DNA from: Marsupella aquatica
Taxonomy: Eukaryota; Plantae; Marchantiophyta
NCBI GenBank assembly: GCA_973895155.1
Contig: OZ316893.1
Span: 18,135,836 to 18,199,835, forward strand
DNA length: 64,000 nucleotides
Reading direction: 5' to 3'
Shown: piece after piece, positions 1 through 64,000 of the stretch
How positions within the stretch are numbered: the first letter of the stretch is position 1
How the letters are laid out: each line of letters begins with the position of its first letter
Translations under genes and position numbers: made by a program
The notes under the pieces: generated by a model
Told to the model about the DNA's origin: nothing
Database searches by the model: none
The model's input: the letters and a program-made list of their open reading frames with translations, nothing else

Positions 1-950
1 TCCATCTTGACTTTCGTCTTCCCTCTCCTTCTGCCCTTCCTTTTCCTAGTTTTTTCTTCTTCAGAACTAGAAGATGACTCACTCTTGCTACTCCCACTAT
101 CCGAGCTTGACTTATCACTTCTAGACTTCTTGGAATGTTTCTTCTTCTTATCTTTTTTCTTATGGGGTGATCCCTCCTCTGATGAGGAACTCTCAGACTT
201 AAGCTGTTTCTTCCGGCTTGTGATATCTGCATTAATGTATAATTGAATATCCTTAATTGCTTCGGCTAAAGTCTCCGGGTTCTCCTTCCTAATTGCAAAA
301 CTCATCTTCTGTGGCAAAGCATTCACCAACCATTGAAGTTGCATACCTTCAGATGCATTGGTCTTTGTACGTCTTACCAGTTTCTGAAAGCGTTGCAAGA
401 ACTTCCTGAAGGATTTGTTCTCCTTGAACCGAAGTTGTCCCAACTTCAGCACTGCTAGTTCTGAAGTTCCAATGGGTCGAAACTCCTTAACAAAGAGTGT
501 TTTGAAGATATCCCAGATGGCTTGATCTTCCACATCTAATGCTCTGTACCAAGGCCTAGCCTCACCCTTGAACAGGCCGGGAAGAATCTGCATCTTGATG
601 GCCGATTCTCCATTTGCTGCAGCGGTTCCCTCGAAATCATCCAACCATTTGTCCGGATCCTCATCTCCTCTCCCATGAAATGCCTTGTAATGTATGCGCG
701 ACCGCTGGCTCAATCTGGTCCCTGGCCTCTCGTCTGGCCGTGCCTCTGGTTCCCCCATGTCGGTTGGAGACTCACTTCTCCTTACCGACTCTTCTTCTGG
801 TATGTCTTCTTCGATGCCACTTCCAGTTTCGGAGCTACCAGCTCTTTCTGCCCCTCTCAGTCGCTGTGTATCATGCCACCCGGCGAGCTGCTGCAGTCGA
901 GCTCTCTCCCGTTGAATCACTCTTTCTTCCCTCGGCGTAAGGTCAGTCAT
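1..950 (-). CDS. gag: Retrotransposon gag (partial, runs off the left edge) of the Tat/Athila-like gypsy element whose 5' LTR is 1020-5694
   Basis: Manual translation from ATG at 950 is open to the edge: MTDLTPREE...YKAFHGRGDEDPDKWLDDFE...LFKGEARPWYRAL...WDIFKTLFVKEF...QWLVNALP, a typical retrotransposon gag pattern. It lies directly downstream of the PBS. It is absent from the ORF track because no stop is in the window. Confidence 0.85.
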   Translation of the reverse strand, partial: MTDLTPREERVIQRERARLQQLAGWHDTQRLRGAERAGSSETGSGIEEDIPEEESVRRSESPTDMGEPEARPDERPGTRLSQRSRIHYKAFHGRGDEDPDKWLDDFEGTAAANGESAIKMQILPGLFKGEARPWYRALDVEDQAIWDIFKTLFVKEFRPIGTSELAVLKLGQLRFKENKSFRKFLQRFQKLVRRTKTNASEGMQLQWLVNALPQKMSFAIRKENPETLAEAIKDIQLYINADITSRKKQLKSESSSSEEGSPHKKKDKKKKHSKKSRSDKSSSDSGSSKSESSSSSEEEKTRKRKGRRRGKTKVKM

Positions 951-996
951 TACCTACGCTTCCGTTCTAACTTCATATCTCACGGCTTAAGAAATG

Positions 997-1015
997 CCCC
1001 CTCCATCTAGCGCCA
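997..1015 (-). promoter_or_regulatory. Primer binding site TGGCGCTAGATGGAGGGGG
   Basis: Starts with TGG, 4 nt (TTTT) after the ...CACCACA end of the LTR and just before gag. It resembles PBS motifs I recall from plant Tat-type gypsy elements; tRNA identity not verified. Confidence 0.8.
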
Positions 1016-1019
1016 AAAA

Positions 1020-4000
1020 TGTGGTGCGTCCCATGGCTCCCTAAACCCAAGAAACCCCCTAGCTCAAGCCGATTCCCGCAGGTTTCGTGCTTGGCGAGGC
1101 CGTTTCCGCGGCTTAGCGGCATGGGACGCTGCTAACCTTCTACTACTACTATTAACATTTTACACACATATACTGGACAGATCCTTCATCGGGTCATGAG
1201 ATACGTAGCCGGCCTAATATAGGCCTTCCCCTGTCTTCCCTTGTCTTCCTGTTAGGTATGTTTGGATTCCGCCGCCGGAATGATCCCCAATAGGCTTGGT
1301 TAAGCCGCTAAGACCTCTCTCAGCTCGACACATCCAACTCTCACTCCCCTGCTTACTTTCCTTCCTTCTGTTGATGTGGGCACTCTTCACACAAGTTAAT
1401 GCGACACACAAATAGCAAAATGACTCATTCTGACTGAGTCATACCATGCACTTGCCATACAAACAGTACATCTCATACACAAGTTCTGCGAACTAAGCCG
1501 TGAGGCCAACTCTATTCAGCTCTTAGGCATGAGGAAACATGAATATACACAAGGGTCACTGTATGACTAACCGAGAGCTTCTCGTACTACTTGATCCCAG
1601 CCCGGCTGGTGCAAACTAAAAACTTGCTAAAGAAGAGGCCCTGAGCTCCCCGCTGCCCAGGTACTTATCCTGGTAGTGGATCCGCCATTCTTTGCATCGT
1701 AAGCCTAATCTACCTGACAGTAATCTACTTGCCCGAATCTACCTATGTACAGCAAGGCAGGAGCACAAGTGTTGCTCCTACCAGTGGGACCGCAATCCCA
1801 CTAAGCTAAGTGTCAGGGCCGCTCCTGGTTCTGATCCTAATCCTAAACGTGGAGATCCGCGCCCGCCCTGCCCACTCACGCCTCCTCCCTCCACGTCCGC
1901 CCTCCCTAAAAGGAACGGCGCCCTTGCACCGTCACGACACCGGTGGTGGATCCTCAATGGACGCCCCCAACACTTCCTCCTCAGCCACTGCCGTTGGCCC
2001 GCCTACTGACAGATTACCTGCCCTTGACCGAGTCAACTCTCCATCGGCCTGACTGGGTCCACCTTCGGCTTCAGCCTCGACACCGGCCTCGGCAATACCC
2101 ACGGCTTCGGCCTCAGCCACTCCCACGGCTTCGGCTTCAGCCACTCCCTCGGCTTCGGCCTCAGCCACCCCCACGGCTTCGGCCTCCCCTTCCCCTAGGG
2201 TAGTTGGATCCTTAGCCGTGACCCTGTCTGGGGTCGGTGCTGGGTCTACCTCCTTGATCACCACGGCCTGTGAAGTCGTATTACTCCTTGACCCTGGAGG
2301 TTTCCGCTTCTTCTTTGTTGGTGGCTCGGCAGCTGGTCCCTTCCCCTTCCCACTTACTTCCGGCACTGGTGCAGTTGACGCGGCTTGTCCTTCGGCAATT
2401 ACCACCCCTGGTAACTGGTTTGTCCCAACGGGAGATGGACCTGCTGCAGCTAAGCATTTAAATACTGCGGTTTGTTTCTTCAGCCGCTCAGTTTGGTTGT
2501 CGGCCCGCCGCTGTAGGTTCTCCATCTTCCTCGTGATTTCCTCCAACTCCTCTTGGGTTTCATCCAGGTCCTTACGTGCCCCCTCCAGCTCGTTTTTGGC
2601 CTCCTCCTGCTCCCTGTGGGCTTCCTCCAATTCCTTCTTCAAGGTAGCCCTCTCCTCCTGGGTTGCTCTTAGCTCCTTGTCGAGCTCTGCAATGATGACA
2701 GACTCCATCTGGTTCATCTTGGCGTAAGTCTGTTCGAGCATCTCGTCCTTCTCCCTTAGGTCGGCCTTGAAGCTGGCCGTCAGGGACGCAAGCTCCTGCT
2801 GCAGCGCCATAATCCCTTGATAGGATTTCCCTAACTCGACCTCCTTCTGCTCAAGGGCTCCGCGGATTTTCTCGAGCTCCCCTTTCAACGCCCATTCCTT
2901 TCTTTGGGTCTCCGCCATGGCCCGGCTGTTGGCTGTTATGTGGGCCTCCTCTGTATTCTTCAGCTCTTGCTTCCACTTTTCCCTCTCTTTGATCGTGTCG
3001 GCCAACTCTTCCTGCGTCTGAGTCAGTTTATCCTTGATATTCTGATTATCAGCCTGCGCGGCGTCCAACTGCCCCTGCATGATGTTCAGCTCATGTCGTT
3101 TAATCCGCAGTTCATCTTGGGCTTTCTTGGCCGCCCTTAGATCTTCAATCTCGGCTCCCATCCTCCTAAGCCGCCGAATGACCTCGTCCTTCTTGCTTCT
3201 CTCTAAAGCCACCGCTTCTTCTAATTGGTGCTTCTCCAACTGCTCCCTATGGAAAAAGGGTCCTACCTCCAACTCCTCTCCAAAGATGCCGAGCGCAAGT
3301 TCCCCACACATCTCACCATACTCCATGGCTCTATTCTTAGCGTAGGTGGAGTAAGTAGAAGTGATCGGCATCGCCCATCGTGGCCTCTGCTCCCAAGCCG
3401 TCCTGCGGATCTCTTCAATCGTGGCTAGAGGTTTGCTTCCTTTTTCGGCTAGCCGCCTGATGTCCTCCGGCCAATCTCCTCCTGGTAAATCCTTTTCCTT
3501 AGCCAGGGCGGCCTCTTCCTCCTGCTTGATTCGCTCCTGAAATTCCTGCACCATCTGTTTTATGCCGTCGAAGCTCGGGGGAGCAACATCTGGTGGGGGA
3601 GACTCAGGGCTACTCTGCTGGTTGGGGTCCCCTCGCACTACCCTTGGAAGTGTGGGGACAAACCGACCACAGGTCCTTACTCCTGGAACGTGATGGTCCG
3701 ACCCATAGCCGGAATTATCATGGCTGCAGTCCTCCACTGCCTCCTCTACCTCTTGGACGTCCGGCTTCTCCCTCTCCTCTTCGTCGGTAGGAGCTTCAGG
3801 CAATTCTGCCTCAGATTCGGAGCTTGAGGTTCCCACGTACATTCGAACACCTGGCTTGGATTCCGGCCTGATTCTCTCCTTGTCTCCAGCAAAGGGGTTT
3901 TCTCTTGTGAGCCGGTGTAGGCCTACCTCTGTAGTAGTGTCCTGCATTGTTGCCGTTGCCGTTGTTGTTGCCGATGCCGATTTCTTTTCTTTCTCCAGTA

Positions 4001-5694
4001 GTTTCAGCAGACTCTGCATGCCTGGTTGCTGCATCGGCAAGTCTTCCTTCCTGGGCCTAAACACCTGCTCGATCGTAGGACTAACAGGTGGTTGAGGCTT
4101 CTCAGCCAACGGCCTCGGCGTTGGAGCTTCCTCGGGTGCCCTTACCTGCAGGGGAAGTACCGGGGCAAAAGTCTGACTTCTGGCATACCGGCACAACAGC
4201 GGCATGTGATAGCCAAGCCGCGACACGCTCCCCATGCCGATTACCTGCTGCTCCTCCTTTAAGATCTTCTTCAATTGGTTGAGGAGGTACCCGTTGTAGT
4301 CCCGGCTTGGGTCTGGCCTTTCTGCCAGATAGACCTGTGCCTTGCCGATCTCTGCCCTCGGTAAGTTACAATGCATGGTCACCCGCAAGAAGTCGATCAT
4401 CTCTCCTATGTGCGGGTTGGTGCAGGTGTTCCGGAAGAAGCCATTCTTCGTTGATGGCCCGGGGAACGACCGGAACTCCTTGTCAGGCAAGGTCTTCCTG
4501 GTATCAACTTTGGTCTTATTGCCTATCGGCAGGCCAAACACTTCGGCAATTACCTTGGGAGTAAGATAGAAATCCTTCCCATATATCCTCGTGCAATTGG
4601 TCTCGGGTTCCCATGACCCCACGAATTCTAATAGGTCTGACTCCGGTACCTCCGGCTTCAGCCATGGTAATCTTACAAAGGCCTCCAAGCCGGATCCGGC
4701 CATGAAGCCTTGGTACTTCTTGGTCTGCATGGCCGTAAAGCATGCATCCTCCTCCTGTGCAAAATGTAGTTGCACCTCCACCGGTAGGGTTGCCGCCCAG
4801 CCCTTCCAGGTGTCATCCCTGGTTGGAATGGCCTTGATGGGATCGACCTCCTCCTCTTCGGCTTCTCCCTGCCTCCTGCTCTGCTGCTCGGCTGGCTTCT
4901 TTGGTACCGCCGACCTCGTTCTTTTTGCCGGGGTGGCTTCATCGTTGACGGCTCCCTTCCTCTTCATCTCTGCTGCCGTGGAGGTTTCTCCTAGCACCGT
5001 TGCCTGGGTCCACCTTTCCGTGCTACCCTTTAATTCCCAGTGTATGTCGTTGCAGTTCTTGATGGCCTCTCGGATGCCGACGACGCTGTCTTTGCAAAAC
5101 AGAAGATCGTCGAGTTGATTGGAAGTAGGCGTCCACAGGAACTCATCCTTGATGAGTTCGCCTCCTAAGAAAGCCGTCTTCTGCAGCTCCCACAATCGAG
5201 CGAGCTCCTGCCGTTCTCGAGCTGCCCTTTCTGACTCCTCGTCCTCGTAAGTCTTGATGTACTCAGTTGCCCGTTCGAACAGGCATCCCCAGAAATGTGC
5301 CGCTTGATTGACGTTGCTCATACCCTCCTTAGGTTGATCGTCGGTATCTACTCTCTCCCCGAGTGCTTGCCTAAGCAGCTGACAGTAGTTGGCCTCCCGT
5401 AGTCGTCTGCCTAGTTCGTGCTCGCAAATGAGCCACCATCTCCTGCAAGCGCTCCTTACCCCTCTCCTCTGCCGGTCTTTCTTCCCGTTGATCCTTCCTA
5501 GCCGCCGACGCTTAACGCGCCCTAACCCTAATCGGGTTTTCACCCTTAGCCTTACCTCCGGCCTCTGCCCGGGTTCCATGGTTGCCCCTAATTGTTTATA
5601 TTTTCCTTGTTTTGTCACTATACTAAGGTGTTCCTAGGGTGCCTTCCTGCTTTACCCACTTAACCGGCCGAGTGATTCCTGTCTAGGCATCACA
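1020..5694 (-). mobile_element. 4675-bp 5' LTR (giant-LTR family 1) containing a long ORF
   Basis: Ends are TGTGATGC...GCACCACA (TG..CA, imperfect 8-bp inverted ends). PBS and gag follow. It is near-identical to 8885-13559. The right flank CTTTT resumes the gag/PR region of the methyltransferase gypsy element (compare 52921-52945). Confidence 0.9.
1932..5579 (-). CDS. LTR-encoded ~1215-aa protein: PMD/Athila-ORF-like segment, acidic/Pro-rich linker, long coiled coil, low-complexity tail
   Basis: Uninterrupted ORF (track 1932..5618; first ATG at 5579, alternative ATG at 5321). Contains the motif GLEAFVRLPW...LLEFVGSWEPETN...LTPKVIAEVFGLPIG and an E/K/L-rich heptad-like region. Intact in two copies. 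Confidence 0.8.
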   Translation of the reverse strand: MEPGQRPEVRLRVKTRLGLGRVKRRRLGRINGKKDRQRRGVRSACRRWWLICEHELGRRLREANYCQLLRQALGERVDTDDQPKEGMSNVNQAAHFWGCLFERATEYIKTYEDEESERAARERQELARLWELQKTAFLGGELIKDEFLWTPTSNQLDDLLFCKDSVVGIREAIKNCNDIHWELKGSTERWTQATVLGETSTAAEMKRKGAVNDEATPAKRTRSAVPKKPAEQQSRRQGEAEEEEVDPIKAIPTRDDTWKGWAATLPVEVQLHFAQEEDACFTAMQTKKYQGFMAGSGLEAFVRLPWLKPEVPESDLLEFVGSWEPETNCTRIYGKDFYLTPKVIAEVFGLPIGNKTKVDTRKTLPDKEFRSFPGPSTKNGFFRNTCTNPHIGEMIDFLRVTMHCNLPRAEIGKAQVYLAERPDPSRDYNGYLLNQLKKILKEEQQVIGMGSVSRLGYHMPLLCRYARSQTFAPVLPLQVRAPEEAPTPRPLAEKPQPPVSPTIEQVFRPRKEDLPMQQPGMQSLLKLLEKEKKSASATTTATATMQDTTTEVGLHRLTRENPFAGDKERIRPESKPGVRMYVGTSSSESEAELPEAPTDEEEREKPDVQEVEEAVEDCSHDNSGYGSDHHVPGVRTCGRFVPTLPRVVRGDPNQQSSPESPPPDVAPPSFDGIKQMVQEFQERIKQEEEAALAKEKDLPGGDWPEDIRRLAEKGSKPLATIEEIRRTAWEQRPRWAMPITSTYSTYAKNRAMEYGEMCGELALGIFGEELEVGPFFHREQLEKHQLEEAVALERSKKDEVIRRLRRMGAEIEDLRAAKKAQDELRIKRHELNIMQGQLDAAQADNQNIKDKLTQTQEELADTIKEREKWKQELKNTEEAHITANSRAMAETQRKEWALKGELEKIRGALEQKEVELGKSYQGIMALQQELASLTASFKADLREKDEMLEQTYAKMNQMESVIIAELDKELRATQEERATLKKELEEAHREQEEAKNELEGARKDLDETQEELEEITRKMENLQRRADNQTERLKKQTAVFKCLAAAGPSPVGTNQLPGVVIAEGQAASTAPVPEVSGKGKGPAAEPPTKKKRKPPGSRSNTTSQAVVIKEVDPAPTPDRVTAKDPTTLGEGEAEAVGVAEAEAEGVAEAEAVGVAEAEAVGIAEAGVEAEAEGGPSQADGELTRSRAGNLSVGGPTAVAEEEVLGASIEDPPPVS

Positions 5695-5729
5695 CTTTTA
5701 CATTGTCAGAGACAGTTTAGACTACCTCT

Positions 5730-6357
5730 ATGAACCCGGTTTGGACAAACCCTAGCGTGGGTAAGTTGGGAAAATCAGGTAGTGATGCAATAGAGATGAT
5801 AGGTACCCTACTGGGGGCGGCTACTGCCATAGTAAGCACCCCATTATTTTCAGCGATAGACATGCTGAACTTGGGAGTTGGTCCTGTAGAAGTGTTCAGA
5901 TTGGCAGCTACACTCTATGAGGACACTCCAATGATTGCTTCCCATGCAGAAGCAGCTTGTAGTGTTGAAGCAATGAAGACCATGCCACCTACTGCTACTA
6001 GTGAGACATGGCATGCAGCAGCAGCAAGGTTGGTGGATTTACCAGCATGCAGTCCTGCATTTGAGAGGACTAGGTTTAAACCTAGTGTTGTGTCATTGGA
6101 TAATCAGAGTGGTATCTTCCAATTAGTTGGGCCTTCTTGGGTAGTATACCAGCCAGAGAGAGTGTTACTGGATACTGGTGCTCAGCCCTTGATGTTGGGT
6201 AAGTCTGCCATACGTGGATTGGGATTGCGTCCAGAGGATTTGGAGAATTGTCCCTTTCCCATTCAGACTTCATTGGGGGGACCTACACCTACACAGCACA
6301 TTACTAGGAGACCTCTTGATTTGAGGATTCAGGAAGGTCATACCACAGATAGCTCAC
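5730..6357 (+). pseudogene. gag C-terminus / aspartic protease fragment of copy A
   Basis: Contains the aspartic protease motif VLLDTGAQP. Cut at 6358 by a solo-LTR insertion; the frame resumes at 15788. Confidence 0.85.
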
Positions 6358-8884
6358 TGTGATGCCTAACCAGGAATCACTAGGCCGGTTAAGTGGGAAA
6401 ATGGAAGTGTACCCTAGAAACACCTTAGTATAGTTACAAGAATGAGGAAAATATAAACAATTAAGGGTGACTATGGAACCCGGGCCGAGGCCGGAAGTAA
6501 GGACGCTGGGGGAGAGAATACGATTAGGGTTAGGGCGCACTAAGTGTCGGCGGCTAGGGGTAACCAATGGTAGGAAAGACCAGAGGAGGAGAGGGGTAAG
6601 GACAGCTCGCAAGGAATGGTGGCTCATTTGCAAGCACGAACTAGGCAGACGACTACAAGAGGCCAACTACTGTCAGCTGCTTAGACAAACACTCTGGGCG
6701 GGAGCAGATACCAACGAACGACTCAAGGAGGGTATGAGCAACGTCAATCAAGCGACACATTTTTGGGGATGCCTGTTCGAACGGGCAACTGAGTACATTG
6801 GGACTTACGAGGATGAAGAATCAGAGAGAGCAGCTCGAGAACGGCAGGAGCTAGCTCAACTATGGGAGCTGCAGAAATCTGCCTTCTTAGGAGGAGAATT
6901 CATCAAGGCCAAGTTCTTGTGGACTCCTATTGCCAATCAGCTTGACGACCTTCTGTTTTGCAAAAACAGGATCCTCGGCATTCGGAAAGCCATCAACCGC
7001 TACAACGACATACACTGGGAGTTGAAGGGTAGCACGGAGGGGTGGACAAAGGCAACCGTGCTAGGAGAAACATTCACGGCAGCCGAGATGAAGAGGAAAG
7101 GAAACAACAACGAAGAGGCCACCCCGGCAAAAAGAACGAGGTCGACGGCACCAAGGAAGCTAGTAGAGTAGGGAAGCAGGAGGTAGGCGGAAGCCGAAGA
7201 GGAGGAGGTTGATCCCATCAATGCCATTCCAACAAAGGATGACACCTGGAAAGGCTGGGCGGCGACCCTACCAGAAGAGGTGCAACTGCATTTTGCACGG
7301 GAGGAGGATGCATGCTTTACGGCCATGCAGACCAAGAAGTACCAAGGCTTCATGGCCGGATCCGACTTGGAAGCCTTCGTAAAATTACCATGGCTGAAGC
7401 CGGAGATGTCGGATTCAGACTTATTAGAATTTGTGGGATCATGGGAGCCCGAGACCAATTCCACAAGGGTGTATGGGAAGGATTTCTATTTCACTCCCCG
7501 GGTGATTGCCGAAGTGTTTGGCTTGCCAATGGGCAATAAGACCAAGGTAGAGACCAAGAAGACCTTGCCAGACAAGGAGTTCCGGTTGTTTCCAGGGCCA
7601 TTAACGAAGAATGGCTTCTTCCGGAACACCTGCACCAACCCGCACATCGGAGAGATGATCGATTTCTTGCGGGTGACCATGCATTGCAACTTGCCAAGGG
7701 CAAAGATCGGCAAGGCACAAGTCTACCTGGCAGAGAGGCCAGACCCAAGCCGGGACTACAATGGGTACCTCCTCAACCAACTGAAGAAGATCTTGAAGGA
7801 GGAACAACTGGTGATCGGCATGGGAAGTGTGTCCCGGCTTGGTTATCACATGCCGCTGTTGTGCCGGTATGCCCGAAGCCAGATATTTGCCCCGGTACTG
7901 CCCCTGTAGGCAAGGGCACTAGAGGAAGTTCCGGAACCGAGGCCGGCAATAGAGAAATCGACCCAGCCTGACAGTCCTACAATTGAGCAGGTGTTTAGGC
8001 CGAGGAAGGAGGACTTGCCGATGCAGCAACCAGGCATGCTGAAATTGCTGGAGAAGGAAAGAAGAACGGCAACGGCAATGGGGCTAGCATAGAATACTGC
8101 TTCCAAAGTCGGCCTTAGCCAACTTACCAGGGAAAACCCCTTTACCGGGGCCAAGGAGAGAAGGAGGTCGGAACACAAGCCAGGAGTCCGAATGTATGTA
8201 GGAGCTTCAAGTCCCGAAGCCGAGGAGAAGTAGCCCGAGGCCCCTGGTCACGACAGGGAGAAGATGAGATCAACGTGGAAGTCGGAGGATCCAGAACCCG
8301 TGATCTGTGGGGTTGTGTTCACGGCAGGACCAGGAGAACAGAGGGGGAAGCCGGGAGTCCAAGCAGTGGAGGAGGTGGTGGAGGACTACAACAATGGTAA
8401 CTCCGGCTATGGGTCGGATCATCATGTTCCAGGAATAAGGACTTGTGGCAGGTTCATCCCCACTCTTCCAAGAGTAATTCGAGGGGACCCCACCCAACAG
8501 AGCAGCCCCGAGTCCCCCCCACCAGATGTCGCTCCCCCGAGTTTTGACGGCATAAGACAGACGGCACAGGAGTTTCAAGAGCGACTCAGAGAGGAAGAGA
8601 AGGCAGCCCTGGCTAGGGAGAAAGATTTACCAAGAGGAGACTGGCCGGAGGACATCAGGCGGCTTGCCAAAAAAAGAAGCAACCCTCTTGCCACCATAGA
8701 AGAAATCCGCAAGGCGGCTTGGGAACAGAGGCCGAGGTGGTTGATGCCGATGACTTCTTCTTACTCCACCTATGCTAAAGATAGAGCCATGGAGTACGGG
8801 GAGATGTGTGGGGAACTTGCGCTCAGCATCTTTGGGGAGGAGTTGGAGCAGGGACCCTTTTTCCAAAGGGAGATATTGGAGAAG

Positions 8885-11800
8885 TGTGGTGCGTCCCATG
8901 GCTCCCTAAACCCAAGAAACCCCCCAGCTCAAGCCGATTCCCGCAGGTTTCGTGCTTGGCGAGGCCGTTTCCGCGGCTTAGCGGCATGGGACGCTGCTAA
9001 CCTTCTACTACTACTATTAACATTTTACACACATATACTGGACAGATCCTTCATCGGGTCATGAGATACGTAGCCGGCCTAATATAGGCCTTCCCCTGTC
9101 TTCCCTTGTCTTCCTGTTAGGTATGTTTGGATTCCGCCGCCGGAATGATCCCCAATAGGCTTGGTTAAGCCGCTAAGACCTCTCTCAGCTCGACACATCC
9201 AACTCTCACTCCCCTGCTTACTTTCCTTCCTTCTGTTGATGTGGGCACTCTTCACACAAGTTAATGCGACACACAAATAGCAAAATGACTCATTCTGACT
9301 GAGTCATACCATGCACTTGCCATACAAACAGTACATCTCATACACAAGTTCTGCGAACTAAGCCGTGAGGCCAACTCTATTCAGCTCTTAGGCATGAGGA
9401 AACATGAATATACACAAGGGTCACTGTATGACTAACCGAGAGCTTCTCGTACTACTTGATCCCAGCCCGGCTGGTGCAAACTAAAAACTTGCTAAAGAAG
9501 AGGCCCTGAGCTCCCCGCTGCCCAGGTACTTATCCTGGTAGTGGATTCGCCATTCTTTGCATCGTAAGCCTAATCTACTTAACAGTAATCTACTTGCCCG
9601 AATCTACCTATGTACAGCAAGGCAGGAGCACAAGTGTTGCTCCTACCAGTGGGACCGCAATCCCACTAAGCTAAGTGTCAGGGCCGCTCCTGGTTCTGAT
9701 CCTAATCCTAAACGTGGAGATCCGTGCCCGCCCTGCCCACTCACGCCTCCTCCCTCCACGTCCGCCCTCCCTAAAAGGAACGGCGCCCTTGCACCGTCAC
9801 GACACCGGTGGTGGATCCTCAATGGACGCCCCCAACACTTCCTCCTCAGCCACTGCCGTTGGCCCGCCTACTGACAGATTACCTGCCATTGACCGAGTCA
9901 ACTCTCCATCGGCCTGACTGGGTCCACCTTCGGCTTCAGCCTCGACACCGGCCTCGGCAATACCCACGGCTTCGGCTTCAGCCACCCCCACGGCTTCGGC
10001 TTCAGCCACTCCCACGGCTTCGGCTTCAGCCACTCCCACGGCTTCGGCTTCCCCTTCCCCTAGGGTAGTTGGATCCTTAGCCGTGACCCTGTCTGGGGTT
10101 GGTGCTGGGTCTACCTCCTTGATCACCACGGCCTGTGAAGTCGTATTACTCCTTGACCCTGAAGGTTTCCGCTTCTTCTTCGTTGGTGGCTCGGCAGCTG
10201 GTCCCTTCCCCTTCCCACTTACCTCCGGCACTGGTGCAGGTGGCGCGGCTTGTCCTTCGGCAATTACCACCCCTGGTAACTGGTTTGTCCCAACAGGAGA
10301 TGGACCTGCTGCAGCTAAGCATTTAAATACTGCGGCTTGTTTCTTCAGCCGCTCTGTTTGGTTGTCGGCCCGCCGCTGTAGGTTCTCCATCTTCCTCGTG
10401 ATTTCCTCCAACTCCTCTTGGGTTTCATCCAGGTCCTTACGTGCCCCCTCCAGCTCGTTTTTGGCCTCCTCCTGCTCCCTGTGGGCTTCCTCCAATTCCT
10501 TCTTCAAGGTAGCCTTCTCCTCCTGGGTTGCTCTTAGCTCCTTGTCGAGCTCTGCAATGATGACAGACTCCATCTGGTTCATCTTGGCGTAAGTCTGTTC
10601 AAGCATCTCGTCCTTCTCCCTTAGGTCGGCCTTGAAGCTGGCCGTCAGGGACGCAAGCTCCTGCTGCAGCGCCATAATCCCTTGATAGGATTTCCCTAAC
10701 TCGACCTCCTTCTGCTCAAGGGCTCCGCGGATTTTCTCGAGCTCCCCTTTCAACGCCCATTCCTTTCTTTGGGTCTCTGCCATGGCCCGGCTGTTGGCTG
10801 TTATGTGGGCCTCCTCTGTATTCTTCAGCTCTTGCTTCCACTTTTCCCTTTCTTTGATCGTGTCGGCCAACTCTTCCTGCGTCTGAGTCAGTTTATCCTT
10901 GATATTCTGATTATCAGCCTGCGCGGCGTCCAACTGCCCCTGCATGATGTTCAGCTCATGTCGTTTAATCCGCAGTTCATCTTGGGCTTTCTTGGCCGCC
11001 CTTAGATCTTCAATCTCGGCTTCCATCCTCCTAAGCCGCCGAATGACCTCGTCCTTCTTGCTTCTCTCTAAAGCCACCGCTTCTTCTAATTGGTGCTTCT
11101 CCAACTGCTCCCTATGGAAAAAGGGTCCTACCTCCAACTCCTCTCCAAAGATGCCGAGCGCAAGTTCCCCACACATCTCACCATACTCCATGGCTCTATT
11201 CTTAGCGTAGGTGGAGTAAGTAGAAGTGATCGGCATCGCCCATCGTGGCCTCTGCTCCCAAGCCGTCCTGCGGATCTCTTCAATCGTGGCTAGAGGTTTG
11301 CTTCCTTTTTCGGCTAGCCGCCTGATGTCCTCCGGCCAATCTCCTCCTGGTAAATCCTTTTCCTTAGCCAGGGCGGCCTCTTCCTCCTGCTTGATTCGCT
11401 CCTGAAATTCCTGCACCGTCTGTTTTATGCCGTCGAAGCTCGGGGGAGCAACATCTGGTGGGGGAGACTCAGGGCTACTCTGCTGGTTGGGGTCCCCTCG
11501 CACTACCCTTGGAAGTGTGGGGACAAACCGGCCACAGGTCCTTACTCCTGGAACGTGATGGTCCGACCCATAGCCGGAATTATCATGGCTGCAGTCCTCC
11601 ACTGCCTCCTCTACCTCTTGGACGTCCGGCTTCTCCCTCTCCTCTTCGTTGGTAGGAGCTTCAGGCAATTCTGCCTCAGATTCGGAGCTTGAGGTTCCCA
11701 CGTACATTCGAACACCTGGCTTGGATTCCGGCCTGATTCTCTCCTTGTCTCCAGCAAAGGGGTTTTCTCTTGTGAGCCGGTGTAGGCCTACCTCTGTAGT

Positions 11801-13559
11801 AGTGTCCTGCATTGTTGCCGTTGCCGTTGTTTTTGCCGATGCCGATCTCTTTTCTTTCTCCAGTAGTTTCAGCAGACTCTGCATGCCTGGTTGCTGCATC
11901 GGCAAGTCTTCCTTCCTGGGCCTAAACACCTGCTCGATCGTAGGACTAACAGGTGGTTGAGGCTTCTCAGCCAACAGCCTCGGCGTTGGAGCTTCCTCGG
12001 GTGCCCTTACCTGCAGGGGAAGTACCGGGGCAAAAGTCTGACCTCTGGCATACCGGCACAACAGCGGCATGTGATAGCCAAGCCGCGACACGCTCCCCAT
12101 GCCGATTACCTGCTGCTCCTCCTTTAAGATCTTCTTCAACTGGTTGAGGAGGTACCCGTTGTAGTCCCGGCTTGGGTCTGGCCTTTCTGCCAGATAGACC
12201 TGTGCCTTGCCGATCTCTGCCCTCGGCAAGTTACAATGCATGGTCACCCGCAAGAAGTCGATCATCTCTCCTATGTGCGGGTTGGTGCAGGTGTTCCGGA
12301 AGAAGCCATTCTTCGTTGATGGCCCGGGGAACGACCGGAACTCCTTGTCAGGCAAGGTCTTCCTGGTATCAACTTTGGTCTTATTGCCCATCGGCAAGCC
12401 AAACACTTCGGCAATCACCTTGGGAGTAAGATAGAAATCCTTCCCATATATCCTCGTGCAATTGGTCTCGGGTTCCCATGACCCCACGAATTCTAATAGG
12501 TCTGACTCCGGTACCTCCGGCTTCAGCCATGGTAATCTTACAAAGGCCTCCAAGCCGGATCCGGCCATGAAGCCTTGGTACTTCTTGGTCTGCATGGCCG
12601 TAAAGCATGCATCCTCCTCCCGTGCAAAATGTAGTTGCACCTCCACCGGTAGGGTTGCCGCCCAGCCCTTCCAGGTGTCATCCCTGGTTGGAATGGCCTT
12701 GATGGGATCGACCTCCTCCTCTTCGGCTTCTCCCTGCCTCCTGCTCTGCTGCTCGGCTGGCTTCTTTGGTGCCGCCGACCTCGTTCTTTTTGCCGGGGTG
12801 GCTTCATCGTTGACGGCTCCCTTCCTCTTCATCTCTGCTGCCGTGGAGGTTTCTCCTAGCACCGTTGCCCGGGTCCACCTTTTCGTGCTACCCTTTAATT
12901 CCCAGTGTATGTCGTTGCAGTTCTTGATGGCCTCTCGGATGCCGACGACGCTGTCTTTGCAAAACAGAAGATCGTCGAGTTGATTGGAAGTAGGCGTCCA
13001 CAGGAACTCGTCCTTGATGAGTTCGCCTCCTAAGAAAGCCGTCTTCTGCAGCTCCCACAATCGAGCGAGCTCCTGCCGTTCTCGAGCTGCCCTTTCTGAC
13101 TCCTCGTCCTCGTAAGTCTTGATGTACTCAGTTGCCCGTTCGAACAGGCATCCCCAGAAATGTGCCGCTTGATTGACGTTGCTCATACCCTCCTTAGGTT
13201 GATCGTCGGTATCTACTCTCTCCCCGAGTGCTTGCCTAAGCAGCTGACAGTAGTTGGCCTCCCGTAGTCGTCTGCCTAGTTCGTGCTCGCAAATGAGCCA
13301 CCATCTCCTGCAAGCGCTCCTTACCCCTCTCCTCTGCCGGTCTTTCTTCCCGTTGATCCTTCCTAGCCGCCGACGCTTAACGCGCCCTAACCCTAATCGG
13401 GTTTTCACCCTCAGCCTTACCTCCGGCCTCTGCCCGGGTTCCATGGTTGCCCCTAATTGTTTATATTTTCCTTGTTTTGTCACTATACTAAGGTGTTCCT
13501 AGGGTGCCTTCCTGCTTTACCCACTTAACCGGCCGAGTGATTCCTGTCTAGGCATCACA
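8885..13559 (-). mobile_element. Solo LTR, family 1 (young subfamily, 4675 bp)
   Basis: TG..CA ends and a perfect 5-bp TSD AGAAG (8880-8884 / 13560-13564). Constant offset of 7865 bp to 1020-5694. No PBS or PPT adjacent. Confidence 0.95.
9797..13444 (-). CDS. LTR-encoded ~1215-aa protein, second intact copy
   Basis: Uninterrupted ORF (track 9797..13483) with only scattered amino-acid differences from 1932-5579. Confidence 0.8.
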   Translation of the reverse strand: MEPGQRPEVRLRVKTRLGLGRVKRRRLGRINGKKDRQRRGVRSACRRWWLICEHELGRRLREANYCQLLRQALGERVDTDDQPKEGMSNVNQAAHFWGCLFERATEYIKTYEDEESERAARERQELARLWELQKTAFLGGELIKDEFLWTPTSNQLDDLLFCKDSVVGIREAIKNCNDIHWELKGSTKRWTRATVLGETSTAAEMKRKGAVNDEATPAKRTRSAAPKKPAEQQSRRQGEAEEEEVDPIKAIPTRDDTWKGWAATLPVEVQLHFAREEDACFTAMQTKKYQGFMAGSGLEAFVRLPWLKPEVPESDLLEFVGSWEPETNCTRIYGKDFYLTPKVIAEVFGLPMGNKTKVDTRKTLPDKEFRSFPGPSTKNGFFRNTCTNPHIGEMIDFLRVTMHCNLPRAEIGKAQVYLAERPDPSRDYNGYLLNQLKKILKEEQQVIGMGSVSRLGYHMPLLCRYARGQTFAPVLPLQVRAPEEAPTPRLLAEKPQPPVSPTIEQVFRPRKEDLPMQQPGMQSLLKLLEKEKRSASAKTTATATMQDTTTEVGLHRLTRENPFAGDKERIRPESKPGVRMYVGTSSSESEAELPEAPTNEEEREKPDVQEVEEAVEDCSHDNSGYGSDHHVPGVRTCGRFVPTLPRVVRGDPNQQSSPESPPPDVAPPSFDGIKQTVQEFQERIKQEEEAALAKEKDLPGGDWPEDIRRLAEKGSKPLATIEEIRRTAWEQRPRWAMPITSTYSTYAKNRAMEYGEMCGELALGIFGEELEVGPFFHREQLEKHQLEEAVALERSKKDEVIRRLRRMEAEIEDLRAAKKAQDELRIKRHELNIMQGQLDAAQADNQNIKDKLTQTQEELADTIKEREKWKQELKNTEEAHITANSRAMAETQRKEWALKGELEKIRGALEQKEVELGKSYQGIMALQQELASLTASFKADLREKDEMLEQTYAKMNQMESVIIAELDKELRATQEEKATLKKELEEAHREQEEAKNELEGARKDLDETQEELEEITRKMENLQRRADNQTERLKKQAAVFKCLAAAGPSPVGTNQLPGVVIAEGQAAPPAPVPEVSGKGKGPAAEPPTKKKRKPSGSRSNTTSQAVVIKEVDPAPTPDRVTAKDPTTLGEGEAEAVGVAEAEAVGVAEAEAVGVAEAEAVGIAEAGVEAEAEGGPSQADGELTRSMAGNLSVGGPTAVAEEEVLGASIEDPPPVS

Positions 13560-15787
13560 AGAAGCACCAATTAGAAGAAGCGGTGGCTTTGGAGAGAAGC
13601 AAGAAGGACGAGGTCATCTGACGGCTTTGGGGAGAGGGAAGCCGAGGTCAAAGACCTAAAGGCGTCCAAGAAAGCCCAAGATGAGCTACGGATTAAACGA
13701 CATGAGCTAAACATCATGCAGGGGCAGTTGGATACCGCGCAATCTGATAATCAGATTATCAAGGATAAACTGACTCAGAGCCAAGGAGAGTTGGCTGAGG
13801 CGGTCAAAGATAGGGAGAAGTGGAAGCGAGAGCTGAGAGACGCAGAGGAGGCCCACATAGCAGCCAACAACCGGGCCATGGCGGAGACTTGGAGAAGGGA
13901 GAGGGCGTTGAAAGGGGAACTCGAGGATATCCGTGGAGCCCTTGAGCAGAAGGAGGCCGAGTTAGGGAAATCCTATCAGGGATTATCATGTTGCGGCAGG
14001 AGCTTGCATCCATGACGGCCAGCTTCAAGGCCGACCTCCGCGAGAAAGATGACCAGCTCGACCAGACTTATGCCAAGATGAATAAAATGGAGTCTGAGGT
14101 CATGGCGGAGCTCGACAAGGAGCTGAGAGCAACCCAGGAGGAGAGGGCTACCTTAAAGAAAGAGTTCAAGGAGGAAGCCCAGAAAGAGTTGGAGGAAGCC
14201 CAGAAGGAGCTGAAGGAGGCGAGAAAGGACCTGGATGAATTGCAGGAGGAGTTGGAGGAAAGCACGCGGAAGATAGAGAACTTACAACGGCAAGCCGACA
14301 ACCAAACGGAGCGGCTGAAGAAACAGGCCGTAGTATTTAAGTGCTTGGCTTCCTCAGGACCAACTCCAATTGGGGCAACCAAGTTACCTGGTGTAGTACT
14401 GGCCAAAGGAGAAGCCGAGACACTCGCACCGGTGCCGGAGGTAAGTGGCAAGGGGAAGGGGCCAGCTGCCGAACCAAAGAAGAAGAAGAAGCGGAAACCT
14501 TCTGGGTCAGGGAGTACTACGGCTCCTCAAGCCGTCGTGACCAAGGAGGTAAACCCAACACCAACCTTCGGCATGGTCACGACAATGGATCCACCTGTCA
14601 AGGAAGGTGGGGATGGCAAGGCCGAGGCTAGGACAACTATTGATGAAGCCGTGGAAGCAAACCCACCACTGGAGCCAGCCGAGGAAACCATAGTTGGGGA
14701 GGCCGTGGCCGATACTGATGCCAAAGCCAAAGGTGGACCCAATCAGGCCGATGAAGAGTTGACTCGGTCCCGGGCAGGTAATCTGTCAGAGGAAGGACCG
14801 ACGGCAGTGGCTACGGGGGAAGCGTTGGGGGCGTTCATTGAGGATCCACCACCGGTGTCGTGATGGTGCAAGGGCGCTGTTCCTTTTAGGAAGGGCGGAC
14901 GTGGAGGTAGGAGGCATGAGTGGGCAGGGCGGGCTCGGATCTCCAAGTTTAGGCTGAGGATCAGGACCAGGAGACGGCCCTAACACTTAGATTAGTGGGA
15001 TTGCGGATCCACTGGTAGGAGCAACACTTGTACTCGTGCCTCGCTGTACATAGGTAGATTGCAGTTAGGTAGATTACAGGTAGGATAGATTAAGCTTACG
15101 CTGCTAAGAATTGGCAGATCCACTACCAGGATAAGTACCTGGGCAGCGGGGAGTCCAGGGCCTATTCTTTAGCAAGTTTTTAGTTGCACCAGCAGGGCTG
15201 GGATCAAGTAGAAGAGAAGCTCTTGGTTAGTTATACAGTGACGCTTGTGTATATTCATGTTTCCTCATGCCTAAGAGCTGAATAGAGTTGGCCTCACAGC
15301 TTAGTTCGCAGAACTTGTGTATGAGATGTACTATTTGTATGGCAAGTGCATGGTATAACTCAGTCAAAAGGAGTCATTTTGCTATTTGTGTGTCGCATTA
15401 ACTTGTGTGAAGAGTGCCCACATCAACTAATAGATGAAGGGAAGTAAGCAAGGGAGTGAGAGTTGGATGTGTCGAGCTGAGAGAGGTCTTAGCGGCTTAA
15501 CCAAGCCAATTGGGGATCATTCCGGCGGCGAAATCCAAATATACCTAAAGAAAAGGAGGGGAATACAAGGGAAGGCCTAGATTAGGCCGGCTACGTATCT
15601 CATGACCCGATGAAGGATCTGTCCAGTATATGTGTGTAAAATGTTAATAGTAGTAGTAGATGGAGGTTAGCAGCGTCCCATGCCACTAAGCCGCGGAAAC
15701 GGCCTCGCCGAGGATGAAACCTGCGGGAATCAGCCTGCGCAGTGGGGTTTCTTGGGTTTGGGGAGCCATGGGACGCACCACACTCAT

Positions 15788-17445
15788 AGATACAAGCGCA
15801 AGCTATTCTGACTAAGGTAGAGTCATCTGATGTGTTGGTGGGATGTACAGTGCTCTACCCCAGGGGATTTATTCTTGATTTTTGGGAGGAATCAGTGTCA
15901 TATAGACCTGATTGGCAGTCAAGAGATGCTCGATTGAGAAAATTGCCAATGAGATTTAGTGGACCTGTGGGAGGCCCTTAATCCACACCATTATCTTTAG
16001 CAGCATTCAGTGGTGTAATTGTTGGACCTGATGATTTGATTGAGGGTAATGCACATGCAGCAGATGTTCCACCATTGGAGGAGTCTCATGAGGAGCACAT
16101 CATGCGAGGATTACCTGTTGGCAGTGTTGTGCCACCAGTGTGGGGCACTGCATAGGCCTTGCCATAGGCAGTAGCACGATTGGTACATGATGCATGGCGT
16201 CATGCTTTTACACCACAGTCAGGACCAGAGCAGTCTCTTGCAGATGGACCTATGACTCTTTCACCATTGGATACCACTCCTATTGCTTGGCAGTATCCAC
16301 CGGAGGGTATTTGTTTGTTGGATCTTTTTGGTGGGCTTAGCACTGGATTGGCTATTGTTCTTAAGATAGGAATTCCTGTGCGTTGTTATTTGTATGTGGA
16401 GACAGATGAGACAGCACGGAGGGTCTCATTGCAACATGTGGCTATGTTGGTGGATAGATATCCACAATTGCTGCCAGTGGATGTTGTTCGTGGTTATCAG
16501 CTTGCACTACCTACTAATATTTCATTGTTGGGGGCGGATCATCTGCATCGTGTTGGCCCCATTGATTTGGTGATTGCTGGTTGGCCATGTCAGGGCCAAT
16601 CTAGAGCTGGCATTGGGCATGGACTTCATGATCCACGCTCTACATTGTTTTGGGAGATGTTACGGGTGCTGCGTCATCTCCAGCTACATCAGACACAGTC
16701 TCCAACATACATTTTGGAGAATGTGCCATTGTTAGGTGATGATCATAGTTGGAGTGTTGCCAGTGTTCACCAGGTGAGGTCTTGGATTGGACCTGCTGTG
16801 TTATTGGATGCTGCACGTGTGGGTTCTTGTGCACATTGTCCACGCTTGTGGTGGACTAATTTGATCCCATGTGAGGTGCTGAAGCACGCATTTGACAGCA
16901 TTCCACGCTCACCAGCCTTAGTGGTGGATGATATTTTGGATCCAGGGCGTCGTGCACAGGGTGTGACCCAACCTGATAGACCTCCATTGGCAGTGGTCAA
17001 TGCACTTGGACGCCCACATTGTGCATTACCCACTCTTGTAAGCCACTCTACTTCATATGCATTCAGAGTAGGTGGCCCTGGACTTGTGTGGAACACAGCT
17101 CTCCAGCAATTAGTGGAGCCTACTGCTGATGAGAGGGAGCGTGCTATGGGATTTTTGACTGACACCATTGCAGTTGCCTCTATGTAAGAGGGTTTGCAGC
17201 ACCAAGTTCTTGGTCAAGCAATGGATCTGAATTGTTTTACTTGGATGATCAGCTTGGGAGTAGCTGAACAGTTGCGGATGCGCTCTACTGGAATTACTGA
17301 TTGTCCCTTGGTGAGCTTGTGGTCCATTGAGACAGTACTGACCACAGCTGGGGGCGAGCAGACGGTCCATGGACCTATGGCAGGATTGGCCAAGGCTGGA
17401 CAGATTGTTGAGCAGGAAGGGACTGCTCAATCTACTGCTAAATAG
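15788..17445 (+). pseudogene. DNMT3-like C5 cytosine methyltransferase domain of copy A (in-frame stops)
   Basis: Motifs LLDLFGGL (I), DLVIAGWPCQ (IV), YILENV (VI), AHCPRLWWTNL (VIII), ERERAMGF (IX) and VLGQAMD (X). A TAA lies at 17185-17187, with further stops upstream of the domain. Confidence 0.9.
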
Positions 17446-17451
17446 CAATCA
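17443..17451 (+). promoter_or_regulatory. Putative stop-codon readthrough signal TAG-CAA-TCA (UAG-CARYYA)
   Basis: In-frame stop between MTase and RT, identical in both copies. Matches the TMV-type CARYYA consensus. Confidence 0.7.
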
Positions 17452-20400
17452 TTGGCTATCTCTTCTACCCTACAAAGAGATATTAGGGATTTGGTGGAGA
17501 GTTGGGAACCACAGCTTGGCCCTAAGTTGACAGGGGAGGAGAGACGTTGCATGCATCAATTCCTGAAGAGTTCCTGGAATTGTTTTGCATTTAGCATGAA
17601 GAATTTGGGGACATTAAAGGGTCCTGGTATTTAGATTGAATTGGCTAGTGATGCGCCAATCTTTCATAGGCCATACCGTTACAGTGACATGGAGAGAGCT
17701 CTGATTCAAAGCATAACTCAAGATTTGTTGGAGGCTGGATTGGTGGAGATTTCATATGGGGAGTATGCATCTGCCACAGTGATGCCAGCCAAGAAGGATG
17801 TGCATGGCAATTACACAGATAGGAGCATGTGTGGTGATTACAGACCCATTAATCGCCAGACAAAATCTGATAGATATGCCATGCCCACACCTGAGGAGAT
17901 CTTTGATGCTATGGGGCATGCAAAGGTTTTCAGTTCATTGGATCTGAGGGCAGGGTACCATCAGCTTCCAATTAGGCATGCTGACAGGTCCAAGATAACA
18001 TTCTGGGGGATTGATTCTTATGGCAAAGATCGTTTGTATCAGTGATTATTCTTACCATTTGGGTTGAAGAATGCACCAACTGAGTTCCAGAGAGTCATGG
18101 ATCGAATCCTTGTAGGTTTGGATTTTGTCAGATGTTATATTGATGATATTTTGGTCTATTCTTCTACTGTGGAAGAACATCAGCAGCACTTGCAGAATGT
18201 GTTGGAGAGATTGAGAGCACATGGGTTGAAGGGGGTATTTACAAATGACAGGAAACAGCAAACGGTAACAGGAAACAGAAACTGGTAACAGGAAAACGAG
18301 TGGTAATTTTTTTTTGAATTTTTTTTTGAACTTTTTTTGAACTTTTTTTTGAACTTTTTTTTTGGAATTTTTCACCCTAAATTTGAAACCCTATATTTTT
18401 CATTTTTTTTGCCAGCGCCCGGCGCTGGTAATGCTAGCGCCCAAAGCTAGCCAAAAAACGTTGCAATTTAATTTTTTTTGGGAAAATGTGACTTTTTTGA
18501 AAATATTTTAACATGGTTATTTTTCCTGGTAATAGTAACTTTTTGCTGGTAACAGGAAAATTTTTGCTGGTACCAGTAAACCTGTTTCCTGTTTACTGTC
18601 ACGCGTGCCATACCCGGTTGAAGCTCCATCCTAGCAAGTGTAAGTTCTTCCAAGACCAGATTGAGTATTTGGGCCACACTATATACCTAGGGGGATTGGG
18701 TGTATAGTAGACTAAAGTGGAGGCCATTACACAGATTCTTTGTCCTACTGATGTGAGTAGAGTTCATGCATTCTTGGGATTGGCAAGCTACTACAGGAGG
18801 TATGTTAAAGGATTCAGCCAGCTTGCTAAACCTTTGACCATACTCACTAAGTTGGATCAGGAATGGATTTGGGGTGATGACCAGGAGCATGCCTTTCAAG
18901 AGTTGAAGCAAAGGTTGGCATCATCCCCTATTTTGAGAAGACCCATTTCAGGCAAACCATTTCAGCTACACAGTGATTGGAGTGGAGTAGGACTTGGAGC
19001 AGTGCTAACTCAAAAGGATGATGAGGGGAATGAGTTTATTGTGGTTTATGCCAGTAGATCAAACAATTCAGCAGAGGCTAAGTATAGCTCTTATGAGGGA
19101 GAGTGTTTGGCAGTAGTGTGGGCTGTTGCACACTTTTGTTGCTACTTGTTTGGTAACCCCTTCACCTTGATCACTGATCATCAGCCTCTTAAGTGGTTAA
19201 TGGAGTCTGACAAGCTTACAGGGAAGCTTGCACGATGGGCATTGTTGTTACAGGAGTATGATTTCCAGGTGGTGCATAGGCCTGGAAAAGTGAACTTGGA
19301 TGTAGATGGATTAAGCCGCAAATCCATGTACCAATCAGCAGGATGAGACTGGAGCCAGATGGCATGATGAGTCAGATAAGGAGATGGTGCCAGGATGGCA
19401 TGCATCCGCCTTTCTTTGTTGGGTGCCAACATACAGTGGATCTGTGGGCTCTACCTCATTGGATGGAGTGGATGATGAGTCTTCAGGTGTGGATGTTAGT
19501 GAGGTAACTTCTGGACAGCAAGATATTCACAATGATGTGAGAGTGTTGGAATATCTGCGCAGTGGTTCTATTGTTGGTAGTGTTGATGCCAAAGAACAAA
19601 ACAGGGTTCTACAGAGAGCAAAGAGGTTTCGATGGGAGGGAAACCATCTTTTGAGAGTACTGCATGATAGTAGGATGTTGGTGGTACCAAAATCATCACA
19701 ACAAGTACATTTGGTGCAACATGCACACGAGGAGTTGGGTCACTTTGGTGTGAAGCGCACTTATAGCTTGCTGCAGACACAATATTGGTGGCGTGGTATG
19801 CACACTCATGTCCAGCAGTTGATAGCTAAGTGTGTGGTATGTGATAGAGTGAGAGCATCATTTAATGCTCCCACTCCCAGTTGCACCCGTTACCGATCAT
19901 GGGTTTGGGATATCGTTGGAGTTTAGATTTTGCTATCCATTACCTCTTACCCAACGCCATAATTGGTATGTTTTGGTCATGGTGGAGCATTTCTCCAAGT
20001 GGATTGAGCTAGTGGCGTTGCCAGATAAAGCCAGTGGAGGAGTTGCTGCTACATTTTTGGATCGCGTACTCAGTCATTTTGGAGCACCAGTTGAGGTGTT
20101 GACTGATCAGGGAACTGAGTTCCATGGAGAGTTTGGGAGTTTGTGTGAACAAGCTCTGATTGATCATCGTACTACCTCTCGTGATCATCTTGAGGCAGAT
20201 GGATTAGCTGAGAGAGTTGTGCAAACTGTGAAGAGAGGATTGCGTAAGTATGGCTTGCAGGTTGGTTATCTGGGAGATTGGGATCTCCAGCTACCTTGGT
20301 TAGCTATGGGCTACCGTTTCAGTCGACAAGCATCACTTGCATCCTTCTCACCTTACTTTTTGCTCTATGGTAGAGAGCCAGATTTGCCAGCAGCTATTCG

Positions 20401-20962
20401 TCGTGATGCTACACTAGTAGTGAACTTGGATGATCTTGATGTTTGGGTCAAGGTATGTTCAGAGAGAGCACGGGTATTTCAGAGAGTGATGCCCATGGCT
20501 TTTGACAACCTTGCCATTGCCCAACATCGTGATACTTTGAGGTATGCCACTATTCGTGGAGGAGGTTACCGTGCAAGCATTCGACGATTTCATCCTAGTG
20601 ATTATGTTTATTTGCAGCAAACAGCACGCATGACACTTGATGTGACCGTAGGCTGGATGATCTTACATGTGCGTGAAGTGTTGCCTTCTGGTGTCTTGAT
20701 GTTGGAGGGACGTGATGGTATGGTTTGGAAGGATCATGTGCGCAACTGTGCACCATGTCACCTTCCCAACATTGATGGTACAGTAGATCCAAGCTTGGCA
20801 CATGTTCGTGCTGGCTTGAAATGTATGTTGTCTGGATCTGCTCAAGGAGCAGCTACTATGTTGATTTGTGATAAGTGTTCTAGAGGATGGCACATGTCAT
20901 GTTTGACATCACCATTGCAGGTGATTCCTAGTGGATCATGGTTGTGTCCTCAGTGTCGGTGA
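17452..20962 (+). pseudogene. pol: pol (RT-RNaseH-integrase-PHD) of copy A
   Basis: RT: DYRPIN, LDLRAGYHQ, YIDD. RNase H: FQLHSDWS, YSSYEGE, TDHQPL. Integrase: HEELGHFG...CVVC, LTDQGTEF, DGLAER. C-terminal PHD. Contains stops, frameshifts and a MITE insertion. Confidence 0.9.
18232..18615. mobile_element. Small non-autonomous DNA element (MITE-like, 384 bp)
   Basis: 8-bp TSD GGTTGAAG (18224-18231 / 18616-18623). Ends GGGGTAT...ATACCC with subterminal ACAGGAAAC repeats. The empty site is in copy B RT. Confidence 0.85.
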
Positions 20963-21126
20963 AGCAGACTAGTTGTCATTTGTGTTCTCTTGGCAGATAT
21001 GGATTGCAGGTAGGTGATCGATGGGGCTCACTTGCACCCGACCTTCTGATCTTCACACCTAAAAAGGTGTATATCAACCTTGTAGAACTCATGGCTAGCT
21101 AGAGTTAGGGGACCTTACTCCCAGCT

Positions 21127-21273
21127 AGGGGGGCGATTGTGGGTTTTGGACATGTGTGGACATGAGTTCCACTTGTATTCCATTCTCTTGTGTTTGTGAT
21201 GTGGCAGTGTGACTATGTCTGGATGTATGTGACAAGCGATGTATGTTGTGTAGCGATGTGTATGCGCACAACA
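21127..21273 (+). repeat. PPT (AGGGGGG) plus 136-bp terminal repeat B of copy A
   Basis: AGGGGGGCGAT followed by TGTGGGTTTT...GCGCACAACA (21138-21273), homologous to 43044-43179 and 42576-42711. Confidence 0.85.
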
Positions 21274-21299
21274 GTGTTCTTATTGGGTAGGAAAACTAA

Positions 21300-22110
21300 C
21301 ACACTACCAGGATAGATACCTCCGTAGCATGAAGATCAAGGCTTTTTTTCTTGGACAACCTGTACTGCACCAGCAAAGCTAAAATCAACCAGTAAAAGAG
21401 CTCTTGGCTAGTTATGAGTTGTACAATGAGTATACCCATGTTTCCTTGTACCAAGTGGAGAACTGAATAGAGCTGGTCTTATGTGGCATAGTTTGCAAAT
21501 CTTTGCATGAGATGTATTGAGTATATGATGTTGCATGATGGTCATAACTTAGTAGGAGTCAATTTTCTACTTGTGTGTCACACCAGCTTGTTGGAGATTG
21601 CCCACACCAACTGGGTTTGGAACACATGACAGGAAACAAGAAACAAGTTTCTTGTTACCAGCAAAAAAATTCCTATTACCAGGAAAAATGATAATCTAAA
21701 AATATATCCTAAGAAGTCTCATTTTCCAAAAAAATTAACAATACAATATTTTTTTGGTTAGCTTGGGGAGCTGCTATTACCAGCGCCGGGCACTAGCAAA
21801 AAAAAGTTGACGACGCAAAAAACAACAACTTTCCTATTGTTTGTAAATACCTCCACCAACTGAGAGGAGACAAGAAGAAGCAAGGAGCGTAGATAGTTAA
21901 GTGTTGGGTATGTTAGTCAAAGAAAGACCCTCAACAGGCCTGTTGGGCAAATTGGATACATTATGGGGGCAGAATAATTATAAACCCATACAAATATAAG
22001 TGTAGTAGATCATTCAGTTGAGATTGAGACAAGGGGATACAACATCACAACTAATAACCCGGTGAAATAATTTGTCCAATAAATGTGTCTAAACAATTAG
22101 CAGCATTCCA
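21300..22110 (+). mobile_element. Ancient decayed remnant related to the 3' non-coding part of the family 1 LTR
   Basis: Colinear patches (ACTACCAGGATA, CTGAATAGAG, TTGTGTGTC, TGCCCACA, TTAGCAGC) shared with 15120-15680. Boundaries approximate. Confidence 0.55.
21613..21853. mobile_element. MITE-like element of the same family as 18232-18615, opposite orientation
   Basis: 8-bp TSD CACCAACT (21605-21612 / 21854-21861). Ends match those of 18232-18615 in reverse complement. Confidence 0.75.
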
Positions 22111-24098
22111 TGCCTTGGGGGTTTCACTTCCATAAAAATGGCACATGACGTGCAACGAAAGATAGGATCGTTTTCTTTGTTCTAAGGGAAGACGTAAGAA
22201 TTTTCTCATAAGAACAATAGGGTATTTTAAATCAAATTTTGAGACTTATAAGTATTGGGGTCTTTTTAATCAAAATTTTGGAATATTCCAACTTTAGGCC
22301 AATGAATTTATTTTTCTTACATTTTAGGGACTTCGAGGCCTACAACATCGCAGGTGATTGGGAGGCCTCCATATAGTGAGACCCTCACATTCCATGCCAA
22401 TAAGTATACATAACCACATACTAGGAGGCCAAAACCACTGGCAATCGAGTTGGTATTTGTGTTTTGGTGGGTTGTTAGAGGGAAAACTAACACTATTTCA
22501 TCTTTGTGAAGTGAAAGCCCTCTACAGCCAAATGCCCTACTGGCTTGGCACTCCCAAGTTGAGACATCATATAAGCCTCTGGGGTTTCACTTCCATAGAC
22601 TTAGCACATCATGTGCAACAAAGAATAAAGTTGTTTTATTGGTTTTAAGTGAAGACTTAGAATTGTTTTTTGGAAGAACTTTAGGCCGGGTCTATGAAAT
22701 CCAATTTTGAGTCTTGTAAGAACATTAGGGTCATTTAATTTAAAAATGAGAATATTCTAACTTTATAGGGGTTTAAAACATTATTTTTCTTACATATTCA
22801 AAGGTTTAAAAATGATGCAGGTGCTAGTTGGACCTACAGATTTACGTGTGCCCCTCCCAGAAAATGGGGTTCTTCTATGCAATAAGATGAGGAGGTGCCA
22901 TTGAAAAATTGGGGCAGACAGGCTCAGGAGGAATGAGTTTGACGTTGTCAATTGCGTCAAGGAATGTTTGTGGATTGTGCAAGACAAACTGAAAACATGT
23001 TGTAAAGAATTGGATAGCATCACTGCATTTGCCTCTTGTGGCACTTGCTTTACAAGAAGTTAAGGCACATAGGTTCATATTAGACTTGGCTCTAAAAAAC
23101 TATTTTACCTTCATTCAAGCACCTGGCTTTGGCCCTTGATGAGGGAAGAGGAGGATCAACTTTGCATTTGCATCCTACACTTAATGTTATCGATCATGGA
23201 ATTGTGGATGGACTCGAGCGGTTTGGGCCAGAGTGGTTCACTCTGACCAAAGTTTTGGGATTGCAAGTGAGTATGCTCCTAACATCCCAAGGGAGAGGGC
23301 TCTACTTTGACATGAACTTAAGTGTCTTCTCCCACAAGATAACTAGATTATTTGTGGAGATTTTAACATGATGGAGGAACGGAGCGACTCTTCTGGCTCT
23401 TTGTCTCTTATCCGTGGTTGTGAGGCAGAATTTTGGAGATTCTTCAAAAATAGATTTGACTTAGAAGACACATTCTCTATTAGTTCTGATTTTCAGGGGT
23501 CCATATTCACTTGGAGAGGGACTATTAACAGCCGATTGGTCCAATCTCGACTAGATCAATTTTACTTCAGTGGGCCAAGTTGGTGGGTGGGAGAGGTGGA
23601 GAAATTGATACAAGAAGAGGGCTCTACTATTAAGATACTATTAACTACAAGAAATTGATACAAGAAGAGATCTTAATAGTATCTTAATATATAGATCCAG
23701 TCTTGCTCCGACAGGATTTGATTCTAACAATAAAAAAGTGACATACTTCAAAGCCAACTCCAACTTACTAAAGGAGGAGAAATCTGTGGAGGAACTTTAA
23801 AAAGAGTGGGCTGGAGGTGAGAGGATTGTAGACAACCTGCATTTTACACTTTCACTTAGCGATTAGGAGAATCAGAAGCAGATTTTCTGAATTACAAGGA
23901 TCTACTTTAGCTTGAGAAGCTGAGACCAGGGGACTAAGGGAAAAACTCTCTGAACTTTAACAATCATTGACAAATTCTCTGAAACAGATCTTAGGGACTA
24001 TGTCACTGCTGAGGAAGAAATGAGGACTGCTGAACATGCAGAAGGCAGCGCATCATGGAAGGAGACTTTCAAGGTTGAGATGGCTAGGGCAGGGTGAT

Positions 24099-24623
24099 TT
24101 TCTCTGGAGGCTCTGGATTGGGAGAAACACTCACATGTTTCAGACGGGGGGGAGACGGGTGTTTGACCTGGGACTTGTCCTGTCAGAGGCAGTGGAAAAC
24201 TTATTCGCTGCTGGTCGGCGTTGCCCCCCGGGCAGGAAGTGCACTCGCCTGCTGCGCGCCAAATCATGTATCGATGGGCTTTGCAGGAGCTGGCTTGGCA
24301 GTGGGGGGATCAGTTTCACTTCCGCTGGGTGACTCTGATTTTGCAGTGATGTTTGAACGTTGAGACCAATGAATGTATGGTTCTGGGGGCATTGATGCCC
24401 TCAAGCTGGTTGTGAGTTTGTGTGGTGTGGGTTTGGGTTGCTGGTAGGTGTCTTCGGGGAGGGTAATTCCTTGCCTTAGGTGGGTTTGGGTTGGTTTTTT
24501 GAGGTTTGGCCCTCTGTTCTGTCTTGGCTGCCTCCCGGGAAACCTGGTCTGTTTGTGCGCCCTCCCCGTGGGGCTTTTCACGGGGGAACTGAAACTATTT
24601 ATAAAATGGCTACCATTCCAAGG
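24099..24623 (+). mobile_element. 525-bp insertion flanked by a 28-bp duplication, probably a 5'-truncated LINE tail
   Basis: AAGGTTGAGATGGCTAGGGCAGGGTGAT at 24071-24098 and 24624-24651. The insert is GT-rich and has ATAAAA near its end. Confidence 0.6.
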
Positions 24624-26593
24624 AAGGTTGAGATGGCTAGGGCAGGGTGATGAACCATCTAAATTTTATTTTGCTAGCATTAAAGCCAAAAGGAATAAGG
24701 AGACAATGGCGTCACTGCTTGTGGAGGACAGATCAATCATCACACATGAAGACAAAATTATTGAAGAGGTGGAACAACAGTTTGTGTGTTTATACAAAGC
24801 TGAGGCAGAATAGCAAGTGGATCCGGCTGTAAGGGAGGCAAGACGTCAGCTGTTCAAGAATACTCGTAAAGCATTGTCAGATGCTGAGCTTCTCAGGCTT
24901 GAACATCCACTGACTTTACAAGAGGCGAGGGCTACCTTATGGATATTTCCTCTTGATAAAGCTCCTGGTCCTGATGGGACTGACCACAAGGTTTTCAGAT
25001 CATGTTGGGAATTTGTTAAAGAGGATCTGATGAGCATGGTTTTGAACTTTTGGAGGACGAAGGCCCTGGCACCCAGTATCAAAGACGGAATCATTAAGCT
25101 CATTCCTAAGAAGCCAGATAAACGCAGATTGAAAGATTGGAGACCATTAACAATGCTGAATACAACTTATAAATTGATTTGCAAAAATCCTAGAGTTGCG
25201 TCTTAAACCTCTTCTGCAAAAACTTATCAGTCTGCAGCAAACTTGCTTTAACTCGGGTAGGCATATACTAGAAAATATTTCAATTGCTTGGTTGGCTGTG
25301 GATTGGGTTACTCATCAGAAAAGGAAACACTGTTTTTACAACTGGACTTTGAGAAAGCTTTCAACCGGGTTTCTCATTCTTATATTTGGGAGACCTTACA
25401 CTTGCTAGGTGTAGGTTTGCACTTCATTAGTCTTGTTTGATCACTCATTAGTGGTGCTAATTCTAAGTGCGCATCAATGGTCTCTTCTCTAAGGACATCT
25501 GGATGCTTAGAGGTGCGGCAAGGATGCCCTCTATCACCCTTGCTCTTTGTCCTTGCGACCCAGCCTTGATGGACCACTTGGATTATGAATTATTGATGGG
25601 GAGATTTGAATTAAGGTGTATAGATATCAGACTCCCAGATGATTAGCTATAGGCTCGTTGTGGCCGACATGGGAATGTTTATAACTGACATCAGAAGAGG
25701 ATTTCAATGGTGCTAAGGGTGTGCTTGTCTGGTACGAATTGGCATCAGGGGCTAAGTTAAATCTTCATAAGTCTACTGTCATCTCCCTGGCTATGGAGAA
25801 CACACCGGAATGGTTAATCAGTATGGTATGTATGATCAGCCAAAAAGGAGAGATTCAACAATATTTGGGAGCACAGTGGGATGGGGACTAAACCCTGCGC
25901 AACTACACACCTTTCTGCGTGGACAAGATTGGAAACAGACTTTCAACTTGGGCAAACAGGTTCCTCTCATTCACTAGCGGGACTATTTTAGTCAAACATG
26001 TTCTCCAAGCAATTCCCATATACCACGTGGTGTTTTTGCACTCCTCAAACACAATGACAAAAAAGATGGTAGCGCTATGCAGGGAATTCCTTTGGGGGTA
26101 CAATGCTAAAGGCGGTAGGAAAATCCCTCTAGTTGCTTAGAGAACACTTTCTAGACCAAAGATCAATGGGGGCATTGGACCGAAAGACTTCAGAACACAC
26201 TCACATGCATTACTATGCCAATGGTTTAACAAGGCTTTAGACATGCCATCTTCTGAATGGGCCAGACTGTTTGCGGCTAATCTTAGCTTGGCTAAGTGGA
26301 GAAATGCTAAAACCATCAGGCAAAACCAGTACTACTTTGTTAATCCAAGGGCTTTTAGTGGTTGGAGCTACACTGGAAGTCTTTGGCAGGCCTGGGAGTC
26401 GCTACGAACACATCTTCTCTTTTCTTCAAGGAAGTGGCCAAGTGGTGGAGAGTTGAGGATGTAATTAGGTGCATGGAAGGATTGCAAGACTTGGGGGAAA
26501 TTACTATTTGCGCCGTCATTAGGGCTTGTGGCAGAATTGGGATTTGAGACATTGTTGACTTGAAGGAGCCCTCTCCTTGTAATAGTATTACAA

Positions 26594-27111
26594 GGGGTAT
26601 ACTAACAATGCAAGCAAACAGGAAACAGTTAACTGGAAATAATTTTTTTGTTGCTGATATCAGGTGTTTGATTCGTGGTATTAGCCAAAACAATCCATTT
26701 TTGAGGATTTTTTTTGGCTCCTATCACAAAATCTTTAAGATAGCTGTCTTGCTAAGAATACACCAACATGCTTCTATTAAGCCAAAAAAAAATGTCCGCA
26801 AAACTTTTGAGAGAATTGTGCATAATTTAAGGATAATATTATTGCTAGCTAAGCTCGCTAGCAATAATTTGACATAGTAGTGAGGTTTCTAATTTAAAAG
26901 TTGATCATAAATTGATTTTTTGATTGTTGACATTGTTAGCAAGTTTTGCCATCAATATTTTTCCATGTGTATTTTGATGGATATTCTTCTCAACGATAAA
27001 AATTGGTGTGAAAAAACCCTGAAGTTAAGTTTCCTAGCAATATTTTCCCTCACTAATAATATTGTTTTTTCCTGTTTTCTGTTTCCTGTTTACTCACATC
27101 CTTAAAACCCC
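26594..27111. mobile_element. Older MITE-like insertion with GGGGTAT...ACCCC ends
   Basis: AT-rich block interrupting the LINE, with terminal AAACAGGAAACAG / CTGTTTCCTGTTT inverted motifs like 18232-18615. TSD eroded. Confidence 0.5.
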
Positions 27112-28654
27112 CATACTGCATACTACTCCAGAAAATTAGATAGGGTAAGAGACTTGGATGATAGAATCAAAGAATTGAGCCTAGAGTTTACAAGGAAAAT
27201 CAAGTGCTCTTCCGACCAACCACAGATTAGGTCTGCACTTGCTGGGCAATGGAGGTAAATGGACAAACCTGAATCACTGAGGAAATTCTTTCTATCTAAT
27301 TCTTTCCTGCTATTATCCTCTGGCCTCCAGCTGAGATTATGTTGTTGTTGGGATCCTTCAAAGGCTTGGGTTATACACATTCAATTGTTGCATTCACGGT
27401 GTATCAGGTCGTGTTGGCTCTATGGACAACCAGAAACGAGCAACTTTTCAATCCCCTGAAAAGGCACCTCTTCAATTTGAATCTGGTTCTTTCTGAAATG
27501 GCTAACATTTTCCACGGGATGTGTGAGACATCTGGCCCCAGTCGAAAGCACTCAAGGCTTCTACGGGCCAAGGAGATAGTGGTATGGGAACGAAGGAGAT
27601 GGATGGGTTGGGTGAATGCTTTTGTGATTTGGTAAATGATTTGAACATTTATGGGGCTGTTGACTCTTAATCAGTTGCCCTCAGTTCTCTTATTAAAAGT
27701 AGCAGTTTTAGTTAATTTAGGTGAGCACAGGTTCTACCTTGCATTAGGCTCAGGTTTTTATAGGGTTTGGTAGTTTGATTGGAGTTACACTGTTACTAGT
27801 GTTGCCTTGTCTTTTGTTCTTAGAGATTGGTTTCTTTGGATGGTGTTCTTTTCCCCTGGGGCTTGGCCCCCGGCCTTTTGGCCTCTGTCTTGGTTGCTTT
27901 TGGCACCCCTTCCCGTGGGTTTTAATTTGAGGGTCTTATTGGAAAAAAAGAGGTGGAGAAATAGCACTGGTGAGCTATGGTGAGTACCTTCCACTAAGAT
28001 GGAGCGCACCAATTGACCTGATACAAATGCTGAAATGCTCCTGGTTTGATGGATGGTCAATATCATTATCGGGAGCAACAATAATGAGAGCCACCATTGC
28101 CAGCTATGACGGCCATAAGTCAAAGATGGCGCAAATGAATGGCTCTAAGCTGCTTGGGTATCCTTGATTTGAGAGGTACTCCCGGGCCTTGACCGCACGA
28201 CATACTTAAGTAGCATGTCCGTGGTGAGGACTTCCATACGAAATAACCCAAACAACATATGAAGGATGGCAACAAGGACACGTTATGTACAATGATGTCA
28301 AAATCTTTGTCTGGATCATGAACAATACAACCGGGACAAACTACATACACATTCACAATAAACCGACTAGACTGCAAGCCTAAGCATTTCATAACTAGAC
28401 AAGTATCTGAAATTGAAGTGGTATAATGAAGTTTGAGTAGATGTTCAAAACACAACCAAAGATTTCTAGACACGGATAATATGGCCACCACATAACAAGA
28501 GAGGTCATTCAAAATCCAGGCACCTAACTAGTTTCTCCACTTCCTTCACCTTGGCTTTCAAAAGTAACTTTGCCACGGATAATGTTGTGTGCCAAATTAC
28601 AAGTTTCACAGCTAGAGTTGTGGGGAATCATATTGGTAGCAGTGGGAGTGCTTT

Positions 28655-31600
28655 TGTCACACCAAAAGATCCGTCCTTACGCAGATTTTGGCTTAGGCTG
28701 GCATAAACTTTGTTAGTATTGAGGTTTCGGGCAAGGAGGGATGCAAATGGTACTTTATTCTTGTAACCCAATGCTAAGCGTGCTTGACTCTACACTTATG
28801 CATACCATAGGTATACTTTGTGTTTTGCCGCCGTAATGTACCTTAAGTCAATAGCTTGATCAACCCTGGCCTTTGTGCTGTCCGCCTTCAATCCGGATCC
28901 AATGATACGGGTGTCCAACCTAGGCTTGCAACCACGTACTATCCGCAGCTAACCTCCCGTGCACAGCTTGCATAATGCATTTGACCAAGCATTTTCTGCC
29001 CTTATACGAGATTGATTGGACTTCACAACAGACAATCCCGATTGACACAAAGGAAATGATGGGGAAAAGACTTTACTTCAGAATATGGCATACACATACA
29101 CACAGTTGACTCAACTTCTTCTGAATTAGCAAGCCCAATGGCGGCGAGCTGTACACTACAACGGAGCCCGGCTCCGCACTTGCCCAACGAGATTAGTAGC
29201 ACACTCACCCCTTGGTGATTTCTATTCACAAAGGTCGAGACTCCCCGCACATCTTGCGGATACCCGGTTCTGAACCTAAAATCCCCCTTGCCTCTACCAG
29301 GGGGTGCACTAAATACTGTCTAAGGGCCGTGACCAGGAATGAACACGACATCTGAATCTAACCTATCCTAAATTCATCTAACTGTAAGGCCAAAAAGTGG
29401 AGTGTCTTATTCTAAGATTTTGCGCTAAGTGGAGTGGGTCGGACAAGACAGCGTCGCTAACTAGTTTTGACGCTTGTCTATATAGCGTCTGACCCCCTTG
29501 TCTAACCTAGATCTACTCCAAACCTACTCCGCCGCTAATGTCTGGCACGCTTGCCAAACCCACCCAAGTTGGACCTGGAACGCCCGTCCCGCTATCTCCT
29601 TAGACGGTCTACATCCTGCTTTGAGTGGCGAGAGAGACTCGTTCTCTTGCTTTGTCGCGTCCGTCTCCTCCGCGGTGTCTTGGCATGCCTCTTCCAACTG
29701 CTGGGTGTTGCTTTTCAGCTGAGCCACTAGTTGGTCCTACTTAGTGGCTTCTTGTAGAAGCCGTGCCACCTCAACCTTCAGGGCGTCACCCTCCACCGCA
29801 TCTCTTTGGGCCTAAGCTTTGGCTTCCTCAAGGTCCTTTTGCTAGACAACAACTTGTCCCTTCAAGTTATCAATCTGGGTCCGGAGCCATGAGATCTTGG
29901 CATCCTTTCCGGCTTCGGCTTGTGTGGCCAAGGCTGCCTTGGCTTTGGCTTTGGTGATCTGGGCCAAATTGGTCGCAAGCTGGGGCCAAAGAAGTTGAAG
30001 CTTGGTTTCTTGGGCTGAAGCTTCATTTAATAGTTGGGTTGCCTCACCCCAATACTGCTCTATCCTCCTTGTGGCTTTGGACTGTGCACGCCCTGCCCTT
30101 ACTACCGCAACCAGTTCTTGGCTGAAGGAGTACGCCACCTTCCGGGCCATAAACAACCCCACGTCTTGACCGACTTCTATGGAGAGGTTGCCAAGCAACC
30201 CATTTAAAAATGTACCCATTGAAGCAAAGAATTCCGGGTTCATTAGGTCATGGCCGTTGGCTCTTGGGCACTGGCCTCCCTCTATCTGGGTGGGGGTGGA
30301 CAAATCTAGTTCTGGGGTGATGAGCACTGGGACCGCTAGATCTGCTAAGGAGGAGGGTTCCATTGGCGCAGGCATGGGGGATGGTGGTGCTTCCTCTGTG
30401 ACCAAGGCCTTCGGCTTGGGGTCAACTCCCGCGGGTCAGTGGCAATGGCCGCCCGCACTTGGTTTTGTGCATCCAAGGCCACGATGACTGCCATGTCTGG
30501 TAAGGAAGATGAAGCCCCCTCAGTCGGCTTTGGGATTGGAGTAGGGGTGGGTGCTGCAGGTGCCAAGCTTCAGGCCTTGGGTTGGGCTTGCCTCTCTTGA
30601 GCCGGGAATACCCATCTGGCCGGGGTAAGCTTGGGCTCATTGCGTTGGGGAAGGCTTTGGCGATCAAAATGGGCGTACCACTCTATAATGATCTCAATGT
30701 GGCTTGCCAAGTACGCCTTTCCCCCGAGGTAAAGGTCTTCCTTCGTTGTTCCATCTCCTCATGGAACTTCTTGACAAAGAAAGAAGCCCACGTCCTAGGC
30801 CGGTAGTTCTCAACCTGAATCACCTGAGCGGCGGATATCTCTCCCCGCGGCTCCATCATGTGGAGCGTGTACCGCTGAAACTCAAGCCGCTCCGCCACCT
30901 CCGGGATGATATAGGTATGCATAAGGAAACCATTGCCCACGGACCCCTTGGGCGGGAAGCTAGAGGACTGGTACTTGGCTCCCTTGCCCCCTGGTGCTCG
31001 TGACTCTACCCAATCCTTCCCTTCGGGTAAGCCAAAGATGAGTTGTAATCGTGCCTTGTTCAAGGACATTACTTGTCCGTGCGCACGGGTCTGTTGACGG
31101 GCTTTGTCAAAGTTTTGAATGAACTCCGTCATGTCTTGCCCGTAGTACCTGCAAGTGTTCCAAGGGAGAGCAACAAGGTGCTTGAACCCTTGGGTTTTCA
31201 GGTAACATGCATGCTTTGGGTGGATAATGTTTTTGTGGACATTCTCCCCCATTCGATGCATGGTCAATTTGGCCACTGCAACAGTGGCCACTAGTAAGCC
31301 GGATATTGAGGCCGGCTCCTTCCGCTTCTTACCCCAAGAATGACCCTCGGGGTGACTGGTTGAGGGGGATAATTCTCCATCTTCCCTCTCTAGTGGTGAT
31401 GGTATTGCCACCGCCATTAGTACTGGTGCCGGGGCTGCAATTGTCACCGTGTTGTCTACTCGGGCTGCTTCTCGGGTTTGGGCTTGCTGGCAAGGCGGCA
31501 AGGTACCCACCATGCGTTGATGGGTACCCGGTGGATTACAAACAAGGGGAGGGGAGGGGCCTCCTCATCCTCTGAGCTTAGGTTGACTGCATTCACCACG

Positions 31601-32602
31601 GATTGCACCCAAGCGGGTGGTGCAACCGTTGGTGGAGAACGACTTGTGGGAGGCTGGGGCGGTGTCTGAGCCTGGCCGTTCCCAGGAAGGATGGCCGCTG
31701 GTTCCACGGGCGGAGGTGCCATGGAAGCAGATGTTGAGCCATATAATGGGGTCGTGTTGGGCCTAGGATGGGCGAGCACTTGTGCTTTGGCAAAGATGAT
31801 GTCAAAATGATGCCATTGCAAGTCTATGGTTCCCGGAATTTGGAAGACTTTGTCGGGGAGGTGGAGGATGGCTTCTCCAAAGCCGGTTATACTTGTCCCC
31901 GTCGAAGAAGAGCTCGGAGATCTCTTTGTCCTTGCAATACTTACTTTCAAAGTTGAGCCCGAAGTCTTAGATCCAGTGTGAACGGCCTAACAGACGGATG
32001 CGGCGCTCAAAATGCTTCTCGGCTTTGTACCTCCACGGGTTGGTATTAGAAAATGAAGTAGCAAGATGGCTTCCTATTGCAAGAAACTGGTACCAAAACC
32101 GGACAGCTGAACTGGAAAGGATAGGGCCGGACATATGGCAATATCAAAGGTTGGCTGGTGGCTAAGTGTGGTGCGGATGAGGAGATGGCTCAAAGCTGGC
32201 TGAGGAGTGAACAAGTGAGGTAGAGGCAGGGAAGCGCTTGCCTTTCATACTCCTGCCGTGCGTCGCCCAATCGGCCCCTCTTGCTCTTGATAGGCCAAGC
32301 TTATCATGCCCAAGGCGTACCGGCCACTCATCGGGTCCAGGTCAGAGCGTGCCAGAGGCTGCTACCGATTTGTTTATACGGACCAGAGGTTGACTACCAT
32401 AATGTGCTCCTAATCCGACGGTACGTCAGGTGCCGTGCCGCCAGCCCGATTGTGAACTCCCATTGTAAACCTATTCTAAGCATCATGACTAGCTAATTTT
32501 GTGTCGGTATGCTTATAACTACGGATTCCTATGTCTACTTTGTACGTGCTTAACAACGGGTTAGCCGTATTACTGATAACCTGCCGTGCTAGCGGTGTCA
32601 CA
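28655..32602 (-). mobile_element. Probable solo LTR, giant-LTR family 2 (3948 bp)
   Basis: TGTCAC...GTCACA on +, with 5-bp flanks GCTTT / ACTTT (1 mismatch). Carries a decayed ORF homologous to the family 1 ORF. Its right end matches the start of 62916-64000. Confidence 0.75.
29524..31950 (-). pseudogene. Decayed PMD-like/coiled-coil ORF of family 2
   Basis: GFKHLVALPW...MTEFIQNFD...LQLIFGLPEG...GNGF...ERLEFQRYTLHMMEPRGEISAAQV aligns by eye with family 1 GLEAFVRLPW...LLEFVGSWE...IAEVFGLPIG...KNGF...EMIDFLRVTMHCNLPRAEIGKAQV. Confidence 0.75.
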
Positions 32603-33470
32603 ACTTTCACCCTGAGAGTTTGCATCTCTAGATGATGTAAGCTTAGGTCAAGAATGTAGAGACATTGGGTTGTATTGTTTGGGTGCCTGAAGAACCAACA
32701 GTGCGCAAATTGTTGCACTCCCACCTGTAACTTACACCATGTTTTCACCATATGGCATGATGTCCACAACACATCTTATAGTTTTGGTTCAAATATTCTC
32801 CTCCATGAATATGAATACACTAGCACAACAATTCCCCCCAAAATGCCTTGTCAGCTTCAAAGTGTAGAATCTTGGTTTGAACTACAATCACTATGTTAAC
32901 TAGGATTTGCTCTAACCCTAGTTCAAGGGATTGCTCCTTATCTTCTCCATGTTCTCAATGGTGTAAGAACATAAAAAGAGAATGTTCAAGAGAGAACATA
33001 AAGCACATAGCAAGAAATGAGAGCTTGAAGAGGAACAATTATGATGATGCTTCTAAGTAGACACATAATCGCTAATAAAGTTTTATCATTCCAGTGGACG
33101 AAGACCACCTTGAGTTGAACCACCTAACAATTGAGTAAGTGTATGGCTGAAGTGTTTTCCTAATCAGGTTTCTCCCCACACAAAGGCAGCTGCACATAGA
33201 GGTGGACAATCATTGCCAACACCATGATCCACAAAAAAGACATCAAACCTATATATTGGCCCACATACAATCCATGCTCCAATGATCCATTCCAACAATC
33301 ATAAAAATAAAGACATTATACCGGACTGCATGGAAACAATCCTGCCTTTTCAATTGTTTGTAAGCAAACAGTCCAAGATTTGGTGGGATACCATATTATG
33401 TTGTTTGATTGACAAAGATGTAATTGGTGCTACAATGTCCTGGGACAGAAGGCAGTGAATGAGAAGTTTG

Positions 33471-33694
33471 GGCTTTGGGCTTTCTGACTTATATGGCCAG
33501 TGGAGATTTAAAGCCTAGTAGTGAGATGGGTCTGCAACTACTGGCCTTTGGGCATTCTGGATTTTATGTACCCAGTGGAGGTTTGAAGCTAGTCATGAGA
33601 TGGGTCTGCAACTACTAGGCTTTGGACTTTATGGCTTTTATATGGCCAGTGGAGGTTTAGAGCCAAGTCATGAGATGAGAATGCACCTACTGGC
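33471..33694. repeat. Degenerate tandem repeat, ~72-75 bp x3
   Basis: Three units of GGCTTTGG...CCAGTGGAG...TGAGATGGGTCTGCAACTACT. Confidence 0.7.
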
Positions 33695-35580
33695 GCTCAC
33701 TCACCATGTTGACAACAATGTACAAGCGCATTGGCAAACAACTAGCTCATCATCTGGTTCCCGTACTAATTAGTCCACAGTAGACATGAGAGAATGTCTA
33801 GGATGCTTGGTTGACCATCCAGTAGGTGCAGCCGAAATGGTTCCCCAGAGTTTATCCCGAAATTGGATTTCGAGAAAGGTGTTGACAAGGTGACTCATAC
33901 GTACATCATGAGTATAATCTGGGACTAAATGCAAGAGTTGTATCTCTAGTACAAGCTCTGCTGGAAAAATGCATAGTTGCTCAAAATCCACAGCAACGGA
34001 TTGACACGTAGGCAATCCCAATCTGTGGCATGATGTTCCTCAAGACTTGGGAAGCTTCACCAAACTCAGGAAGATGATCTGTAAGGACTTCCTCTGGGAG
34101 TACAACTCGCAGTGAGGGAGGAGGAAAGGCAAAGCCCAAGGTAATGGGCTGTCTCGGTTTCGAAGACATGCAAAACCACTCATATGCCTTGCTCAGCAGA
34201 TGGTTAGCTAAGGCTCTAGACTAATCTGACCGGCGTGAGCATGAAGAGAACCCGAAGAGAACCACTGGAGGAACTTTAAGCAGATTAGGAGCCAGTATTT
34301 TGCACAGACCTCAAGGTGCTGATTACACCAAGTTTTCGTGAACTACACACCAGAAAAATCCACGGAAGGCACTGATAAAGGATCTGCGACCTGAAGAAGG
34401 GTGCAGTTCCACAATTGAGTATCCTCTCTCCAATCTCCAGTAATTGAACGCATGAACAAATTGACAATTTATTCGGTACCAAGAACTTCTAGTGGGATTT
34501 AAACCCATAAAGCCTGCCAATTTAAGTTTGAGGACCGGATCTCTGATCTGAAAAATTGTGCTCATGCACACCACTTGGTGAATGCTACTAAGTCTTCAAT
34601 GACTATAGAGGCAATGATGCTTTGAAAGAATAGTAAAACAACAATTGGTTGTCAGTCAAAAGCATTTGAGCAAGACAAGCAATTAGAAGGAGAACTCAGA
34701 ACTCCCGACACATTTAATAAAAAACTATCGGTAATAATGATTCGAACCGGACGTGACATAACATTGAAGATAAGTTGGGTCATTCTCTGTTCCCACACTG
34801 GCAGGAAAAGAAGAAAAACAAACCAAACATGAACATGAACATGAACATGAACATATTGAATGTGAGACTTACACCTTTCATCTGGTGCGGTATATTTAGA
34901 AATGTTAAATGTCGTTGGTTAAAAGACTTTGGCTCTTCAATTGTTTTAGATTTGAACGGTCTTCCTACAATAAAGCTGCCTCCCTTTCTTGTCTGTTTTT
35001 TAGCGACCTGCAGCAGCTGACAATAGTCAAATCTAGCTCGCGATACATCGACCCTACAACAAGAGAACAAAGTTGAAATGACTTATGATAACATCTGCCC
35101 TCTGAACTCTAGACATCATAGCAAAATTTAGAGGGCGTGTCTCTTGATACCATATCCCCTGGTACCGGGGCAACATAAGCGCACACTATGGTTGCATGAA
35201 ATTTCAGAGTCCTTTCCATCTCACAATGTAGCGAGGTTGTCTAGGTGGATCTTCAAGAATCAACAATCCTCTCCACAACATCGAAGAGATTAATTCTTCA
35301 TAAACTTTGGTTCGAAAAACATGGAAGTGCTCTTAGACAACTAAACCAACATATAGACTGTTTGAATCTAACTTGCTTCACACTCCAAATTTTATGCTGT
35401 AATATAGATATAGATGCTAAACATCAACAGACCACTTGAAGGATATCATTCCTCAACCAAATATGTCCCAGCATGCAAACCTTAGCGCTTTCAGTGCAAT
35501 TCGGTAATTAGTCCATGATGATGCTCAAACAACAAGCTACTCCTGTGGCCAACAAGAGGTATATGAGGAAGCTTTGAACT

Positions 35581-35688
35581 GTCACTAGGCCACGTTGGTA
35601 CACGTACTCACTAATAAGCACTGAGGAGCATGCAGTCACTAAGCCACGTTGGTACACGTACTCACTAATAAGCACTGAGGAGCATGCA
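35581..35688. repeat. 54-bp tandem duplication downstream of the WD40 gene
   Basis: GTCACTA(G/A)GCCACGTTGGTACACGTACTCACTAATAAGCACTGAGGAGCATGCA x2. Confidence 0.85.
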
Positions 35689-36250
35689 CAAAATACAGGC
35701 AGAAGCATCAAATCAAGAACTGCAACAGAATTTTTTTATTTGTAGATGTTTTTTAAAAGTGGGAGCACATGTTTACTTTACACGTAATTCGATAATCCAT
35801 TTTAGCCCTTGCTAATCAAAAGCCCGTTGTCCATCAACTTGACCTATTCTTCCCAGAGGAGTTTCACACGACTGTGTGATCGTCCCTTGCGTAGACTGCA
35901 AGCTGGTGAATCGGCCGGGAAGGGAGTAAATCAAACCTGATAGGAGCTAGAACGGGAAGTCGTCAGTTTACACTTGACAATGGACTCTACAGCTTTCTGT
36001 CATCCTCGACACTAAAGGCATTCAACATAACAACAAGGATCTGTACATGGGTCAGGTGCTCCAAACTAAACAATCAAGAAGTCTGTAAGCAGACATACCG
36101 TTATCAAAACTGATGTAGGACAATTCGTTGTTGACTACGGTTGTGATAGACCTTTAGTTGATAAACTTGCTACGTGATTCTCCTCAGAGACTCTGTACAC
36201 CGCGATGGTACATGCCAGCACTTCAGATGCTGCTGTCAACTTGTCCCAGG

Positions 36251-37918
36251 TTAATCACTGTCAATGTAGTTATCCATTTCTAAAATGGCAGCTCTCCTTG
36301 TCTCGAATCGTGCTGAGTTAGGCTTTTCCCCGTGAAGATGCTCCCATTTTGCAATGTGACCATCCCATGACGAGCTAACCAGCATAGGTTCCGTTGGATG
36401 CCAACTAACATCCCGGACTGTTCCTCTATGGAATGATAGCCTTGCTATTCGGTGGCCACTTAACACATCGTAAATATAAACATAGCCATCATGTGAGCCC
36501 GTGTATATGTACTTCTGTCCTGTGCTGAACATAGGAGAAAAATAGCATCGTATCAGTGTTTGCAGAACAACATGACCTTTGTATGTCATCACTGATTGAT
36601 CATAAGGATGCTTCAGACCCTTATCCCTTCCTGGATAGTCATCCCACCGATAATCCCAACGGAAGGCTGGAATCTTGGCCGGCCTGGCTCTACTTGGTGG
36701 TCCCGAAGACATTTTCCTAATGTCCCACAGCTTGATGGTTTGATCTTTGCTGTTGGAAATAAAATACTGCCCGTCACCAAAACTATCTATGAATGTAATG
36801 CCCTCCAAATGCCCCTCAAGAACTCCCACAGCCCGGGATTTTTGTGCGAAACATCGCCGATCCCACACTTTGCAATTGTTGTCATCACTTCCCGAATAAA
36901 TCAAGTGACTTGAACTGTCAGCAAAAGCGACAGCATTTACATCATCCTTGTGAGCAACCACACGGAATGTGGGTTTGTTAGCCTCTAAATCATAGACGTA
37001 AATTGACTTGTCACTAGTTCCTGCCACAATCTCCCGACCATCATGAGAGAATTGCAATGACCATATTCCAAATGAATTTTCTCCTCTTGAACCGGCTGCA
37101 AAATCCAAACCCTCATGTATATCCGTTATATTAGCCAAAGACTCGATACCTCCAGATTCACTCCCAACATTCACCAGATGAACCAATGGCGTTATGGAAG
37201 CGTACACCAGAAAGCGTTGATCGGGAGACAGGGCAGTCTCAGTCACTGTCCACCGTAAGTTCCGAGCTAACACATCTTTTTGAAGCGCCCAGTTCTTATC
37301 CACGTTGTAAATTCTTATGCGCTGGTCCTGAAATCCTGCGACAAACAACGATCCATCAGCAGAAAATTGCCCAGTGTAGGCACGACTGTGTAACTGTTCC
37401 ACAACTGTCGGCCCATCAGTTGGCAAATATTTGGTGCCTACATGGCAGCGTTCAGCACGAGAGAACTTTCCGTTCCTGGAAACGTTAATTTCCCTTCCAG
37501 CCAGCATGGCATAAGCATTGACATTTTCACCAGGCTTCACTCTCCCAAATTTAGCCGAATCTTCACACGCTGCAGAGCGATGTTTGATAAGTTGCCCAAT
37601 TGAACAGTCATCCAACCCACAGTTCTCTGGTCCTTCTGACGGCCCCACATTGAAATCTTCGTCAGCTCTTCCTTCTTCCAATTCATCGCTATCGTCCTCA
37701 TCGTCATCGTCGTTAACAAAACACTCATACTCATCAGCGTCTTCTTCCGCCCGTCTACCGCTACGTCGCCCAGACCTGGTCCTCGTTCCACTGAAGTTCC
37801 CGTTTCCTCCTTCGTTACTTCCTTCTCCTCTCCGCAAACCTAATCTACCTGCAAGCCAAATCGCCGATCCCGTGAAACCAGCAGGGAAACCACGACCATT
37901 TCTCCCCGGCCCAGTCAT
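36251..37918 (-). CDS. DCAF11: WD40-repeat DDB1-CUL4-associated factor, DCAF11/WDR23/LEC14B-like (555 aa, no coding introns)
   Basis: Contains SRAYTGQFSADG, WTVTETALSPDQ, YSGSDD..CKVWDRR, GHLEGITFID..GDG..FISNSKDQTIKLWDIR, WDYRW, YKGHVVLQTLIRC.FSP..STGQKYIYTGS and VRDVSWHP. First ATG at 37918; the track start at 38116 is non-ATG. Confidence 0.9.
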   Translation of the reverse strand: MTGPGRNGRGFPAGFTGSAIWLAGRLGLRRGEGSNEGGNGNFSGTRTRSGRRSGRRAEEDADEYECFVNDDDDEDDSDELEEGRADEDFNVGPSEGPENCGLDDCSIGQLIKHRSAACEDSAKFGRVKPGENVNAYAMLAGREINVSRNGKFSRAERCHVGTKYLPTDGPTVVEQLHSRAYTGQFSADGSLFVAGFQDQRIRIYNVDKNWALQKDVLARNLRWTVTETALSPDQRFLVYASITPLVHLVNVGSESGGIESLANITDIHEGLDFAAGSRGENSFGIWSLQFSHDGREIVAGTSDKSIYVYDLEANKPTFRVVAHKDDVNAVAFADSSSHLIYSGSDDNNCKVWDRRCFAQKSRAVGVLEGHLEGITFIDSFGDGQYFISNSKDQTIKLWDIRKMSSGPPSRARPAKIPAFRWDYRWDDYPGRDKGLKHPYDQSVMTYKGHVVLQTLIRCYFSPMFSTGQKYIYTGSHDGYVYIYDVLSGHRIARLSFHRGTVRDVSWHPTEPMLVSSSWDGHIAKWEHLHGEKPNSARFETRRAAILEMDNYIDSD

Positions 37919-38989
37919 TTCCAGGAGTTGAACCAACTCGAGGAACCGACTGTAGTTATCGGAAGAGTTAGCCAGAGCGCTTAGTGCTACTGATGCAGTC
38001 TTTGTGTTCGTCGTCTCCGACCAATCATGTACTGCAAATGTCAATTTAAGTCCGTGAACAAATGACCACAGTACCACGACCTTGAGAGCCTTCTGAGTGA
38101 GTCGATTCCTCAACAACGCAATAGATAGTTATATTTCCAATAAGATGCCATGCCTGTCCTGTACTATTCTCCCTCCAGCAAGTCTACTCCCTCCTCAAAG
38201 GTTCAATTGTATATCTGACGATAGGAAGCTTCTAACCACATCTCCAGGAACTCTCAAATGATGGCATTCACACAATCTTAACTATCCTAGATGATGCTTT
38301 GTCCTACCCTGTCGTTCGACAAACTCGCTGGCGTAGTAAACGAAGACAGTCCGCCTAGGAATCAATCGACATGGGACCCCTCGTGTCGCCTCGCACCTCT
38401 CTCAATTACCGCAACGTCAGAGCTCCGCCGCGTCACTCTTCCACCCAAGTACACGCAAGACGTTCAAAAGCACTGTCGCGTGAAAGAGTCCCTCATGGAA
38501 TCAGTCAGCACAACTGTGCAGCAGCAGCTCACTCTTATTAGCACTTGAGGGAGTAGAGAAATACACTTATTTTCGGCAACTTCTTCCGTTTGAAGCAGAG
38601 ACTGCGGTCACAGGCAACTTACAATTCCTTACAACTCAAAAGGACATAATCCAAGCCCTTTGTTTGTAGGCGAAAATTAGCCAATCTTACCTACCTATGA
38701 TACTCGGGCTAAAATAAAAATAAAATCTTTTCCATTGGCCACCATCAATCGGGCTAATTTAAAAATATATATCTTTTCCATTGGCCCACCATCAAATGCA
38801 CCATGGGGGAGTAACCAGAAAGTACACTCTAATTTTTAAAATTTTGATTTTATTTAGTGTGAACCCCAAGGATGGGAAACCAGCATGCCAAGGCAAGCTG
38901 ATTTTATTCACTGTGAAACCCAAGGATCGGCAAAGCAGCATGCCAAGGCAAGCAAGCAGCACCCAGGAGCGTGGAGCAGGCAAAAAATA

Positions 38990-41640
38990 ACCAAAACCGA
39001 GGGTGGGGGGGGGGGGGGGGGAACCAAACCCACACCACAAGAGAAAGAGCATGCTTCACTGCCTCAACCTCTCAGCTTCAGATACAAGAGTAGTCAGGAG
39101 GGATTCAGACCCCTATACCCAGTGTCATGAAAGTTGGCAGTGAGCAATAAGCAAGTGCTTGCCAAGTGACATCCTAAGCTATTCAGCCTCAAGCACTAGG
39201 CAATCTAATATGCAAGAGGACCATTATCCTACTAGTAGATACAATCTGGATGTAATTACAGTAACTTTTCCCCCTTGTCTATCATCAGTAAATATCCTAG
39301 GCAAAGTAAAACCCTTATCCCATTGAGACTTTAAAGTAGACAGGAACCAGGTCGCACAAATGCTCTCTTTCAGCAGCAATCACTTATCTGGCCCTATAAG
39401 TAGTCCCCTGTGCCTATTCCTGGGAGGTGTGGCAGCACTAATAGCGGTCAGATGATCCAAGGTTTCAGCCAGCAGTGAGTGGGTATTAAAGCACCGTCTT
39501 TAATCTGGGCCAAAGGTCTGTGCATTCCTAGCCGGATAAACTCTCCGGCAATATTTGATATAGCAGGGACAATCTTGATGTGTGAAAGCTAAAGCAACCT
39601 GGTCTATGCTGAGAATGAAGTAGAACACTGAGCTTGAAGTTGGGGTCAATACTTCTCTCTTCCAGCCAACCATTAGCACTACTCCAAGAGTGCCGGGCAT
39701 GTAAACATTCAAATAATAAATGGGAAATGGTCTCAACCATCCCACCCTGAGCATATACCACAGCAGCCATCTGTTTTCCTATTCAGAGCCCACGAGCCAG
39801 TGAAGAGTCCTTGAGCAAGAATATGCCATACAAACACTTGGCCAGAGTTGAAAGTCAAAGGACCATCAGTGTCTCCAAACAACACTCCAGCCATCCTTGG
39901 TGAATCTGTTATCCCAGCTTTGATTTAACCGAAAATGATGAGGTCATGCAGGACAAAACAAATCATAGACTCTACAGTTCACAATTCCAAAATTCTTGAT
40001 TGCCGTGTGTCTTTGTCAGCCCTGCGCCATTGTCGGGCCAGCAAATCAGAGCTGCTCCCTCGGAATGTAGAAATATGTATCACTACTATAAGAGTAGGAT
40101 ACAAGTTCATGTGTCTCTCAGCTGTCCTCGTAAACAAGTTAGTCGGGTTTCTACAGCTATCCAGGCTCCAGGAGTAATAGACCAGAAGTCATATGTCTTT
40201 CTCACTCCTCCAATACATACTAGCATTGTACAAAAGTCCTCTTGTAGATCATAAAATCTATGCAAGCATCAAAGAAGATTTTCCAATCCACAATGGCCAT
40301 TCCCCTCACCTTCTCCCAGGCGCTCCATAGATGGCTGTGCCGACCAGTATGCCATATAATCTTGGGGTGCTCAGCAACATCTTGTCAGTCATAGAGTACC
40401 CATTCCTGCTTATCATATTGTCAATCATAGAGTACCTATTCCTGCGTATCATCTTGAAGTTTCTCCATTTGGCAAGTCCAAATTAGCAGAGTACAAATGT
40501 TCCCACTAAAAGTTAGGGTTGTCCTATCGTTTGTAAACCATTTGCATCTGAGTGACTTCTTAAGTCTTTCAAGCCAAGCCCCCCCTTCAATCTTAGGCCT
40601 GGAAATCCTCTCCCATGCATCAAAGGGATCGGAGGCCCACCCAACTCATTCTGCTGGCCCCAAAGAAACATATGGTTCAATGCAATAATTTTCTTTACCA
40701 ACACTTCTGATGATTCAACGATTCCTATGGTAAGTTGGTATTGCTTTCAGCACAAGATAAATAATCTCATCAGTTATCAATCATCTCTATCAGCCAGCCT
40801 GATATTAGCTGCTGCCTCATCTCAAAGAGGCTGCCGAGCTGCAGCACAAGAAAAAAATTGAGAATTTGTTTTTGATTTCTTTTCAAAACTTAAGGGAGAA
40901 TGCTTTTTTAATTGTTTACTAAGGGGTGTTTGTACCAAACGGGCACCCCATCTTGGCAAGGTCAGTGAGATGGGCCCCCGTCCATACGGTACAAATGCAA
41001 AAAAAAAACGCTTTTTTGGCCCATTTTTTGGTCCTTACGCCTATCTTGACGAGGTCATCTGAGACTGAGTCAATCTTGGCAAGGTTAGCCAAGATTAAGT
41101 CAATCTCAGTTGCCCAGCTGAGATGCGAGGAGGTGCAAAGGTCCCATCTCAGCTGAGATTCAGAATTTTTTTGGCATCGAAATTGATAACTGATGACGTT
41201 ATGTACCCCTAGCAACACTGCTTGATGTGCAGTGAATGAAAGAACATCTGTGGACCATGAAGACAACCTAGCACCAATTCTGTCCAGACAAAAGGAATGA
41301 AGTTGTGACATAGGAAGACCACATCCAAACATGCCACCCAAGTATTGTTGTACTTCTTTAGGTTCACTGATTTTGAAGCCAAAATTTCTGAGCCAAACCA
41401 GGTTCTTCTCCACAACAAAAGGAATTACCACAAATTTCTTCAGATTCAGCTTGGCACATGTTGCCAATTCATAGCAGCCCAAAGCATTCCTTGCCAGTTA
41501 AAAAGCATAATCTGTAGCGGAATGAACATGCCTAAATTTCCCACTAATAATTAGAAGCAGATATATAGAGAGGGTGATATTGAATGCCCTGCACTCTATT
41601 CAATGCAATTTCATTGTTCAGAAAGTCCATCATATCAAAG
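38990..41640 (-). mobile_element. Decayed L1-like LINE 3' half
   Basis: Fragments AKLNLKK, QQYLG, GGLGLKDL and ETISHLLFEC (C-terminal zinc-binding region). Heavily disrupted; boundaries approximate. Confidence 0.7.
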
Positions 41641-42575
41641 GAATTGTATGGTGCAAGCAAACAGGAGTTTGACCTGGTAGGGGAAAGGTTGCCGTTTGGA
41701 CAAGGCAGATTGTAGATATCTTGATTGTTCAAGGTTCACTGACAATGAGGCGGGGACAATGCGCCAGAATTTAGATGAGCTTGCCAATTCTACGGACAGG
41801 GAGACCAGTAGTGAACCTAGTAGTAGTTTGGTTTTGGATGATTTAGAAGATGAGGTTTCCAACTAAATCTAGTCATGAGTAGGACAGTATGGCAGGGTTA
41901 GAATCTACTCTTACACGTTTACTATGTGGAATCTTTATGAGATCCTTGCTTTGAATGGAAAAGGGGACCAATATTTAATGAAACACTCTTATATTCCAGG
42001 CTGGATTGTTTTCAGTGTAAAGGTGTGGAGACTCAAGACTGGAAATGGATATGGGAATCATGAATGCTTGTCTTTGTTTACTATAAGAGAGGGCAATAAC
42101 TGCAATTTGTAACCTTGGTTTTCCCGCAATTGATGTATTCTTAACATGAGCATAGAATAAGCCTTGCTAGCAATAGTGCCTCGCTAACAAAGCTTTGTCA
42201 ACCTGCTTTACCATCGTCTCAGCATAGCAGGGAAGAGGAAAAGGCTTGAGCATTGTTAAACTTTTCGGAGCACAAGTATGGAGAATGTTCTATCCTCAAC
42301 ACCAACAACAAATCTTCCAAAGTATTCTCCAGCAAAAAACAAGCTTGCATTGCGCACAGTCTAATCAAGCACTATATCCCTTGGGCTTTGTGAGGAACTC
42401 CATCACGACTTGCATGAACCCAATTTATAGCCTTCTCAATTCAACAACAGATGTTGTTGGACACGGATCAATCTTTGAGTAACAAACACTTAGCATTGGC
42501 TTTTGTCAGGCATCTTTTGAAGACCCCATTGGAACATATGACAGGTCTTTGGGAATCTTAGCATTGAATTCCACT

Positions 42576-43179
42576 TGTCGTGCGCATACATATCGCTACA
42601 CAACATACATCGCTTGTCACATACATCCAGACATAGTCACACTGCCACATCACAAACACAAGAGAATGGAATACAAGTGGAACTCATGTCCACACATGTC
42701 CAAAACCCACAATCAATCTCCATACAATCGGCACAACGATCCCGGTCAACAATACCCCATCGATCCCGCACCGATCCGATCACACACGTATGTCAAGCCA
42801 ACGCACCTTGCACTACTCAAGGAATCCACATTACACAAGCGGAGCTCACAGCCACCATAGCCACTCAAGCTCCTCTCTCTCCAAGGCTCAACATTGAAAG
42901 ATGACCTTTCAATGCCTCACAAGTGAGAAGTACCCTCTCACACAAACCTGACGGAACCTTATCGGCTCCAATAGCACTCATACCAAACATACATACTCTA
43001 ATAGCACGATATACTACTACACTACTCAGAATGGTGTGACAGCTGTCGTGCGCATACATATCGCTACACAACATACATCGCTTGTCACATACATCCAGAC
43101 ATAGTCACACTGCCACATCACAAACACAAGAGAATGGAATACAAGTGGAACTCATGTCCACACATGTCCAAAACCCACA
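42576..43179 (-). repeat. 3' terminal B1-A2-B2 repeat block
   Basis: B1 43044-43179, spacer GC 43042-43043, A2 42715-43041, B2 42576-42711. PPT at ~43183-43190. Confidence 0.9.
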
Positions 43180-44674
43180 ATCGCCCCCCTAGCTGGGAGT
43201 AAGGTCCCCTAACTCTAGCTAGCCATGAGTTCTACAAGGTTGATATACACCTTTTTAGGTGTGAAGATCAGGAGGTCGGGTGCAAGTGAGCCCATCGATC
43301 ACCTACCTGCAATCCATATCTGCCAAGAGAACACAAATGACAACTAGTCGGCTTCACCGACATTGAGGACACAACCATGATCCACTAGGAATCACCTGCA
43401 ATGGTGGTGTCAAACATGACATGTGCCATCCTCTAGAACACTTATCACAAATCAACATAGTAGCTGCTCCCTGAGTAGATCCACACAACATACATTTCAA
43501 GCCAGCACGAACATGTGCCAAACTTGGATCTACTGTACCATCAATGTTGGGAAGGTGACATGGTGCACAGTTGCGCACATGATCCTTCCAAACCATACCA
43601 TCGCGTCCCTCCAACATCAGGACACCAGAAGGCAACACTTCACGCACACGTAAGATTGTCCGGTCTGCGGTCACATCAAGTGTCGTGGGTGCTGTCTGTT
43701 GCAAATAAATATAATCACCAGGATGAAATCGCCGAATGCTTGCACAGTAACCTCCTCCACGAATAGTGGCATACCTCAAAGTATCACGATGTTGGGCAAT
43801 GGCAAGGTTGTCGAAAGCCATGGGCATCACTCACTAAAATACTCGTGCTCTCTCTGAACACACCTTGACCCAAACATCAGGATCATCCAAGTTCACAACT
43901 GATGCAGCATCACGACGAATAGCTGCTAGCAAATTTGGCTCTCTACCATAGAGCAAAAAGTAAGGTGAGAAGGATGCAAGTGATGCTTGCCGACTGAAAC
44001 GGTAGCCCATAGCTAACCAAGGTAGCTGGAGATCCCAATCTCCCAGATGACCAACCTGCAAGCCATACTTACGCAATCCTCTCTTCACAGTTTGCACAAC
44101 TCTCTCAGCTAATCCATCTGCCTCAGGATGATCACGAGAGGTAGTACGATGATCAATCAGAGCTTGTTCACACAAACTCTCAAACTCTCCACGGAACTCA
44201 GTTCCCTGATCAGTCAACACCTCAACTGGTGCTCCAAAATGACTGAGTACACGATCCAAAAATGTAGCAGCAACTCCTCCACTGGCTTTATCTGGCAACG
44301 CCACTAGCTCAATTGTGACGGGTACCCCGTCACGGGAAGTCACACATAACTGGTTGCAAAGGCCGATACCTTGTTAATAGTCAATGTAAATAAGCCATTT
44401 TTTAATTTTTAGTTAATTCCGTCATTATAGGTTGATGATGCCCCAGGTGACTTTATATTCTTTCTCTCATAATAGTTCTAAGATTTGCGGCGACCTAAGT
44501 GGGCAAATATTTTGGGACCTTGAAACTAGCCAGGACCAGCCCCATAGGACTTACCGTTTTGCTTCAAGAGCTATTGTTGAGACCCCCATTGCAAAGTCAG
44601 GAGAGGGGGGGGTTTTTTTAAATAAATCCCTCCTCAGGAGGGCGAGTCCCATTAGTGGCCGTCCGAGAGAAAGA

Positions 44675-45062
44675 GGGGCTGCCTCGCGAGCCCATAGGGC
44701 TGCGTGCCCGGGCGATTAATGGGGCTCCGCGAGCTGAAGGGGCTGCCTCGCGAGCCCATAGGGCTGCGTGCCCGGGCGATTAATGGGGCTCCGCGAGCTG
44801 AAGGGGCTGCCTCGCGAGCCCATAGGGCTGCGTGCCCGGGCAATTAATGAGGCTCCGCGAGCTGAAGGAGCGCAAGCGAGCGGGGGGGGGGGAGTTAAAG
44901 GGCCTCCCGCGAGCTGGGAGGATCACGCGAGCGGGGGGGAGTTAAAGGGCCTCCCGCGAGCTGGGAGGATCACGCGAGCGGGGGGGAGTTAAAGGGCCTC
45001 CCGCGAGCTGGGAGGATCACGCGAGCGGGGGGGAGTTGAAGGGCCTCCCGCGAGCCGGGAGG
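44675..45062. repeat. Two adjacent GC/CpG-rich minisatellites (~64 bp x3 and ~48 bp x4)
   Basis: Units GGGGCTGCCTCGCGAGCCCATAGGGCTGCGTGCCCGGG... and GCGAGCGGGGGGGAGTTAAAGGGCCTCCCGCGAGCTGGGAGGATCAC. Confidence 0.85.
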
Positions 45063-45486
45063 AATGGCCGCGCGCCCTGCATAGGGCCGCGCGCAGGAGG
45101 ACGCAAGGGTAAGGCCCGAGAAATGGGCCGGGGCGCATGGCGAAGGCGCCAGGAGTTTTTTCGGTTCTATTTTTTTTTCCTTCCTTTTTCTTTCCCTCTT
45201 CCTTTTGCACGACCCTCTCATTGCCGAAAGCAAAAACGGGGTTCTTCTCTCTCTTGCCGGAAGCTCTCTCCAGATTCTAATTATTTTTGAAGCTCTCTCT
45301 TTCATGGTGGATTAGTGGGGCTTGCTGGCGTCATTCTTCCAGGCATTAGTGGCGGCCGCACGGAGTAGTGACGGGAAATTGAGAGAATTTAAGTGATCGG
45401 GCTACGGGGGCTGTTTCGGGCCAGGGAATTGACATTGCCACGGGTGACGGGATTGGTGATTGAGAAATTGATTTCGGGATGCATGG

Positions 45487-47343
45487 ATGCTAGATCAACC
45501 AGAGTTTAGTGCATCACGCATTCGGAGATACAAGGCTGCTTACCGTGACTACGTGGAGACTCGGATTACACGGGAAAGGGAAGAGAGAGAAGTTATGATG
45601 AGCACGGGATTGGCAGCGGGTTCCTCACCGGTGGGTAGGAAGATTTTTCGTCGAATTTATCCCAAGACCTCCACCAAGGTGATGGAGGATTGTCGGAACA
45701 TTTTCCAAGCCACCGGGCTTACAGAATTCATGAAGGTGGAGATTACCATCCCTTCAGGGAAGAGCTGGGACATTGAGGCCGGGATGGAGTTCCGAACGGA
45801 GGGAATCTACTTTGAATGTCTCAAACGTGTAGTGCCCCATGTGGAGTTGGCTAAGCTATTGTTTCTTGAGAATCAGAAATTCTCATTCACACCTCGGAAT
45901 ATCAGGGGAGAACTCACGTTGAAAATGGTGGCCACTTGGGTGACCAATCCTACCTCCACCACCGCCATCCCTCTTTCTGCTGTCAAGGATGTTGAGTATA
46001 AGGGCTTCCTGGCCAAGGTGCATCAACGGGTTCTTGGCAACGTGCAATCCGGAGTGCTGAATGAGGAGCATTTCGTGGTAGCTATGGACATCAAGAACTA
46101 CCCAGCCCATGTGTACGGATGGTGGTGCTACGGATTGAAGAAGCTATTGGCCGCTGAGCCCGGGAGTGTGAAACCAGGTGGGGCTGTACATTTGATGGGG
46201 TCATTTGTATTGGCCAGGGCAGAAGGGTTGATTGGTTCTCCGGGGCATGAAGACACGGGATCATCTCTCACCACGGAGATCCGGAGTATTGCCACTACCG
46301 TTTTAGGGAAGCTCACGGAGGAATCATTGTCTGCTGGTGGGGAGGATAATAGAGAAGAAGAGAACCAGGAGGATGATTGCACATTGGAGTGGCTTGAATC
46401 ACTCGTGGGAGATCCGAAACAGCCTCTGGAATACAACATTCCGGATGTTTACTTGGCAGAGCTACGGGATTTCAGAGAGGGAGTCCACGAGGGACTCAAG
46501 CTAGTCCACGCATTGAGGGAGTCTCTCAAGCACGCCACAGTCAAAGTAGAGACGTTAGAGCAGAGCATCCTGTCACTGAAGGAGGTGATCAAGACCAAGG
46601 AGCAGACCATTCATGAGAAGGTCAGGCACATCAATGCAGCTCACGTAGAGATCACCAACTTGAAGGGAGCTTTGTCCACCAAGGCCAAGGAAGCAGAAGA
46701 AGTAGGAGCGTTGAGGCAAGCATTGGCCAAAGAGAAGCAAAATTCTGGAGAAGTGATGGAGTGGAGGAACCAGGTGGGAGCACTACGGAGTCAGGTGGCA
46801 GCCTTTGAGACACGAGCGAAGAGAAGTGAGGCCCTGAGTCTAGGGAAACGGAAGAGTCCCGGCACACCTGGCTCCACACTTTCCCCGGATGTGATCTCCC
46901 AAGCTATCGAGATGGTGGTGAAGGAGGTTAGTGGGAAGTATGGACCCTTGTTGGATGGAGCCAAGAAGAGTCAGGAGAAGAGTAAGAGCTTGGAGAAGAA
47001 GCTCCGGGAGGTACGGAAATCGTTACGGGAGGCTCAGGTCAGTACGGGGATGCCACCCAGGTCTGTCACCCCCGGGACTCCCATGGCCACGGGGCAAGTT
47101 CTACCGTTGGAGTTGCGGTCCGGAGAAGAGGCTACCCTCTGGAAGGACACAATTGGTGAGGGGTACATCAAGGCGTGGCAGGCCTTGGCTGCTTTGAGGA
47201 AGCGCGGGAGCAGCAGCACTAAGAGTACTCCGTCGAAGAAGAAGAAAAGTACGGTGGCACTCACTCCCGTGAGTGATGAGGAGGAGGACCACTCACGGGG
47301 CACAAGTCCGGGCACCGAGAGCGAAGAAGAAGAGGAGGATTAG
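45487..47343 (+). CDS. 618-aa protein of unknown function with C-terminal coiled coil and basic/acidic tail
   Basis: Intact ATG-initiated ORF inside the family 3 unit. Has a heptad-like region, PSKKKK and GKRK NLS-like motifs, and an acidic C-terminus. Confidence 0.75.
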   Translation: MLDQPEFSASRIRRYKAAYRDYVETRITREREEREVMMSTGLAAGSSPVGRKIFRRIYPKTSTKVMEDCRNIFQATGLTEFMKVEITIPSGKSWDIEAGMEFRTEGIYFECLKRVVPHVELAKLLFLENQKFSFTPRNIRGELTLKMVATWVTNPTSTTAIPLSAVKDVEYKGFLAKVHQRVLGNVQSGVLNEEHFVVAMDIKNYPAHVYGWWCYGLKKLLAAEPGSVKPGGAVHLMGSFVLARAEGLIGSPGHEDTGSSLTTEIRSIATTVLGKLTEESLSAGGEDNREEENQEDDCTLEWLESLVGDPKQPLEYNIPDVYLAELRDFREGVHEGLKLVHALRESLKHATVKVETLEQSILSLKEVIKTKEQTIHEKVRHINAAHVEITNLKGALSTKAKEAEEVGALRQALAKEKQNSGEVMEWRNQVGALRSQVAAFETRAKRSEALSLGKRKSPGTPGSTLSPDVISQAIEMVVKEVSGKYGPLLDGAKKSQEKSKSLEKKLREVRKSLREAQVSTGMPPRSVTPGTPMATGQVLPLELRSGEEATLWKDTIGEGYIKAWQALAALRKRGSSSTKSTPSKKKKSTVALTPVSDEEEDHSRGTSPGTESEEEEED

Positions 47344-50300
47344 ATAGGCGTACGGACGTGGGTGTACGGCCTCCAGATTTCCAACATTTTAGTGGGGGGT
47401 CACTCATGGGCTTGTTGGGATGAGCTCGCGGAGCTGATTCCAACAAGAGGCGGCGCTCCTCAAACGGAGCCAGGATGAGCAAGTTATGGCCTGGAGAACT
47501 TATGTTTTTGCGGTACGGAAACGGCCATAACTCAGGCGTCTGAAGTCCGTTGAGGGAGCGACTTAGTGATTCGGAAGCAGGAAAAGAAGAGCTATCCAGG
47601 GGTGAGCTCAGGTGTGCACTTGGAAGGGCACCTAGTTTCGGCCATTTTGGGGTGCCTCTCACTTTCAGGGTTCACGTGTACTGTTGGGGTGCCGTCGAAG
47701 GCACCGTCGGCCCCCTTGTTTTGGGTTTAGGGTTTTAGCAGCATGTGTGTGCCGCATGCTCCTCTTCAGTTTAAGGATTTCTCTTAGTGCAAGGTTTTAG
47801 CGGCGCCGCTAGGGTAGCCGCCACCGTTGTGACCCTGTGAGGGGTGCTTTGGTGTGATTTTTCAGTATTTAGGGGGATAGCCCCGAAGTAGTTAGGGGGA
47901 CTCAGTGTGAAGTTAGCAAGGAGGGATAGAGTGGAGCCTGAGGAGTTTGAAAGCGTGTTCAGAGTAGTGAGGGGGAGCCATACTCATTGTCCGGAGAGGC
48001 AGGAGTTGAGTAGACGGCAGGAGGCCGGGTTACTCATGCAATGTGTATCGTTTTTCCCAAGAGATATGGATCTGTACATTTGACTTGATGGGCTTTTGTT
48101 GTGTGTTCCTTCTCCCTTTTTCGCTTTCCGAATTGTGTTCTCCCGTTCTATGATTTGAAGAAACTTGCTTGGTTTGAGTCGGCCTTGTGAGTAGGGGTGG
48201 TGACAGCACTCTTTGGGTGACTCCGAGTGAAGGTGTAGTGGGGTAGTCGGCAGGACTTGATCAAAAGCTGTGGGGTGAGGGTAGTCGGTAGACTTGATCA
48301 AAACCTACATTTCCGGGAGCGGAAACCAAAATACTCATCCTGGTGTGAAAAGAATCCAAATAGCGTCCCTCCACGACCCCGTAATACGATACCAACGGTT
48401 TAAGCGAAGAAAAGTGCGGTTTGCACGTATTAACCGTTGGAGAGGCAAGTGACATCAATCCACTTGGAGAAGTGCTCCACCATGACCAAAACATACCGAT
48501 TATGACATTGGGTAAGAGGTAATGGACCAGCAAAATCCAAACTCCAATGATATCCCAAACCCATGATCGGCAACGGGTGCAACTGGGGAGTGGGAGCATT
48601 AAATGATGCTCTCACTCTATCACATACCACACACTTAGCTATCAACTGCTGGACATGAGTGTGTATACCACGCCACCAATATTGTGTCTGCAGCAAGCTG
48701 AAAGTGCGCTTTACACCAAAGTGACCCAACTCCTCGTGCGCATGTCGCACCAAATGTACTCTCTATGATGGTTTTGGGACCACCAACACTCTACCATCAT
48801 GCAGTACTCTCAAAATATGGTTTTCCTCCCATCGAAACCTCTTGGCTCTCTGTAGAACCCTGTCACGTTCCTTGCCATCAACACTGCCAACAATAGAACC
48901 ACTGCGCAGATATTCCAACACTCTCACATCATTGTGAATATCTTGCTGTCCAGTAGTTACCTCACTAACATCCACATCTGAAGACTCATCATCCACTCCA
49001 TCTAATGAGGTAGAGTCCACAGATCCACTGTATGCTGGCACCCAACAAAGAAAGGCAGATGCATGCCATCCTGGCACCATCTCCTTATCTGACTCATCAT
49101 GCCATCTGGCTCCAGTCTCATCTTGCTGACTGGTACATGGATTGCGGCTTAATCCATCTGCATCCAAGTTCACTTTTCCAGGCCTATGCACCACCTGAAA
49201 ATCATACTCCTGTAACAACAATGCCCATCGTGCAAGCTTCCCTGTAAGCTTGTCAGACTCCATTAACCACTTAAGAGGCTGATGATCAGTGATCAAGGTG
49301 AAGGGGTTACCAAACAAGTAGCAACAAAAGTGTGCAACAGCCCACACTGCTGCCAAACACTCTCCCTCATAAGAGCTATACTTAGCCTCTGTTGAATTGT
49401 TTGATCTACTGGCATAAGCCACAACAAACTCATTCCCCTCATCATCCTTCTGAGTCAGCACTGCTCCAAGTCCTACTCCACTCCAATCAGTGTGTAGCTG
49501 AAATGGTCTGCCTGAAATGGGTCTTCTCAAAATAGGGGATGATGCCAACCTTTGCTTCAACTCCTGAAAGGCATGCTCCTGGTCATCACCCCAAATCCAT
49601 TCCTGATCCAACTTAGTGAGTATGGTCAAAGGTTTAGCAAGCTGGCTAAATCCTTTAACATACCTCCTGTAGTAGCTCGCCAATCCCAAGAATGCACAAA
49701 CTCTACTCACATCAGTAGGACAAGGAATCTGTGTAATGGCCTCCACTTTAGTCTGCTGTACACCCAATCCCCCTGGGTATATAGTGTGGCCCAAATACTC
49801 AATCTGGTCTTGGAAGAACTTACACTTGCCATGATGGAGCTTCAACCCATGTGCTCTCAATCTCTCCAACACAATCTGCAAGTGCTGTTGATGTTCTTCC
49901 ACAATAGAAGAATAGACCAAAATATCATGAATATAACATCTGACAAAATCCAAACCTGCAAGGATTCGATCCATGACTCTCTGGAACTCAGCTGGTGCAT
50001 TCTTCAACCCAAATGGTAAGAATAACCACTGATACAAACGATCTTTGCCATAAGAATCAATCCCCCAGAATGCTGTCTTGGACCTGTCAGCATGCCTAAT
50101 TGGAAGCTGATGGTACCCTGCCCTCAGATCCAATGAACTGAAAACCTTTGCATGCCCCATAGCATCAAAGATCTCCTCAGGTGTGGGCATGGCATATCGA
50201 TCAGATTTTGTCTGGCGATTAATAGGTCTGTAATCACCACACATGCGCCTATCTGTGTAATTGCCATGCACATCCTTCTTGGCTGGCATCACTATGGCAG

Positions 50301-50619
50301 ATGCATACTCCCCATATGAAATCTCCACCAATCCAGCCTCCAACAAATCTTGAGTTCTGCTTTGAATCAGAGCTCTCTCCATGTCACTATAACGGTATGG
50401 TCTATGAAAGATTGGCGCATCACTAGCCAATTCAATCTGAATACCAGGGCCCTTTAGTGTCCCCAAATCCTTCATGCTGAATGCAAAACAATTCCAATAA
50501 CTCTTCAGGAATCGATGCATGCGACGTCTCTCCTCCCCTGTTAACTTAGGGCCAAGCTGTGGTTCCCAACTCTCCACCAAATCCCTAATATCTCTTTGTA
50601 GGGTAGAAGAGATAGCCGA

Positions 50620-50628
50620 TGATTGCTA
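50620..50628 (-). promoter_or_regulatory. Putative stop-codon readthrough signal TAG-CAA-TCA
   Basis: Stop at 50626-50628. The RT ORF at 50580 is 45 nt downstream in the same frame. Same sequence as in copy A. Confidence 0.7.
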
Positions 50629-52236
50629 TTTAGCAGTAGATTGAGCAGTCCCTTCCTGCTCAACAATCTGTCCAGCCTTGGCCAATCCTGCCATAGGTCC
50701 ATGGACTGTCTGCTCGCCCCCAACTGTGGTCAATACTGTCTCAGTGGACCGCAAGCTCACCAAGGGACAATCAGTAATTCCAGCAGAGCGCATCCGCAAT
50801 TGTTCGGCTACTCCCAAGCTGATAATCCAAGTCAAACAATTCAGGTCCATTGCTTGAGCAAGAACCTGGCGCCGCAAACCCTTTGACACAGAGGCAACTG
50901 CAGTGGTGCCAGTCAAAAATCCCATAGCACGCTCTCTCTCATCAGCAATAGGCTCCACTAACTGCTGGAGAGTTGTGTCCCACACAAGTCCAGGGCCACC
51001 TCCTCTGAATGCATATGAAGTAGAGTGGCTGACAAGAGTGGGTAATGCACAACGTGGGCGCCCAACTGCATTGACCACTGCCAATGGAGGTCTATCAGGT
51101 TGGGTCACACCCTGTGCACGACGCCCTGGATCCAAAATATCATCCACCACTAAGGTTGGTGAGCGTGGAATATTGTCAAATGCGTGCTTCAGCACCTCAC
51201 ATGGGATCAAATTGGTCCACCACAAGCGTGGACGATGTGCACAAGAACCCACACATGCGGCATCCAATAACACAGCAGGTCCAATCCAAGACCTCACCTG
51301 GTGAACACTGGCAACAATCCGACTACGATCATCACCTAACAATGGCACATTCTCCAAAATGTATGCTGGAGACTGTGTCTGATGTAGCTGGAGATGACGC
51401 AGCACCCGTAATATCTCCCAAAACAGTGCAGAGCGTGGATCATGAAGTCCATGCCCAACGCCAGCTCTAGATTGGCCCTGACATGGCCAACCAGCAATCA
51501 CCAAATCAATGGGGCCAACATGATGCAGATGATCCACCCCCAGCAATGAAATATCAGTAGGTAGTGCATGCTGATAACCACGAATAGCATCCATTGGCAG
51601 CAATTGTGGATATCTATCCACCAACATAGCCACATGCCGCAATGAGACCCTCCGTGCTGTCTCATCTGTCTCCACATACAAATAACGACGCACATGAATT
51701 CCTGCCTGAAGAACAGCAGCCAATCCAATGCTAATCCCACCAAAAAGATCCAACAAACAAATACCCTCCGGTGGATATTGCCAAGCAATAGGAGTGGTAT
51801 CCAATGGTGAAAGAGTCACAGGTCCATCTGCAAGAGACTGCTCTGCTCCTGACTGTGGTGTAAAAGTATGACGCCATGCATCATGTACCAATCGTGCTGC
51901 TGCCTGTGGCAAGGCCTGTGCAGTGCCCCACACTGGTACAACACTGCCAACAGGTAATCCTCGCATGATGTGCTCCTCATAAGACTCCTCCAATGGTGGA
52001 ACATCGGCTGCATGTGCATTACCCTCAATCAAATCATCGGGTCCAGCAATTACACCACTGAATGCTGCCAAAGACAATGGTGTGGATTTAGGGCCTCCCA
52101 CAGGTCCACTAAATCTCACTGGCAATTTTCTCAATCGAGCATCTCCTGACTGCCAATCAGATCTATATGACACTGATTCCTCCCAAAAATCAAGAATAAA
52201 TCCCATGGGGTAGAGCACTGTACATCCCACCAACAC
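50626..52236 (-). CDS. DNMT3-like DNA (cytosine-5) methyltransferase domain of the retrotransposon polyprotein (domain ~50815-51770, uninterrupted)
   Basis: Motifs LLDLFGGISIG (I), YLYVETDE (II), GPIDLVIAGWPCQ (IV, catalytic Cys), YILENV (VI), AHRPRLWWTNL (VIII), ERERAMGF (IX) and RRQVLAQAM (X), in non-permuted order. Confidence 0.9.
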   Translation of the reverse strand: MLVGCTVLYPMGFILDFWEESVSYRSDWQSGDARLRKLPVRFSGPVGGPKSTPLSLAAFSGVIAGPDDLIEGNAHAADVPPLEESYEEHIMRGLPVGSVVPVWGTAQALPQAAARLVHDAWRHTFTPQSGAEQSLADGPVTLSPLDTTPIAWQYPPEGICLLDLFGGISIGLAAVLQAGIHVRRYLYVETDETARRVSLRHVAMLVDRYPQLLPMDAIRGYQHALPTDISLLGVDHLHHVGPIDLVIAGWPCQGQSRAGVGHGLHDPRSALFWEILRVLRHLQLHQTQSPAYILENVPLLGDDRSRIVASVHQVRSWIGPAVLLDAACVGSCAHRPRLWWTNLIPCEVLKHAFDNIPRSPTLVVDDILDPGRRAQGVTQPDRPPLAVVNAVGRPRCALPTLVSHSTSYAFRGGGPGLVWDTTLQQLVEPIADERERAMGFLTGTTAVASVSKGLRRQVLAQAMDLNCLTWIISLGVAEQLRMRSAGITDCPLVSLRSTETVLTTVGGEQTVHGPMAGLAKAGQIVEQEGTAQSTAK

Positions 52237-52256
52237 ATCATATGACTCTGCCTTAG

Positions 52257-54615
52257 TCAGAATAGCTCGCGCCTGTATCTGTGAGCTATCTGTGGTATGA
52301 CTTCCTGAATCCTCAAATCAAGTGATCTCCTGGTGATATGCTGTGTAGGTGTAGGTCCCCCCAATGAAGTCTGAATGGGAAAGGGACAATCGTCCAAATC
52401 CTCTGGACGCAATCCCAATCCACGTATGGCAGACTTCCCCAACATCAAGGGCTGAGCACCAGTATCTAGTAACACTCTCTCTGGCTGGTATACTGCTCCA
52501 GAAGGCCCAACTAATCGGAAGATACCACTCCGATTATCCAATGACACAACACTAGGTTTAAACCTAGTCCTCTCAAATGCAGGGCGTGCTGGTAAATCCA
52601 CCAACCTCACTACTGCTGCATGCCATGTCTCACTAGTAGCAGTAGGTGGTATGGTCTTCACTGCTTCAACACTGCAAGTTGCTTCTGCATGGGAAGCAAC
52701 AACTGGAGTGTCCTCACAGAGTGTAGCTGCCAATCTGAACACTTCTGCAAGACCAACTCCCAAGTTCAGCATGTCTGTCGTTGAAAATAATGGGGTGCGT
52801 ACTATGGCAGTAGCCACCCCCCAGCAGAGTACCTGTCATCCCTACTATATCACTCTCGGATTCTACCAACTTACCCATGCCAGGGTTTGTCCGAACCAGG
52901 TTCATAGAGGTAGTCTGAATTGTCTCTGACAATGTAAAAGACTGAGGAAGCTTCGTCTGTCGACGTGCATCCCCCCTCTGTGGATCTAGCTCCACTAGTG
53001 CTCCTCGGGGCTCAAGAGCTTTGGCTGCCCCACGTGTCAAAGTTGTTGATGCATCAATATGTGCAGTGCCACACATGAATCCCATGGTGGCAAGATCTTC
53101 ATCAGCTCCATAAGATGTGGAAGGATCATGGGATGTGGAAGGTCCATAGGATGTAGATGCCCCATCACCAGAAGTAGGTCTCACCTGGGAACTAGCCATG
53201 GCAGCTAGCTGTTGCTCCAATTGAGCAATCTTAGCATCCTTTGGATCTATGGTTACAGCAGGGGCAGCGTCACCTCCCTGTCTCCCTGCATGTGGCATGC
53301 CATGACCACGTCCACCACCTCTACCTCCTCCTCCTCTTCCCTGATCATGTGTATGGGATCCTCCCCTCCATAACTCAGGGTGGAGTGAGAAACACCTATC
53401 CTTGGTGTGTCCAGGAGCTCCACAATGATCACACTGTCGCTGATCAGGTGCTGATGCTCCCCCTGATCCTCTATAATCTGGGCAATATCTCTGTGCATGA
53501 TCCCCACCACAGGTCCAACATCCTGACTGTTGTCCAGCATAAGAGGGCACAGGTCTCTGGCTGGTAGACTCTCGTGCAATAGGCTTCTCCCTCTGGCTCT
53601 TCCGTGCAGTAGGCTGTGGTGTAGATGTAGATGCAGCCTTTGGTGCTTCCTTGGCAAATCTGGAAGTCACCACCTTCTCATTCACCATATTGAGCTCAAT
53701 ACGCTCAGAAAGGGTGAAAACAACTACTAATGTGGGATCTGCATCCCTAAGCAGAGTGACATCTCTCACTCTGCGTCGCAATTCTCTGTCCAGAATTGCA
53801 TACCAAAACTGGATTGCTTGAGCCTCTGTCACTCCCTTGGTGATAGTGATGAATCTGCACATACGAGTGTATGCCTCACGTAGACTCTCTCCAGTCTTGC
53901 GCTGGAACTCCTGAAGACCCTTCAACTTATCAGTTCTTACACCCTGATAGTTCTGCTTTAGTACCTCAAAGAATTCCACCACAGGATTAAATGTTGGCGC
54001 AACTCCAATTCCTGTCATAATCACACCGGCAGGAGTAGCGGTGGATGCTGCTGGAGTGCTGCTGGTGGATGGTGTGCCACTCTGGCTAGTGTTGCTAGAA
54101 GAAGCAGCAGCTGTGCCAATGGGTTGGGCAGCCGCACTAGTGCCATAGGTGATGGACACGTAATTAGGCGACCAATGCTGCCTCCATGCCTCAATCTCAA
54201 TCAAATGAGCCTTCCAAAACTCATGGTAGTCATCCATGGGTGGCCCCTCCAAATACTGAAATAATCCCTTCCATGCCATGAAAGGGGTAAACAATGTGGC
54301 GTTACGCAATGTCTGCATATCGCACGACGTATCAAACTCCTGGATGAAGTCATCCAGATCAATCGTGCCAACTGCACCAGAGTATCATCGTGGGCCCTTT
54401 GTAGCCCCGTACATCTCATCCATATCCCACAACAAAGGTGCAACCACCTGATGATGAGGAGAACTGGTCACTGAGTCCTCATCAGAATCACTGTCTGAAG
54501 CTGCACTGCTGACTGCTACCAATGCCGCTGGCCGAAACTGCGCCCCACTCCGAGTGAAACCGGTCCGTCGTCCATCGGGTAACCCAGCAGCACCAGAAGA
54601 ATCCGTGGTGACCAA
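52257..54615 (-). pseudogene. gag: gag-protease of copy B
   Basis: Zinc knuckles CWTCGGDHAQRYC and CDHCGAPGHTKDRC, an RGG tract and protease LLDTGAQP. One TGA (54385-54387) and two 1-nt indels relative to copy A. True start not determined. Confidence 0.85.
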
Positions 54616-55186
54616 CCCTAACCTAATCTATGTGCTAACCCTAAGGGCAATCTGTCCCTATCAGCACCACAAGCACTCACCATGGTGTGTTGGACATCAC
54701 TCCAACATCACCAGGAGAGAAATACAAAGCACACTAGAATGTCTGGTTGCAAACCCAGATCACTCCTATGGAATCAAGCGCCCATACCGAACCAACATGG
54801 CGCATAAACAAGAAACAAGTGTGGAGAGGATCCAATCAACAAGAATAGTCAAACACTAACTCTCCACACCAAGAGTGATCACACGTTGATCAAACAAATA
54901 TTCATAATGTTCAATGAAAGGCCTTCATAATATTCATGATGTCCCAATGTTATAGATGATAAACCATGCAAAATTGGTTCAATCTGTGTATTTAGATGAA
55001 TTCAGAGCTATCAAAAACCTCTAAAGAGCCTCTGATTTGGCCCGAAACAAGACTCTAAGCAAACCGGAAAGTGTATAAAGCCCCCTGGCGTTTGAATCTA
55101 AACAACAAGTTGTGAAAACTTGTGTGTACACAAGGTGGGATGAGAACTTGCTAGTTAAGCGCTTGCGGCTGGGAATAGCCCCGGGA

Positions 55187-55543
55187 TGGGTGACCTCCTC
55201 GCGCTCGACCTCATGCTTCCCCTCGCGCTCACGACCTCGAATAGCCCCGGGATGGGTGACCTCGACCTCGCGCCGGCTTGCGCTTGCGATGGGTGACTTC
55301 GTGCTCGCGGTTGGGAGCACTTTCGGGATGGATGACCTCACGCGTCGCCTTATGCGTGCACAGTTGGGTGACCTCCTCGTGCTCGACCTCCTGCTTCCCC
55401 TCGCGCTCACGACCTCGAATAGCCCCGGGATGGGTGACCTCAACCTCGCGCGGGCTTGCGCTTGCGATGGGTGACTTTGCGCTCGCGGTTGGGAGCACTT
55501 TCGGGATGGGTGACCTCACGAGTCGCCTTATGCGCGCATAGTT
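55187..55543. repeat. CpG-rich ~178-bp x2 tandem repeat with internal GATGGGTGACCTC subrepeats in the 5' leader of copy B
   Basis: Units start at 55187 and 55365; a partial subrepeat lies at ~55170. Confidence 0.85.
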
Positions 55544-56050
55544 GTGTGTGTACACAAAACAGAAGTCGTCGGGCTCAGAAATGGCAACATTTGCCACTCG
55601 AAAACAGTGATTTCCTTCACAAAAACGGCAACGTCGATGGCTCTCGACCTCTGCAAACCTGTTGCGCACGGTTCTGGGACATTTCGCGAGCGTCCCTTGA
55701 CAATAAAACACTGCGAGCACTCAAAATTCCAATAGATCTGTCCACAAAACAGTAGTGCGATACAAGCAGCAACCTTCGGCCATCTCTTTCCAGATCCAGA
55801 TCTAGACTCCGACTCAATCCAGATCCAGATCTAGCCTAGATCCAGATCCAACAATGTTCAAGCTTGGCCAGAACCAGATCGAATAGCAACAGAGTACTCA
55901 AACAATAGAACCAACGATTCAAGAAACATGAATCCGCGTCAAACACAAATCCAATTGATTCGAGCTACCACGAACCGTCACCGTCAACAACAAACTCAGA
56001 CTGAGCTTCTGTCCGCACAACAGAGTTTGAAGCTCATGATCTTTCAATGT

Positions 56051-56377
56051 AATCTCCATACAATCGGCACAACGATCCCGGTCAACAATACCCCATCGAT
56101 CCCGCACCGATCCGATCACACACGTATGTCAAGCCAACGCACCTTGCACTACTCAAGGAATCCACGTTACACAAGCGGAGCTCACAGCCACCATAGCCAC
56201 TCAAGCTCCTCTCTCTCCAAGGCTCAACATTGAAAGATGACCTTTCAATGCCTCACAAGTGAGAAGTACCCTCTCACACAAACTTGACGGAACCTTATCG
56301 GCTCCAATAGCACTCATACCAAACATACATACTCTAATAGCACGATATACTACTACACTACTCAGAATGGTGTGACA
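56051..56377 (-). repeat. 5' terminal repeat A1 (327 bp) of copy B
   Basis: Near-identical to 42715-43041 (I see about 2 substitutions). Not adjoined by repeat B or a recognisable PBS. Confidence 0.9.
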
Positions 56378-57675
56378 CACTTGACAAAAAACATCCAAAA
56401 TGAGAGTGCACATCTGAAACAAGTATGACCATCAATTAGGAAAAATCAAAACTTTTTTAGCAAGCTTGCTAGCATAATCAAAAGGGTCTAGGCAATAAAT
56501 GGAACAAGCTCACATAATAATATTAAGAAAATGGTATGTTAGTGACATTGCTAGCATAACCATCTCCAAAAATTCAAAGAATAGGAGGATGGATGTACCT
56601 CAATATCCTTATCGGCTCTCCATACAGGAGTGGACAACAAAACCGTATATAATATTGACCGTGTTTGAATTTGTGTTTTTGTTTAATGACGGAAAATTTC
56701 TGCTTCATGTGATTGAAGTCAAACTATGAAGCACAACAACATATCCGTTGTCTGCAAGTCATTATAACTCCAAACAAATAATAGGAGAGTTTCTCGCTCC
56801 AAACATTCCATGCGGGGACCTCACTGTAAGTGACGTGTGTTATGTGCCCTGTTGGAAGATAAATGAATCCCAAATGTGCTCCAATCCCCAAATATAGCTT
56901 TCCATTAATGAGGACATGGTTTGGGCATTCCACACTCTTCAAAATTCCAGCAAGCTATCGATCTCCATCTCCCATCCACGATGCCCTTACTTTCTTTTGG
57001 CTGATTGAGTTTGCAATGTTGGTCAAATTGCTGCGAGCAAGGAAATGTCTCTACCCATCCATCTTCAACCCACACATCTGAGCAACCCCTTGAGCAACTG
57101 AAAATTCTTCATTGTCCAAATTTGACAAAATCTGGACATTGCATTTTTGTTTCAAACGCTTTATACTTCCTGAATCTGTTGCGATCTTTGTTGTAACTTC
57201 TATAGCTAGGGACTCTTCAAACTCTCAAAAGCTGCAACCCTTCCTTTTCTCTATGGAAAAAGAGACATTAGTACTTGCATATTGAACAAAGGAATGGACT
57301 TCAAAACAAAATGTTAGAAAAGATTGACACACTTACTTGGCTTGCTCGACAATTGAGATCCATCTTTTGATGTGTCCTTGATTGGATCTTTCTGTGGTTT
57401 TGGAGCTTGACACCTAACCACTAATGCAGCTATGTCAAGCATAGACAACAATCACAATGACAAGCCCATGAAACATCCAACGCACAAGTAGTCAATACAA
57501 AGAGATACGTAGTTCACCTAAACTTTGAGGCTACGTCCAAGGGAACACATGAGAGCTTTATTGCACTCTAGGTGCGTTGACCATACCAAGTGTTTGCAAT
57601 ACAAGATCTCCCTATCTCTCAATTGGTTCCGTAACAATGAGCTTGAGTTCCTACTATCCAAGAAAACTTACACCA

Positions 57676-60600
57676 TGTGATGCCTAGCCAGGAATCACTA
57701 GGCCGGTTTACATGGTAAAAGCAGGAGTGTACCTTGGAAACACCTTAGTATAGTAACAAGACAAGGAAAATATAAACAATTAAGGGTGACTATGGAACCC
57801 GGGCCGAGGCCGGAAGTAAGGACACCGGGGGAGAGAACACGATTAGGGTTAGGGCGCGCTAAGCATCGGCGGCTAGGGGTGACCAATGGGAGGGAAGACC
57901 AGAGGAGGAGAGGGGTAAGGACCGCTCGCAAGGAATGGTGGCTCATTTGCAAGCACGAACTGGGTAGACGACTACGGGAGGCCAAATACTGTCAGCTACT
58001 TAGGCAAGCACTCTGGGTGGGAACAGATACCAACGATCGAGTCAAGGAGGGTATGAGCAACGTCAATCAAGCGGCACATTTTTGGGGATGCCTGTTCGAA
58101 CGGGCAACTGAGTACATTGGGACTTACAAGGACGAAGAATCGGAGAGAGCAGCTCGAGAACGGCAGGAGCTCGCTCGACTATGGGAGCTGCAAAAGTCTG
58201 CCTTCTTAGGAGGAGAACTCATCAAGGCTGAGTTCTTGTGGACTCCTACTGCCAATCAGCTCGATGACCTTCTGTTTTGCGAAGACAGAATTGTCGGCAT
58301 TCGGGAAGCCATCAACCGCTGCAACAACGCGCACTGGGAGTTGAAGGGTAGCACGGAAGGGTGGACAAAGGCAACTGTGCTAGGAGAAACATCCACGGCA
58401 GCCAAGATGAAGAGGAAAGGAAACAACAACGAAGAGGCCACCCTGGCAAAAAGAATAAGATCAGCGGCACCAAGGAAACCAGTAGAGTAGTAGAACAGGA
58501 GGCAGGGAGAAGCCGAAGAGGAGGAGGTCGATCCCATTAATGCCATTCCAACAAAGGATGACACCTGGAAAGGCTGGGCGGCGACCCTACCAGAGGAAGT
58601 GCAATTACATTTTGCACGGGAGGAGGATGCATGCTTTACGGCCATGCAGACCAAGAAGTACCAAGGCTTCATGGCCGGATCCAGCTTGGAAGCCTTCGTA
58701 AGATTACCATGGCTGAAGCCGGAGGTGCCGGACTCAGACTTATTAGAATTCGTGGGATCATGGGAACCCGAGACCAATTCCACGAGGGTGTATGGGAAGG
58801 ATTTCTATCTCACTCCCCGGGTGATTGCCGAGGTGTTTGGCTTGCCGATGAGTAATAAGACCAAGGTTGATACCAGGAAGACATTACCACAAGAAGTTCC
58901 GGTCGTTCCCAGGACCATCAACGAAGAATGGCTTCTTCCGGAACACCTGCACCAACCCGCACATCGAAGAGATGATCAATTTCTTGCGGGTGACCATGCA
59001 TTGTAACTTGCCGAGGGCAAAGATCGGCAAGGCTTAGGTCTACTTGGCAGAAAGGCCAGACCCAAGCCGGGATTACAACGGGTACCTCCTCAACCAACTG
59101 AAGAAGATCTTGAAGGAGGAACAGCAGGCGATCGGCGTGGGAAGCATGTCCCGGCTTGGCTATCACATGCCGCTGTTGTGCCGGTATGCCAGAAGTCAAA
59201 TCTTTGCCCCAGTACTTCCCCTATCGGCAAGGGCACCGGAGGAGGTTCCGGAGCGGAGGCCGGCAACAGAAGAGCCCAACCAGCCTGCCAGTCCTACGAT
59301 CAAGCAGGTGTTTCGGCCAAGGAAAGAAGACTTGCCGATGCAGCAATCAGGCATGCAGAATCTGCTGAAAATGCTGGAGAAGGAGAGAACGGCACCAGCA
59401 ATGGCAACGGCACCGGTACAGGTCACTGCCCCAGAGGCCGGCCTAAGCCGACTCAGGAGGGAAAACCCCTTTACCGGAGCCAAGGAGAGAAGGAGGCCGG
59501 AACACAAGCCGGGAGTGCGAATGTATGTGGGAGCCTCAAGCCCCGAATTGGAGGTAGAGCAGTCTAAGGCTCCTTGCCGCGGAGAGCAGAGGGAGAGGAC
59601 AGCCTGGAACCCAAAGGAGGAACAAGAGCCCATGATCTGTGAGGCCGTTTTCACGGCAGGACCAGGGGAACAGAGGGGGAAGCCGGGAGTCCAAGCAGTG
59701 GAGGAGGCGATGGAGGACTACAGCAATGATAACTCCGGCTATGGGTCGGATCATCATGTTCCAGGAGTAAGGACCTATGGCCGATTTATCCCCACGCTTC
59801 CAAGAGTAGTTTGAGGGGACCCCACCCAGTAGAGTAGCCCCGAGTCTCCCCCACCAAAGGTTGCTCCCCCGAGGTTTGATGGCATAAAGCAGACGGCACA
59901 AGAATTTCAGGAGCGACTTAGGGAGGAAGAGAAAGCAGCCCTGGCTAGGGAGAAAGATTTACCAGGAGGAGATTGGCCGGAGGACATCAGGCGGCTTGCC
60001 AAAAAAAGAAGCAACCCTCTTGCCACCGTAGAAGAAATCCGCAAGGCGGCTTGGGAATAGAGGCCGAGGTGGTTGATGCCGATGACTTCTACTTACTCCA
60101 CCTATGCTAAAGATAGAGCCATGGAGTACGGGGAGATGTGTGGGGACCTGGCACTCAACATCTTTGGGGAGGAGTTGGAGCAGGGACCTTTCTTCCAGAG
60201 GGAGAGGTTGGAGAAGCACCGATTAGAAGAAGCGGTGGCTTTGGAGAGAAGCAAGAAGGACGAGGTCATCCGGCGGCTTAGGAAGAAGGAAGCCGAGGTG
60301 GAAGTCCTGCAGGCGGCCAAGAAAGCCCAAGATGAGTTGCGGATTAAGCGGCATGAGCTGCAAGGACAATTGGATGCCGCTCAGTCTGGCAATCAGATTA
60401 TCAAGGATAAACTGACTCGGACCCAAGGAGAGTTGGCCAGCGCGGTCAAGGACAGGGCAAAGTGGAAGCAGGAGCTGAGGGACGCAGAGGAGGCCCACTC
60501 AACCGCCAACAACCGGGCCATGGCGGAGACTCAGAGAAGGGAGAGGGCGTTGAAAGGAGAGCTCGAAGATATCCGCGGAGCCCTTGAGCAGAAGGAAGCC

Positions 60601-62377
60601 GAGTTAGGGAAATCCTATCAAGAGATTATTGCGCTGCAGCAGGAGCTTGCGTCCCTGACGGCCAGCTTCAAGGCCGACTTGCGTGAAAAGGATGACCAGC
60701 TCGACCAGACTTATGCCAAGATGAATAAGATGGAGTCTAAGGTCGTAGCAGAGCTCGACAAGGAGCTAAGAGCAACCCAGGAGGAGAGGGCTACCTTAAA
60801 ATTGGAATTGGAAGAAGCCAAAAAGGAGCTGCAGGAGGGACGGAAGGACCTAGAGGCAGCCCAGGAGGAGTTGGAGGAAACCACCAGGAAGATGGAGAAC
60901 TTACAGCGGCAGGCCGACAACCAAATGGAGCGACTGAAGAAACAGGCCGCAGTATTTAAGTGCTTAGCTTCATCTGGTCCAACTCCAATTGTGGGAACTC
61001 CGTTACTAGGAGGGGTACTGGCCGAAAGACAAGCCGAGACACACGCCCCGGTGCCGGAGGTAGGTAGCAAGGGGAAGGGACCAGCTGTCGAAATAGGGAA
61101 GAAGAAGAATCAGAAACCTTCTGGGTCTGGGAGTTATACGGCTTCTCAAGCCGTTGTGACCGAGAAGATAAACCCGGCACCAACCTCCGGCATCGACACG
61201 GTGGTGGATCCACCAGTCCCAGGAAGTGGGGATGGCAAGGCCGAGGCCGGGACAACTAGTAATGAAGCCGAGGTACCAGATCCTCCACTAGAACATGTCG
61301 GGGAGGCCGTGGCCGATGCTGAGGCCGAAGTCGAGGGTGGACCCAGTCAGGCCAATGAAGAGTTGACTCGGTCCGGGGTAGGTAATCTGTTAGAGGACGG
61401 ACCAACGGCAGTGGCTACGGAGGAAGCATTGGGGGCGTCCATTGAGGACCAGCCACCGGGGTCGTGACGGTGTAAGGGAGCCGTCCCTTTTAGGGAGGGC
61501 AAACGTGGAGGTAGGAGGCGTGAGTGGGCAGGGCGGGCGCTGATCTCCAAGTTTAGACTAAGGATCAGGACCAGGAGATGGCCCTGACACTTAGATTAGT
61601 GGGATTGCGGATCCACGAGTAAGGGCGACACTTGTGCTCCTGCCTCACTGTACATAGGTAGATTACAGTTAGGTAGATTACAGATAAGTAGATTAGGCTT
61701 ACGCTGCAAGGAATCAGGCGGATCCACAACCAGGATAAGTACCTGGGCTACGGGGAGTTCAGGGCCTCTTCTTTAACAAGTTTTTAGTTGCACCAGCAGG
61801 GCTGGGATCAAGTAGTAAGAGAAGCTCTTGGTTAGTTATACAGTGACCCTTGTGTATATTCATGTTTCCTCATGCCTAAGAACTGAATAGAGTTGGCCTC
61901 ACGGCTTAGTTCGTAGAGCTTGTGTATGGGATGTACTGTTTGTATGGCAAGTGCATGGTATAACTCAGTCAAAAGGAGTCATTTTGCTGTTTGTGTGTCG
62001 CATTAACTTGTGTGAAGAGTGCCCACATCATGAAGGGAAGTAGCAAGGGAGTGAGAGTTGGATGTGTCGAGCTGAGAGAGGTCTTAGCGGCTTAACCAAG
62101 CCAATTGGGGATCATTCCGGCGGCGGAATCCAAATATACCTAAAGAAAGCGAGGGGAAGACAAGGGAAGGCCTAGATTGGGCCGGCTACGTATCTCATGA
62201 CCCGATGAAGGATCTGTCCAGTATATGTGTGTAAAATGTTAATAGTAGTAGTAGAGGAAATTAGCAGCGTCCCATGCCGCTAAGCCGCGGAAACGGCCTC
62301 GCCGAGGACGAAACCTGTGGGAATCGGCTTGTGCGGGGGCGGTTTCTTGGGTTTGGGGAGCCATGGGACGCAACACA
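57676..62377 (+). mobile_element. Solo LTR, family 1 (older subfamily, 4702 bp)
   Basis: TGTGATGC...GCAACACA with a perfect TSD CACCA (57671-57675 / 62378-62382). Confidence 0.95.
57792..61467 (+). pseudogene. Disrupted LTR-encoded PMD-like/coiled-coil ORF
   Basis: Fragments 57786-58490, 58599-59006, 59044-59814 and 60073-61467 are colinear with the intact ORF. Confidence 0.85.
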
Positions 62378-62915
62378 CACCACTTGGGATATCGTGTGCA
62401 ATCTAGTTAACCCAATCTAGTTTGCGACTAAGGTAAGTCTTCCAAAGTGAGAAGCAAGCAGGGTAGGACCACTAGTAGAATTTATCTGCTACTTCTTTGT
62501 CTACAAAAAAACAATACGTGTATGTCTTAGCTTGCCTCCAAAACAATGCAATTCTTCTCCCCTATCATGGGAGGCCAAATCTACTTGAAGAAACAAGTCT
62601 TGAAACAAGTCTTCACACTGTTTGGAAATCCTCAAAGTCTTCCTCAATGTCAAGAATTAGTGAAGCCTTTGTCTTCTCAGAAAAACTGAGGATCCTGGAA
62701 TCAGGGATAGTAGGCATCACTTCAGCCACAATTTCAGACATGAGGGAAGACGCAATTGACTTGACCTGCTCCCAAAGTGCCCACCGATGAAGCCAAAGCT
62801 TGGTTTCACTATTTGAGAATTAACCTAGATGAAGAAACTTCTTCCAAAGCTCAAGCCAACACTGTGCCTCAAGGAGTGTACATTGAAGTTGTGGGGATTG
62901 CAAAGTCATGCCTGT

Positions 62916-64000
62916 TGTAACGCTGCCAGCATGGCTGGTAATGAGTAATACGGGTTAATCTGTGTTAAGGATGTATGAAGTAGACGTAGGAATCTGTAGT
63001 TATTAGCATAACGACACAAAATTAGCTAGTCATGATGCTTAGAATAGGTTTTAGTAATAATGGGAGTTTATGCTCTGGCTGGCGGCGTGGCACCTGACAT
63101 ATCGCCGGATTAGGGGTGCGTTATGGATGTCAGCCTTGGATCCATATAACTGATCTGGAGGCAGCTCTTGCCACGCTCTGACCCAGACTGAAGGAGTGAT
63201 CGGTAAGCCTCAAGCGTAGCAAGCTTGGCCTATTGTGAGCAAGAAGGGCCGATCAATTGATGCATGATACGGGTATAAAAGATGGACTCTTCCCCGTCTC
63301 AAATTTACCAGTTCTTTCCTCGTGCAAGCTTTGAGCTTGGCCCCTTTGCGCACTTAGTGATTCAGCCAGCCCTCGACACTTTGCCATGTCTGTCACGGTT
63401 ATGTCCAGTTTGGCTATTCACTTTTGGTACCAATTCCTGTGCATTGGTAACCATCTTGCGACCTCACTTGCCAAACATAACCTGCAAAAGTACAAAGCCA
63501 AAAGGCATTATGAATGGCTTATCAAATTGAACGGGCTCTCTCATTACAATAACAACCTCAACCTTCCATTTGAGAGCAAGTACTGCCAAGATGCAAAGAT
63601 CTTTGAGTTCTTCTTCGAGGGAACCAAGTACCTTGGCTTTGGAGAAGCGCTCCTCCAACTCCCGGACAAGGTTTTCAAGATCCCTCGCATGGTGGACTTA
63701 CAGCGTCATCACTTTGATGACATACCTGCCAGGGTGCAGACCTTCCTTGATTGTCGATTTGACATTAGTCCAAACGCGGGAGGACCTTCCTCAATTGCAG
63801 CATTGCTTGGCTTCCCATCTGGAACTTTGGGTCCCATGGCACCTACTCCAGCAGTAGCTACGGCCAACTCACTAGCGCCAGGACCGGCACAGACGCCACC
63901 CCGAGTACCCTTAAGCCGCTCGCCACCACCAGTCGCACCACTCGCTCGAGTGCAATCTGTGGTGAATGCGGTCAACCTGAGCTTGGAGGATGAGGAAGTT
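62916..64000 (+). mobile_element. Start of another family 2 giant LTR (runs off the right edge)
   Basis: TGTAACGC... matches the reverse complement of 32602 inward (GACACAAAATTAGCTAGTCATGATGCTTAGAATAGG). TATA-like TATAAAA near 63274. Encodes VQSVVNAVNLS as in 31456-31950. Confidence 0.75.

What the first reader, a model, noticed from the sequence alone, without database searches (positions are those of the whole stretch)
50626..52236. Retrotransposon carrying its own DNMT3-like DNA methyltransferase between protease and RT
Seen: a full set of C5-MTase motifs with catalytic PC and ENV, at the same position in two independent insertions, so it transposes with the element. The segments parallel DNMT3 (IRVLSLFDGI, GPFDLVIGGSPC, AHRARYFWGNL, EMERVFGF, RQRLLGRSW) in canonical, non-DRM order. 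Known: DNMT3 is retained in non-flowering plants, and MTase-bearing retrotransposons have been reported in dinoflagellates and charophyte algae, so the concept has precedent. The combination with readthrough, PHD-integrase and split repeats in an apparent land plant looks undescribed to me. Inference: the element methylates its own cDNA or its insertion site.
Basis: partly seen in the sequence, partly recalled or inferred. Interest (0 to 1): 0.92.

Follow-up and report, generated by a model that had tools for sequence, protein, structure and literature searches.

The report
Liverwort split-LTR retrotransposon carrying DNMT3
This is a broken copy of a multi-copy jumping gene, likely from a leafy liverwort, whose family encodes a DNMT3-like DNA-methylating domain; it likely makes that enzyme in bulk with its coat protein to methylate its own new DNA copy, and its rearranged end repeats suggest it likely inserts by cutting a site inside the repeat instead of at the DNA ends.

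Summary
Observation confirmed. 50833-51777(-) is a canonical-order C5-methyltransferase whose best sequence and fold matches are DNMT3A/B. It lies between protease and RT in two decayed Ty3/Gypsy copies; a neighbouring gene points to a leafy liverwort. The kind is known: KnitGypsy-Dnmt3 of Klebsormidium, also with A-coding-B-A-B repeats (PMC5890265). Not found in ten literature searches: (1) relatives in Marchantia, Calypogeia, Sphagnum and Closterium, plus a chlorophyte branch with the domain between RNase H and integrase; (2) a stop+CAR signal after the MTase in 27 of 29 close loci, which would make the enzyme at Gag level; (3) a GACA-NN-TGTC palindrome inside the repeat, with polypurine tract, self-priming-like site and 4-bp target duplications, fitting integration of a circular cDNA opened inside the LTR. 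Catalytic Cys/Glu are kept in 193/194 of 194 relatives; dN/dS is 0.09-0.20 between lineages but 1.14 between the two window copies. Activity is unshown; the Klebsormidium enzyme was inactive in yeast. The scan noted this family before on other DNA. Verdict: new variant of a known kind, testable in Marchantia.

The parts
56051..56377 (-). Repeat A1 (327 nt), 5' end of copy A, begins TGTCA; 4-bp target duplication AGTG outside
   Evidence: 99.4% identical to A2
56227..56238 (-). 12-nt segment inside A1 complementary to the sequence right after A1 (candidate self-primer, predicted RNA 5' end)
   Evidence: inference by analogy to Tf1
56039..56050 (-). Candidate primer-binding site directly after A1
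   Evidence: exact 12-nt complement, 0 of 300 control windows reach 12; not significant by duplex energy
52714..54423 (-). gag with CCHC knuckles; broken by an in-frame stop near its start and a frameshift near its end; no Pfam hit, homologous to the N-terminus of Marchantia P0005
52260..52835 (-). Aspartic protease (Asp_protease_2 E 8e-4, below the curated cut-off), frameshifted near its end
50833..51777 (-). DNMT3-like C5 cytosine methyltransferase domain, open frame, motifs I-X in canonical order
50620..50628 (-). TAG CAA TCA: in-frame stop with the CAR-YYA readthrough context, 68 codons after the MTase
   Evidence: motif defined in PMC2754532
49126..50505 (-). Reverse transcriptase and RNase H, in frame after the stop; RT active-site motif is altered in this copy
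48455..48819 (-). Integrase zinc finger and start of the core, cut by a later insertion
44314..48454 (.). Unrelated 4.1-kb insertion in the integrase (TGT..ACA, duplication TCAAT)
43357..44313 (-). Rest of integrase core, C-terminal region and PHD finger (E 9e-12)
43183..43190 (-). G-run polypurine tract directly before B1
43044..43182 (-). Repeat B1 (139 nt), ends GACA
   Evidence: identical to B2
43038..43047 (.). Palindrome GACA-GC-TGTC at the B1|A2 junction: both element ends head to tail with a 2-nt spacer (candidate integrase site)
   Evidence: only occurrence in the window
42715..43041 (-). Repeat A2
42576..42714 (-). Repeat B2, 3' end of copy A, ends GACA followed by AGTG
   Evidence: many different flanks at the B end in runs X2 and X5
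15783..21273 (+). Copy B: protease end, MTase 16294-17238, TAG CAA TCA at 17443, RT split by a 383-bp insertion, RNase H, integrase, PHD, polypurine tract, B1; no A2-B2
5695..6357 (+). Copy B gag end and protease, separated from the rest by nested 4.7-kb elements

Best explanation
It is a decayed copy of a Ty3/Gypsy retrotransposon that encodes a DNMT3-like cytosine methyltransferase at the end of its Gag-protease reading frame, and the enzyme is likely packed into the particle in bulk to methylate CG sites in the element's own new cDNA. Shown by sequence: order gag-protease-MTase-stop-RT-RNase H-integrase-PHD, and ends A-internal-B-NN-A-B with 4-bp target duplications. Inferred steps: (1) most ribosomes stop at the UAG after the MTase and a minority read through, so MTase is made at Gag level and RT/integrase at a fraction of it; (2) the RNA starts in mid-A and primes its own minus strand just after A1, the G-run primes the plus strand, so the real LTR is B+A and the cDNA is B-A-internal-B-A; (3) the cDNA ends carry no integrase signal, the DNA circularises, and integrase opens it at the GACA-NN-TGTC palindrome inside the LTR: a two-LTR circle gives A-int-B-A-B, a one-LTR circle gives A-int-B; (4) the MTase marks this extrachromosomal DNA before insertion, and the PHD finger on integrase steers insertion by histone marks. 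Confidence is about 0.9 for an element-borne, selected DNMT3-like domain, 0.8 for readthrough, 0.65 for cDNA as substrate, 0.6 for the circle route.
For: Fold: model pLDDT 95; top Foldseek rows all DNMT3A/B/C; against 48,161 chains DNMT3B Z 28.2 (rmsd 2.5, 264 aligned), DNMT3A 27.0, M.MpeI 24.4, M.HhaI 21.1, DNMT1 18.0, and DRM2 aligns only to residues 1-134. In 194 aligned relatives catalytic C is in 193, E of ENV in 194, the two motif VIII arginines in 191 and 190. MTase dN/dS 0.11 (L125/L126, dS 0.27), 0.09 (L152/L148, dS 0.16), 0.14-0.15 for copy A against four loci (dS 1.6-1.7). MTase and RT trees both split MTase-before-RT from RNaseH-MTase-integrase elements (support 0.99 and 0.998). 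Stop+CAR+pyrimidine 38-45 codons before RT in 24 of 26 closest loci (two are the window copies) and 3 of 3 loci at about 50% identity; L125 is two open frames of 1369 and 1047 aa joined by one TAG CAG TTA; five Marchantia proteins of 1278-1281 aa end 87-88 residues after the MTase. Internal palindrome in 11 of 18 loci with enough DNA after the PHD; the other 7 end at B. 4-bp duplication in 6 of 7 long forms with both ends and in short form L127. Exact 11-17-nt complement after A1 in 6 of 8 elements, TATAAAAG about 30 nt before the partner segment in 4 of 8. The A|B join differs by a letter in most laid contigs of X1 and X2. CpG observed/expected is 0.30 and 0.25 in the two copies against 0.69 and 0.72 in neighbouring elements, with no CHG depletion. 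Related SymbioDIRS-Dnmt3 domains methylate CG in yeast (PMC5890265).
Against: No activity was measured; KnitGypsy-Dnmt3 showed no methylation in yeast, which the authors call inconclusive. Between the two window copies MTase dN/dS is 1.14 (RT 0.34, RNase H 0.53, integrase 0.84), as expected for dead copies but also for relaxed selection here. CpG depletion can come from host methylation: intergenic DNA is at 0.36, differences between the copies hit CG (0.26 per site) and CHG (0.19), and relatives L121, L125 and L134 are only at 0.55-0.70. A subfamily at about 41% identity has no such stop (0 of 33), so bulk expression is not required family-wide; most close loci have CAA CCC, not the full CAR YYA. 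By duplex energy the self-priming pair beats controls clearly in only 2 of 8 and not in copy A (136 of 200 controls as stable), and no TATA box was seen there. No circle was observed; A-int-B can also arise by B1-B2 recombination or by trimming a linear cDNA.
Confidence: 0.55

Rival explanations
1. Same enzyme, but it acts on chromosomal DNA: the new insertion site or existing copies (self-limiting silencing, or mimicry of host gene-body CG methylation).
For: In 94 of 224 relatives the MTase lies between RNase H and integrase-PHD in one polyprotein, where it could travel with the integration complex. The readthrough product in this subfamily also joins MTase to integrase before cleavage. PMC5890265 raises effects on the insertion site and host benefit.
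Against: Here the stop separates most MTase from integrase. The host already methylates these copies at CG and CHG after insertion.
Confidence: 0.2
2. The domain is kept for DNA or RNA binding or particle structure, not for methyl transfer.
For: Klebsormidium domain inactive in yeast; motif IV Pro is Glu in 81 of 194 relatives and motif I is variable.
Against: Catalytic Cys, Glu and both Arg are kept in 190-194 of 194 relatives at 35-70% overall identity.
Confidence: 0.1
3. No circle: the transcript runs through A2-B2 and template jumps give a linear cDNA with TGTC and GACA ends, B1|A2 serving only as master copy of both ends; short forms are recombination or trimming products.
For: B1|A2 holds both ends plus a 2-nt spacer, which would supply the two bases that integrases trim (established for LTR integrases, recalled). 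Linear substrates are the rule for DDE integrases (recalled).
Against: A ends exactly at the candidate primer site and B starts at the polypurine tract, the two landmarks that set linear cDNA ends; the A|B join varies between copies; short forms are frequent (7 of 18).
Confidence: 0.3
4. A host DNMT3 fragment captured recently and carried neutrally.
For: dN/dS 1.14 between the two window copies.
Against: 231 clusters at 50% identity match at E 1e-30 or better, from chlorophytes to liverworts; only 21-27% identity to human DNMT3; dN/dS 0.09-0.20 between lineages; congruent deep split in MTase and RT trees.
Confidence: 0.03

Closest known systems
KnitGypsy-Dnmt3 of Klebsormidium nitens (de Mendoza et al. 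2018, PMC5890265; called streptophyte Gypsy-DNMT3 in 10.64898/2026.05.21.726589)
   Same: Gypsy domains, intronless non-permuted Dnmt3-like domain, DIRS-like A-coding-B-A-B repeats, purifying selection on the domain.
   Different: There the DNMT shares the Pol ORF with RT and RNase H; here it ends the Gag-protease frame before a leaky stop. Described as an acquisition in the K. nitens lineage; here relatives span liverworts, Sphagnum, Closterium and chlorophytes. The main text has no word on PHD, Marchantia, readthrough or a mechanism for the repeats; Fig. 4c could not be seen. No Klebsormidium sequence was among listed hits, so orthology is untested.
SymbioDIRS-Dnmt3 (PMC5890265)
   Same: Dnmt3 in a retroelement with A-coding-B-A-B repeats; shown to methylate CG de novo in yeast.
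   Different: DIRS element with tyrosine recombinase; this one has a DDE integrase (rve) and 4-bp target duplications.
Tf1/sushi group, Tj1 and Tosmo elements (10.1101/2022.12.06.519325, passages)
   Same: Self-priming from the RNA 5' end to a site after the 5' LTR; in-frame stop limiting Pol.
   Different: Ordinary LTRs, chromodomain, stop between Gag and protease, no MTase.
Gypsy-7a_cRei of Chlamydomonas (10.1101/2022.06.16.496473, section 17)
   Same: Green-lineage Gypsy with a PHD finger.
   Different: No MTase or split repeats reported in the section read.
Host DNMT3A/B
   Same: Catalytic fold and motif order.
   Different: 21-27% identity; no PWWP or ADD domain found by Pfam; embedded in a retroelement.

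Membership tests
Ty3/Gypsy LTR retrotransposon | Order gag-PR-RT-RH-IN with DDE integrase | tested here: met
Ty3/Gypsy LTR retrotransposon | TG..CA ends and 4-6-bp target duplication | tested here: met
   TGTC..GACA, AGTG; 6 of 7 long forms
Ty3/Gypsy LTR retrotransposon | Two complete identical LTRs at the ends | tested here: not met
   A-internal-B-A-B
Ty3/Gypsy LTR retrotransposon | RT placed among named Gypsy lineages | not tested
   tree held no reference lineages
KnitGypsy-Dnmt3 | Non-permuted Dnmt3-like domain in a Gypsy element | tested here: met
KnitGypsy-Dnmt3 | DIRS-like A-coding-B-A-B repeats | tested here: met
   against the Fig. 1 and Fig. 4 legends
KnitGypsy-Dnmt3 | DNMT in the same ORF as RT and RNase H | tested here: not met
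   in-frame stop between them in both copies and 27 of 29 close loci; met in a 41%-identity subfamily and in P0477
KnitGypsy-Dnmt3 | Purifying selection on the DNMT (Ka/Ks under 0.2) | tested here: met
   0.09-0.20 between lineages; 1.14 between the two dead window copies, 0.29 and 0.47 in two other close pairs
KnitGypsy-Dnmt3 | Common clade with the K. nitens elements | not testable with these tools
   no Klebsormidium sequence among listed hits
DNMT3 family | Canonical motif order, catalytic PC, ENV, RxR | tested here: met
DNMT3 family | Clusters with host DNMT3 in a DNMT phylogeny | not tested
   no host DNMT3 or DRM sequence was held; only best-hit and fold ranking
DNMT3 family | De novo cytosine methylation activity | not testable with these tools
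   needs an assay
DRM | Circularly permuted motifs | tested here: not met
   DRM2 aligns to model residues 1-134 only, DNMT3 to 2-316
DIRS | Tyrosine recombinase in place of DDE integrase | tested here: not met
   rve integrase with H2C2 finger and target duplications
Troyka | CG..CG ends, 3-bp duplication, animals only | tested here: not met
   PMC12440569

The most novel reading that the evidence does not exclude
An old green-plant Gypsy clade, from chlorophytes to liverworts and peat moss, has moved its integrase attachment sites into the middle of the LTR and integrates circular cDNA with a DDE integrase, and it carries its own DNMT3 to pre-methylate that DNA; the liverwort branch makes the enzyme at capsid level through a TMV-type leaky stop. 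Intact Gag-protease-MTase frames in Marchantia polymorpha make both the circle route and the purpose of retrotransposon DNMTs testable in a model plant.
Probability: 0.4. Interest if true: 0.87.

Novelty: new variant of a known kind. Interest (0 to 1): 0.66.

Why it matters
Why retrotransposons carry the enzyme that normally silences them was left open in PMC5890265, in hosts that are hard to work with. This family sits in Marchantia polymorpha as unannotated 'hypothetical proteins' with intact frames, so mutants and methylomes can address it. The repeat anatomy predicts a DDE integrase that opens a site inside the LTR, against the rule of linear ends. Tools that look for paired LTRs would likely miss these elements, and their MTases can inflate DNMT3 counts or add de novo methylation in bryophytes.

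Tried and rejected
No whole genome was held, so copy number and family-wide decay in this host were not counted. Troyka was a recalled lead for the split repeats; the paper shows other features and it was dropped. 'Halcyon' and 'Selgy/Phygy' were recalled names; searches returned nothing. Three viral-contig scans gave nothing or only phage C5 methylases at 26-47% over short stretches, so a recent phage donor has no support. No RNA holder was listed. Laid contigs cannot tell a B1 end from a B2 end, so short-form frequency comes from loci only. The duplex-energy test of self-priming was weaker than the exact-match test; the A1 end of L121 was set wrongly and was corrected. No conserved stop upstream of the MTase was seen in five decayed loci of the 41% subfamily. 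DRM, DIRS, a neutral host capture and an assembly artefact were rejected. No complex prediction was run.

Full report
Observation. The frame 50626-52317(-) encodes 563 residues. Residues 181-495 (50833-51777) match Pfam DNA_methylase (E 6e-11). Of 30 PDB sequences matched, 29 are DNMT3A/B/C. A model built from 34 aligned sequences has pLDDT 95; every listed Foldseek row is a DNMT3 structure, and among 48,161 representative chains the order is DNMT3B Z 28.2 (rmsd 2.5, 264 aligned), DNMT3A 27.0, M.MpeI 24.4, M.HhaI 21.1, DNMT1 18.0, with DRM2 aligned to the first 134 residues only. The domain is DNMT3-like and not permuted. No tree with host DNMT3 was built.

The element. Copy A runs 56377 to 42576 on the minus strand: repeat A1, gag, protease, MTase, TAG CAA TCA, RT, RNase H, integrase, PHD, G-run, then B1, GC, A2, B2, flanked by AGTG on both sides. 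It is dead: gag has a stop, there are frameshifts before and after the protease, the RT motif is altered and a 4.1-kb element splits the integrase. Copy B (5695-6357 and 15783-21273, plus strand) is 92-96% identical, has the same domain and stop, carries further stops and insertions, and ends after B1. The LEC14B/DCAF11 gene between the copies is 88% identical to a Calypogeia fissa protein and at most 74% to the other 119 listed hits, so the host is likely a leafy liverwort. Contigs of 4 of 4 runs laid cover all 30 bins from gag to integrase, with MTase bins as deep as RT bins: the domain belongs to the family.

Relatives. A search of longer proteins gave 83 hits among 6102 candidates, with named ones from Marchantia polymorpha (up to 72% identity), Calypogeia, Sphagnum and Closterium. 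The 50%-cluster library has 231 matches at E 1e-30 or better; 150 were listed. Of 224 proteins from these two calls, 94 have the MTase between RNase H and integrase, 41 have gag or protease then MTase and end there (29 end 40-200 residues after a complete domain), 19 have MTase fused to RT or RNase H (five are Marchantia gene models that likely skip the stop through predicted introns), and 70 show the MTase alone. Named members of the RNase H-MTase-integrase type are chlorophytes: Hariotina, Scenedesmus, Haematococcus. In midpoint-rooted FastTree trees of 40 elements (all 12 MTase-before-RT, 28 of 44 of the other type; no outgroup) the MTase-before-RT group is a clade in both domains (0.99, 0.998), and distances correlate (Spearman 0.63). 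One old capture with a later change of position is the simplest reading; two captures are not excluded.

Selection. In 194 aligned domains the catalytic Cys is in 193, the ENV Glu in 194 and the motif VIII arginines in 191 and 190. Pairwise dN/dS of the MTase is 0.11 and 0.09 in two unsaturated pairs and 0.10-0.20 in distant pairs with finite dS, but 0.29 and 0.47 in two close pairs of decayed copies and 1.14 between the two window copies.

Readthrough. A metagenome scan kept the best 80 of 293 loci; their hosts are unknown. With the two window copies, 62 of 82 hold an RT start close behind the MTase. A stop followed by CAR and a pyrimidine lies 38-45 codons before RT in 24 of 26 of the closest group, 3 of 3 at about 50% identity and 0 of 33 at about 41%. 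The window copies and the 50% group have the full CAR YYA that drives TMV readthrough in plants (PMC2754532, passages); the others have CAA CCC or CCT. L125 has two frames of 1369 and 1047 residues separated only by this stop. Readthrough is inferred, not measured. It would put the MTase at Gag level and away from most integrase, which favours a substrate inside the particle.

Ends. A-int-B-A-B recurs in both the close and the 41% subfamily. In 18 loci with at least 450 bases after the PHD, 11 have GACA-NN-TGTC or TATC behind a G-run and B; the other 7 end at B followed by unrelated DNA, like copy B, and L127 shows a 4-bp duplication around such a short form. Long forms with both ends have a 4-bp duplication in 6 of 7. 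The bases right after A1 are an exact 11-17-nt complement of a segment of A in 6 of 8 elements, reached by 0 or 1 of 300 control windows; the partner lies at A position 139-164 in 7 of 8, about 30 nt behind TATAAAAG in 4 of 8, but duplex energy beats controls clearly in only 2 of 8 and not in copy A. This is the Tf1 self-priming layout (10.1101/2022.12.06.519325, passages). Primer site and polypurine tract would set cDNA ends at the end of A and the start of B, so the replicative LTR is B+A and the TGTC/GACA ends lie in its middle. Opening a two-LTR circle there gives the long form and a one-LTR circle the short form. The A|B join varies among copies, as end joining would give. No circle was seen, and a linear route remains possible.

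Substrate. CpG observed/expected is 0.30 and 0.25 in the two copies, 0.69 and 0.72 in two neighbouring elements and 0.36 in intergenic DNA; CHG is not depleted although differences between the copies hit both CG and CHG; four relatives range 0.36-0.70. This fits CG methylation in the replicating lineage but does not separate element from host enzymes.

What is known. De Mendoza et al. 2018 (PMC5890265; parts 1-4 of 7 of the main text, found passages, and a term search of 3 held supplement files; figures and supplementary figures not seen) describe KnitGypsy-Dnmt3 with DIRS-like repeats and Dnmt3 in the Pol ORF, inactive in yeast, and SymbioDIRS-Dnmt3 active on CG. A 2026 preprint still lists only 'streptophytes (Gypsy-DNMT3)' (10.64898/2026.05.21.726589, passages; its supplements are closed). 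Passages of PMC11982613, PMC9985172, 10.1101/363937 and 10.1101/2021.11.30.470311 did not mention such elements. Ten searches listed no paper on land-plant or chlorophyte members, the leaky stop or the internal attachment site; only listings were seen for most hits, and subscription papers, Repbase and REXdb are not covered. Fig. 4c of PMC5890265 may show the PHD or domain order. The scan's own notes hold five unreviewed reports on this family, two from this genome; my reading was recorded before that look-up, and they are not independent support.

Verdict. Real feature; new variant of a known kind. The methyltransferase itself has close precedent. The added value is the range, the expression logic and the end structure, and intact frames in a model liverwort. 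Interest 0.66.

Noticed in passing
window 1017-5694(-), 8882-13559(-), 6358-8881 plus 13560-15782(+), 57676-62377(+): Four copies of a 4.7-kb element with TGTG..CACA-like ends and one 1233-aa ORF with only weak coiled-coil Pfam hits; two copies are 99% identical and one is nested in another; they interrupt copy B. Likely a non-autonomous element of unknown class.
   Followed up: partly
window 44314-48454: 4.1-kb insertion, TGT..ACA ends, 5-bp duplication, internal 47- and 64-nt tandem repeats and a 623-aa ORF (45472-47343) without a clear Pfam family.
   Followed up: partly
window 18232-18615: 383-bp insertion in copy B RT with an 8-bp duplication (hAT-like, recalled); a related piece lies at 21636-21805.
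   Followed up: no
window 36254-37888(-): Intronless LEC14B/DCAF11 WD40 host gene, 88% identical to Calypogeia fissa.
   Followed up: partly
proteins: Motif IV reads Glu-Cys instead of Pro-Cys in 81 of 194 related MTases while the Cys is kept.
   Followed up: no
P0378, P0379, P0380, P0383: Four of the 15 listed members of the Marchantia cluster carry Mp_Vg gene names, that is the male sex chromosome.
   Followed up: no
P0421, P0438, P0304, P0473, P0455: Some relatives add PF01585 (G-patch, name recalled) or PF00385 (chromo, name recalled) to the MTase-PHD polyprotein.
   Followed up: no
window 55187-55542: 178-nt tandem duplication in the long leader of copy A.
   Followed up: no
window 3-953(-); 31562-32604 and 62914-63996: A gag of another Gypsy family, and two 67%-identical fragments of a further repeat.
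   Followed up: no
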